Numbered from the stretch's first letter, positions 1 through 45,927 are shown. The stretch is DNA of 45,927 bases from a bacterium (GCA_043806935.1 JAZDGP010000016.1:1-45927), one strand, 5' to 3'. Numbers and translations are program-made. Notes: generated by a model not told the origin, from the sequence alone.

Positions 1-715
1 GTGCAATGATCATGGAAGGGCGGTTCTCAACTGTTTTAGCTTGACCGCAAGCGGCTATGATCTCGTTAAAATTATGCCCGTCTATCTCCTGCACGTGCCA
101 TCCCCAAGCTTTCCATTTATCCACCAATGGCTCTAAAGGCATAACGCTTTCCGTAGGGCCGTCTATTTGTATATTATTCCTGTCCATAATGGCAATTAAT
201 CTAAATAACTTCTCCTTAGACGCCAGCATCCCAGCTTCCCAAGTCTGTCCCTCGTCCATCTCTCCGTCACTGACCAGACAATAAGTCCATCTTTTTTTAT
301 TGTCCATCCTGTCTGCCAAAGCAAACCCGACTGCTTGGGATAATCCCTGCCCCAATGGACCGCCAGACGTTTCCACTCCCTGCAGTCCATGGTTATTAGA
401 GTGTCCCTGCAACCTGGAATTAATCTTCCGCAATGTATTTAACTCTTCTTTTGGGAAATAACCAACGTTCGCCAATGTAGCGTACAGCACTGGGCATATA
501 TGGGCGTTAGAAAGCACTACCCTATCCCTATCTTCCCACAACGGATCTTCCGGTTTGTGGTTAAGGATATTAAAATAAAGGGCAGTAAAGACATCTGCCA
601 TGCCTAAAGAACCAGCTGAATGGCCACTGCCAGCTGTTACTAACATCTGGATAATATCTTGCCGAATAGTATTAGCGACCAGCGCTAATTCTTGAGTATC
701 AATTAAACGTTTCAT
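1..715 (-). CDS. tkt: Transketolase N-terminal (thiamine-diphosphate-binding) subunit; 3' end cut by window edge
   Basis: Absent from the ORF track because it runs off the window. Minus-strand translation from ATG 715..713 gives MKRLIDTQELALVANTIRQDIIQMLVTAGSGHSAGSLGMADVFTALYF...GHSNNHGLQGVETSGGPLGQGLSQAVGFALA...LVSDGEMDEGQTWEAGMLA...MDRNNIQIDGPT. The GH..GSL, GPLGQG and DGxxxEG motifs match split transketolases. The frame stays open to position 2. Confidence 0.85.
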   Translation of the reverse strand, partial: MKRLIDTQELALVANTIRQDIIQMLVTAGSGHSAGSLGMADVFTALYFNILNHKPEDPLWEDRDRVVLSNAHICPVLYATLANVGYFPKEELNTLRKINSRLQGHSNNHGLQGVETSGGPLGQGLSQAVGFALADRMDNKKRWTYCLVSDGEMDEGQTWEAGMLASKEKLFRLIAIMDRNNIQIDGPTESVMPLEPLVDKWKAWGWHVQEIDGHNFNEIIAACGQAKTVENRPSMIIA

Positions 716-722
716 TAAAGGA

Positions 723-731
723 AGTATACCA
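723..731 (-). promoter_or_regulatory. Extended -10 element TGgTATACT, 7 nt upstream of the tkt ATG (leaderless-type promoter)
   Basis: The minus strand reads taaTGGTATACTtcctttaATG. There is no Shine-Dalgarno sequence between the box and the ATG. Confidence 0.35.
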
Positions 732-746
732 TTAAAAAAACAAGTT

Positions 747-769
747 AAAAAGGATAAGCGCGCTTACCC
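747..769 (-). terminator. Rho-independent terminator after rpe
   Basis: The minus-strand RNA is GGGUAAG-CGCG-CUUAUCC followed by UUUUU. The stem includes a G.U pair that forms only on the minus strand. Confidence 0.45.
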
Positions 770-774
770 TTCTT

Positions 775-1419
775 TTACTCTGCCACTTTTTTTAAACTAG
801 CAAATGCTAATTTTGGCTCTGTTGCTCTTGCCAAATAACTTCCAACCACCAAGAAATCAGCTCCTGCTTTAACCAACGGCACAGCTGTTAAATCATTAAT
901 GCCTCCATCCACTCCGACTTTAACAGAAGGATATTTCTTTTTCACTTCCTTCACCTTTTCCGCAACTGTAGCATCATGTTCCTGTCCTTGCCTTCCTGGT
1001 TTGACAGCCAACAGCAACAAATAATCCACAAGTCCTTCCGTAAGATACCGATCCACTACTTCTATCCCAGTCTCCATGTTAATCGCCAACCCAGCTTCCT
1101 TTCCCATCTGCCTTATTTCCTTTAAAACATTCTCCAAATCATCCCCTGCTTCTGCCTGTACATACACTCGTTTCACCCTGCCAGCTGTCAGCCAATCATG
1201 TAAGACAGGCTCTGGATGGGAAACCATTAGATGGACTTCAAAGCTAACAGCGGTTTGCAACAATTTTAACTGCCCTGGATCATGGAAACTGACAGTTGGA
1301 ACAAACACTCCGTCACAGACATCCAGATGCACAACATGAGTAAAAGATTCCAGCTTGTTGATCTGCCTCTGTACATCTCCCAACTCACGCTCCAGCACTG
1401 CTGGAATAATCTTGGTCAT
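775..1419 (-). CDS. rpe: Ribulose-phosphate 3-epimerase
   Basis: 214 aa. It has HLDVCDGVFVP (the HxDxxDGxFVP type) and a C-terminal VGVDGGIN motif. It overlaps rpiB by 4 nt and sits next to tkt. Confidence 0.85.
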   Translation of the reverse strand: MTKIIPAVLERELGDVQRQINKLESFTHVVHLDVCDGVFVPTVSFHDPGQLKLLQTAVSFEVHLMVSHPEPVLHDWLTAGRVKRVYVQAEAGDDLENVLKEIRQMGKEAGLAINMETGIEVVDRYLTEGLVDYLLLLAVKPGRQGQEHDATVAEKVKEVKKKYPSVKVGVDGGINDLTAVPLVKAGADFLVVGSYLARATEPKLAFASLKKVAE

Positions 1420-1850
1420 AATTTATCTAACTGCCGTATCCTTCTGAAATGCCTACCTGCTTTAGAGAACTTTGTTTTTAACCATACTTCCACCAATCGT
1501 TCCGTTTCTTTTTTAGTCAATGACCAAGCTCCAAACACCAATACATTGCTGTCATTATCCTGTCGAGACAGTGACACTTGTTTAACAGACATCCCTTCCA
1601 CCGCTCTTACTCCTTTAATCCTATTAGCCGCTATAGCCATTCCAACCCCAGATCCGCATAAAAGAATTCCTCTTCCTTTTTCTTTCGCAACTGCCTTAGC
1701 TAACTTCCTAGCATAAATAGGATAATCGTCATCAGGAATAAGTTTATACGCTCCGTGGTCAACCACAACGTATCCACTGCTCTCCAGCCACGCTCTAATT
1801 CTCTCCTTAAGCTTAAACCCCGCATGGTCGCTGGCAATATGTATATTCAT
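1416..1850 (-). CDS. rpiB: Ribose-5-phosphate isomerase B (RpiB/LacAB family)
   Basis: 144 aa. The sequence MNIHIASDHAGFKLKERI...LLCGSGVGMAIAANR is typical of RpiB. Confidence 0.9.
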   Translation of the reverse strand: MNIHIASDHAGFKLKERIRAWLESSGYVVVDHGAYKLIPDDDYPIYARKLAKAVAKEKGRGILLCGSGVGMAIAANRIKGVRAVEGMSVKQVSLSRQDNDSNVLVFGAWSLTKKETERLVEVWLKTKFSKAGRHFRRIRQLDKL

Positions 1851-2609
1851 CTACTTGCTGTTTAAACGCTCTAAAATGCCCTGCACAAGCTGGTCAAAAA
1901 CATCCGGAGGTATAGCCCCCTCCACTTTCACTCCGTTAAAGAAGAATGTGGGCGTTCCCCTCACTCCAGCAGCTATTCCTTCAGACAAATCCTGGTCAAT
2001 CACAGCCTGGTAACTGTTGGCTGATAAACATTCTTCAAACTGTTTCTGGTTGAGTCCAACCGTGTTCGAGTGCCTCCGCAAAGCATCAAGCGACAAATCC
2101 TGCTGGTTAATGAACAGCAAATCATGATACTGCCAAAACTTCTCCTGCTCATGAGCGCACATTGACGCTTTAGCGGCATTCATGGCGTCAGGATGGATAT
2201 CAGAAACAGGGAAATGGCGGTACTGGAACCTAACCTTGTCCTTGTACCGTGATTCCATCTTCCGTACAGTCGGGAACACTTCCCTGCAGAATGGGCATTG
2301 GAAATCGCCAAACTCAATTATAGTTAATTTCGCATTATCCGGCCCAATGGTTGGGTCCTTGGGATTGAACAAATTAACAGTCACGAAAGGATTATCTCCA
2401 GTCTTATCAGCGATCTCCGTGCTAGCTGGAGTAAATGACTGGGAAATGGTTTCTAACGTAGTTGGACCATTTCCCACTCGGTACAAATAAGCATTACGGC
2501 CAACATACAAAATAAACAACAGGACAAACCCTCCTCCAAGCCAGAAGAGAATGCCCCACCAGCGAAGGTACCACGGATGCGGCTGGTATGAATAAGTGTC
2601 CATAATCAC
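1851..2609 (-). CDS. Membrane-anchored DsbA-family thiol:disulfide oxidoreductase
   Basis: 252 aa. It has an N-terminal TM helix (WWGILFWLGGGFVLLFILYV) and a thioredoxin-fold CPFC active site (FGDFQCPFCREVF). Confidence 0.8.
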   Translation of the reverse strand: MIMDTYSYQPHPWYLRWWGILFWLGGGFVLLFILYVGRNAYLYRVGNGPTTLETISQSFTPASTEIADKTGDNPFVTVNLFNPKDPTIGPDNAKLTIIEFGDFQCPFCREVFPTVRKMESRYKDKVRFQYRHFPVSDIHPDAMNAAKASMCAHEQEKFWQYHDLLFINQQDLSLDALRRHSNTVGLNQKQFEECLSANSYQAVIDQDLSEGIAAGVRGTPTFFFNGVKVEGAIPPDVFDQLVQGILERLNSK

Positions 2610-2630
2610 TCTTTAGTATAGCTGGTCAGG

Positions 2631-3356
2631 TCACAACTGCCAATTGACCATCCAGGGGAACAGCTGGATGAACGCTCCTGTTACTGTTCTCCACCAACCA
2701 GCCAGTAACAATACGCCAAGGATAACCAATACCCAACCAGCGATCTTTTGAATAACTGCCAATACACCGTCTACCTCACGCAATCGTACAAGTAGCTTGT
2801 CAGCAAACAAGCTAATAGCCATAAACGGGAGTATTAAGCCCAAGGTAAACACGACAAGCAATAATACTCCCTGCCCAACTGTTCCCTGCACTGACGCTAA
2901 GATCAAAATGGTGGCTAGCAAAGGCCCAATGCAAGGCGTCCATCCAAAACCAAACGTCACCCCCACCAAAAAAGAATTGAAGTAATGGAATCTGCCAGCC
3001 AACCCAGACAATGCCAGACGTTTCTCTCTGTACAACGAGCTATTTTTAAAAAACTCCAGCACGTGTAGACCAAACAATACAACAAAGACCCCGCCGATCT
3101 TCTCTAGCAGCAAACGATGTTTGGCTAATGTCTGCCCGATCACGCTCGCTCCAAGCCCAAGCAAGACAAACACTAAACCAAAACCAAGAGAAAATAACAA
3201 AGCGCTTAAGCCAAGTTTTTTATTTCCCTGCTGCCTGCTCCCCACTCCTGCTAAGTAACTCAAGTACGTTGGGATGACTGGCAGGACACAAGGAGAAAAG
3301 AAAGCCAGCACTCCCCCGATAAAAGCGACAAAGACGGAAATATCAACGGTGATCAT
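2631..3356 (-). CDS. ccdA: CcdA/DsbD-type transmembrane thiol-disulfide electron transporter
   Basis: 241 aa and polytopic. The two conserved intramembrane cysteines are present (FFSPCVLPVIP and GWTPCIGPLL). Confidence 0.8.
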   Translation of the reverse strand: MITVDISVFVAFIGGVLAFFSPCVLPVIPTYLSYLAGVGSRQQGNKKLGLSALLFSLGFGLVFVLLGLGASVIGQTLAKHRLLLEKIGGVFVVLFGLHVLEFFKNSSLYREKRLALSGLAGRFHYFNSFLVGVTFGFGWTPCIGPLLATILILASVQGTVGQGVLLLVVFTLGLILPFMAISLFADKLLVRLREVDGVLAVIQKIAGWVLVILGVLLLAGWWRTVTGAFIQLFPWMVNWQL

Positions 3357-4780
3357 CTAAAAAGACGCTCCAGATGGAAAGCCAAACAAAGCAATTTCTC
3401 TTCCTGCCATGGAGCGGCTTGGAGCTGCAAACCTACTGGTAATCGCTTTCCATTCTTCTCCGCCCAACCGCAATTCATGGATAGCCCAGGCAGTCCAGCT
3501 AAATTAGCTGGAACAGTAAAAATATCAGATAAATACATTGCCATGGGGTCATTTACCTTCTCTCCCAATTTCCAAGCCGCTACAGGGCTGGTAGGACCTG
3601 CGATAACGTCAACATCATGAAACGCTTTGGTAAAATCATCACTGACAAGACGCCTCATCTTTAACGCTTGTTTGTAATACGCGTCATAATAACCAGCAGA
3701 CAAAATGTATGTTCCCAACATGATCCGTCTTCTCACTTCAGCCCCAAATCCCTTCCCTCTTGTTTCTCTTATAACTGTTTCAAAATCATCTCCTTCTGTT
3801 CTCTCCCCATACCGCATGCCGTCATACTTGGCTAAGTTGGAAGACGTTTCCGCAGGTTGGATTAGATAGTACGTAGCTAAAGCCTGCGGAGAATGCGGCA
3901 ATGATATTTCTTTTACATTCACTCCCAATTCTTCCATCCGTTCTATTGCCTTTAGCACCTTCTCCTTCACCTCTTTTTCTATCCCTTCAGCCAAATATTC
4001 TCTTGGCAATCCCACTGTCATTCCCTTTACATCTGCGTCCAATCCAGCCAAATAGTCAGGTACAGCTTTAGCAACAGCTGTAGCGTCATGATGATCATCT
4101 CCAGCCATTGCCTGCAAGACAATAGCCGCGTCTTCCACAGTATTAGCAATTGGGCCAATCTGGTCTAAAGAGGAAGCTAAAGCGATTAAGCCGTAACGGC
4201 TGACTCTCCCATACGTTGGTTTTAATCCCACTACTCCGCACAAAGACGCTGGCTGCCTTATTGATCCCCCAGTATCTGTCCCCAGAGAGAACACTACCTC
4301 ACCGCTAGCCACTGACGCCGCCGACCCGCCGGATGATCCGCCAGGCACAAGGGAATGATCATTGGGATTGTGGACTGGGCCATAAGCGGAATTCTCATTG
4401 GAAGAACCCATTGCGAACTCGTCGCAATTGAGCTTGCCAACAGGAATCGCTCCCTGATCCAACAGCTTCTGTACAGCAGTAGCAGTGTAGGAACTGACGT
4501 GTTTATCTAAAATCTTAGAAGCGCAAGTTGCTCTATGCCCTTCATACTGTAAAACATCTTTAATGCCAAACGGTACACCTGACAATGGCAGCCATTTACT
4601 GTTCTTATCCTGTTGCTTAGCTATTGCCAACGCCTCTTCTCCCAATACCGTAATAAACGTGTTTATCTCCTTGTCTTTTTCTATCTTCTCCAATGACGCT
4701 TCCACCAGCTCCACGCAAGTGAATTCTTTATTCTTCAACCCTTCCTGTATTTTCCTAATCGTCAATTCTTTAAGATTCAT
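3353..4780 (-). CDS. gatA: Asp/Glu-tRNA amidotransferase subunit A
   Basis: 475 aa. It has the amidase signature GGSSGGSAASVA and overlaps gatC. Confidence 0.95.
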   Translation of the reverse strand: MNLKELTIRKIQEGLKNKEFTCVELVEASLEKIEKDKEINTFITVLGEEALAIAKQQDKNSKWLPLSGVPFGIKDVLQYEGHRATCASKILDKHVSSYTATAVQKLLDQGAIPVGKLNCDEFAMGSSNENSAYGPVHNPNDHSLVPGGSSGGSAASVASGEVVFSLGTDTGGSIRQPASLCGVVGLKPTYGRVSRYGLIALASSLDQIGPIANTVEDAAIVLQAMAGDDHHDATAVAKAVPDYLAGLDADVKGMTVGLPREYLAEGIEKEVKEKVLKAIERMEELGVNVKEISLPHSPQALATYYLIQPAETSSNLAKYDGMRYGERTEGDDFETVIRETRGKGFGAEVRRRIMLGTYILSAGYYDAYYKQALKMRRLVSDDFTKAFHDVDVIAGPTSPVAAWKLGEKVNDPMAMYLSDIFTVPANLAGLPGLSMNCGWAEKNGKRLPVGLQLQAAPWQEEKLLCLAFHLERLFR

Positions 4781-5060
4781 TCCTGACTGATGGCGTAATG
4801 ATTAACCCTGCTTCATGGCGAGGAGCTTGATCAGCTAGTTTCTCAGGTTCCAGCCATGGCTTTACTTCATCTTCTCTAAACAACTGGCTGTCTGTTATCT
4901 GGTAAAGTGGTTGTATGGCAGACAGGTCAAATTTAGACAGCTGTCCAACGTAGTCCAAGATGGACGACAGTTGTTCTTGGTACTCCTTAAGTTCATTAGC
5001 GGGCAGTTCCATTCTGGAAAGGTCCGTTAGCTTTTTTACTTGTTCTAAAGGGATTGGCAT
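4770..5060 (-). CDS. gatC: Asp/Glu-tRNA amidotransferase subunit C
   Basis: The track ORF runs 4770..5078. The start was moved to the ATG at 5060 (MPIPLEQVKKLTDLSRMEL...), which gives a typical 96-aa GatC. The extended -10 box sits inside the longer version. Confidence 0.85.
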   Translation of the reverse strand: MPIPLEQVKKLTDLSRMELPANELKEYQEQLSSILDYVGQLSKFDLSAIQPLYQITDSQLFREDEVKPWLEPEKLADQAPRHEAGLIITPSVRNES

Positions 5061-5066
5061 GAATGA

Positions 5067-5075
5067 ATTATAGCA
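5067..5075 (-). promoter_or_regulatory. Extended -10 element TGcTATAAT, 6 nt upstream of the gatC ATG (leaderless-type promoter)
   Basis: The minus strand reads gTGCTATAATtcattcATG. No Shine-Dalgarno sequence is present. Confidence 0.45.
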
Positions 5076-5086
5076 CACGCCAGCTC

Positions 5087-5115
5087 TTGCAATCTTAAAT
5101 AAAAAGCTAGATACT
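5087..5115 (+). promoter_or_regulatory. Sigma70-like promoter for the 84-aa ORF
   Basis: TTGCAA, a 17-nt spacer, then GATACT. It lies about 30 nt upstream of the ATG at 5145. Confidence 0.3.
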
Positions 5116-5128
5116 ATTAATATTAAAA
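5114..5128. repeat. 15-bp perfect direct repeat, copy 1 (ctattaatattaaaa)
   Basis: Identical to 5412..5426. The two copies bracket the orphan plus-strand ORF. Confidence 0.8.
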
Positions 5129-5144
5129 ACTAACCAATTTATTT

Positions 5145-5399
5145 ATGAGAATGGGAAAAGAGATCGGTGAAAAAATAATGCCCATACATGAAGGACGAGG
5201 CAGGAAAGGCATAAAAATTAAACCGAAAATGGACATTGAGCCAGAAGCCGCTTCCGTTGATTTTGAGGATGAAAGCAGACTACAAGCTAAAGATCCGTTA
5301 AAAAACTACGTTCCGATTGAAAATGTTCCTAGTGAAGATCTTGATCCCCTAGAACAATTAATACAAAAAGAAAAGAGGGAAATGAAAGGCAGGGACTAA
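5145..5399 (+). CDS. Hypothetical charged 84-aa protein
   Basis: It is the only plus-strand ORF in this neighbourhood. No motif was recognised. It has a promoter-like element upstream and a strong hairpin downstream. Confidence 0.35.
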   Translation: MRMGKEIGEKIMPIHEGRGRKGIKIKPKMDIEPEAASVDFEDESRLQAKDPLKNYVPIENVPSEDLDPLEQLIQKEKREMKGRD

Positions 5400-5411
5400 A
5401 AAAGTTAGGCG

Positions 5412-5426
5412 CTATTAATATTAAAA
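5412..5426. repeat. 15-bp perfect direct repeat, copy 2
   Basis: Identical to 5114..5128. Confidence 0.8.
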
Positions 5427-5455
5427 GGTCTCACACAAACGTTATGTGTGAGACC
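5427..5455. terminator. Bidirectional hairpin terminator between convergent genes
   Basis: ggtctcacaca-aacgtta-tgtgtgagacc, with an 11-bp perfect stem. It lies between the 5145..5399 (+) and 5476..6786 (-) genes. Confidence 0.6.
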
Positions 5456-5475
5456 CAACTGTTTCACTTTATTCA

Positions 5476-6786
5476 CTATTTCCCTAACTCCTTGAGCTCC
5501 TTGTAGGTTTCTAACAGGAGCTCGTCTGGAAGATCAGTGAGGTTGATATACAACTTGCCTTCGGCCAACTGGCGATTTTCCCAGTTGGAACAATGCCTTA
5601 GATAATCTCGTATATCTGGTATCTGTAGTCTAGCAAGTTCAAACAAAGGAGTGCCGGGGATAGGACACAGTATGTAAGGAGTGACAAGAATCCGATAATC
5701 TCGCACAAACCTTACGACAGCTTGTAAAGATTCCCGGGTTTCTCCTGGCAAACCTAGTAAGAAGAAGGCCGCGGGCCTAATTCCTGCTTCCAACGTCATG
5801 TTAACAGCATTCACGGCTTTGGCCGCAGTCGTACCTTTGTCAGCAAACGATAGCGCCTGATTTGAAAACGACTCTATCCCGAGATAAAGAACTTTGCAAC
5901 CTGCCTTTTTCATTCGCTTCAACTTCGATAGGTTAACTGCGTCAACTCGAGAATGTCCGGCCCATCTCAGCCCTAAACTACTGACTAAACCATAGATCTC
6001 CTCCTGCATTTCTGCGGACAAGAGTGTCAGATTGTCGTCTTGGAAACGGATTGCCGACGCACCGGCATCAGTCCACATTTTCATCTCTTGCCAAACTAAA
6101 TGTGTGGGCTTGCACCTAATTGCATGACCGAAGAATTGACCACAGAAACCGCAGTTCTTGAGTCTCGGACAACCTCGAGACACCATCATGTTATTTATGA
6201 TGCCACCAGACATACCGACGGCACGCAAATGTGATCTGTTAATGCCGGATATGTACCAAGAGAGATCGAATAACTTGAATGCGGGTAGAATGAAATCCTC
6301 GGGATTAAGGTACGACGTAGCTGAAACTATGCGCGGTTTGTCATCTCCAACAGCTGATCTTCCTTTAGAATTGATGAGGTGTTTATCCTGTAATAACTCA
6401 ACAACTGTTTTTTCTCCCTCACCTATCACGGCGATGTCAAAGTCCAAAAACTGTCGGATCAGCTCGGGAGCACATGTAACTAGCGGTCCCCCAAGCATCA
6501 GTTTGGCTTTTGGGTTCAACTCACGGAGATGGGGAATAATTACCTCGAGATCCGCGAACTGATTAATCATACCTGTAATGCCAAAAACATCGGCATCTTT
6601 ACAAACTTCTGGCGTTAACTGCTGTTGTGCACATATATCAACTACCTGTACTTCATGTCCAACATGTAACAATGCTGCTGCCACTGCGGCAAGACCCTCA
6701 GGAAAAAATCGTGTTTTCTCACCAGAGGTATTATCGGAGTCAATCGACAATGACGGATTCACTAGCACTACTTTCATTTCAGACAC
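5476..6786 (-). CDS. B12-binding-domain (class B) radical SAM protein with a non-canonical CX5CX2C motif
   Basis: 436 aa. The N-terminal Rossmann-like cobalamin-binding segment includes KVVLVNPS...VFGITG...GGP. The radical SAM core has SRGCPRLKNCGFCG. A strong SD (AAGGAGGTG) lies 6 nt upstream of the ATG. Confidence 0.8.
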   Translation of the reverse strand: MSEMKVVLVNPSLSIDSDNTSGEKTRFFPEGLAAVAAALLHVGHEVQVVDICAQQQLTPEVCKDADVFGITGMINQFADLEVIIPHLRELNPKAKLMLGGPLVTCAPELIRQFLDFDIAVIGEGEKTVVELLQDKHLINSKGRSAVGDDKPRIVSATSYLNPEDFILPAFKLFDLSWYISGINRSHLRAVGMSGGIINNMMVSRGCPRLKNCGFCGQFFGHAIRCKPTHLVWQEMKMWTDAGASAIRFQDDNLTLLSAEMQEEIYGLVSSLGLRWAGHSRVDAVNLSKLKRMKKAGCKVLYLGIESFSNQALSFADKGTTAAKAVNAVNMTLEAGIRPAAFFLLGLPGETRESLQAVVRFVRDYRILVTPYILCPIPGTPLFELARLQIPDIRDYLRHCSNWENRQLAEGKLYINLTDLPDELLLETYKELKELGK

Positions 6787-6941
6787 CTCCTTTTTATATT
6801 ATCTTAAAATGTGCAACCTTATTTATTGAATAACGTTTGATTCTAGTATAAATGTTATATGTTGTCCAGCCCAACAACAAAATAAAAATAATGTCCTCCA
6901 TGCACTTCTTTTAGTCGTGCGGGGTTCCCTGGCAAGGTAGT

Positions 6942-6966
6942 AAACAGCGAGAGTAACTCGCTGTTT
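6942..6966 (-). terminator. Hairpin downstream of fusA
   Basis: aaacagcgag-agtaa-ctcgctgttt, with a 10-bp perfect stem, 6 nt after the fusA stop. The U-tract lies partly inside the stem. Confidence 0.5.
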
Positions 6967-6971
6967 TTAAT

Positions 6972-9062
6972 TTACTTCTTCCCTCTTTCCGTAATAATCG
7001 TCTCAGCCACGTTCTTAGGCACTTCCTCGTAACGGCCAAACTCCATGGAATAGCTTCCTCTGCCTTGAGTCATAGAACGCAACGCGGTGGCATAACCAAA
7101 CATAGTGGATAGAGGGACATCTGCGTACACTGCTTTGCCTCCGCCAGGACGGTCTATCATCTCACGGATCTGACCACGTTTGGCATTGAGATCTCCTATC
7201 ACATCGCCCATGTACTCTTCAGGAATAACCACTTCCACCTTCATAATAGGCTCTAAGATGATAGGATTTGCTTTCCTAAAAGCGTCCTGGAACGCTATTG
7301 ATCCAGCCACTTTAAACGCAGCTTCAGAAGAGTCCACGTCATGGTACGAACCGTCATAAACAGCGGCCCTGACATTAATGACAGGAAAACCAGCTAACAC
7401 TCCGTTCTGCATCGCTTCCTTAATTCCTTTGTTAATAGGCTGTATAAATTCTCTAGGAATAGATCCTCCCTTAATCTCGTCCACAAACTCGTACGTCTCT
7501 CCTGTTTCAGACTTGAGCGGCTCTACTCTTAACCAGCAATGGCCGTACTGCCCTCTTCCCCCTGACTGCTTGATATACTTGCCTTCAGCCTGCGCTGTGC
7601 CTTTAATAGTTTCTTTATACGCTACTTGAGGTTTCCCTACGTTCGCTTCCACCTTAAACTCCCGTTTCATCCTCTCCACAATAATATCCAAATGCAGCTC
7701 TCCCATGCCTGCTATAATCGTCTGCCCAGTTTCCTGGTCAGTCCTGACCCTAAAGGTCGGATCCTCTTCAGCTAGTTTCTGCAAAGCCATTCCCATCTTC
7801 TCCTGGTCAGCTTTAGTCTTAGGCTCCACTGCCAAGTCAATGACTGGCTCTGGGAAGACAATGGATTCCAATAATACTTGCCTGTCTTCCGCGCATAACG
7901 TGTTGCCTGTAGTCGTTCCTTTCAATCCCACGATAGCGGCAATCTCTCCAGCATAAACTTCGTCCACGTCCTCTCTAGAATTAGCGTGCAGCCTTACGAT
8001 TCTTCCAACACGTTCTTTCTCTCCAGTAGTTGTGTTAACGACATAGGAACCAGCTTGTAAAATGCCAGAATAAGTTCTAAAGAATATTAATTTGCCTACA
8101 AAAGGATCAGTAGCGACCTTAAAGGCTAAAGCACAAAATGGTTCATTGTCAGCTGGATGAATCTCCACAAGTTTATCATGGTCAATAAGATCATGGGCTT
8201 TAAGCGGAGGCACATCCAAGGGGCTTGGCAAATAGTCAATGACAGCGTCCAGCATCTTTTGCACTCCCTTGTTCTTAAGAGCTGAACCGCATAACACCGG
8301 CACGATCTTATTGGCAATCGTCCCTTTGCGCAAACCTTTTTTCAATTCCTCAACAGTCAATTCCTGCCCGTTCAAAAACTTCTCTACCAGATCATCGTCA
8401 GCCCCGGCAATCGCTTCCACCAGTTCTTTCCTATATTTCTCAACCGTCTCTTTCATCTCAGCCGGCACCTCTGTTTCCTCCACATCCTTCCCTAAATCAT
8501 CTCTGTAGTAATAAGCTTTCCTTACCAAGAGATCCACAATCCCCTGAAATGTTTCCGCGGCTCCAATCGGCAATTGGATTGGATGAGCGTTCTTGGTCAG
8601 ACGGTCATGAATGGATTTTAAATCAAAAGAAAAATCAGCTCCCATCCTGTCCATCTTGTTGATAAAAGCCAGCCTAGGCACTCCATAATCGTCAGCATAA
8701 CGCCAATTGGTTTCTGACTGCGATTCCACTCCAGCAACGCCATCAAAAACAACCACGCCTCCGTCTAACACTCTTAAACTCCGTTTCACTTCCACCGTGA
8801 AATCAATATGCCCGGGAGTGTCAATAAGGTTAATGCGGTAATCATTCCAAAAACAGGTAGTGGCAGCCGCCGTGATAGTAATCCCACGTTCCTGTTCCTG
8901 CTCCATCCAGTCCATTGTAGCTTCTCCTTCATGCACTTCCCCTATCTTATGCTTCTTGCCTGTATAAAACAAAACACGCTCTGATACCGTGGTCTTGCCA
9001 GCGTCAATGTGAGCTATAATGCCGATATTTCTGGTTTTTTCCAATGAATATTGCCGTGGCAT
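6972..9062 (-). CDS. fusA: Elongation factor G
   Basis: 696 aa. It has the [10 protein letters not shown]1 motif and the DTPGH G3 motif, and full-length EF-G architecture downstream of rpsG. Confidence 0.97.
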
Positions 9063-9114
9063 ATGTGATTATTTATAAAAAAGGCTATTTACTGTCCAAA
9101 GATAGAAATACTAC

Positions 9115-9588
9115 TTACCTCATGATAGCAAAGTGAGCGAATGCCCTGTTGGCTTCCGCCATCTTGTGCACGTCTTGTTTCTTCTTAAACGCTTCTCCCT
9201 GCTCCTGGGAAGCTAACATCAATTCCTCTGCCAGCTTCTCGGCCATGGGCTTGCCTTTCTTGCTTGTAGCAGCCGTGATAATCCATCTAAACGTTAAGGT
9301 CTGTTTCCTGTCTCCAGAGACTGGGATCGGCACTTGGTAATTAGCTCCTCCAACCCTGCGGCTCTTTACTTCAACAACAGGTGAAACATTCTTTAAAGCA
9401 AGATCAAAGACTTCCAAAGGGTCCTGCTTGGTCTTCTGGGAAATGATATCAAAAGCTTTATAGACAATAGTCTGGGCCACTGTCTTTTTCCCCCTCTCCA
9501 TGATGGTATTAATAAACTTAGCGATGATCGGGTTGCCGAACTTCGGATCAGGACTAATAGCTCGCTTTTGCGCTCGTTTGCCTCTCAT
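9115..9588 (-). CDS. rpsG: 30S ribosomal protein S7
   Basis: The track ORF extends to 9660. The true start is the ATG at 9588 (MRGKRAQKRAISPDPKFGN...), 1 nt after the rpsL stop. Confidence 0.95.
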   Translation of the reverse strand: MRGKRAQKRAISPDPKFGNPIIAKFINTIMERGKKTVAQTIVYKAFDIISQKTKQDPLEVFDLALKNVSPVVEVKSRRVGGANYQVPIPVSGDRKQTLTFRWIITAATSKKGKPMAEKLAEELMLASQEQGEAFKKKQDVHKMAEANRAFAHFAIMR

Positions 9589-9589
9589 A

Positions 9590-10009
9590 TTAGCTCTTTG
9601 GTTTCTTAGCTCCGTACAGAGATCGCCCCTGCTTACGGTTAGACACTCCCTGGGTGTCATAAACGCCTCTCACAATGTGGTATCTAACACCAGGCAAGTC
9701 TTTCACCCTTCCGCCTCTTACCAACACAATGGAGTGTTCTTGCAAGTTATGCCCTTCTCCAGGGATGTAAGCTGTTACTTCCATGCCATTGGATAATCTA
9801 ACACGAGCAATCTTCCGTAAAGCAGAGTTAGGCTTCTTAGGGGTCATTGTACGCACTTGCAGGCACACTCCACGCTTCAACGGGTTGCCTTTAGCCATAT
9901 CATGGCGCCTACGCTTTAACACGTCCAAAGACGGCTGCATGGCAGGAGCTTTAGACTTCTTGCTGTTTGATTTCCTTCCCTTTCTGATTAACTGCCGTAT
10001 AGTTGGCAT
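9590..10009 (-). CDS. rpsL: 30S ribosomal protein S12
   Basis: 139 aa. It has [12 protein letters not shown]...[11 protein letters not shown]...[13 protein letters not shown]. Confidence 0.97.
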
Positions 10010-10020
10010 AGACTTGGATA

Positions 10021-10049
10021 AAAATAGCAGAAGCTAAGGAAAGGGTCAA
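10021..10049 (-). promoter_or_regulatory. Candidate promoter of the rpsL-rpsG-fusA operon
   Basis: On the minus strand: TTGACC, a 17-nt spacer, TATTTT, then about 11 nt to the ATG. No SD is present. Confidence 0.3.
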
Positions 10050-10129
10050 TAGATTAAGTACTTTTATATCTAACTTGACTTTATTTTAACTTTTAATGAT
10101 AACAAGTATTATTTACTCACTACCGTTTT

Positions 10130-10204
10130 TTATTTCCACCCCTCCACCAACCCCCTAATGCTCCCAGATCCAATCGCCAGTGGTTTTCCTTCCTTCGTGG
10201 GACA
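10130..10204 (-). pseudogene. Relic copy of the murC 3' end (last ~24 codons plus stop)
   Basis: The minus-strand translation is ...CPRKEGKPLAIGSGSIRGLVEGWK*, against the real MurC C-terminus ...KKGGKLLTIGAGSIRGLVEGWK*. The last 48 nt match 10923..10970 at 44/48 positions. No upstream ORF is attached. Confidence 0.6.
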
Positions 10205-10249
10205 ATAGTTTTTTGTGTTTATTATAGTTAAGCAGCGACTCTACTTAAC

Positions 10250-10855
10250 TCAGAGCCGCTGTTTTATAATCTCAAAAAGATCGTCAAGACCTTTTTTATC
10301 AGAGAAGGCATGATCGGAGTTTGGTAAAAGCGTATAACTAGATTGTCCGATACAGGAATGGTAACTTCCAGCGACCAGATATCCACCGCGTCCAGCGCCA
10401 ACAATATGTATATCTTTTTTCTTTGCGTGTTGCGCGGCTTTTTCAATCGATGGCGCAAGAGAGAGAGATTCAACGAACTCGGGCGATAATTCCACTTGGC
10501 TTTGTCCATCATCGTATATCAACGTACCGTCACGATACCGTATGTTTGGAATAACTATGTCCGCAATCGCCAGAGACGGTTCAACTAATAACAAAGGGTA
10601 TGAATTCTGAAGTTGCAAAGCAACGTACGCGCCCAGACTGTGGGCAATAATCATTGTTGGATTATTACGATGGACTATTTCTTCAATTCTTTCTACTTCT
10701 TTCTGGAATGAATAAGAGCCAAATTGCACGCGCTGATACAGCTCGACCCCTTCATAGGCACACTTTTGTTCTTCAAGAAATCGTTGTATTTCTCTGTATA
10801 GATAACTGTCTGCGTTTTCAAATAACCCATGTATATATGTAATGCGATGGTTCAT
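10250..10855 (-). CDS. Alpha/beta-fold serine hydrolase (orphan)
   Basis: It has the nucleophile elbow IIAHSLGAY and the C-terminal SDHAF histidine. The start was moved to the ATG at 10855 (MNHRITYIHG...) because the track's GTG extension overlaps the murC terminator. Confidence 0.7.
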   Translation of the reverse strand: MNHRITYIHGLFENADSYLYREIQRFLEEQKCAYEGVELYQRVQFGSYSFQKEVERIEEIVHRNNPTMIIAHSLGAYVALQLQNSYPLLLVEPSLAIADIVIPNIRYRDGTLIYDDGQSQVELSPEFVESLSLAPSIEKAAQHAKKKDIHIVGAGRGGYLVAGSYHSCIGQSSYTLLPNSDHAFSDKKGLDDLFEIIKQRL

Positions 10856-10862
10856 GGTTTTA

Positions 10863-10868
10863 ATTATA
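10863..10868 (-). promoter_or_regulatory. TATAAT box 7 nt upstream of the hydrolase ATG (leaderless-type)
   Basis: The minus strand reads cattatacTATAATtaaaaccATG. Confidence 0.4.
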
Positions 10869-10883
10869 GTATAATGCGTAATT

Positions 10884-10920
10884 AAAAACACCTAACGACG
10901 AGAAAATATCCTCATCGTTA
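10884..10920 (-). terminator. Rho-independent terminator after murC
   Basis: The minus-strand RNA is UAACGAUGAG-loop-CUCGUCGUUA (10 bp, with one G.U pair that forms only on this strand), followed by GGUGUUUUU. Confidence 0.55.
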
Positions 10921-10922
10921 TT

Positions 10923-12221
10923 TTATTTCCACCCCTCCACCAATCCCCTAATGCTCCCTGCTCCAATCGTTAATAGCTTTCCACCTTTCTTACTTAACTC
11001 CACCAACATATTTCTCATCTCCTCATTATCATTAGGCACATGCAATTTCATGTCAACAGGCTTTCCTTTTTCAATCTCTCTCCCCAGATCTTCATGAGTA
11101 ATTGGAATATCCTGCTCTCTCCCAGCCACATGGTACAAAGGAGCGATCACTAACTCACTCGGATGGTTATCGTCAAAACAACGGCCAAACTCTTTTAATA
11201 ACGCATTTAACCTTGCTCTCTGGTGAGGCTGGAACACAACAACCAATCGATCATTACCAAACTTCTCCCTAGTTGCCTGCAAAGTAGCTTTAATCTCCGT
11301 TGGATGATGCCCATAATCGTCATACCAATCAAGAGAACCAAACTTTCCCATAAATTCAAACCGTCTGCCAACACCAGGGAAGCTTCTTAACGCCTCTTCA
11401 ATAACCTTGCGCTCTATCCCCAGCGCTTCTCCCACAAGCATAGCCGCTTGTGCGTTTAAACGATTATGCTTGCCTGGAACCATTAATTCAATGTCACTGC
11501 TCTCATACCACTTCACATGATGGCTATTAACAACATCGTGTATATTCACATCACCGTTATAAGCAACCACCAAACCGTCAGGAGGAAGATTATCCAAAAA
11601 CTTCCTAAACGATTCCTTAATCTCATTCAGTCCATTGACGTAATAATCCGTATGATCAAGATCAATGTTGAGTACTACAACGATCTTAGGAAAGAACTGG
11701 TGGAAGCTCCTGTCATACTCGTCGGCTTCTATAACCAAATATTTACTGCCACCGATTCTTGTCTCGTGGTTCCATTCCTTCATTGTCCCGCCCACAAACA
11801 CCGTTGGATCCAATCCAGCTTTCTCCATCATCCAGCCGATCATGGCGGTGGTAGTAGTCTTGCCATGGGTGCCGCAGACAGCAATGGTAAACTTTTCTTT
11901 AGTGATTCTCCCAGTCCATTCCGCCCGTTTGACTACTGGTATGTTCCTCCTCTGTAATTCCAACAGCTCCGGATAACTAGGGCTAGACGGAGTGATCGCT
12001 GAGTTGATAATGGCTTCCGTAATATCAGAAGGTATCTGTTCTGGATGAACTCCATAATGAATAACAGCTCCCTTAGCAGACAACCTGTCTGTTACTAATG
12101 ACGGGGCTAAATCACTGCCAGACACTCTGTAACCTTGCTTTAAAGCCCAGTAAGCCAGCCACTGCATGCCTACTCTGCCAATGCCGACAAGATAGAGATG
12201 TTGTTTTATTTTTGTACTCAC
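10923..12221 (-). CDS. murC: UDP-N-acetylmuramate--L-alanine ligase
   Basis: 432 aa. It has the Mur ligase P-loop GTHGKTTTTAM. The GTG start overlaps the TGA of the upstream giant ORF (GTGA). Confidence 0.93.
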   Translation of the reverse strand: MSTKIKQHLYLVGIGRVGMQWLAYWALKQGYRVSGSDLAPSLVTDRLSAKGAVIHYGVHPEQIPSDITEAIINSAITPSSPSYPELLELQRRNIPVVKRAEWTGRITKEKFTIAVCGTHGKTTTTAMIGWMMEKAGLDPTVFVGGTMKEWNHETRIGGSKYLVIEADEYDRSFHQFFPKIVVVLNIDLDHTDYYVNGLNEIKESFRKFLDNLPPDGLVVAYNGDVNIHDVVNSHHVKWYESSDIELMVPGKHNRLNAQAAMLVGEALGIERKVIEEALRSFPGVGRRFEFMGKFGSLDWYDDYGHHPTEIKATLQATREKFGNDRLVVVFQPHQRARLNALLKEFGRCFDDNHPSELVIAPLYHVAGREQDIPITHEDLGREIEKGKPVDMKLHVPNDNEEMRNMLVELSKKGGKLLTIGAGSIRGLVEGWK

Positions 12222-15200
12222 GGTTTAACAAAAACTGTTTTACCTAATGCTTTGATGGCGTGCTGAGCGCGCTCTGCCAATTGAGGGTTCTCATACACAC
12301 CATCCTCTCCGAGTTCTCTAAACACGTCTTTTATGGCGTCCACGCTCATTCCCCCATTGGGGAAATCGATTCTCCACCTATCTCCGTCCGGTCTTACTAT
12401 AATAGGATGACCGTCAAAATAAGGCTGTCTCTGAGTATCAATAGCCATTTCTTTTAACACGTAACGCTGTAACTGATAATCTTTATTAACCAACGGTCGG
12501 AAAATATATTTGGCGACCAAACCATTATCGTCTTTAGTGATCACTTGCACGTCATACCCTTTAGTCGCTACTTGCATTGTTTCACCTTTAGCCGGCGTAA
12601 ATAAATCTACGCCCTGACACCGCAACACTCCTGTTTTTCCATCAATTTCCATGCCAATGTTTTTAGCCAGATCACTAAATCCTTTACCCAATTGCAAATC
12701 AACATTATTCATTGTTTTTACATTGCGCTCAATGTTTGTCGGGTCGTCTATATAATCTTTTCTCAATTCTGATTCTCTATACGATCTACCAATTTGCTCT
12801 TGTTCATTCATTTTATTATTCTCACTAATATCAATCTTTTGTTCTTTGCCTTCACTTTGTGTTTGTTCAGGAGCTACTGCTTTTGGCGGTAACGTTTCCT
12901 CAACTTGTGATACACCCGTTCCCTCGATTTTTGTTTGCTCTGGCTGATCAGCATTAACCGCGTCGATTATAAAAGACCCAATCTTCGCTCTAACCGCTGG
13001 CGATTGTTTGTCCCACATACTCTCCAAAAATACCCTACGCAACCACTTTATATTGTTCACCCTCTGAGTAACTTTGTTCCCTTTATCTTCCAACCATGTA
13101 TTGTACACTAAATCAAACCGTCTATGATCTTGTTCAGTTATTGGGCCATCTTGCAATTCACCCAAACGGCTAAAAAATTCTTCCTTGGTAGGCTTGCCTT
13201 GAAAAAGAAAATCAACATTATCTCTAGCCAGATTTTCAGCCTTATCAAAAAGAACAGTGTATTGCTTTTCTGGAGATATACTAGTATCAATATTTTGTTT
13301 TTCTGTAGATATTTCCGGTTTAACATCATCTGCTTGTTCTTTAACTTTAGCCTCCGGCTGTTCAGGAGTTTGTTCTGCTGATCCATTCCAATTTTTTATT
13401 GTCTGCCGTAAAGCATTATAACCGCCAGCTCGAACCACTCCCTTGGTACGATAAGCATACCAAGCTTCTTCTGCCGCCTGTTCTTCATTAAATGTTAACT
13501 CTCCGCCTTTCCTACCAGCTAAAGCCTCAATATATTGATCATGAGTGGTGGTCTTTTCTTTTATCATGGAAACGAACTGATCCGTTGCTTTTTCAGCGTC
13601 TGATACCTTATTACCAAGCTCTACCTCTACTCTCTGTCCGTTTATATTAACGGTCTTTGTGCCGGTTGCAACTTCTTCTGGAGTTTCCACTTTCTCCTCT
13701 GGCTGCGCTGCTAACTGGTCAAAAGTCTCTTTTTTTACACCAGTATCTCTCTTCATGCCTCTCATCAACGGAACATCGTCTTGTTTTTTATTTAAATCTT
13801 CATTTTCAGTGGTTATTGTTGGCGTTTCCAATCTTGCTATCGGTTCCATTGGCTGAAGCTTTTCTTGTTCAATCGGCATTTCCCTCAATTTCGTCTCTGG
13901 TTTTATCATTTCCACCTTCTGGCTGCTGGCTGGACGCTCTATCTCTTCCATCATAGTATGCTCAACAGGCACGGTATTAATTTCTGTTGTTTGATTAGCC
14001 TCCTCTTGTTTAAACAGTTTTTCCGTCATTCCCATCGCCAACTTACTAAAAAAATTCTCATTCCTTACTTTAAGCCCAGGGAATACTTTATTAATCTGTC
14101 CTAAATATTCCATTGCTCGTTTATATTCAGGGGTATCACTCACAGTTCCAGGTTGACGATTTTCACTATCTAACAGCTTGAGAGCCACGCCAAGATCAGT
14201 CAATTGACTTAAATTAGTCATATCAAGACCATTTGCTTTTAACTGTTTATACACCTGGTAAATTTCTTCTTCCCGCACATCACCAGTAACCTCATCAAAG
14301 ACAACTGGGCGGTATTTATTAGGGTCTACCAATTCGCCAGTTTTTAAATAATGCAACCAACTCTTCAAATCTTGTTTGGCGATCTCATTGTTTTTAAACT
14401 CTTGATGTAATACTGCTTCTGGTATGTGCCCCGCTATTTCTGGTTTATCAGATAATCCCACCAGAGTCTCTTTCTCCTTTTGGCCAGGGGCTGGTAATTC
14501 TTCTGTCGCCACCATACTTTTTTCTGTTACCGGCTGATCGGTAGCTATATCATTATGGGATCCTGGCGCTTCAAACAGTTTGCTGATCTCCCGCGGAGCG
14601 ATCCGTTCAAGGCTTTTTCCTTGGTAAAAACCGACTCCGTCTTCATCTCTCCAAATTTGCACCGTTCTTGATAAGTCACCGTGTTTGATTTCCACTTCCT
14701 GGCTCCCTGGTGCGACTTTGATTTCATAGCCCTCCGGCAGCCGATCCGCTCCGCTCTTGGGATCATACTTGATAAAATCTTTACCAGTCAGGGCGTAAAT
14801 CACTCCTTCCTTCATCTGCACCGGTTGCTTTTGCCACCCTGCAATCGCTGATTCAATTTCTTTAGTCTTGTCTTCCGGCAATTGCTCAGCTGACGTCAGA
14901 TGGTCAGGGACAATAGAACCGCCAACATTACTCCGTACAGCCGCACGCAACGCTTCATTGCCAGACAGAACGTTATACGCCGCTTGTTGTTCTTTCCCAA
15001 CTCCTTCAACAGTTGGAGTTGTTAAAACTGTAGCTACACTTTCTTGTTTTGACGTTACGATTGGCGTTTCAGTGGTTGATTTTGAAACATTTGGTAAATG
15101 TTCTTCTACTCTAACGCCAGTCTCCATATCTAAATGAGATGTTTCATGTATTCTCTTTAAATTAATAACTTCATTATCAGTTGGTACTTTCCCTAGTATT

Positions 15201-17587
15201 GACGCTGTATTAGTATTATTTTCAACCGCATTCGATGGTGCTGGTGGCATTTCTTCTGTTTTACTAGTTGTCCCTTCAACAATGTTAGTCTTTGTTGCCA
15301 TTTCATGTATTCCTCTTAATTTAGCACCCGTATCCTTTTCCATAATCCCAACTTTTAATCTTTCAACAGTGTCTTCTTCTGATGCTGATTCTGTCTGTAT
15401 GTCAGTCTTTACTTCATCCGCAGGACTTTCAGTTTTCTTTTGTTCCAATAATATTCCCAACGCTGTTGCTTTATCTTTATCCGCTACCTTGCCGTACTCA
15501 ATAGGGCGATCACTCACAGCGGTTCTTTGCGCCAATATTTCTTCCTTGGAAACACCGCCTACGTTCATATTCAAAGACGTGTCTAACGGTTTTATCGCCT
15601 CAGCTCCAGTTGCTTGGCTTGGCCCAGCCTGTGAGAACAAAGAATCTATCCATTGGTGAATTTCACGCGCCCCAGTTTTGACCATACCGATCCTAGATAT
15701 TCTATCCACGTTGTTCATGTAGACGTTCAAAGGATTGATTTCGTCCCTAACCAACCCTTTGCCAAATTGCTCCCGCAAAGCCGGATGCAAGTCATCAATA
15801 TGTATTTTAACCGGAGTAGTGAGCCGTTCTATAAAACTTCCTCCATGTCCCCCTATAGCTGCCATTGTAGGCGCCAACAAAGATAACCCTTGCGCTCCTA
15901 AGCTAAACACTCCCATGCCAGCTTGGACCACTCCCAAAGACTTTCCAGTCTTAGTCTTACCTTCTTTAATGGTCTTTAACGCTTTAGCTATAGGCTCCAA
16001 GTACGCTCCATACAACTTTTCTTTCAATCCCTCTTTATCCGTCTGTTTCATGATCCTCTCTACCGCTCCAGCTCCCAGCCCCACCAACCCTCTGGCTGCC
16101 AAAAATCCGCTCCATGTAAGAGCTCCGTTCAAAGCATAACGGGCGTTAGCAGCCCACTGCCCTTTAATCTTCACGTACCGTTCTGTCGCTTCATTCACCT
16201 GTTTCTTTACGTCCTTAGTAACCTCCGCGTACCTCAATTCATTATTTCCTAAAATCTTGTCCAGTGATCCCTGTTTTTTCACCTTCTCTTCAGGACTTAA
16301 TTTCTGGAAATCTTCATATGCTTCACGGCTCAACGCCAATTCCCTCTTGCCATACATATATTCCGCTTCAACTAACAATTTTTTCTTGTCATCGTTATAC
16401 ACTCCCATCGCTTCAATCTCTTCCAACCGTTTGTGGTAACTCTCCTGCCTCTGCCTGTCTTTCATAGCTTGTACCTCTGGACCGCGCAGCAATCTAGCAA
16501 CTTCTCTCCTCATCTCTTTCCTCTGTTGTGGAGTCAAATTAACGTTATTCCTAATCTCTTCAGTAAGCTCCCTATACTTCCCCAATGTCTGTTTAAACTT
16601 CTCTGTTCCCTCTTTAGGCGTCTCTTGCCTCAACACACCAGACAGTTCTTCCATCTTTTCTTTCACAGCTCCACGCTGTTCATAAGACCGCGCTAATTGC
16701 CCGCCTTCAGTCGTCTGCAGCCAAGTCCTCATCTTCTCCATCCATGGCTTGTCCCCCTTGCCAAGCACTGAATAAAGACCTGCGGTAGCCGCGTTCTCCA
16801 CCAGCTTCCAACCGGAAACCTTAGCTGCCATGTCCCAAACAGACATACCCAGCTTTACTGCCACTAACTTACCAGCATTCTCTTGTTGTAGCTGTTCAGC
16901 TTTAGTTTTCTTCCTTTCCTTCTTTGGTTCTGTTCCTACTTTATCCAAAAACTGCTGCCATTCATATTGTTTTTCATGTTCCTCCTCTTGTTTTTCTTCC
17001 TTCCTCTTTTGTTCTTTCTTTTCTTCGTGCTCCTCTAAAAGTCTCTCGTATGATTGCTGGGCTAATTCTTTTAATCGTTCCTCTTCTGCTTGTAATTTAC
17101 TCCTTTCCGTTTGCAACACTGACATCTTCTCTTCCAAATCTCGCAATAAATCTTTCCTTCCCCCTTGGCTAGCTTCATACTCACGTTCTAACCGTTCCAG
17201 CTTCGCTTCCACTTTGTTCCGTTTCTCCCTTGGCGTCTCTTCTCCCTTTTTCTTATACTGATTAAAATTCGTCAACGACAGTCCCACAGTCTTTACTCCA
17301 CCGTCTCCCACATCCAAAGAATAATCCACCACATCTTTGTTTATCTTATTCCATTCCTCTTCCGCGGCTCCAAATGCGTGCTTCATCCCTGTTTTTATAG
17401 CAATCTTCTTTTGTTCATCTTTAACATAGGAAAAATCCTCCAGCTTCCCTATCGCCTGGTTGAGTTCTTCTAAAGATTTTTTACGCACTTCGTCCATTCG
17501 TTTGATTACCTGTTCCTTAGTAATCAACTCTCCTTCCTTCCCATCTGTTTTCTTCTCCAGTGCTACTATCGATTCTTTCTTAGCCAT
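12218..17587 (-). CDS. Giant 1,789-aa hypothetical protein (K/E-rich coiled-coil N-terminus, Gly/Ala-rich hydrophobic segments, low-complexity linker, globular C-terminus)
   Basis: The ORF is uninterrupted for 5.4 kb. All antisense ORFs within it are short and low-complexity. It is translationally coupled to murC. No catalytic motif was recognised. Confidence 0.8.
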   Translation of the reverse strand: MAKKESIVALEKKTDGKEGELITKEQVIKRMDEVRKKSLEELNQAIGKLEDFSYVKDEQKKIAIKTGMKHAFGAAEEEWNKINKDVVDYSLDVGDGGVKTVGLSLTNFNQYKKKGEETPREKRNKVEAKLERLEREYEASQGGRKDLLRDLEEKMSVLQTERSKLQAEEERLKELAQQSYERLLEEHEEKKEQKRKEEKQEEEHEKQYEWQQFLDKVGTEPKKERKKTKAEQLQQENAGKLVAVKLGMSVWDMAAKVSGWKLVENAATAGLYSVLGKGDKPWMEKMRTWLQTTEGGQLARSYEQRGAVKEKMEELSGVLRQETPKEGTEKFKQTLGKYRELTEEIRNNVNLTPQQRKEMRREVARLLRGPEVQAMKDRQRQESYHKRLEEIEAMGVYNDDKKKLLVEAEYMYGKRELALSREAYEDFQKLSPEEKVKKQGSLDKILGNNELRYAEVTKDVKKQVNEATERYVKIKGQWAANARYALNGALTWSGFLAARGLVGLGAGAVERIMKQTDKEGLKEKLYGAYLEPIAKALKTIKEGKTKTGKSLGVVQAGMGVFSLGAQGLSLLAPTMAAIGGHGGSFIERLTTPVKIHIDDLHPALREQFGKGLVRDEINPLNVYMNNVDRISRIGMVKTGAREIHQWIDSLFSQAGPSQATGAEAIKPLDTSLNMNVGGVSKEEILAQRTAVSDRPIEYGKVADKDKATALGILLEQKKTESPADEVKTDIQTESASEEDTVERLKVGIMEKDTGAKLRGIHEMATKTNIVEGTTSKTEEMPPAPSNAVENNTNTASILGKVPTDNEVINLKRIHETSHLDMETGVRVEEHLPNVSKSTTETPIVTSKQESVATVLTTPTVEGVGKEQQAAYNVLSGNEALRAAVRSNVGGSIVPDHLTSAEQLPEDKTKEIESAIAGWQKQPVQMKEGVIYALTGKDFIKYDPKSGADRLPEGYEIKVAPGSQEVEIKHGDLSRTVQIWRDEDGVGFYQGKSLERIAPREISKLFEAPGSHNDIATDQPVTEKSMVATEELPAPGQKEKETLVGLSDKPEIAGHIPEAVLHQEFKNNEIAKQDLKSWLHYLKTGELVDPNKYRPVVFDEVTGDVREEEIYQVYKQLKANGLDMTNLSQLTDLGVALKLLDSENRQPGTVSDTPEYKRAMEYLGQINKVFPGLKVRNENFFSKLAMGMTEKLFKQEEANQTTEINTVPVEHTMMEEIERPASSQKVEMIKPETKLREMPIEQEKLQPMEPIARLETPTITTENEDLNKKQDDVPLMRGMKRDTGVKKETFDQLAAQPEEKVETPEEVATGTKTVNINGQRVEVELGNKVSDAEKATDQFVSMIKEKTTTHDQYIEALAGRKGGELTFNEEQAAEEAWYAYRTKGVVRAGGYNALRQTIKNWNGSAEQTPEQPEAKVKEQADDVKPEISTEKQNIDTSISPEKQYTVLFDKAENLARDNVDFLFQGKPTKEEFFSRLGELQDGPITEQDHRRFDLVYNTWLEDKGNKVTQRVNNIKWLRRVFLESMWDKQSPAVRAKIGSFIIDAVNADQPEQTKIEGTGVSQVEETLPPKAVAPEQTQSEGKEQKIDISENNKMNEQEQIGRSYRESELRKDYIDDPTNIERNVKTMNNVDLQLGKGFSDLAKNIGMEIDGKTGVLRCQGVDLFTPAKGETMQVATKGYDVQVITKDDNGLVAKYIFRPLVNKDYQLQRYVLKEMAIDTQRQPYFDGHPIIVRPDGDRWRIDFPNGGMSVDAIKDVFRELGEDGVYENPQLAERAQHAIKALGKTVFVKP

Positions 17588-17589
17588 AC

Positions 17590-17754
17590 TTACATTGTTT
17601 TAAGCTTGTCTAAAATCTTCTTCCGTTCCTGTTCGTTCTCTTCCTTAGTTGCAGCTGCCGCTATTACAAGCCATTCCTTCCAAAGCCTGCTCATCTCCAA
17701 ATGGTACTTCTTATACACCTCTACGATTCTCTTCATTGCTTCCTGATAAATCAT
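17590..17754 (-). CDS. Hypothetical 54-aa protein (below the ORF-track size cutoff)
   Basis: Sequence: MIYQEAMKRIVEVYKKYHLEMSRLWKEWLVIAAAATKEENEQERKKILDKLKTM*. Its ATG overlaps the TGA of the upstream 101-aa ORF (ATGA). Its stop lies 2 nt before the giant ORF start. Confidence 0.4.
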   Translation of the reverse strand: MIYQEAMKRIVEVYKKYHLEMSRLWKEWLVIAAAATKEENEQERKKILDKLKTM

Positions 17755-18056
17755 TGTCGTGTTAATTGTTCTATCTCTCCGCTCGTATCAGCGTCAAGAT
17801 CAGCTAAACTGTCGTCTCCATCTTGGACAATCTTTTCCAAATCATCTACGTACTGTTCGTCCACTGGTGTTGTCTTTCCTGCCACGTACATATCCTCCAA
17901 CAAATGGTAAAATTCAACAGCTTCGCTAAGATTCAGTTGAGAAGTTTTTTCCAGCATCTGTTCTTTCTCTTCGTAAGCTACTGGCAGGGATAGAATGAAA
18001 GCGGTCAAACGTTCTCCCAAAGCGGCCGCGTCTTTTTCTTCTAATGGAATAGACAT
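17751..18056 (-). CDS. Hypothetical acidic 101-aa protein
   Basis: It starts 7 nt downstream of the S2P protease stop. It is helical and acidic in composition, with no recognised motif. Confidence 0.55.
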   Translation of the reverse strand: MSIPLEEKDAAALGERLTAFILSLPVAYEEKEQMLEKTSQLNLSEAVEFYHLLEDMYVAGKTTPVDEQYVDDLEKIVQDGDDSLADLDADTSGEIEQLTRQ

Positions 18057-18063
18057 AAGTTAT

Positions 18064-18699
18064 TTATACAAAAGATAATACCCAGCTTGTAACTGTCTGA
18101 AACACCACTGGCAGGATGTTGCTGCCAAGCAGCCTGTCGATAATAACTAAAGTAAGAAGAAGGACTGGGCCGTAACTGGCTAATTCTAGCTTAAAACGGT
18201 AGAAACGTTGCGGTAAGATATCAAAAAGGAACTGGGCGCCGTCTAATGGAGGAAGAGGAATAAGATTGAATATCATTAAGACGACATTGACTACAACCAG
18301 GCTGACAAGGAATTGGATTAACAAATTCTCCGTATCCAAACCAAATACTCCTAAGGAAAGTTTTAACAACAGAATAATAACAAAGATAGAAACTAGATTT
18401 GCAAAAGGACCGGCTAAAGACACTAGAGTCGCTCCCCAGCGCTGCCATTTAAGGCGAGTGGGATCATAAGGAACAGGCTTGCCCCATCCAAAGCCAAACA
18501 CCAAAAGGCTGAAAAATCCTAAAATATCCAAATGAGCCAATGGATTAAGGGTCAATCTGCCGTAGCTTTCAGGCGTTCCGTCTCCCTGCCCATGAGCTGC
18601 CAAGGCATGGGAAAACTCATGCACTGTAATGCCGTACAAAATGGCTAATAGCCAAACAACAAATGCTAATGGCTGGTCTGTTAAGAATTGAATAGGCAT
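18064..18699 (-). CDS. Site-2 protease family (peptidase M50) membrane metalloprotease
   Basis: 211 aa and polytopic. It has HEFSHALAA (HExxH) plus NLIPLPPLDG (the NxxPxxxLDG motif). Confidence 0.85.
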   Translation of the reverse strand: MPIQFLTDQPLAFVVWLLAILYGITVHEFSHALAAHGQGDGTPESYGRLTLNPLAHLDILGFFSLLVFGFGWGKPVPYDPTRLKWQRWGATLVSLAGPFANLVSIFVIILLLKLSLGVFGLDTENLLIQFLVSLVVVNVVLMIFNLIPLPPLDGAQFLFDILPQRFYRFKLELASYGPVLLLTLVIIDRLLGSNILPVVFQTVTSWVLSFV

Positions 18700-18702
18700 C
18701 TC

Positions 18703-18731
18703 TTGACTGTCATTATGTTACGGAGTATAGT
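18703..18731 (+). promoter_or_regulatory. Sigma70-like promoter of rpmB
   Basis: TTGACT, a 17-nt spacer, TATAGT, then 12 nt to the ATG. No SD is present. Confidence 0.5.
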
Positions 18732-18737
18732 ATAGCA
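18729..18737 (-). promoter_or_regulatory. Extended -10 (TGcTATACT) for the S2P-giant ORF-murC operon; overlaps the rpmB -10 back to back
   Basis: The minus strand reads aTGTGCTATACTatactccg..., 29 nt upstream of the ATG at 18699. Confidence 0.35.
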
Positions 18738-18743
18738 CATTGT

Positions 18744-18908
18744 ATGGCCAGAATATGCGACATATGCGCCAGGGGTCCGCGCACGACTGTTTCAAGAAGC
18801 CACTCTCGCCAAGCGGCTAAGGGATGGCATCTTATAAATATCCAGAAGAAGAAAGTAAACGGCAAGAGTCTCTCTCTTTGCACCAGATGCATTAAGAATA
18901 CGAAATAA
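18744..18908 (+). CDS. rpmB: 50S ribosomal protein L28 (54 aa; missing from the ORF track)
   Basis: Sequence: MARICDICARGPRTTVSRSHSRQAAKGWHLINIQKKKVNGKSLSLCTRCIKNTK*. It has the L28 pattern M-A-R-x-C-x-I-C-G/A-x-G...SHS...N.Q...CT.C.K. Confidence 0.85.
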   Translation: MARICDICARGPRTTVSRSHSRQAAKGWHLINIQKKKVNGKSLSLCTRCIKNTK

Positions 18909-18927
18909 CCGCCCTTAGGCGGTTTTT
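18907..18927. terminator. Rho-independent terminator shared by convergent rpmB and the 18927 ORF
   Basis: aaccgcc-ctta-ggcggtt followed by ttt. Confidence 0.7.
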
Positions 18928-19490
18928 CATTGTCCCTCCCCTCTAATCACTAACAGCCCTTTAGTCACTTCAATGCCAGTGACTGTAAAGTTGGGCGTAC
19001 TGAAACCTTTATCCAGCTTAACCCCTCCTTGTCCAAGCACTTTCTTTACCGCCACAACTGGCACTGGCCACCAACCAAACCTCACTTTCCTGATCTCTAA
19101 TTTCACCACACCCTTTTCCACAAAAGGAGCCACCCTAACCAACAGTTTTCCTTTAACCGGCTGTTCTATATCACCCCACACTTCAATCTCTCCGTCTAAT
19201 AATTTGCCGTCAATATTCTTAACAGGACTCTTTTCCAATTCTTTAGCTAAATACGGAGCAGCAACTGCCCGCAACTCTCCTTCCGTAAACTTCAACTCCA
19301 CCTCTTTTCCTTTAAACTTTCCACTTCCAATATCCAATACAGTCTGCCAACGGTTGTTCAAATCCTTTAAATCCACCTTTTCCTCCACTACAGGCTGTTC
19401 TGGATTGCTCAAACGATTCCAAAACACAGCTCCAGCTGGATTAGCTAACAGCAATACGGTTATAACCAATGGAATGAAAAACTGTTTCAT
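18927..19490 (-). CDS. Hypothetical secreted protein
   Basis: The track ORF extends to 19583. The preferred start is the ATG at 19490, which gives the signal-peptide-like MKQFFIPLVITVLLLANPAGA. The antisense 219-aa ORF is S/T/P/F-rich noise. Confidence 0.6.
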   Translation of the reverse strand: MKQFFIPLVITVLLLANPAGAVFWNRLSNPEQPVVEEKVDLKDLNNRWQTVLDIGSGKFKGKEVELKFTEGELRAVAAPYLAKELEKSPVKNIDGKLLDGEIEVWGDIEQPVKGKLLVRVAPFVEKGVVKLEIRKVRFGWWPVPVVAVKKVLGQGGVKLDKGFSTPNFTVTGIEVTKGLLVIRGEGQ

Positions 19491-19635
19491 ACCAACAGTA
19501 TACACTACCGAACCGTTTTGTGTAGACAGTGAATACTTTAGCCAAGAAATAAGCAAGACGACGGCTGTCCCTAAAGTTAACAACTGTCTTGTAAAGAATT
19601 GCCTAAGCGATACGATAGAAATAAGGAGGTAAACA

Positions 19636-19908
19636 ATGCGGCTAGCATATCAAATACCACAACGGGAGCAGTTGGTGATGCTCACGGCTAGGGATGAGGA
19701 AGCCTGGCTGGCAAAAACATCTTTGCTGCCATTGCCAGACAAGGTTAAAGTCTATGTCAGCAAACGGAACAACCACTACTGTCTGCAATTCAGCCAAAGG
19801 AGAGATATTAATTATACTTATTATTCTTACTACGAAGACTCTCTGGAACAATTGATTGTTGTCTTACAGCATCTTGTACAGCCAGCACTCCTCTCCCCAG
19901 CCGCCTGA
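19636..19908 (+). CDS. Hypothetical 90-aa protein
   Basis: A good SD (AAGGAGG) lies 6 nt upstream, and a strong terminator follows. No motif was recognised. Confidence 0.45.
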   Translation: MRLAYQIPQREQLVMLTARDEEAWLAKTSLLPLPDKVKVYVSKRNNHYCLQFSQRRDINYTYYSYYEDSLEQLIVVLQHLVQPALLSPAA

Positions 19909-19926
19909 CGCGTCTCCCTGCTTCAA

Positions 19927-19958
19927 ATCCACCCATCAACCACGGGTGGATTTTTTTT
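19927..19958 (+). terminator. Rho-independent terminator
   Basis: atccaccc-9 nt-gggtggat followed by ttttttt. Confidence 0.7.
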
Positions 19959-19983
19959 ACCCACTGGACTACAATGCGCTCAT

Positions 19984-20060
19984 CGGGGTATGGCGCAGTT
20001 GGCTAGCGCGCATGCATGGGGTGCATGAGGCCGTGGGTTCAAGTCCCGCTACCCCGACCA
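19984..20060 (+). tRNA. tRNA-Pro (anticodon GGG), CCA encoded
   Basis: The manual cloverleaf is: acceptor CGGGGTA/TACCCCG, D stem GCGC/GCGC, anticodon stem CATGC/GCATG with loop A-T-GGG-G-T, variable loop AGGCC, T arm GTGGG-TTCAAGT-CCCGC, discriminator A, then CCA. Confidence 0.9.
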
Positions 20061-20141
20061 AGGTAAACTCTACCATCGAAACGGTTATTAATCTTGTCAA
20101 TGTTTAAAGGTTAAAGTTAATAATGTGATAAAATAGCGAAC

Positions 20142-21113
20142 ATGAATAAGCGATTTTCCATAATTTCACTTTTCACTGGTTGCGGCGGTCTCGATCTCGG
20201 GTTCGTTGGCGGTTTTGAATTTCTAGGCAAAAAATACTCGAAAAGAAATTTTGATATTATTTGGGCTAATGACATTGACAAGGGAGCTTGCGCGACTTTT
20301 AGAAACTACTTTAAGCACGACGTAGTTTGCGGCGATATCGGCAAAATCCTTGACGGCAAACATAATTCCGGTTTTTTTGAAAAGCCGATACCGCGAAAAG
20401 TGGACATCGTGCTTGGCGGTTTCCCTTGCCAAGATTTTAGCCACGCCGGAAAGAGAAAGGGGTTCAATAGCAAACGCGGCTTGCTTTATCAAAGCATGGC
20501 GGAAGTTATCAAGAGGACTAAACCTGTCTTATTCGTCGCCGAAAATGTTCGTGGGCTTCTCACGATGAACGACGGTAAAGCGATACAAACGATTATTAAA
20601 GATTTTGAAAAATTGGGATACCATGTTGTTTATAAACTGCTTACGGCCGCCGATTACGGCGTGCCGCAAACACGAGAAAGAATTATCATTGTTGGAACGA
20701 GAAAAGATAAGCTCCCGCCTTTTGAACATCCAAAATCTCTTTTGGATGAAAAGAACTGGATCAACTTAAAACAAGCAATCGGCGATTTGGAGAAAACGGA
20801 GGAAGGAAAAATCGCTAACCACTACTGGTCAAAAGCGAAAAAGAATAATGGACAAGGAAACTCGATCGTCTCGGCTGATAAGCCAGGGCCAACAATGCGA
20901 ACGGAACACCACGGGAACATAGAATATCATTGGAATGGAAAAAGAAGGTTATCGGCGAGAGAGGCGGCGCGGATTCAATCTTTTCCAGATGATTTTATCT
21001 TTTATCCGTCCACTTCCTCGGCTTACAAGCAGATTGGCAACGCCGTGCCGCCTGTTTTGGCTTGGCACGTCGCCACGGCGATTGAAAAATTTTTAGATAA
21101 GAATTTAAAATAA
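20142..21113 (+). CDS. DNA (cytosine-5)-methyltransferase
   Basis: 323 aa. Motif I is SLFTGCGGLDLGF, motif IV is GGFPCQDFS, motif VI is ENVRGL, motif VIII is QTRERIIIVG and motif X is GNAVPP. Confidence 0.95.
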   Translation: MNKRFSIISLFTGCGGLDLGFVGGFEFLGKKYSKRNFDIIWANDIDKGACATFRNYFKHDVVCGDIGKILDGKHNSGFFEKPIPRKVDIVLGGFPCQDFSHAGKRKGFNSKRGLLYQSMAEVIKRTKPVLFVAENVRGLLTMNDGKAIQTIIKDFEKLGYHVVYKLLTAADYGVPQTRERIIIVGTRKDKLPPFEHPKSLLDEKNWINLKQAIGDLEKTEEGKIANHYWSKAKKNNGQGNSIVSADKPGPTMRTEHHGNIEYHWNGKRRLSAREAARIQSFPDDFIFYPSTSSAYKQIGNAVPPVLAWHVATAIEKFLDKNLK

Positions 21114-21115
21114 CT

Positions 21116-22156
21116 ATGATTTACGTCGCGAAACCCAACGCCAAAGAAAAAGCCTTTATTGCCTTGCTTAAGAAATCAAGAAGGTTAATATTGGTCTTTT
21201 TGAGCGGTAAGAAAAATATCTCGCCGACCTATTTTGAAACGATAGTTTTTGAACAAATGCGTGAAGCGGCAAAAGGCACGACTTTCGAGGGAACAGTTAA
21301 ACAAACAGGAACACACGCTTTTCCTGACATCATCGCCAATAAATACTTTGGCGTCGAAGTTAAGATGACGGCCAACGATCATTGGACTTCAACCGGAAAT
21401 AGCGTTCTTGAATCTTCACGAATCGAAGACGTTGAAAGAATTTATATCGTGTTTGGAAAATTCGGCGGCAAGTTGGACATTCGCTACCGACTTTACCAAG
21501 AATGTTTGCCGGAAATTAGCGTTACCCATTCTCCCCGCTACCGAATAAACATGGACTTACCTTCGGGCAAAACAATTTTCGATAAAATTGGCGCTGATTA
21601 CGACACATTACGGAATGATCCTAACCCAATTCAAAAAATCAAGGATTACTACCGTTCACGATTGAAAGATGGTGAGGAATTGTGGTGGATAGATCAAGAC
21701 GGAGACGGAAAAGCGGTTAGTCCGATCATTAAACCTTTCAGAGGTTTAAGCGACAAAGAAAAAGAAAATTTCGTGGTTGAGGCGATGATTCTGTTTCCTG
21801 AAATGTTTGGCAACAACTCGATGAAGTTTGAGCGAGCGGCCGCCTATCTTATCGCTGAATACAACGCCGTATCCGCTAACTTGCGAGATTTGTTCACGGC
21901 TGGCGGACAAAAGAAATTAAAAGTTAAAAACAAACACGTCGTTGTGCCACAATTAGCTTATCGCTTGCGTGTCAGAGCGAAAGCGATTAAAAAGAAAATC
22001 AAGGGGCTGGACGCCAAAACTCTCGCTTACTATTGGCGAAGCGATAAGTTGAAAAGCGATCGTTTGAAGCAGTGGAAAAAACTTTTGAACGATAAATTCG
22101 TCCTTGTTAAGTCCGGCGTCAAGGCTTCCGACATTTTTGACGCAGGACTTTTATAA
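21116..22156 (+). CDS. Putative type II restriction endonuclease (PD-ExK fold)
   Basis: 346 aa. It starts 2 nt after the methyltransferase stop. It carries a PD-x10-EVK motif (AFPDIIANKYFGVEVKMT). No other family was recognised. Confidence 0.55.
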   Translation: MIYVAKPNAKEKAFIALLKKSRRLILVFLSGKKNISPTYFETIVFEQMREAAKGTTFEGTVKQTGTHAFPDIIANKYFGVEVKMTANDHWTSTGNSVLESSRIEDVERIYIVFGKFGGKLDIRYRLYQECLPEISVTHSPRYRINMDLPSGKTIFDKIGADYDTLRNDPNPIQKIKDYYRSRLKDGEELWWIDQDGDGKAVSPIIKPFRGLSDKEKENFVVEAMILFPEMFGNNSMKFERAAAYLIAEYNAVSANLRDLFTAGGQKKLKVKNKHVVVPQLAYRLRVRAKAIKKKIKGLDAKTLAYYWRSDKLKSDRLKQWKKLLNDKFVLVKSGVKASDIFDAGLL

Positions 22157-22161
22157 AAAAG

Positions 22162-22596
22162 ATGAAAAATTATTTAAATAGGAATTTCAAAAAAGAACGG
22201 AGCGACGACTTGCTCCCGACAAAAAAGCGATCGGAGCTGATGTCGAAAATCCGCTCAAGAGACACCAAGTTTGAGAAAGAATTTATCGCCGCTTTACGGA
22301 AGGCCACTCGCAAAAAATTCCAAACGAACGTCGCTTCGATCAAAGGAAAACCGGATATAGTTTTTCAGAAAGACAAAATTTGTATTTTCCTTGATAGTAA
22401 CTTTTGGCATGGTTGGTATTATCCCCGCTGGAAACACCTGTTAAAAAACGATTTTTGGCGGGAGAAAATAGAAAATAACCGCAAACGAGACAGAAAAACT
22501 ACCGTTTATTTGAGAAAAAATAGTTGGTCCGTTTTGCGTTACTGGGAACATCAGATAAAAAATCCAGACAAAAGTATTAGAAAAATTTTGAAATAA
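22162..22596 (+). CDS. vsr: Very-short-patch repair endonuclease
   Basis: 144 aa. It has [16 protein letters not shown]...KPDIVF...[11 protein letters not shown]...[10 protein letters not shown]...LRYWEH, which match Vsr hallmarks. Confidence 0.9.
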
Positions 22597-22600
22597 AATT

Positions 22601-22789
22601 ATGGACAACAAAAACACAGAGATAATATTTTCCGTAACGGTTAATGATATACAAAACGAGGCGATTAACCGTATAGGCAGAAAATTGACTGACGGCGAAT
22701 TACACACCACAAAGAAAGGGGTTGAATCCGGATTGTTATTTGATATTGACACGGTTATAAAAACTGCGATTGAAGAAGCAATTGAATAA
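22601..22789 (+). CDS. Hypothetical 62-aa protein, last gene of the R-M island
   Basis: It starts 4 nt after the vsr stop. No HTH or other motif was recognised. Confidence 0.4.
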
Positions 22790-22856
22790 ATTTATCCGCA
22801 TCCACGTATTTTCCGTTCAAAATAAATTTGCGCCTCGTTCATCAATCACGACCAAC

Positions 22857-23399
22857 CTAGCTCGTCACTGACGATCTTTTTTTATATACCATCCATCCGT
22901 ACACCCCCGCTAGTAACAGATAGTTAATCACCATAAACCAAGGACGTGCCCAGGAATAGCCATCTACTTTCAGATCAGACAACGGCCAGAGGAATGGTGT
23001 TGGATAGAACGCGTACTCATGGGTGAAGATGTCTATCACGATGTGGAACAGCCATCCAAAGAGTTCCCATCTCGGTTTGCGCTTAAACAACCACACCAAA
23101 CCAAAGACTATTATAAACACCACCACGCTGTGGCTGATACTGTACAAAAGATCAGTGAGCTGGAAGATAGGAAGAGTAACAGCCTGGGAAGGTTCAAAGC
23201 TGTCTGGAGATGGAAAATGGCCAAGAGGCAAGTCACCAAGCAAAAGACTGCCAACAAACCAAAAAAATAGAACCGTAAACGACAAGAGGTCAGGAGCAAT
23301 GCCCCAAAATACAGATTGCCGTACTGATAATTCTTTCCATTTCCTCTTTGCTCCTACGGCGCAAGCGCCTGTCCACAATCCATGAGCTAATATGTCCAT
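22857..23399 (-). CDS. Membrane protein, possibly a membrane-bound metal-dependent hydrolase (DUF457/YdjM-like)
   Basis: The start was moved to the ATG at 23399 (MDILAHGLWTG...). It is polytopic, with His residues near the N-terminus and in IVIDIFTHE. The track's N-terminal extension crosses a terminator. Confidence 0.5.
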   Translation of the reverse strand: MDILAHGLWTGACAVGAKRKWKELSVRQSVFWGIAPDLLSFTVLFFWFVGSLLLGDLPLGHFPSPDSFEPSQAVTLPIFQLTDLLYSISHSVVVFIIVFGLVWLFKRKPRWELFGWLFHIVIDIFTHEYAFYPTPFLWPLSDLKVDGYSWARPWFMVINYLLLAGVYGWMVYKKRSSVTS

Positions 23400-23429
23400 A
23401 CAAGAAAATATTTTACCGTAGATGATATA

Positions 23430-23462
23430 AAAAAGCCACCGCGTCCTATTAGGAACGCGGTG
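23430..23462 (-). terminator. Rho-independent terminator (or attenuator) 30 nt upstream of the 23399 start codon
   Basis: The minus-strand RNA is CACCGCG-U-UCC-UAAUA-GGA-CGCGGUG followed by GCUUUUUAUAU. Confidence 0.65.
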
Positions 23463-23678
23463 ACAGCTCCGCCCTTGCTTTGAACGCGGCATTAAGGAGT
23501 TCCTGTAACCATTGGGCAGCTCTATCTCTTGGTCATAAGCTTGTAAAACAGGCTTAAGTCAAACGACGAGCCGTATGCCCTGGTGGCCGCAATTCCCCGC
23601 TAAACAGCAAGGAATGCTTTGGCCCCCGCAAGAACCCTAAATGTAGAGCTCTTAATTACCAACGTCCTAGCAACGAGC
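23430..23678 (-). ncRNA. Candidate structured RNA of about 250 nt (unclassified sRNA or riboswitch-like leader)
   Basis: It is bounded by a near-consensus promoter and a strong terminator and has stop codons in all frames. Three nested long-range helices are visible: CGTTGG 23664-23659 with CCAATG 23515-23510, AGCTCTA 23650-23644 with TAGAGCT 23524-23518, and TTCTTG 23634-23629 with CAAGAG 23531-23526. Confidence 0.4.
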
Positions 23679-23684
23679 ATATGT

Positions 23685-23712
23685 ATTATATACCCTAGAG
23701 TAAGGCTGACAA
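23685..23712 (-). promoter_or_regulatory. Near-consensus sigma70 promoter inside the intergenic region
   Basis: On the minus strand: TTGTCA, a 16-nt spacer, then TATAAT. Confidence 0.5.
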
Positions 23713-23770
23713 CCCTTAAAAAATAAGGGTTTTGAAGCTAAGAATTATTCCCCTGTGGATAACCAAAAAA

Positions 23771-24868
23771 CTAGGCTAAGATACGGGCAATCTGCCGTAT
23801 CATGCCTATCATGACGGCAGCGGGCATTAAGCTATATGATGGAATTCCTTCATCATCTTTGATCTCCCAGAACTTTCCTCCAACCTTTACTTCTCCGCTT
23901 GTCTGATCATACTGGTAGGTAAACTCCGGTGTAATCTCGTAATCATCCACGGTAATTATAGCGTCTTTAGCAGGAATAGAATTCCGTAAAAGGACATTAG
24001 GCACTCCTTGCACCGTAAACACTTTTTTTATCAATACCTCATCAGCTTCCAATCTCGCCCTTATAGGTTCAATGCCTAATGAGTCTCCTTCCTTCTCCAC
24101 CATAATCGCTCCGCCGCATGAAGGGTTATCACAAACAAGCTGGAACTTATTATTTGCTTTGTCATACAAAACTTTTTGAGTGGCCAACAGTTTTAAATTA
24201 CGCGGAGCATTGCACTTTGGGCACACAACACGATATTTAATCCGTTCATCAATCACTGAAGTAGGAAGATCAATGAGCACAAAGAAGTCAGGATCATTCT
24301 TGTGGTTAATAAGCTCCTTAAAATATAAAGCGTATGGAAGCTGGTCCAAACTTCTTGAAAAACCATCTAAGAAAATAGACTTGCCAGTATATTTATCTAT
24401 CTCTCTTTTCACTAATGTTAAAATAAATTCAGTCGGCAGTAACGCACTGGCGTTCCTTCCCATAAAGGCGTCCATTGCTTCATCTAAAGATAAAAATCCA
24501 CGGTAGTTCTTTTCCATGTAATCCTCCAATTCTTGTTTTGCTTTAGGATCTTGCATCGCTACAGATACTGCCCGTACCACATCCCCCACCGACACATGGA
24601 CTATCTTATCACTGCCAAACACTTCCATGAACAGCTTAGTGTACGTTCCCTTGCCAGCGTTCTTCTTGCCAAGCAAATAAGCTACAAAAGTATTCTTATC
24701 CAAAAACTTCCTAATAGTCTCTATTTCCTGTCCAACCTTAGCTTGGAAATACTTCTTCCGTTCCTCTACGTTAGTGAGATCAAACTTCTGGTTAACACCA
24801 TTAACTTTAGTGTTCTCAACTGGGAATTGTAGTCCGCGCATAAATAAATAGATTAAAGATAAAAACAA
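23771..24868 (-). CDS. Atypical long adenylate-kinase-family protein
   Basis: 365 aa (356 aa from the alternative ATG at 24841). It has the P-loop GKKNAGKGTYT, LDGFSRS (compare DGFPR), and a zinc-lid-like VVCPKCN...CDNPSCGG. It also has an N-terminal extension of about 60 aa and a C-terminal extension of about 100 aa. Confidence 0.65.
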   Translation of the reverse strand: MFLSLIYLFMRGLQFPVENTKVNGVNQKFDLTNVEERKKYFQAKVGQEIETIRKFLDKNTFVAYLLGKKNAGKGTYTKLFMEVFGSDKIVHVSVGDVVRAVSVAMQDPKAKQELEDYMEKNYRGFLSLDEAMDAFMGRNASALLPTEFILTLVKREIDKYTGKSIFLDGFSRSLDQLPYALYFKELINHKNDPDFFVLIDLPTSVIDERIKYRVVCPKCNAPRNLKLLATQKVLYDKANNKFQLVCDNPSCGGAIMVEKEGDSLGIEPIRARLEADEVLIKKVFTVQGVPNVLLRNSIPAKDAIITVDDYEITPEFTYQYDQTSGEVKVGGKFWEIKDDEGIPSYSLMPAAVMIGMIRQIARILA

Positions 24869-24887
24869 GAAAGATTATACACCAACT

Positions 24888-25742
24888 CTACGGATAAATA
24901 AAGCCCTCTCCGTCTATCTCTATCACGACATCCCCTTTGTAATCAGTTCTTAATATATTCACTTTCCTTTTCTGCAACCGCCACAGCGTCTGAAACGTAG
25001 GGTGTCCAAACTGGTTCTTCCCCACTGAAACCACTGCCAGTAAAGGTTTCACGGCGTTTAAAAACCTTTCACTGGAAGAATACTTGCTCCCATGGTGGCC
25101 TACTTTTAAAATATCAGCTTTAAGGTCAAAACCCTTAGTTAATAAAACATTTTCTTCCTCAATGCCAGTATCCCCAACTGTCAAAATACATTTCATTTTA
25201 TAGCACACCTTCATCACCACGGAAGACTCATTAGTGGAAACATTGCTTTTGCTTAAATCTTCATCGGGATACAGATACTCTATCCACGCTTCTCCATATC
25301 GTACAACTCTTCCTTCCTTCTGGTACGTCACCACAGCCCCATTTTTCGCTTCTTTCTCTACTGCCTGCTCCCACGCTTCATATGTCTTACTCTTAATCTT
25401 CACTCCGGTAAGCACAATCTCTCCAACAGAATAACGTCCCAGCACTGGTATCAACCCTGTTAAATGGTCAGAATCTCCATGAGTAAGCACCACGGTGTCC
25501 AGCTTCTGCCTCCAGACAGGCAAGTGCCTTCCCAAGCAATCCAGCACTGACCTGTCAGGTCCGCCATCCACCAGCACACGCTCGCCAGTTGGAAAAGAAA
25601 ACAACAGAGCGTCCCCTTGCCCCACATCACAAGCGACAAATGTAAGTTTTGGCTGTTGGTGAACCAATATCCAAACCGTAAAACTAACCGCTAAAACAAA
25701 CAACACTCCCACATACCACCAATATTTCTTTTGCCAAGTCAT
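24888..25742 (-). CDS. comEC: ComEC C-terminal metallo-beta-lactamase domain as a separate ORF
   Basis: 284 aa. It has one N-terminal TM helix, then DVGQGDALLF and LTHGDSDHLTG (HxHxDH-type) motifs. Its ATG overlaps the TGA of the upstream ORF (ATGA). Confidence 0.85.
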   Translation of the reverse strand: MTWQKKYWWYVGVLFVLAVSFTVWILVHQQPKLTFVACDVGQGDALLFSFPTGERVLVDGGPDRSVLDCLGRHLPVWRQKLDTVVLTHGDSDHLTGLIPVLGRYSVGEIVLTGVKIKSKTYEAWEQAVEKEAKNGAVVTYQKEGRVVRYGEAWIEYLYPDEDLSKSNVSTNESSVVMKVCYKMKCILTVGDTGIEEENVLLTKGFDLKADILKVGHHGSKYSSSERFLNAVKPLLAVVSVGKNQFGHPTFQTLWRLQKRKVNILRTDYKGDVVIEIDGEGFIYP

Positions 25743-27046
25743 AATTTATTAACGTCAATGTAAGCATACGGCAAACCAGCACACCAGGAAATGATCCAAA
25801 CAACGTATTTCAATAGAAAGAGAGATGGCCAAGCTATAATCTTTCCCAATGGAAGCCAAACCATTCCGCCAGCTATTGCAATGGCTGACAATGCCATTGT
25901 GTATGGAATGGACCAAAGGATGAGGATATTAGCGAGCGGAGCGACTAAAGAAATGAGCCCGAAGTTAAAGACAATCACCGGCAGTGTAGCGATGGTTGCG
26001 GACAGAGTGGAGGTAAGATTCTCTTTTAATCCAAAATATTCAGGCAGGCGTGTAAGATGCGGTTCAAGTAGAGGAGTGATATAAACCAAACCAACTGTCG
26101 CTAAGAAAGATAGTTGGAATCCAACGTCGTATATTAAAACAAACGGATTGAGTATAGCCATTACGCTGGCAGTAACCAGCAACACTCGCCCTATAGCCAT
26201 TGGCCTTCCCAACTGTTTCCCTAACACCGCGATGCTTCCCATAATCCCAGCTCTTACCACAGCCGCTGACGCCCCAGTGATAAGCACGAAACAAAATAAG
26301 ATAGACAAAAGGACTGGCACGTTCTGCTTGCGGTTAATGCCAAGCCATGGCAAGACGGAAGCTATGCCTGCCAGCAAGATAGTGACATTGTATCCAGACA
26401 CTGCCAATGTATGGCTGACTCCAGCAAGTTGGAAATCTGTTTGCACTTTCTTGTCCAAAGACGCTCTGCCTCCCCACAATATGCCAGCCACCAAGGAACT
26501 GGACGGCTCCGGCCATAGCTGGTTGGTGAGGGAGATCAGGTAAGACTTGAAACTCAACAATTGTTTCAATCCTTGCTGGATAATAGATAAATCGTTTGTA
26601 TCAACTGTTGTTACTGTTTTAGCTTTAAACAAACCAATTGGAGTCCCAGCCATTCCTTTGCGGAAACGGTCATCCACCAGTTTCCCTTCCCCTTTCCAAC
26701 GTTGTCCATAAGACACCGCTGGATACATACTGGCAGACACTAACAACGGTTTTGCAAAACCAGCCGTCTCTAAATTAAACTGCTGGTAATTATCTCTTAC
26801 AGCCACTTCATTAACAACGATGCCTGTCAAAGCAACGTTTTTACCTAATGGAGGCAAATAATCCACTACAGGAAGTGTGATTACCGCCTTAATCAAACCA
26901 ATTGCCACTCCAAGCGCCAGCCAACGGAAACGTTTAGGCAGTAATCCGCCAACAACTGCCAGCAACCCAAACCAAGCGCCAGCCACGCTCCCGACCGCCG
27001 TGCCTAAAAGAAAACCAATTAATGTAAGAGTGAATTTTTTGTCCAC
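25739..27046 (-). CDS. comEC: ComEC/Rec2 N-terminal OB-fold plus polytopic competence (channel) domain
   Basis: 435 aa. It has an OB-fold (DUF4131-like) region, then a multi-TM segment including LAGVSHTLAVSGYNVTIL. Confidence 0.85.
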   Translation of the reverse strand: MDKKFTLTLIGFLLGTAVGSVAGAWFGLLAVVGGLLPKRFRWLALGVAIGLIKAVITLPVVDYLPPLGKNVALTGIVVNEVAVRDNYQQFNLETAGFAKPLLVSASMYPAVSYGQRWKGEGKLVDDRFRKGMAGTPIGLFKAKTVTTVDTNDLSIIQQGLKQLLSFKSYLISLTNQLWPEPSSSLVAGILWGGRASLDKKVQTDFQLAGVSHTLAVSGYNVTILLAGIASVLPWLGINRKQNVPVLLSILFCFVLITGASAAVVRAGIMGSIAVLGKQLGRPMAIGRVLLVTASVMAILNPFVLIYDVGFQLSFLATVGLVYITPLLEPHLTRLPEYFGLKENLTSTLSATIATLPVIVFNFGLISLVAPLANILILWSIPYTMALSAIAIAGGMVWLPLGKIIAWPSLFLLKYVVWIISWCAGLPYAYIDVNKL

Positions 27047-27102
27047 TCTTCCACGCTAGCACATCATAAAGAAAAACAAATTAACAAAGCAAAGAGGTGC
27101 CG

Positions 27103-28210
27103 CTATTTGCTTTTCTCTCCAAACTTCCATCTCAAATAATCCTCCAGCCATTCGTCCAATTCCCCTTCCAGCATCTTCTCCGGCTCACTACTTTCCTTGT
27201 CAGTACGATGGTCTTTAACTAACTTGTACGGATGCAAAACATACGACCTAATCTGGTTCCCCCATTCCGCTGACTTAAACTCCCCCCTCAATTCCTTCTT
27301 CTCTGTCTGTAATTCCCCTAAATACTTCTGGTGGAGCTTTGATTTTAAAATCCTAATGGCAGTCTCCTTATTCTGGCTTTGAGACCGTTCATTCTGGCAT
27401 TGTACGGTAATGCCAGTAGGAATATGCACGACTCTTACAGCGGAATAAGTAGTATTCACTGACTGCCCTCCATGCCCTGACGCCATAAAAGTATCCACAC
27501 GCAGATCTTCCGGCTTAATCTCCACCTCTTCCATTTCCTCAATCTCCGGCACTACTTCCACCAAAGCGAATGATGTATGCCTGGCATGGTCAGCGTTAAA
27601 GGGAGACAGCCTTACCAGACGATGCGTTCCGTGTTCTCCTTGAAGATATCCGTACGCGTAAGGCTCTCGCACAATAATCGTAGCGCTTTTAATTCCTGCT
27701 TCCTGACCGATAGTCCTGTCAACAACATCCACTGGCCAGCCTTTCTGTTCACAGAACCGCAGATACATCCGTAATAGCATCTCTGCCCAATCCTGCGCTT
27801 CCGTGCCACCAGCTCCAGCGTGGAACGACAGAATGGCAGGTAAACGGTCATACTGGTTGTTTAAGAACAATTTGAGCTCCAACGCTCCTAATGCTTTATC
27901 CAATTCTCCTAATTGCTTGTCCCACTCTTTCCCAATCTCCTGATCTTGGCCAGTTAAAGACAACGTCTGCTCTAAAGAAACTCTCCCTTTTACTGCTTGT
28001 TCCCACTCTTCCTGCTGTTTCCGCAAACCAGCAAGCTCCTGCCCTAATTTCTTAGCCAAGCCAGAATCACTGGACCAAAGATTTCCATTCGCTAACTGGT
28101 CTTCAATCTCCAAACACCGTTGCTTATTCTGAGATAGAGTTGCCTCAAAGAAGCCCGCCGAGGCGGGCAACACGGTCAGCAAATGCTTGATACAGACTTT
28201 TGCGTTCCAT
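27103..28210 (-). CDS. prfB: Peptide chain release factor 2, requiring a programmed +1 frameshift (join 28210..28148 and 28146..27103)
   Basis: Frame 0 reads MERKSLYQAFADRVARLGGLL then UGA (28147..28145). The +1 frame continues EATLSQNKQRCLEIEDQL... and carries the SPF and GGQ (GHGGQSVN) motifs. The track ORF's N-terminus (MLTVLPASAGFF) is an artefact. Confidence 0.9.
28144..28168 (-). promoter_or_regulatory. RF2 autoregulatory +1 frameshift site with an upstream G-rich SD-like element inside a GC hairpin
   Basis: The mRNA is GCCCGC-CUCG-GCGGGC UU CUU UGA G. GGCGGG lies 3 nt upstream of the CUU UGA slippery/stop motif, the same spacing as in E. coli prfB. Confidence 0.8.
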
Positions 28211-28224
28211 AAAAAGGTTAATGG

Positions 28225-29481
28225 TTATTTTTTCTCTCCTAATGTTACCTTGACTATCTTTTCTTTTCCTTGAGACAGCAGTTTCATGGTGACAATACTC
28301 CCTGGCTGGTAACTCTGCAATAAAGACGCTAAAGATTTTTCTTCCCCGACTTTCACCCCTTCCACTTCTAGAATAATGTCATTCTCCCTTATGCCCGCGA
28401 TATCAGCTGGACTGCCTGGAATGACAGCCAGATCTTCCTTAGTCTCACCACGTGACACTAAAGCTCCGTACTCTACAGGCAATTGCTGCTGTTCCGCCAA
28501 CGGTTGGGTGATTTCCAAATACCGCACTCCCAAGAACGGCCTCATCACCTTGCCATACTTAGCAACGGAATCAACCATCTGCCGAGCGACATTGACTGGA
28601 ATGGCAAATCCGATCAGCTGCCCTGATTGAGACACCGCCGTATTAATGCCTATCACTTCACCTTTTAAATTCAACAACGGACCGCCTGAATTCCCAGGGT
28701 TAATGGCAGCATCAGTCTGGATTACTCCTTCCAGCCGTTCTGACGATCCTCTGTTGTCTCCAGCCACCACGTTCCGAGCGAGACCTGACACAATCCCTTT
28801 GGTTACCGTGTTCCTAAACTCCCCCAAAGCGTTGCCAATGGCAATGACTGTCTGCCCCAGCTTCAACCCATCTGAATCTCCTAAAGTAACAGCTGGCAGC
28901 TTAGCCTGAATCTCTAACACAGCCAAATCATTAGATGGATCACTGGCAGCTATCTTTGCTGGATATTTCTTGCCGTCATTAGTCACAACAGTGTACTCGG
29001 CTTCCTCGTCGCTTATGACGTGCTTGTTAGTCAAGACATACCCTTTCTCGCTGTTAACCACAAAGCCTGTCCCTCCCCCAATCTCCTGCTTGCCCTTGGG
29101 AGCTGGCTGGGGCTTGATCTCAAACTGTGGAAACCCAAATTGCTTGAAAAAAGGATCATTGCTAAACGGATCCCATACAGTAGGCTGGCGCAGTTTGCTT
29201 AAATCCTTGGTCACCACGATGCTGACAACTGACGGAGAAACTTTTTCCACCGCGCTAACCGTCGCTGACTCCTCTTCACTCTGGCTGACTGAAAATATTT
29301 CCTTCTCTTGACCCTTTCCAAACAATGAATTAGCAGTCTGGCCGAATGGAGTATTCTCCAGCCAAGGAAGTAAACCAGCACGTGACGCCAACGGACTTGC
29401 CGCCGCTCCCATTAAAGAACCGATTAAAACAGAAACAAAAACAACGGTATATAATTGAGTTTTAGAAATGAAATTTGCCAT
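28225..29481 (-). CDS. htrA: HtrA/DegP-family serine protease with a PDZ domain
   Basis: 418 aa. It has an N-terminal TM anchor, triad context TNKHV / DLAVLEI / GNSGGPL, and a C-terminal PDZ-like region. Confidence 0.9.
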   Translation of the reverse strand: MANFISKTQLYTVVFVSVLIGSLMGAAASPLASRAGLLPWLENTPFGQTANSLFGKGQEKEIFSVSQSEEESATVSAVEKVSPSVVSIVVTKDLSKLRQPTVWDPFSNDPFFKQFGFPQFEIKPQPAPKGKQEIGGGTGFVVNSEKGYVLTNKHVISDEEAEYTVVTNDGKKYPAKIAASDPSNDLAVLEIQAKLPAVTLGDSDGLKLGQTVIAIGNALGEFRNTVTKGIVSGLARNVVAGDNRGSSERLEGVIQTDAAINPGNSGGPLLNLKGEVIGINTAVSQSGQLIGFAIPVNVARQMVDSVAKYGKVMRPFLGVRYLEITQPLAEQQQLPVEYGALVSRGETKEDLAVIPGSPADIAGIRENDIILEVEGVKVGEEKSLASLLQSYQPGSIVTMKLLSQGKEKIVKVTLGEKK

Positions 29482-29483
29482 AG

Positions 29484-29957
29484 TTATTTCTTTTTACTTT
29501 TTTTATTCTTATGAAGCAACTGCGTTAATTCTTTCTGGAATGTCTGCACGTCCTGAAACGCCCTGTAGACTGAAGCGAACCTTATGTACCCGACAGTATC
29601 AAACTTCTTGAGGTGTTTCATCACGATCTCGCCAAGTTCGTAGCTCGTCACTTCGTTCCGTTTCAGCTTCTGGATGTCAGTCTCAATGGCATTCATAAGC
29701 TTACGAAACTTATCATCTGTGTATGACCGCTTCCGCAAGGATTGCTTTATTCCCCCTTCCAGCTTGTCCTTGGCGTACGGCTCCCTCCTACCGTCCCTCT
29801 TAATCACTATAAGATCAAGAATCTCCAGCTGTTCCAAGGTGGAAAACCGAAATACGCATTTTTGGCATTCCCTTCTTCTCCTAATGCTGGAACCATCGCT
29901 GGCTACGCGGGAATCGGTAACTTTGCTGTCCTTGTTACCGCATACCGGACAATTCAT
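29484..29957 (-). CDS. nrdR: Transcriptional repressor NrdR
   Basis: 157 aa. It has a zinc ribbon (MNCPVCGNKDSKVTDSR...CQKC) followed by an ATP-cone. Confidence 0.93.
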   Translation of the reverse strand: MNCPVCGNKDSKVTDSRVASDGSSIRRRRECQKCVFRFSTLEQLEILDLIVIKRDGRREPYAKDKLEGGIKQSLRKRSYTDDKFRKLMNAIETDIQKLKRNEVTSYELGEIVMKHLKKFDTVGYIRFASVYRAFQDVQTFQKELTQLLHKNKKSKKK

Positions 29958-29969
29958 ATCCTGGTTTCG

Positions 29970-31199
29970 TTACCTTCCTAATTTCTTCCTAATAAACGCT
30001 GGTATGTCAAGTTCGCTCTCTTCAGCTGTCATTGGCAGATCAGGAATCTCTATCTTTTTAGTTTCTCTCTCACGTCTAATAAACCGTATCGGTTCCTCTT
30101 CTTTTTCTTTTATCACAGGCGGCGCCATCACTTCAGTCTTCTGGTCTTTTTGAATCTGCGGAGACATAAACTGCCGTTTGGCTTCCACTTCCAGCTTTCT
30201 TGACTTAGACACAGCGCTCGCTCCCTTGTCGTTAAAACCAGTAGCAATGACAGTCACCTTCATCTCCTCTCCCATGGAAGGATCTATTACAGTGCCAAAT
30301 ATCACCTTAGCTTCAGGATCCGCGTGCTTGGTAATGATATCAGCGGCGTCAGCCACTTCAGCCATAGAGAGATCAGGGCCCGCGGTAACGGTAAAGAGAA
30401 TCCCTCTTGCTCCGTCAATGGACAATTCCAGCAATGGACTAGAAATCGCCCCTTCCGCGGCTTCCCTAGCCCTATTCTCCCCGCTAGCGCGTCCAATGCC
30501 CATGAGAGCGGAACCAGTGTCTTTCATGATCGCTTTGACATCAGCAAAGTCCACGTTAATAAGGCCTGGAACCGTAATAATCTCCGATATGCCAGCGACT
30601 CCCTGGTGCAACACTTCGTCCACGATCCTGAATGCTTCCAACAAAGAAGTCTTTCTATCTATCACCTGTAAAATTCTGTCATTTGGAATGGTAAGAATGG
30701 TATCCACTCTTTCTCCCAATTCAGCGATTCCTTGGTCAGCGATCCTTCTGCGCTGCGCTCCCTCAAATGTAAACGGTTTAGTCACAACAGCTATAGTCAA
30801 TGCTCCTAATTCACGCGCGATGTCAGCTATCACTGCACTGGCGCCAGTGCCTGTTCCTCCTCCCATACCGCAAGTAATAAACACCATGTCAGCTCCGGAC
30901 AACGCTTCTTTAATCATCTCGTCACTCTCTTCAGCTGCCCGTTTCCCAATCTCAGGATCCATTCCAGCTCCTAATCCCCTGGTCAGCTCTTTCCCGATAT
31001 GCACCTTATCAGTGGCTTGGGATTGGGCCAAAGCCTGGGCGTCCGTGTTAATCGCTATAAACTCCACGCCCCTAATCTTGTTCTGGATCATGCGGGACAG
31101 AGCGTTGCCGCCAGAACCGCCCACTCCAACCACCTTAATCTTAGCGAATGTTTCCATTGCTGGTTTGATTTCAAATGCTGATCTATTGTTTTTCTTCAT
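29970..31199 (-). CDS. ftsZ: Cell division protein FtsZ
   Basis: 409 aa. It has the tubulin signature [10 protein letters not shown] and a conserved C-terminal peptide DIPAFIRKK. Confidence 0.97.
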
Positions 31200-31225
31200 G
31201 CTAAAAGCAGATTACCAAGGAATGC

Positions 31226-32455
31226 TTATGGAAGCAAGTTTTTAAGCCATTCCTTAATGGTCTTCATGGTTGGACCAGCGCCTCTCCGTGGCGACAACCT
31301 AGCCCGGTGCTTTAATCCCCAAAGAATTAAGCCGTAAGCGGTAGCGTATTCCGGATCATAAAGCTGTTCTGAAATGGAAGGCGTGTCTTTGCTCTGGCCT
31401 AAAGAAGCTGGCAGTTTAAAATAAGAACGGGCAGCTGAAATCAGGTCAGGAAGCTTAGCTCCGCCTCCAGTAAACACCAAACCGGCCGGCAGCATGCCGT
31501 TCCGGTTAACCTTTGCCAATTCTTTCTGCACCAAAGAAAATATTTCCTCCAATCTCGCTTCAATAATCTCAGCTACCTGTTTTTTAGCCACCCGATCTTT
31601 CTCATTAGGATCATACTTGCTTAACAGTATCTCATCTCTCTTGGACAATTCATCCGGCACCGCTGATCCTTCCGCCAGCTTGATCTTCTCCGCCACATCA
31701 ATTGCCACACGCAATCCAATGGCAATGTCAGCGGTAATATGCCCGCTGCCAACCGGAATGACCGCTACTTCCATCAGCTCGCCTTCTTCAAACACAGCTA
31801 CATTGGTGGTGGACGCTCCGATATTAACCAATCCAACTCCTAGTTCCTTCTGTTGTTTATCAAGAACAGCTTCAGCGCACGCAAGAATCCCTAAAACCAG
31901 ATCGTCTATATCAACTCCCGTGCGGTAGATAGCTCTAGTGAGGTTCTTAATCTGCGACGTGAGCCCTAAGATCAGCTGCGCTTCCACTTCCAGCCTAATG
32001 CCAGTCATGCCCAGCGGATCTTTTACTCCTTCCTGGTGGTCTACCCGGTAGCTCTTGGGGATCACATGAAGAATCTCGTAGTTAGGAGGAACTGACACTG
32101 CTTGGGCCGCCTGTAGGACACGGTCAATGTCCATCTCCCGGATCTCTCCATCAGCCTTAGCCACTGCCACCACTCCACGGGATAATTGCGACGTCAAATG
32201 ATGGCTGGACAAACCAACCACCGCGCGTTCAATAGGACAGCCAGCCAATCGTTCAGCTTGCTCTAATGCCACGGAAATGGAAGTCACGGCATCGTCCAAG
32301 CTTGTAACCGCTCCCTTGTGGATTCCTTCAGACGGAGACGCCGAAACAGCCAGTATCTGCGGCTGTTCATATTCTGATGAAACTTGCGCCACAACAGTAC
32401 GAATGTGGCTTGATCCTATGTCTAATCCGGTAATAGTTGACGAGTCTTTAGCCAT
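31226..32455 (-). CDS. ftsA: Cell division protein FtsA
   Basis: 409 aa with an actin-like ATPase fold (GLDIGSSHIR..., DIGASTTNVAVF). It lies directly upstream of ftsZ. Confidence 0.93.
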   Translation of the reverse strand: MAKDSSTITGLDIGSSHIRTVVAQVSSEYEQPQILAVSASPSEGIHKGAVTSLDDAVTSISVALEQAERLAGCPIERAVVGLSSHHLTSQLSRGVVAVAKADGEIREMDIDRVLQAAQAVSVPPNYEILHVIPKSYRVDHQEGVKDPLGMTGIRLEVEAQLILGLTSQIKNLTRAIYRTGVDIDDLVLGILACAEAVLDKQQKELGVGLVNIGASTTNVAVFEEGELMEVAVIPVGSGHITADIAIGLRVAIDVAEKIKLAEGSAVPDELSKRDEILLSKYDPNEKDRVAKKQVAEIIEARLEEIFSLVQKELAKVNRNGMLPAGLVFTGGGAKLPDLISAARSYFKLPASLGQSKDTPSISEQLYDPEYATAYGLILWGLKHRARLSPRRGAGPTMKTIKEWLKNLLP

Positions 32456-32471
32456 GTGTTTCTTCTCTAAG

Positions 32472-32500
32472 ATTATAGTGGATTTTCCTTAAGCTGCCAA
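32472..32500 (-). promoter_or_regulatory. Near-consensus sigma70 promoter of ftsA-ftsZ
   Basis: On the minus strand: TTGGCA, a 17-nt spacer, TATAAT, then 16 nt to the ATG. The leader would be about 9 nt with no clear SD. Confidence 0.55.
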
Positions 32501-32509
32501 CTGTCCCTC

Positions 32510-32851
32510 TTAAATAGTTAAAAACATCAACAGCCCGATTACTATCGCTCCCAAAACCACGACCAACACTGCTCCTGCTAGCATGTCCTTAATAGTCCTC
32601 ACTTCGTCATGAAGCCTTGGTTCTAACACATCTAACAGCCTTTCCATGGCTGTATTAAACATCTCTGCCATTAAGACAAGGCAAATAACGATAACAACCA
32701 TCATCCAACGGATCCAGTTAAAACTAAACAGCCAGCCAGCAATAATAACAATCGCTGCCGCCAATACCTGCAAACGGAAGTTGTTCTGCTTCCAAGCGAT
32801 TCCAATCCCTCTCCACGCGTAACGGCATGATCTAAAAAACTTCATAAACAT
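32510..32851 (-). CDS. dgkA: Diacylglycerol/undecaprenol kinase family (DgkA) membrane protein
   Basis: 113 aa with three TM helices. It has SCRYAWRGI...N.R and EMFNTAMERLLD motifs. Confidence 0.8.
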   Translation of the reverse strand: MFMKFFRSCRYAWRGIGIAWKQNNFRLQVLAAAIVIIAGWLFSFNWIRWMMVVIVICLVLMAEMFNTAMERLLDVLEPRLHDEVRTIKDMLAGAVLVVVLGAIVIGLLMFLTI

Positions 32852-33267
32852 AATTTAGCTAAAATCTTTTCCTGTAAAGCAATCATTACATTCTCTTCCT
32901 TCTTGCCGAGTTCATGGTCATACCCCAAAAGATGAAGAAAACCATGAATCAACAACCTGTTGAATTCTTCCTTTACAGCCTCTCCGTACTCATTCGCTTG
33001 CTTCTTACAGACAGTCCAGCAAATGACCACCTCTCCTCCCCTCTCTTTCTCTCCTTCTGGAAACGCAAGCACGTCAGTAGGATAATCCTTCTTTCTATAC
33101 AACCCATTCCACTTCCTGCTCTCCGCCTCCCCCACAACCGCTACTGACACTGTTATCAACCGTTTCCCAGACAGCTGTTCTGTTATATTCACTGCCTTCT
33201 CTAATTGTTTCTGTCTGGTAAAAGTGGGACGAATGCTCTTCACCAGCCAATTAACTTCAACAATCAT
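32842..33267 (-). CDS. ybeY: rRNA maturation endoribonuclease YbeY
   Basis: 141 aa. It has the zinc motif HGFLHLLGYDH. Confidence 0.9.
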   Translation of the reverse strand: MIVEVNWLVKSIRPTFTRQKQLEKAVNITEQLSGKRLITVSVAVVGEAESRKWNGLYRKKDYPTDVLAFPEGEKERGGEVVICWTVCKKQANEYGEAVKEEFNRLLIHGFLHLLGYDHELGKKEENVMIALQEKILAKLCL

Positions 33268-34622
33268 TGGCTGACATTAAAAGTCCAGCTCTTCCTCATC
33301 ATGGCGAATGTTGTCAAGAAATTAACGCTTCCTGGATCTTCCACGCCAAGATAGAACATGCCATACACCCGTCCTTTAACAGCTACGTAAACAAACGAGC
33401 CGTCTAAACCAGTAATTGCTGTAAGCCCATTAACTGTTGCCTCGCTAACAGATTCCCTCTTGCCTCCCCTGCTAACGTACCAATCCAACAATTGCTGGTT
33501 CTGGTCATTCTCTAAAGCAAGAATTTCAATCACTTCTCCAGTTTCTGGAGGAGTAAACAATACGGTTCTTCCATCACTGCCAACAGGGCTGTCAGCGGCC
33601 CAAGAGCTTGGATACAACAACTGGTAGCCGTACACATCATTACGGTACGGCTTTACCAAACCGCTCTCAATCAGCAAAGCAGTGGCATTGCCAGAACCAG
33701 GACTGTACAGATTCCTAACTTCTGTTCCATCTAAATAACTGTCTCCATCACTATCAGGATTATTAGAATCTGACCTATATAACGTTTCCTCGCTGTCAGT
33801 CAAACCGTCATTGTCAGTATCAGTGGCTGGACGCAGTGTTTCTCCAACTGACACAGGAAGCTCTGGAGATGGAGTTGGTTGTTTGCGCTTAGTTAACGCT
33901 TGGCTAGACACCACTGCCACTATACCTGACGGCAGAGATGTAATAACCGCCCGAGCTTGGTTCTGGTTGACATCCACTGTTGCTCCAGGAATTGGCTGGT
34001 ATGATCCGTCTGGAGACAAGGTCGCCATTATCAAACTGGATTCATTGCCGCCAGTAGCGGCAATGTCAGTATCAAAATAAGTTAAGATTAAAATAACTGG
34101 AGAAGAAAAAGTAAAACCACTAGGAGACAGCTGGTACTTTCCTCCAACCACCAGGCCGTTATCCAACGCTGATAACGCTATAGCCATCGCTTCCAACTTA
34201 GGAGAAGACGCGGACAAACTAGCAGCCACAGACGCTGGAATTTGAAGAGCCAATGATCCTAATGTTCTCCCTTGCCCGTCTTTAGCTTCAGCAGTAACTG
34301 TTATCGGAACAGGAGTAGACGGTACTGCTGCTGGACGATTCAAAGGTTGAGGAGCAGGACGGCTGACATACCAATAGACAGTAGCGCCTAAAGCAGCCAC
34401 TACCACCGCTACAGCTAATCCAATCACCCACACCAGCCAGCGAGGCTTAGCTGACACTGGAGTACTGATAGCTTCAGCTACTCCCGCGGTACGTTTTGCC
34501 ATTGGGATTTCCACTGGCTGTAGAGGAACAGCTATCTCTTTGGGCATCAAACGAAAGCGCGACTCATCAACGGTCACTACATTTCCCGGCTTTGTTTCTT
34601 CTTTCCGCCCAAACCACTTCAT
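33264..34622 (-). CDS. Hypothetical single-pass membrane protein with thrombospondin-type-3-like Ca-binding repeats
   Basis: 452 aa. It has the TM helix WLVWVIGLAVAVVVAALGATVYWY and the external motifs TDTDNDGLTDSEE and NNPDSDGDSYLDGTE. Confidence 0.65.
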   Translation of the reverse strand: MKWFGRKEETKPGNVVTVDESRFRLMPKEIAVPLQPVEIPMAKRTAGVAEAISTPVSAKPRWLVWVIGLAVAVVVAALGATVYWYVSRPAPQPLNRPAAVPSTPVPITVTAEAKDGQGRTLGSLALQIPASVAASLSASSPKLEAMAIALSALDNGLVVGGKYQLSPSGFTFSSPVILILTYFDTDIAATGGNESSLIMATLSPDGSYQPIPGATVDVNQNQARAVITSLPSGIVAVVSSQALTKRKQPTPSPELPVSVGETLRPATDTDNDGLTDSEETLYRSDSNNPDSDGDSYLDGTEVRNLYSPGSGNATALLIESGLVKPYRNDVYGYQLLYPSSWAADSPVGSDGRTVLFTPPETGEVIEILALENDQNQQLLDWYVSRGGKRESVSEATVNGLTAITGLDGSFVYVAVKGRVYGMFYLGVEDPGSVNFLTTFAMMRKSWTFNVSQ

Positions 34623-34626
34623 GGAT

Positions 34627-35274
34627 TTACTGCCCTTGCCCAGGCACTAACAGCAACTTACCCTCTCCACGCGGATTATACCCATTCTTCACTTCAGCTC
34701 CGTCAGGATAAGAATCATTGTCAGTATCCTGGCGCAATGGATCTGTTTGGTATACCTTCACCTCTTCACTATCAGACAAACCGTCTCCATCAGTATCAGG
34801 ATTGCGTGGATCAGTCTTGTATTGGTACAGCTCGTCGTAATCAAGCAACTGGTCAAAATCAGTATCCTGCGCTTTCAGCTGCTTAACCTGTTCTGGCAGC
34901 AGTTGGTTAGCGTCTTTTGGCAATTCGTCAAAATTAGTAATTGCTTGTTGTACTTGCTGTTCAACAGGCGGAAAAGGGACAACTGCTGATTTTTCTACAG
35001 GAGCCTTGGGAACTGGCTGTGGAGCGACAGATGGAGTTTGGTATGAATCGTAGACAAGAACAGCGATACCGGCAAGAATAGCCACTGCCGCTATGATTGC
35101 AATTACTAGCAATGACTTACGCCAAGGAAAGGGAGCGGATGGCACAGCTGGCGCTGGCTGACTGACTGACGGAGGCACAGTTGGAGCTGACGCTGGCTTG
35201 CTGTCCACTTTGGCAAAAATGTCTTCCGGCTCTTTGCCTAAGGCTGGCGGATTGGAAGGGATGTTATCAAACAT
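34627..35274 (-). CDS. Hypothetical single-pass membrane protein with thrombospondin-type-3-like Ca-binding repeats
   Basis: 215 aa. It has a Pro-rich N-terminus, the TM helix LLVIAIIAAVAILAGIAVLVY, and the motifs DPRNPDTDGDGLSDSEE and DPLRQDTDNDSYPDGAE. Confidence 0.65.
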   Translation of the reverse strand: MFDNIPSNPPALGKEPEDIFAKVDSKPASAPTVPPSVSQPAPAVPSAPFPWRKSLLVIAIIAAVAILAGIAVLVYDSYQTPSVAPQPVPKAPVEKSAVVPFPPVEQQVQQAITNFDELPKDANQLLPEQVKQLKAQDTDFDQLLDYDELYQYKTDPRNPDTDGDGLSDSEEVKVYQTDPLRQDTDNDSYPDGAEVKNGYNPRGEGKLLLVPGQGQ

Positions 35275-35345
35275 AAGTTTGGGTTAAACGTTATTATTTA
35301 TAGTATAGCACAAACAAATGATATTATTCTTTTACTTAAACTTTC

Positions 35346-38300
35346 TCATTCAACTCCACTACAACTACCCTGCGTATCCTGAGTACAAGTGGTATTACAA
35401 CAACCATTGTTACCATTACGAGATTCGTCATCGCACTTCTCCGGCCACTGCACAGTGCCATCACCGCAATTCCAGCTGTACCTGCAATACGTGTCTGCTC
35501 CAGCGTAACAGTAAGTATTGGCAGTATCAGTAATCCACGTCGCTCCGCTCTCTCCAATATGAGTCGGCCAGCCATTGCCGCATCTATTGCCTGGTGATTG
35601 GTAATACTCGCCTCCAGACAATACTGCTGTTGACCATAAGCTATCATCATACTCACGTTCTTTCCATGTCTTGTTAGCCACATCAGGAGCTATATTCTTG
35701 CATTTCCAGCCATTCCCTACTCCGGTCTTCAGGGAAGAATTAACAACCGGGCTATAGAAAGTGCCGATCACGCCAATAGCAGAATTGCCTGGCGTGGTAT
35801 TGTTTCCTTTCAATACCAACGCATTCTTGCCAGCCATCATCTTGTCAGCAGTAATGTCAAAGACAGATTTGCCATAATTAGTTGAACTGACACCGTCATA
35901 CTTAGCCATCCAGCCGTCAACATCCTGCGCTTTCAGCTCTGTGTCATTCAAGAATCCACTGACATAATCCTTGCCCAAGATTCTTGACTTAGGCATAACG
36001 CACTGGTTGTTGGATAATGAACCTGGTTCGTAACAAACTAATGCCTCGCAAGTCGTGCCATAAGCAGCGCAGCTGTTGGCGCACAGCCTTCTCCCAACCA
36101 TAGTATAACTATTAGTGCAATAACTATAGTTCTGGTCGCAGATCTCGCTTGATCCGATCGTCCCATCATTACAGCTATCTGTTGGAGCGTAAGATTCTCC
36201 TAAAACAAACTCAACTTTCTCGATCATGGCATTAGCGTCTCTTGTAACTCCGCCGCATTTTGGATTGCTGTTCGGACAATAATAATCATTCTTCCATTCA
36301 AGTAGCAAACCGTAAGTGCCAGTCTTTGGAAGATCGCCCAAAGGCACTGTCCATGTATGAGACTTAGCTGGCACCTGATACGTTCCCAACAAACGTTTGT
36401 TGCCCACCATGACAGTAGCTGTCTTCTCCACCACTCCATCCAAACCATGGACAGTCAAAGTATAAGTGGTGGTGGAAGCTGGAGTAACCGTTGCTGATCC
36501 GCCGCTAGCTGGCGACACATTGCCAACAGTTGGATCAATACTGGCGCTCTCCGGGTAATTGCCAGCTGTCCAAACCAAATTGCTGCTACTTCCTGGCGTA
36601 ATAAACGACGGCTGGGCTTCAAAGGTGGCTGTTGGCGCTCCAGTCATTGTAACAGCCACTGTTTCAGTTGTTGTGCCGCTTGGTCCTACAGCAGTCAATG
36701 TATATTCAGTAGCAATAGTTGGATTAACAATAACCAGCCCACCCGATTTTGGAGACACTTCTCCAACTCCTGGATCAATCCGTACGCTAGTGGAAGCGTT
36801 GTCAGTGGTCCAGAATAACATGACTGGCTTTCCTATGCCGCTTGCTGACGGACTAGCCGTAAAACTGGTAATAACAGGAGGTGGGGTGACACTGACAGTG
36901 ATGTCACGAACAACAGAATCGATGCCGTCATCAACGATTAAACGATATGTAGTGTTAGCAGTCGGTTGGACATCCTTACTGCCAGACATTGGCAAACTAG
37001 TCCACTGCTCGCCAGTGATTAAATCTTTTAAAACAACCTTGGTCGCATCTTCTGTCGTCCAAAACACAGTAGCCGTTCCTCCAACTGGCACTCCAAGCGG
37101 ACTAACAGACAGTGAGGTGATCTTTGGACCCGTTGCTGTTAAGCTGGCCGTAATAATCACACTTACTGTAACATTTCTCTTTAAACTATCCATGCCAGTA
37201 ATAGTGTAAGTGTGTTGTCCAACAGCGCTTGGCGTTACTATGAAGGAGCCATCACAACGAGAGGTATCTAAGCTGCCGATATCAGTTAATGAAGCTGACG
37301 CCACCCGATCCGTTGTCCAAGACAATGTAACTGATTCCCCAACCGTGATTTCCGTCTTGGAAACGTCTAAAGTGACTGCCGGACCAGACGACGTGCCTCC
37401 AATCGTTACAGCCGCCGTAGCTTGACTCGTCTGTTTAGAAGCATTAGTAGCTGATAACGTATACGTAGCGCTAGCAATTGGACAAACTGTTTCAATGCCG
37501 CTGCCATTAATTACTGGAATACTGCCAACAGTCGGAGTAATTGACCCAGTAGTTGCTCCACTCGCTGTCCAAGACAAATCCACCCGTTCTCCTTCTACAA
37601 TAGTTTCCTTGCCAGCAGTCAGTGAAACAACAGGAGGTCCAACCAATGCCGCGGTTGGCGTCACCGCTCTTGGTCCAAACACTCTCGCCACCAATGATTT
37701 CCACCAGCCAGTTACTTTGTCTTCTACTTTATCCTCCTCGCCGCCACTGGTAGGTTCGATCAAAGACACATCGAATTTCAACATGCCATTCCAATTAGTA
37801 TCAGTCCAGCCAGACAAATCATCATTATAATTCTTAGTGGTAATCCTGACATATGGTTTGGAATTTTTGGTTACAACGGCTGACGTTGGAGTTGCTTTAC
37901 GTCCAGAAAACAATCCAATAGCCTTCTGCCACAAAGTTTCTTTAGGCGTCTCAAGTGAAACATAGCCTCCACCTTCATTAGTCGGAATAAATGGCAAAGT
38001 AAACTGGTACTGCCAGTTGCCAGGAGTGGAGAAACAATAGGAACCATTTCCTTCCTCATGGCAATCCCCAAATGGAGTTCCTGCTACAGTATTGCTTCCA
38101 TCATTACTTTGGTTATAAGGAACGCATTGCTTATTGAATAATACTGATTGATTATCACACTTAGTGGCTTCACAAGTCTCTAAAAATCCTTGGCAGGCTA
38201 AGGCGTCACCATAAGGACGGCAGGGTCTAATGCCACTGCCATGCTCCAATGGACAACTCACTCCTCTTGTTTCGTTATTTGCTGGATCACAAATCTCTCC

Positions 38301-41300
38301 TGTATCCACTGCTCCATTACCGCAGAGCGCTTGCAATTGTATATGCTTAACAGTCAAGACTTTGCTAACAGAGAACAATCCGGAATTAGTGGCAGCGTAT
38401 CCTGTCTTACTGGCTGTCACTTGGTACTGGCAGTTGCCTGTATATGCCACTTGGGAGAATCCATATCTGCCATTGCTGTTTGCGGTAGTCGTAGCGACCA
38501 CTGATCCATCCACTAGTTTCAATTCCACTGTAGCTTCTCCTACCTTTTCAGTGGAGCCGTCTGGCAACTTGGCTGTAATATCCCCGGCAATCGTTCTAGC
38601 TCCATTTCCAATGCCACAAGTTGGAGACATTTTAACCTCTATTGAACCAGTAGAACTTGTAAAATTAATCTTATTCTCGTTAGTCAAAGTCTTTAGCTGG
38701 TAACCAGCCGCTCCCACCATAGCTTGGTAGCCGCACTGGCTATCCCCTGGCGCCCGGTATGGCACCTCTGGAATAGAAACTCCACCGCTCGTCTGAACCG
38801 CTCCCACCGTGTCAGTCAAAATGATCTGCACTCCATTCACTGCCGTTCCAGTCTCTATATTAGTTACCATAAAATTCATGGTTCCATTCCCAGCTCCAGA
38901 ACATACAATTGGCGTACCGACCGCGCATACTGGCTGGCAAACTTCCGGCTGGCAGGTCAAATTAGAAGAAATATCTTGTCCTCCCAGACAATGCGCAGTC
39001 TCTAATCCAGGCGTGCCTGTGCCTGGATCGCACACTTCAGACACTCCTTCCACGTTTGGCGTCTGTACAATGCCGTCGCCGCAGTATGTTTCCGGCTCCA
39101 GTTCCAAACTCAAAACATAATCTTCCCCACCACGTACGTCAGTCGCTGGTGTATAATCCTGTTTCTCTCCAATCACTCCATAACCGCATAATTCGTTCAA
39201 TGAATGAAGCGACGTGGGCAAGAAACCATTCACTCCGCCACAATTCTTGCCGTTGTTGTCGCAACCGACAAAATTAACATCAGCTGCCCCCTGTACCACC
39301 GTGCCATTAGTTAAATTGTATTTAGCGGCAATACGGCTATCATTCCCTCCTCTATCCGTAACCGTAATCATTCCTCCACTCACTGTTCCGCCTGTCCGCT
39401 TATTAACTAACGAATAAGAGAAGAACGAACTGCCAGATCCGCAATATGTAGGTAAACCATTAGTACACTCCACTTCGGAACAGATGTCATTACACTGCGG
39501 CGCGTCAGCTGCTTGCTCAAAGCAGAAATAATTAGCTCCTGACGCTGACACAGCGTTCTTATCGCACACTTCGTTGAATTCAGTTTGGACAATATTGTCT
39601 CCGCAATAACCACCACAGCTTAATAACGGGTTAATAGGATCATATGCTGACGCTGACTCAGACCATTGGCAGAGGTTCCCCTCTTTCCGGGAGCAGGTCT
39701 GCACTTTAGGAGCATCATGCCAGTCAATATTGCCTCCCAAGTCATATGACAAGACGGAGCAGACGTCCCTGCTGAAATTCTTGGCGTCCAATTCGCACTG
39801 CTCCGGTCCAACCTGGTACGCTCCATCACCGCAATAGCCTTCCCTAGCGCTCGCTCCGCACTCAAATAAATACTGCGCTACTCTTAAATCGCCGCTGAAT
39901 CCAAAATCAATGCCAGGATTGTCAAACTGGGCGGAGAGATTATAAGAAAGATTTTTGAACTTATAACTGTACACTCTGCTGCCTACCGGGCATGTAAACT
40001 TTAATTTGCTCTGGTCCCAGCAAGTTTGTGGATCACTGCCAGGGCACGGACCACTGTCTTCCAAAGCGAATACGTTATAGCCTTTAAAATCAACAGTGCC
40101 ACACGCCGCAAAAGCTGGTAAAATCTTTAAATTATCCTGTTGCAAAGAAACATTGCCTCTATCTTCCACTCTGCCGCCGCTCCAATTCTTCTCTGTCCTA
40201 TCCGGATAAACCGTGTAAGCAAACGGAGCGTCTCCTAGTGATACAACTCTTCCTCCCCTTTCCATGTACTTCCTTACTAAGCTCTGCGGATCCAAAGTAC
40301 CCACAATAGTATATGGAGCGGTCATTGGCAACACCACCACTGTTCCCGCTCCATTGCTATCATCTGCCATGAAAGCGGCCAGGTCATATGCTGATGTCTT
40401 TGTGAATCCTTTGTTCTCTAAATACTTAACTAAGTTATTCTGCCCATTCCCAACTGAATAGTTACTAACATAGCTGCCTGTCCAATCGTCATAATCTGTC
40501 ATGCGGAAGTTGGGATCATAGTACACTAGACGATTGGGTTTAGCAGATACCAGATCCGTAGCGTCGCAATCTGCTCTGCCTGACAAATCATACAAGGAAG
40601 TACTGCAAATATCATAAAAATGATCTGCTGTAGGCGGCTGGCTGTCCTTCTGGTCATACAAACGGAGATAACCGGAGTTGCGGTAGCGTGGATTAGGAGT
40701 GTACAGCCAAGCTGCCGCTTGCCCGTCAGACCGTCTGGCTAACACTTTAGTGGTTGTTGAAGCGGCCACAGGACGCTCAGACTGCCAAGTTTCATTTAAC
40801 CCCCAAGCTCTTCCTTCTTCAGTGAACGTAACAGTATCATCCTGGTCGCACCAGTTAGTTGCTATCTTAACTGTTGGCGTTAATTTAGAAGATACTGTGT
40901 CGCCAAAAGTGTTTTGGGGATCAACAGGAAGAGAAATATTCAATTCCTTGCCTAAAGTCTTCTGCCAAGACGGCCAGCGTGAATTAGTATTGTTTTTGAC
41001 GTAAGTGCCGCTTGTTAACGCTGGATAGAATCCATTATGCGTACGCTGATAACTTTCCAAACCATTGGCAATGGAACGCAAATCAACATAACGTTGGAAA
41101 TCACGCTGTAGGGAACGGAGCAGAACTCCGCTACTATCTTCGTGGTTGGACAGGAACCGCCAATTCGCAAGCAACGCTTTATACACCTGCTGAGTTTCAG
41201 CTGTGGCTCCGTCATTGTATGAAATGAGATAAACATTGGTATAGAGCTTTGGCAGAGTAGCTGCTTGGGCAAATTTATTGGCAAGCAAATCTTTCATCCA

Positions 41301-44300
41301 CCCGATAAATTCCTTCCACCAATAACTCTGTACTTTTCCGCCTGATTCCCCTGGCGTAGCGCTCCCGCCTGTCTTTGTAAGGTTAAAAGCAAACACATAA
41401 GTACTACGTCCATCCTGCAACGCTGGGAATCCACCAACAGTTAGGGATCGAGGATTACCAGGATTAGGAGCGTACTTTTGGTACCAATTAGCAAGAGGCA
41501 ACTGTTCAGGGTTGCTGAACACGCGGATGCCAAGCACATCGCTGGATTGGCCAACCACTGGCAGTAAATACTCGCGCAACAGCTCCGCTTGGTTGGGTTT
41601 AGTGGAAGCAGAATCTTTCCTAATAATCCCGCTGGTCGTTTCCGTAAACTCCCCTTCCTGCTGTGTGTCATTAACCAAAGAAGGAAGACGGCTAGGAGAT
41701 TCTTTCTGCCCCCTGCAATAGGACAATTTAAAATTAAACTTACTGTCATCCAAAGACCATGGCAATTCGCAGAACTTGGCCGCTATAGGCACAGTGGCGA
41801 CTGTTGGATCCACCTGATTGCTATTAGGCTTTGCTACCACTGCCAAAAGTCCGCTTCCAAATGTCTCACTGCCTAAGCCATCTGTCTGATTCTTGGGCTT
41901 AACAGTCACGGTCTGTGAGTTATTAGCTCCATCAATCACAGACACGGCTGACGCTCCTGGATCCAAAAGCCAGTTGTAATTAGCTTCCAATGGACGTCCT
42001 TGGTCGTCATAAGCGACAGCTCTAACTGTGGCGACATCAGAGAACTTAGAAAACACAACTGAGTCAGGTTGCGGCACGTTATTCAAAAATACTTCCATAT
42101 CAATCTGTCCAATCCTGCAAACATTCTGTCCAGTGGTAAACGTCCAAACCATTGTTTGCGGCAGAATCGCTCCGTCTACTCCTCGTGGTCCATTATTTCT
42201 TCCATCAACCGCTACGGCGTATTTAGTAGTTGGTTCCAAAACCAGACTGCCCAAAGAAATCTTGACCGTACGGTTATCGTCTAAGAGCTTAGCTCTAGCT
42301 CCAAGCTGTAAACAGTATTTGCTGCCAGCTGGAGCTTCTACTCCAGACCATTCTTCTTCTCCAGCGCCGCAGCTATCCCTTACTGCCGCTAAACGCACTG
42401 TCCCGTCGTTAATAGACAACGGATCCACCAATTCTTTTACAACAATCTTTCCGTCACTGTCCTGGCAATTGCCATCAGCTAATTCAGTAGTGTTAGCAGG
42501 GCAGTACTTACCGCCAATTGAGAACTGGACAATGCTGTTGCGGCAAACATTATCAGCGCCAGGCTCCGGCTGCTGGCCGCTCACCATTAACTGGTCGCGG
42601 ATATTTAAAACAGTCAAAGGCAACGGGTTGGAAGTGATTAATTTAGGCTGTGTTTCTGGAATCGGAGCTGTCGCTGGATTAATATTGTCATAACACATAT
42701 TGCCCACAATGATGGATCCTTCAGGACAGCTTACTTTACCAGTTAGCACTGGCTTGTCTTTGACCACTCTCACCAATCCGCTCACAGCGTCATCAGCGAC
42801 CTTAAGTTGTCCGGCCGAACTGGACGCATTAATATATCCGACAACATCCATGTACATTGTGCCTAAATAATCCAGCCTACCATCATTGTTCACGTCAACC
42901 GCAGCTCCCTGCATTATGCCCATGGGGTTATGAAAATCAAAACCGCCGCCTGGTATCACTGGATAAGGAATATCATCCCGCTTAAACGTACCGTCGCCAT
43001 TGCCAAGATAAACTTTCAAAGTACCCCCTCCCACTGCTGATAAATCCAACTTCCCGTCACCATTGTAATCAGCGAGCACCAACGTGTGCTCTAACGCGCC
43101 ATTTGTCCCTGCCGCGCCCGTGGCAATGGAGATGGGTTTAGTCTGGAATGAACCATCGCCATTGCCAAGATAGGTTGCCACGGTCCGTTTGTCATCCGCT
43201 GCTAAAACCACCAAATCAGTCTTGCCGTCATTATTAACATCTCCTGAAGCAATACTCCCACGACCTCCACTGTTTTGAATACGGCTGGACTCCTGTTCAC
43301 GGAATGTACCATCACCATTGCCAAAGTAAACAGCGACAGGGGAAAATTGCGCCCACGGCACGAAAGCAACATCCAAAATACCGTCACGGTCAAAGTCGCC
43401 TAACGTTCCTTGGTAATACGCTTGAAGATAAACATCCGCTCTAGCTGGCAATTGTTGTTTATCCAATTGCCGGAAAGTTCCGTCGCCATTGTTCATAAAC
43501 ACCTTAAAATAGTTATCCAGCGTCGTTTGGTGGAAATTCGTACTTCCCGAGTGATTAGCCACCAAAAAATCCAATTTGCCATCACGGTCAAAGTCACCGC
43601 TTAAAGGACTCCTAGGATAAGGAAGCTCATCTGGCAATCCCTCACCGCCAGTAATCTGCCGTCCAACCTTAAAAGTACCATCTCCATTGCCCTCCAAAAG
43701 GTACATTATTGTCCTGTTGCTAGTCAGGATACCAATAACATCAGCTTTACGGTCGCCAGTGAAATCTCCAGCAATAACAGCTGACAATGTTTGTTCAAAA
43801 GGAATCATTATCTGGAAAGTGCCGTCGCCATTGCCTAAACTCACTCCGGCATTGGTGGCAATGTCCATTTTCCCGTCCTTGTTGAAATCACTTGTAACTA
43901 AACTAGAGTTTGATTTAGGCGTTGGTACCTGTAAGAAGATCTCGCTGAACACTCTGCCTGTTGTTTTGCCAATCTCAAGCGCTCTGCCACGATACGCGTT
44001 CAACACATACAGTTTGTCGTTATACACTGCCGTACCCCACAATGGATCAGCGACATACATGCTCAATCTGCCAATGGCCGCCCATTTCTCTCCACCGTCA
44101 TACCGATACAAGTATCCTGACGGATAACCAACCCCGTACAGTTTATTGTTAAAAACAACAAGCTGATGCGCGTATGTATCTTGCCCAAGCCTGCCGACTG
44201 GCGTCCATTTATCAGGCCCTTCATACCGATAGACATTCGCTTTGTCAGTCGGTACGGAAGAACCGCCTCCAACGTATAATGTATCTCCCAACGCTGCGTA

Positions 44301-45927
44301 TCCTGTTGGCCTCCGTTCTTCCGGTCGTCCCACGTAAGTCCAGATCTTAGCGCCGTCATACCTGCAGAGCCGCAAATCCCAATAATTGTACTTAGCGCGA
44401 TCCACGCACTCAGCGTACAATTTTCCGCCAAATGTCAGCATGGTGTAACGTGAATTGTCTTGAGGGTACGCTGTGCCAATTGACGTCCATTGATTATTGC
44501 CGTCATAACGATAAATTCCATAGTCACTAACCTGGGCATGCAACAGTCCGTTATAAACTAACAATTTAAAAACTACGTTAGAGAAAGATTTAAACTCTTT
44601 CCAGTCTCCAACTGCCCAATCTTCAGTGTCGTTATTCTGCTTCTCCAGCACGTACACCTTGCCAGGATTAATATCCGTCGCTCCGTACAGCTTATTCTGG
44701 TAAACAACAGTTGTTGCAAAATAAGGACGCCCTCCAGGCACTACTCCAATGCTCACGAACTGATTGCCGTTAAATCTATAAATCTTTCCTCCAGCTGACG
44801 TGTATAATTTACCGTTAAAGACAAATAATCCAACGCCATTGCCACCGCTAAAAGGAGTGAAAGGTATTGGTTTAATCACTTCAGAACCAGCTGCTAGCGA
44901 TTCGCCAGCCCCGATCTGCCCGTCTGACCAAGACACATTCTGTTGTCCCAACTCACTCCCCTGGTACTGTTTATTAGTAATCTCCACATGGTCAGTAGCT
45001 TCAGGCTGTCCTCCAAATCCTTCTCCAAACAGAGCGATGGGATCACCTGGATAAGCTTGCTTGCTGTAAGAACTGCCCTGCTGTCCCAATGGGTATGACT
45101 TGATATTGCAAAGCCCTGGCGCTAATGGTTCCTCCGCTCTCACATTAAACGTCTTGCTATTCTTGTTAGTCACCACCTGTTCTCCCTCATTCTCCACTTG
45201 TACAAAGTACGTAACCGCTCCCACCGGAACTTTGGTGATAATAGTCGTGTCTGACCAAGTCTCCCCACACGTCGCTGGCAAAGGAGCAGCCTCAAGCCAA
45301 CTACCAACACAAGAACCGTTATTAACTTCAGAACAGAATCTCACAAAAGACTTATCTCCCTTTCTCCCAAACCCCTGCCCAGTAATCGTCACCCAGCTTC
45401 CAACTGGACCATGATCAGGTTCCAGAGAAATAATCTTAGGAGGCGTATGGAACGAAGCCTCATTGCTTACATTGTCTGGCGTAACCACCGCTACCTGCGC
45501 GTTGCCTTCACTGACGTAAATGCCTTTCTCCGGAACACCAGGGAGTTCCACTACTATCTCATTATTAGTCCAACTGGAAAGATCATCCACGGTTGCGTTT
45601 AACCGTCCGCTGTCAATCTTGGTGAAACTCAATCCAGTCGCCGCTGGCTGGCTCTGCGCTCTGGCTGGCAACGGCGTCCAAGCAAAAGATTTTCCTTGTG
45701 CTTGGGTGATCACTCCCTTTGCGTAATAATTAGCAATCTCTGTTTCAGACAATGTCCGGTTGAATATCGCCACCTCGTCGATTAAACCGTCAAAAGAAGT
45801 GGCGCCGCTCCTACCGATCCAGATTGGATCAGCGGTGTAGGTAAGGGTGCCTCTCCAATTATTCGACCGCTCTGGGTTGTTGTGCACGCCGTCAAGATAC
45901 AGCCGCTGTTGTCCATCCTTATAAGTA
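35346..45927 (-). CDS. Giant mosaic exoprotein of more than 3,526 aa; N-terminus lies outside the window
   Basis: It is a single open frame. The codons upstream of the track's GTG (45887) remain open (..TYKDGQQRLYLDG-VHNNPERS..) and continue a LamG-like domain. Recognisable modules are LamG, IPT-like, Kelch-like and FG-GAP propellers, CGDG..CD Cys-rich repeats, CarboxypepD_reg-like units and Ig-like tandem repeats. Confidence 0.85.
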   Translation of the reverse strand, partial: TYKDGQQRLYLDGVHNNPERSNNWRGTLTYTADPIWIGRSGATSFDGLIDEVAIFNRTLSETEIANYYAKGVITQAQGKSFAWTPLPARAQSQPAATGLSFTKIDSGRLNATVDDLSSWTNNEIVVELPGVPEKGIYVSEGNAQVAVVTPDNVSNEASFHTPPKIISLEPDHGPVGSWVTITGQGFGRKGDKSFVRFCSEVNNGSCVGSWLEAAPLPATCGETWSDTTIITKVPVGAVTYFVQVENEGEQVVTNKNSKTFNVRAEEPLAPGLCNIKSYPLGQQGSSYSKQAYPGDPIALFGEGFGGQPEATDHVEITNKQYQGSELGQQNVSWSDGQIGAGESLAAGSEVIKPIPFTPFSGGNGVGLFVFNGKLYTSAGGKIYRFNGNQFVSIGVVPGGRPYFATTVVYQNKLYGATDINPGKVYVLEKQNNDTEDWAVGDWKEFKSFSNVVFKLLVYNGLLHAQVSDYGIYRYDGNNQWTSIGTAYPQDNSRYTMLTFGGKLYAECVDRAKYNYWDLRLCRYDGAKIWTYVGRPEERRPTGYAALGDTLYVGGGSSVPTDKANVYRYEGPDKWTPVGRLGQDTYAHQLVVFNNKLYGVGYPSGYLYRYDGGEKWAAIGRLSMYVADPLWGTAVYNDKLYVLNAYRGRALEIGKTTGRVFSEIFLQVPTPKSNSSLVTSDFNKDGKMDIATNAGVSLGNGDGTFQIMIPFEQTLSAVIAGDFTGDRKADVIGILTSNRTIMYLLEGNGDGTFKVGRQITGGEGLPDELPYPRSPLSGDFDRDGKLDFLVANHSGSTNFHQTTLDNYFKVFMNNGDGTFRQLDKQQLPARADVYLQAYYQGTLGDFDRDGILDVAFVPWAQFSPVAVYFGNGDGTFREQESSRIQNSGGRGSIASGDVNNDGKTDLVVLAADDKRTVATYLGNGDGSFQTKPISIATGAAGTNGALEHTLVLADYNGDGKLDLSAVGGGTLKVYLGNGDGTFKRDDIPYPVIPGGGFDFHNPMGIMQGAAVDVNNDGRLDYLGTMYMDVVGYINASSSAGQLKVADDAVSGLVRVVKDKPVLTGKVSCPEGSIIVGNMCYDNINPATAPIPETQPKLITSNPLPLTVLNIRDQLMVSGQQPEPGADNVCRNSIVQFSIGGKYCPANTTELADGNCQDSDGKIVVKELVDPLSINDGTVRLAAVRDSCGAGEEEWSGVEAPAGSKYCLQLGARAKLLDDNRTVKISLGSLVLEPTTKYAVAVDGRNNGPRGVDGAILPQTMVWTFTTGQNVCRIGQIDMEVFLNNVPQPDSVVFSKFSDVATVRAVAYDDQGRPLEANYNWLLDPGASAVSVIDGANNSQTVTVKPKNQTDGLGSETFGSGLLAVVAKPNSNQVDPTVATVPIAAKFCELPWSLDDSKFNFKLSYCRGQKESPSRLPSLVNDTQQEGEFTETTSGIIRKDSASTKPNQAELLREYLLPVVGQSSDVLGIRVFSNPEQLPLANWYQKYAPNPGNPRSLTVGGFPALQDGRSTYVFAFNLTKTGGSATPGESGGKVQSYWWKEFIGWMKDLLANKFAQAATLPKLYTNVYLISYNDGATAETQQVYKALLANWRFLSNHEDSSGVLLRSLQRDFQRYVDLRSIANGLESYQRTHNGFYPALTSGTYVKNNTNSRWPSWQKTLGKELNISLPVDPQNTFGDTVSSKLTPTVKIATNWCDQDDTVTFTEEGRAWGLNETWQSERPVAASTTTKVLARRSDGQAAAWLYTPNPRYRNSGYLRLYDQKDSQPPTADHFYDICSTSLYDLSGRADCDATDLVSAKPNRLVYYDPNFRMTDYDDWTGSYVSNYSVGNGQNNLVKYLENKGFTKTSAYDLAAFMADDSNGAGTVVVLPMTAPYTIVGTLDPQSLVRKYMERGGRVVSLGDAPFAYTVYPDRTEKNWSGGRVEDRGNVSLQQDNLKILPAFAACGTVDFKGYNVFALEDSGPCPGSDPQTCWDQSKLKFTCPVGSRVYSYKFKNLSYNLSAQFDNPGIDFGFSGDLRVAQYLFECGASAREGYCGDGAYQVGPEQCELDAKNFSRDVCSVLSYDLGGNIDWHDAPKVQTCSRKEGNLCQWSESASAYDPINPLLSCGGYCGDNIVQTEFNEVCDKNAVSASGANYFCFEQAADAPQCNDICSEVECTNGLPTYCGSGSSFFSYSLVNKRTGGTVSGGMITVTDRGGNDSRIAAKYNLTNGTVVQGAADVNFVGCDNNGKNCGGVNGFLPTSLHSLNELCGYGVIGEKQDYTPATDVRGGEDYVLSLELEPETYCGDGIVQTPNVEGVSEVCDPGTGTPGLETAHCLGGQDISSNLTCQPEVCQPVCAVGTPIVCSGAGNGTMNFMVTNIETGTAVNGVQIILTDTVGAVQTSGGVSIPEVPYRAPGDSQCGYQAMVGAAGYQLKTLTNENKINFTSSTGSIEVKMSPTCGIGNGARTIAGDITAKLPDGSTEKVGEATVELKLVDGSVVATTTANSNGRYGFSQVAYTGNCQYQVTASKTGYAATNSGLFSVSKVLTVKHIQLQALCGNGAVDTGEICDPANNETRGVSCPLEHGSGIRPCRPYGDALACQGFLETCEATKCDNQSVLFNKQCVPYNQSNDGSNTVAGTPFGDCHEEGNGSYCFSTPGNWQYQFTLPFIPTNEGGGYVSLETPKETLWQKAIGLFSGRKATPTSAVVTKNSKPYVRITTKNYNDDLSGWTDTNWNGMLKFDVSLIEPTSGGEEDKVEDKVTGWWKSLVARVFGPRAVTPTAALVGPPVVSLTAGKETIVEGERVDLSWTASGATTGSITPTVGSIPVINGSGIETVCPIASATYTLSATNASKQTSQATAAVTIGGTSSGPAVTLDVSKTEITVGESVTLSWTTDRVASASLTDIGSLDTSRCDGSFIVTPSAVGQHTYTITGMDSLKRNVTVSVIITASLTATGPKITSLSVSPLGVPVGGTATVFWTTEDATKVVLKDLITGEQWTSLPMSGSKDVQPTANTTYRLIVDDGIDSVVRDITVSVTPPPVITSFTASPSASGIGKPVMLFWTTDNASTSVRIDPGVGEVSPKSGGLVIVNPTIATEYTLTAVGPSGTTTETVAVTMTGAPTATFEAQPSFITPGSSSNLVWTAGNYPESASIDPTVGNVSPASGGSATVTPASTTTYTLTVHGLDGVVEKTATVMVGNKRLLGTYQVPAKSHTWTVPLGDLPKTGTYGLLLEWKNDYYCPNSNPKCGGVTRDANAMIEKVEFVLGESYAPTDSCNDGTIGSSEICDQNYSYCTNSYTMVGRRLCANSCAAYGTTCEALVCYEPGSLSNNQCVMPKSRILGKDYVSGFLNDTELKAQDVDGWMAKYDGVSSTNYGKSVFDITADKMMAGKNALVLKGNNTTPGNSAIGVIGTFYSPVVNSSLKTGVGNGWKCKNIAPDVANKTWKEREYDDSLWSTAVLSGGEYYQSPGNRCGNGWPTHIGESGATWITDTANTYCYAGADTYCRYSWNCGDGTVQWPEKCDDESRNGNNGCCNTTCTQDTQGSCSGVE
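36410..37637 (-). repeat. Five tandem, diverged ~82-aa Ig-like modules inside the giant ORF (coordinates approximate)
   Basis: The recurrent pattern is P.I.S..A.P..I..G....L.W.T..A....I.P..G.V...G...V.P...T.Y.LTA......T..V.V. Examples are VITSFTASPSASGIGKPVMLFWTTDNAS... and ATFEAQPSFITPGSSSNLVWTAGNYPES... Confidence 0.7.
42865..43890 (-). repeat. Seven FG-GAP/VCBS-type repeats (putative 7-bladed propeller) inside the giant ORF
   Basis: The Ca-loop motifs are DFNKDGKMD, GDFTGDRKAD, GDFDRDGKLD, GDFDRDGILD, GDVNNDGKTD, ADYNGDGKLD and VDVNNDGRLD. Each is followed by ...GNGDGTF. Confidence 0.75.
43975..44840 (-). repeat. Seven Kelch-like repeats (putative second propeller) inside the giant ORF
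   Basis: The repeats are FNGKLYTS..IYRFNG, YQNKLYGA, YNGLLHAQ..IYRYDG, FGGKLYAE..LCRYDG, LGDTLYVG..VYRYEG, FNNKLYGV..LYRYDG and YNDKLYVL. Confidence 0.65.

Follow-up and report, generated by a model that had tools for sequence, protein, structure and literature searches.

A truncated giant mosaic protein, probably displayed on the cell surface of a Patescibacteria bacterium, and its conserved gene cassette

To our knowledge, and type IV pili apart, little has been learnt of how ultrasmall CPR bacteria recognise their hosts and stay attached to them. For a decade, giant mosaic exoproteins have been named as attachment candidates, without an organising principle. The locus analysed here, a bacterial DNA stretch of 45,927 nt (GCA_043806935.1 JAZDGP010000016.1:1-45927; in the following, the window), holds a giant mosaic gene at its edge and raises the question of which parts of its product define a family, how the protein may be held at the cell and what it might do there.

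Extent and modules of the giant open reading frame

On the minus strand, in the frame from position 45926, 3,526 codons follow each other without a stop and end at the stop codon 35346-35348. The open reading frame occupies 10,582 of the 45,927 nt of the window (23%) and is open at the window edge, because a single base remains upstream of its first codon. The original prediction of one uninterrupted, edge-open minus-strand reading frame was thus borne out. An entry of the representative library (P0002) is identical to the giant product and exactly 3,526 aa long, from which it follows that the deposited gene call ends at the same window-edge point. The product contains 82 cysteines. The following features were assigned, from the N-terminal end of the giant protein to its neighbouring genes:

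35346..45927, minus strand: giant open reading frame, 3,526 codons plus stop; N-terminus beyond the window edge
45732..45926, minus strand: LamG/ConA-like domain, C-terminal 65 residues (aa 1-65; PF13385)
44907..45644, minus strand: TIG/IPT-like beta-sandwiches, about three units (aa ~95-340; Pfam and BLASTP)
43932..44864, minus strand: Kelch-like beta-propeller, seven blades (aa ~355-665; motifs and PDB phmmer)
42822..43919, minus strand: FG-GAP integrin-alpha-type beta-propeller, seven blades (aa ~670-1035; Pfam)
42279..42821, minus strand: Cys-containing region (aa 1036-1216), no Pfam or PDB sequence match
41622..42278, minus strand: pre-module region, probably of Ig-like type, with a CELPW...SYC motif at its end (aa 1217-1435; phmmer and BLASTP)
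40899..41621, minus strand: module cores A and B (aa 1436-1676; alignments A1-A3, AF2)
40056..40898, minus strand: insert in the module, 281 aa (aa 1677-1957)
39837..40055, minus strand: module core C, with a T-C-W...F-x-C-P-x-G-S-x-V-Y-x-Y motif (aa 1958-2030)
38007..39836, minus strand: four Cys-rich C(G/N)(D/N)G repeats (aa 2032, 2108, 2282 and 2535), 36 Cys
36399..37640, minus strand: five tandem repeats of ~82 aa each, probably Ig-like (aa 2763-3176; alignment A6)
35349..36398, minus strand: unique Cys-rich, beta-rich C-terminal region (aa 3177-3526), TIGR02232-type repeat at its end
34627..35274, minus strand: TSP3a, membrane protein of 215 aa with a single pass and Ca2+-binding repeats of the bacterial TSP3 type (PF18884, E 3e-12)
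33264..34622, minus strand: TSP3b, membrane protein of 452 aa with a single pass, one TSP3 repeat and a domain at its C-terminus (PF18884)
1851..3356, minus strand: DsbA-like thioredoxin and DsbD/CcdA-like membrane protein (PF13462/PF01323, PF02683)

In the N-terminal half, the searches upheld most of the modules that the original prediction had read from the translation. PF13385 matched the LamG/concanavalin-like segment with 42-47 bits (cutoff 27.6); since the match covers profile positions 87-151 of 151, this domain is cut by the window edge, with its last 65 profile positions inside. The predicted IPT-like beta-sandwiches were confirmed by PF01833 at aa 163-251 (28.4 bits in a 450-aa tile, cutoff 20.9), the only TIG unit above the Pfam cutoff, as the adjoining units resemble the TIG regions of homologues by BLASTP only. 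The seven FG-GAP repeats (aa 680, 726, 778, 844, 896, 953 and 1011) were matched far above cutoff by PF13517 (E 3e-42, 143 bits, cutoff 26.9) and PF01839 (E 1e-18, 67 bits, cutoff 22.1), and six of the seven carry D-x-(D/N)-x-D-G Ca2+-type loops. They would form a closed seven-blade propeller. For the first propeller the prediction held in part. Seven Kelch-like motifs were found at aa 370, 409, 458, 499, 546, 592 and 635, with a period of 39-49 aa, and phmmer against PDB sequences matched Kelch propellers in blade register (KLHL3, E 5.9e-7; KLHL17, E 7.9e-7; KLHL2, E 2.2e-5), but across aa 1-795, tile by tile, no Pfam Kelch family reached E ≤ 1. The label Kelch-like thus appears justified for aa ~355-665; strict membership of the Kelch family does not.

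The C-terminal half is dominated by cysteine-rich and repeated units. C(G/N)(D/N)G repeats were found at nt 39833, 39605, 39083, 38324 and 35468, where at least five CGDG-type repeats had been predicted, and at nt 36173, which makes six in total. Only the last one (aa 3486-3517) passes the TIGR02232 cutoff (25.4 versus 20.8), and the other five match by motif only. Three of the four repeats in 38007..39836 each precede a small, CarboxypepD_reg/SdrD_B-like beta-sandwich unit. One such unit, with the NSNGRYGFSQV stretch, reached 27.1-30.6 bits with PF13620 at aa 2456-2520, under the cutoff of 32.3, and weak matches to PF17210 and PF11974 lie in the same repeat region. The five tandem modules of the original prediction do exist: in their alignment they are 26-36% identical, and 10 columns are invariant. 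As neither Pfam nor the PDB sequences gave a match, their Ig-like nature is only inferred. The Cys-rich C-terminus, also foreseen, holds 20 Cys within aa 3177-3526; for its last 332 aa, a word-indexed search gave no homologues, and there were no PDB sequence relatives.

A central module shared across Patescibacteria

By sequence comparison, the only family-defining part of the giant protein is its central module, which the original prediction had overlooked. The module comprises ~300 aa (aa 1436-1676 and 1958-2030), is split by the 281-aa insert and is preceded by the probably Ig-like region. A word-indexed search with a 965-aa query returned one match only, and it was an exhaustive HMMER search that revealed the family, with 1,382 homologous protein clusters at E ≤ 1e-3. 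Module homologues with a named source were nearly all hypothetical proteins of Patescibacteria, with one partial match (P0157) labelled Elusimicrobiales. Cores A and B carry the invariant motifs S-x-W-P-S-W and D-P-x-N and hold a lineage-specific, Trp-rich insert of 42 aa (aa 1518-1559), and in core C the residues C526, T533 and W535 are invariant (alignment A5). To align core C on both sides of the 281-aa insert, spliced rows served as guides in MAFFT. As to membership in the Patescibacteria giant family, the giant protein possesses the central module together with the invariant motifs of all three cores.

AF2 predicted the module with a pLDDT of 82 and a pTM of 0.78; when the native module including the 281-aa insert was modelled, the insert reached a pLDDT of only 25-50. 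Foldseek with the pLDDT-82 model gave no fold match in the PDB (best E 0.13) and nothing among viral structures (BFVD). No Pfam model matched the module, and its profile gave 0 matches at E ≤ 10 against all PDB sequences. This widespread module has a confident predicted fold without a solved relative. A type IV pilin-like nature of core B, considered from its succession of helix, G-x-Y-P and D-P-x-N, was rejected, as neither the PDB sequence search nor Foldseek yielded a pilin.

Conservation around the module is uneven. The pre-module region is common to many homologous giants (by phmmer P0003, P0004, P0014, P0055, P0107 and others; by BLASTP P0001), and the TIG region is common to homologous giants with a T4SS_pilin match (by BLASTP L001, L002, L004, L006 and others, and in the coverage map). 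The 281-aa insert is absent from nearly all homologues, which join core B straight to core C; P0074 alone is weakly similar, and the insert matched no PDB sequence. The coverage map further indicated that the propellers and everything past ~aa 2150 are not shared with the module homologues: the Kelch-like propeller is not shared with them, and the FG-GAP propeller is present in at most one of 149 (about one homologue over aa 701-950). The propellers and the C-terminal half hence behave as variable cargo.

Gene cassette and probable membrane anchor

The gene order in the window is giant-TSP3a-TSP3b-YbeY-DAGK-FtsA-FtsZ. TSP3a starts 71 nt downstream of the giant, and TSP3b overlaps ybeY by 4 nt. 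The genes are spaced in what looks like an operon, and the stretch from the giant to dagK showed no minus-strand terminator. Relatives carry, in this order, yqeY, giant, TSP3a, TSP3b, ybeY, (dagK), ftsA, ftsZ, of which the window begins at the giant. One relative, L001, reads HisS-S21-YqeY-giant-TSP3a-TSP3b-YbeY-DAGK, with a giant of 3,341 aa that carries both T4SS_pilin and the module; compared with the window, TSP3a is 56% identical in its C-terminal part, TSP3b 37% over 231 aa, and YbeY and DAGK 37-43%. The order of the window also recurs in L004, L005 and L014, and in L004/L005 and L006 the same slot is occupied with the module on a separate gene. Among metagenomic loci, T4SS_pilin ORFs lie upstream in 29 of the 40 with enough upstream DNA and TSP3 ORFs downstream in 28 of 32, and the cassette on L059 was confirmed with Pfam. 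Taken by gene order and homology, the giant sits in a conserved, previously undescribed gene cassette for predicted surface proteins, composed of one or more T4SS_pilin giants, a separate or fused module protein, two TSP3 membrane proteins and ybeY-(dagK)-ftsA-ftsZ. The module also occurs outside the cassette. Outside it as well, the DsbA/DsbD disulfide machinery in the window could serve the 82-Cys exoprotein and provides supporting context. A surface protein diversified by a DGR found no support within the 46-kb window, with no RT among the window ORFs scanned and no TR/VR-like direct repeat that involves the giant ORF.

As originally predicted, no C-terminal anchor is visible: there is no transmembrane-like segment anywhere in the 3,526 aa and no C-terminal LPXTG sorting signal. 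The sole LPKTG lies at aa 3199, 327 residues before the C-terminus (...SCSGVE), with no hydrophobic segment, and a sortase-anchored LPXTG protein is hence not supported. Nor is a T1SS RTX giant adhesin, as the giant lacks any GGxGxD motif and any RTX/HemolysinCabind Pfam match. From this it follows that any anchor must be N-terminal or noncovalent. Homologues point to the former. Of 84 homologues with a deep-lying module, 77 start with Met, and 56 of these show three hydrophobic segments in their first 140 aa. PF18895 (T4SS_pilin) was matched by all six homologue N-termini tested (33.5-46 bits, cutoff 26.6), and weaker TrbC/VirB2 matches were also seen on N-termini of homologous giants. The missing anchor is therefore likely a VirB2-like two-helix hairpin behind a signal peptide, as in the positional orthologues and most homologous giants, which are relatives sharing only 24-45% identity in the module, with the giant's own N-terminus outside the window.

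Possible functions and relation to known systems

In our reading, the giant probably comes from a Patescibacteria (CPR) bacterium and makes up the last 3,526 residues, at the C-terminal end, of a cell-surface protein whose full length probably exceeds 4,000 aa; a reduced genome, as supposed in the original prediction, would be consistent with this assignment. Best supported is an extracytoplasmic, adhesin-type architecture, as the prediction had proposed and the searches for LamG, TIG, propellers and Cys repeats upheld, together with the 82 Cys and the nearby DsbA/DsbD genes. Beyond that, we lean towards an N-terminally membrane-anchored fibre, stabilised by disulfides and Ca2+, that would show variable binding domains for host contact. 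Here we infer the adhesin or attachment role from domain analogy only. Adhesion-type domains are generic and are present in enzymes and structural envelope proteins too, which speaks against this reading, as does the occurrence of the module outside the cassette.

Such a fibre might work as follows. A Sec signal peptide and the VirB2-like hairpin would pin the N-terminus in the cytoplasmic membrane, leaving the rest of the chain outside the cell. Disulfides and Ca2+ bound in the FG-GAP loops would stiffen the chain, and the TIG, Ig-like and CarboxypepD_reg-like spacers would keep the lineage-specific binding modules at a distance from the cell, namely the LamG domain, the Kelch-like and FG-GAP propellers, the unique insert and the C-terminal region. 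The conserved parts might then serve as scaffold or assembly interface, and the variable parts would determine ligand specificity. In contact with the surface of a host or partner cell, the giant might act jointly with the co-encoded TSP3-repeat membrane proteins. More tentatively, and in our view doubtful at present, we may speculate that the whole five-gene cassette, comprising a ~900-aa T4SS_pilin protein, a T4SS_pilin giant, the module protein, which here is fused to the giant, and the two TSP3 proteins, encodes an undescribed Patescibacteria-wide surface apparatus. In it, VirB2-like hairpins would have taken on the new task of anchoring giant fibres, either in the membrane or in a pilus; assembly or recognition would centre on the fold-orphan module, and host specificity would depend on exchangeable distal domains. 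CPR bacteria would then possess, apart from type IV pili, a main organelle of host contact.

The cassette could alternatively encode a conserved envelope or S-layer-like scaffold, in which the giant spaces or organises the wall or a surface layer and is no host-specific adhesin. We regard this as unlikely, although the position beside the division genes fits a housekeeping envelope role equally well as host recognition. The place by ybeY-ftsA-ftsZ is kept in genomes distant enough for YbeY and DAGK to have diverged to the identities given above, the operon-like arrangement as far as dagK agrees with such a role, and it is the scaffold parts (TIG, the module and the TSP3 partners) that are conserved. 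Against it stands the mosaic content, as lineage-specific propellers, insert and C-terminal half are more typical of ligand recognition under diversifying pressure. Moreover, no S-layer or SLH domain was found at the Pfam cutoff; SLH reached 16.3 bits versus 20.8, inside the FG-GAP repeats.

It seems rather improbable that the Patescibacteria T4SS builds the hairpin into its pilus, as a tip, base or minor subunit, so that the ectodomain is displayed on, or nucleates, a conjugative-type pilus for host contact. Going by the topology of VirB2/TraA, residues added behind the second helix would point outward, which suits such a display. The PF18895 matches of the homologous giants are bona fide, with the weaker TrbC/VirB2 matches beside them. 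Unusually, the T4SSs of Patescibacteria possess VirB2-like pilins, which are often arranged in variable arrays, and no dedicated adhesin was detected for them (PMC12102498, PMC12857230), and T4SS and pilins are essential in S. epibionticum (PMC10633639). Conversely, T4SS genes are absent from the 10 kb around the cassette in L004 and L006 and from the 35 kb downstream within the window, and the hairpin of this giant itself is unseen. An extension of 2,000-4,000 aa per subunit is also sterically incompatible with a helical pilus, which leaves a minor role at most.

Still less probable is a secreted carrier in which the array of beta-sandwiches and propellers delivers a catalytic or toxic domain, as in the giants with which predatory Omnitrophota degrade cell walls or in polymorphic toxins. 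About 900 residues are without assignment (aa 1036-1216, 1677-1957, 2641-2762 and 3177-3485) and could conceal an activity, and giant genes of other ultrasmall bacteria have been tied to cell-wall degradation (bioRxiv 10.1101/2023.11.21.568195). Yet in line with the original prediction, which saw no enzymatic motif, Pfam and NCBIfam gave no hydrolase, peptidase, Rhs/YD or toxin family, even when 450-aa tiles were scanned at E ≤ 1, and neither the insert nor the C-terminal region had a PDB sequence match.

Finally, that the giant is an assembly chimera or a decaying pseudogene is hardly credible: although the contig end truncates the gene and giant genes with repeats are prone to misassembly, the 3,526 codons are stop-free at a GC content of 47% that is even along the frame, the absence of DNA tandem repeats, with 41-nt Kelch-blade copies of 71-73% identity as the sole dispersed repeats, makes repeat-driven misassembly unlikely, independent homologues show TIG, pre-module, module and Cys repeats in the same collinear order, and downstream synteny is conserved.

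If the giant were merely one more generic adhesin, the finding would be ordinary. The analysis yields three handles, namely a recurrent fold-orphan domain, a likely anchoring by a hairpin and a positionally conserved TSP3 cassette by ybeY-ftsA-ftsZ, and these make the question of CPR host attachment testable. With the VirB2-like hairpin as likely anchor, there is furthermore a link between the giants and the unusual T4SS pilins of Patescibacteria.

In principle, the giant resembles RTX adhesins such as SiiE, LapA and MpIBP and sortase-anchored adhesins, where chains of Ig-like extenders, stiffened by Ca2+ or cross-links, project ligand-binding modules. In contrast to these, it shows no RTX repeats, no T1SS signal and no C-terminal LPXTG signal; its anchor would be an N-terminal hairpin, and its extender is a mosaic in place of tens of near-identical repeats. 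Bacterial integrin alpha-type FG-GAP propellers (PMC3192720) likewise have seven repeats, Ca2+-type D-x-D-x-D-G loops and strong Pfam matches, but the propeller of the giant is one cargo module of many and comes without thigh and calf legs or a beta-subunit partner. To the VirB2-like pilins of Patescibacteria (PF18895/TrbC; PMC12102498, PMC10633639) the homologous giants are linked by the same signal peptide plus hairpin, above the Pfam cutoff; canonical VirB2 pilins, however, are small and often lie near virB4, while the hairpin of the giants carries 1,000-4,500 further residues and is encoded at a different locus.

Closest in kind are other surface giants of CPR bacteria. Ca. Peribacter riflensis encodes large Cys-rich extracellular proteins with FG-GAP and Myxococcus-type repeats, for which attachment was proposed (Anantharaman et al. 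2016, PMC4736985), Absconditicoccaceae have very large proteins targeted to the surface, in which ConA, integrin and fn3 domains occur (PMC13059738), and a Saccharibacterium cannot grow as an epibiont without its envelope proteins that carry VCBS, dockerin and fn3 domains (PMC10633639). The accounts of the first two are descriptive and mention neither the central module nor the T4SS_pilin-type N-terminus nor the TSP3 cassette. With the Peribacter and Absconditicoccaceae proteins the giant has in common a length of thousands of residues, a predicted extracytoplasmic location, FG-GAP/integrin, ConA/LamG and Myxococcus-type repeat modules, a proposed attachment role and the concentration of variation in such proteins. 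Large Cys-rich CPR exoproteins have been known since 2016, and the giant joins that known kind.

The conserved central module

The original prediction passed over aa ~1040–2030 of the giant (residues counted from the first codon in the window), the sole family-defining part of this protein. An exhaustive HMMER search with aa 1036–2000 as query returned 1,382 clusters at E ≤ 1e-3 and 1,056 at E ≤ 1e-10, counted at 50% identity. Homologues whose sources are named are annotated as hypothetical proteins; 'Patescibacteria group bacterium' or Komeilibacteria MAGs account for nearly all of them, and a single partial match (P0157) carries the label Elusimicrobiales. The module features the invariant motifs S-x-W-P-S-W, D-P-x-N and T-C-W and has the following cores:

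Core A, aa 1447–1517
Core B, aa 1560–1676
Core C, aa 1958–2030

In the giant, a 42-aa Trp-rich insert separates cores A and B, and a unique 281-aa insert lies between cores B and C, which are joined directly in homologues. The module lies outside all Pfam and NCBIfam models, and a search of PDB sequences with its profile gave no match up to E 10. AF2 predicted the module confidently (mean pLDDT 82, pTM 0.78) once the large insert was removed from the sequence; with the native sequence the module was reproduced and the 281-aa insert appeared at pLDDT 25–50. Foldseek searches with the AF2 model gave no match at E ≤ 1e-3 in the PDB (best E 0.13, TM below 0.2) or among viral structures, so that a type IV pilin-like core B was not supported. 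A core-B-like motif recurs in a membrane protein encoded nearby: on L001, a contig from a Patescibacteria MAG, the orthologue of TSP3b (17970–19283, 437 aa) scores against the module HMM by a helix followed by 'GSYP ... VPQDPL'.

Trp-rich amphipathic segments of the giant are:

WWKEFIGWMKDLLANKFAQAA, ~41262–41327 (aa 1534–1555), minus strand
LWQKAIGLFSGRKATPTSAVV, ~37848–37910 (aa ~2673–2693), minus strand
WWKSLVARVFGPRAVTPTAALV, ~37638–37703 (aa ~2742–2763), minus strand

The same loop of the module contains a comparable Trp-rich helix in homologues P0018, P0035 and P0177, where A-x-A comes next. Such segments might interact with the membrane or take part in processing.

Probable N-terminal anchoring and the gene cassette

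Among the best 149 module homologues, the module directly follows an N-terminal hydrophobic segment in 65 (median length 832 aa) and lies deep within a giant in 84 (median length 2,152 aa). A Met start is present in 77 of the latter, and 56 of these 77 feature three hydrophobic segments within the first 140 residues. All six N-termini scanned matched T4SS_pilin (PF18895; 33.5–46 bits versus a cutoff of 26.6), three of them with weaker TrbC/VirB2 matches. In the VirB2/TraA pilin topology, the chain beyond the second helix is extracytoplasmic. As the in-window part of the giant lacks an anchor of its own, the simplest inference is that its N-terminus beyond the window would be a T4SS_pilin hairpin. 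The TIG region of the giant aligns at ~460–800 of unfused and ~1,060–1,450 of fused giants, positions which suggest that ~300–1,100 residues are missing.

On the minus strand, the giant is followed by two TSP3-repeat membrane proteins and then by YbeY, DAGK, FtsA, FtsZ, NrdR, HtrA, RF and ComEC:

TSP3a, minus strand, 215 aa, single-pass
TSP3b, minus strand, 452 aa, single-pass

Intergenic gaps from the giant through YbeY are 71, 4 and −4 nt, and the search for minus-strand terminators between the giant and dagK gave none. L001 carries LepB, HisS, S21, YqeY, a 3,341-aa giant (T4SS_pilin plus module), TSP3a, TSP3b, YbeY and DAGK, with identities to the window proteins of 56% (TSP3a), 37% (TSP3b), 37% (YbeY) and 43% (DAGK). 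On a 227-kb metagenomic contig (L004/L005), a T4SS_pilin protein of over 984 aa, a 2,361-aa T4SS_pilin+TIG+Big_5+LamG protein and a separate 447-aa module protein precede a 120-aa ORF, a TSP3 protein (299 aa), a 450-aa ORF, YbeY, FtsA and FtsZ, with NrdR two genes on. L006 encodes HisS, S21 and YqeY, followed by two opposite-strand genes (for TGS- and RelA/SpoT-domain proteins), a pair of T4SS_pilin proteins and a module protein with a gene of its own. The 9.5-kb contig CAZGYI010000033.1, labelled as an 'uncultured Gammaproteobacteria' MAG, carries S21, YqeY and a 2,873-aa T4SS_pilin-plus-module giant; this gene order is Patescibacteria synteny, and the contig is probably mis-binned.

A metagenome scan with one module subfamily as query returned 80 loci, whose six-frame ORFs were annotated with local HMMs. 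Same-strand T4SS_pilin ORFs lie upstream in 29 of the 40 loci with at least 6 kb of upstream sequence, and TSP3 ORFs lie within 3 kb downstream in 28 of the 32 that extend 2.5 kb or more in that direction. A typical locus runs T4SS_pilin (~900 aa), T4SS_pilin (~1,900–2,300 aa), module protein (~1,000–1,200 aa), TSP3a and TSP3b, an order that Pfam confirmed on L059. From this arrangement, the window giant gene is a fusion of the second and third cassette genes, a Rosetta-stone relation implying that the separate proteins act together. Short proteins with the module are encoded outside the cassette as well (L088/L089): P0177 is found amid housekeeping genes, and P0048, without TSP3 genes, comes after an ORF that is truncated at the contig edge and spans at least 1,650 aa. 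The module is thus a general extracellular domain of Patescibacteria and not exclusive to the cassette.

Elsewhere in the window, ComEC (24888–27046, minus strand) appears as a pair of overlapping ORFs with the Competence domain (25739–27046) and the metallo-beta-lactamase domain (24888–25742). A 1,789-aa ORF between a Mur ligase and an M50 peptidase gene (12218–17587, minus strand) is strongly K/E-rich with a central Gly/Ala-rich hydrophobic stretch and gave no Pfam match. Of a 69-nt direct repeat (84% identity), one copy (10128–10196) separates the S12 gene from a 213-aa ORF, and the other (10921–10989) lies where the Mur ligase ORF has its 3' end. A small plus-strand island (19984–22596) interrupts the otherwise all-minus-strand gene array. 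Resembling a type II restriction-modification unit, it comprises tRNA-Pro(GGG), a C5 cytosine DNA methylase, an ORF of 346 aa whose DraIII-like match is faint, and a Vsr mismatch endonuclease.

Integrity and cargo of the giant

As originally predicted, the minus-strand ORF is uninterrupted, with 3,526 sense codons from base 45926 to a stop at 35346–35348 (23% of the window), and is open at the window edge, a single base lying upstream of its first codon. Its N-terminal 65 residues match positions 87–151 of the 151-position LamG profile (PF13385); the LamG domain is hence cut, and the protein must extend further upstream. Library protein P0002 is identical to the 3,526-aa product, so the deposited gene call ends at the same point as the window. 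We found no DNA tandem repeats within the ORF, and dispersed DNA repeats are confined to 41-nt copies of Kelch-like blades (71–73% identity). GC content is flat along the gene. Misassembly is unlikely, and an artefact is a most improbable explanation of the ORF.

Most of the predicted domains were recovered. LamG scored above its curated cutoff, as did one TIG/IPT unit (aa 163–251), whose flanking units resemble the TIG regions of homologues. The FG-GAP propeller (E 3e-42) has seven repeats, six with Ca2+-type loops. Cys-rich repeats lie at all five predicted positions; a sixth unit lies at nt 36173, and the last repeat passes TIGR02232. For the proposed Kelch-like region, Pfam gave no match at E ≤ 1; its seven motifs are regularly spaced and match the solved Kelch propellers KLHL3, KLHL17 and KLHL2 (E 6e-7 to 2e-5) with blades in register, and 'Kelch-like' seems a fair label. 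A CarboxypepD_reg-like unit stayed sub-threshold (27–31 bits versus 32.3). The five modules described as Ig-like (aa 2763–3176) are true repeats by internal alignment, but they gave no match in Pfam or PDB searches, so that we infer their Ig-like fold. The predicted lack of a C-terminal anchor holds: the giant has no C-terminal sorting signal, no hydrophobic segment anywhere across its 3,526 residues and no RTX motif. An LPKTG motif (36315–36329, aa 3199–3203) lies 327 residues short of the C-terminus; it is no canonical sortase signal, since neither a hydrophobic segment nor a basic tail comes after it.

When all module homologues were placed on the window protein, the only shared parts were the TIG units (aa ~100–300), the pre-module region (aa ~1200–1435), the module itself and the initial Cys-rich repeats. 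Nothing past about aa 2150 is common to homologues, nor are the Kelch-like propeller and the 281-aa insert; the FG-GAP propeller is common to at most one, and no homologue at all was detected for the C-terminal 332 residues. From this map, the giant appears to be a conserved scaffold with lineage-specific cargo. Adjacent genes for a DsbA-like thioredoxin and a DsbD/CcdA-like membrane protein (1851–3356, minus strand) represent extracytoplasmic disulfide machinery, consistent with the export of a protein that contains 82 cysteines.

Possible roles and known surface proteins

Established for the giant are an intact gene with extracytoplasmic-type domains, module-based family membership, positional orthology and the cassette. 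As one reading, which we favour slightly, the giant would be exported by Sec and retained by an N-terminal VirB2-like hairpin. Its beta-sandwich spacers would form a stalk, stiffened by disulfides and Ca2+, that might present the LamG, Kelch-like and FG-GAP modules and the unique distal regions to a partner cell, in cooperation with the TSP3 membrane proteins. The adhesin interpretation originally proposed seems plausible, if incomplete. A conserved structural envelope layer is a less probable role; display on, or nucleation of, a T4SS pilus is rather improbable, and a carrier of a hidden enzyme or toxin more doubtful still. Beyond the single protein, we may tentatively speculate that the cassette constitutes an undescribed phylum-wide surface apparatus with repurposed VirB2-like anchors around a fold-orphan module, which would be of high interest if true.

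Full-text searches of the literature turned up no description of T4SS_pilin-fused giants, the module or the TSP3 cassette, an absence that is no proof of novelty. A survey of Patescibacteria T4SS reported small VirB2-like pilins and detected no adhesins (PMC12102498), and a 2025 review gives the same picture (PMC12857230). Epibiotic growth of S. epibionticum requires envelope proteins with VCBS, dockerin and fn3 domains, the T4SS and its VirB2-like pilins (PMC10633639). A Microgenomates genome encodes signal-peptide proteins that reach 2,228 aa and have two or more TM helices (PMC7143001), and in Absconditicoccaceae, ConA, integrin and fn3 domains occur in surface-targeted proteins of very large size (PMC13059738). 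A 2016 study described exported CPR proteins of large size, rich in Cys and bearing FG-GAP and Myxococcus-type repeats, and proposed that they act in attachment (PMC4736985). The giant shares with these its Cys-rich nature and FG-GAP repeats, its last Cys-rich repeat being of Myxococcus type, and belongs to an already known kind of protein.
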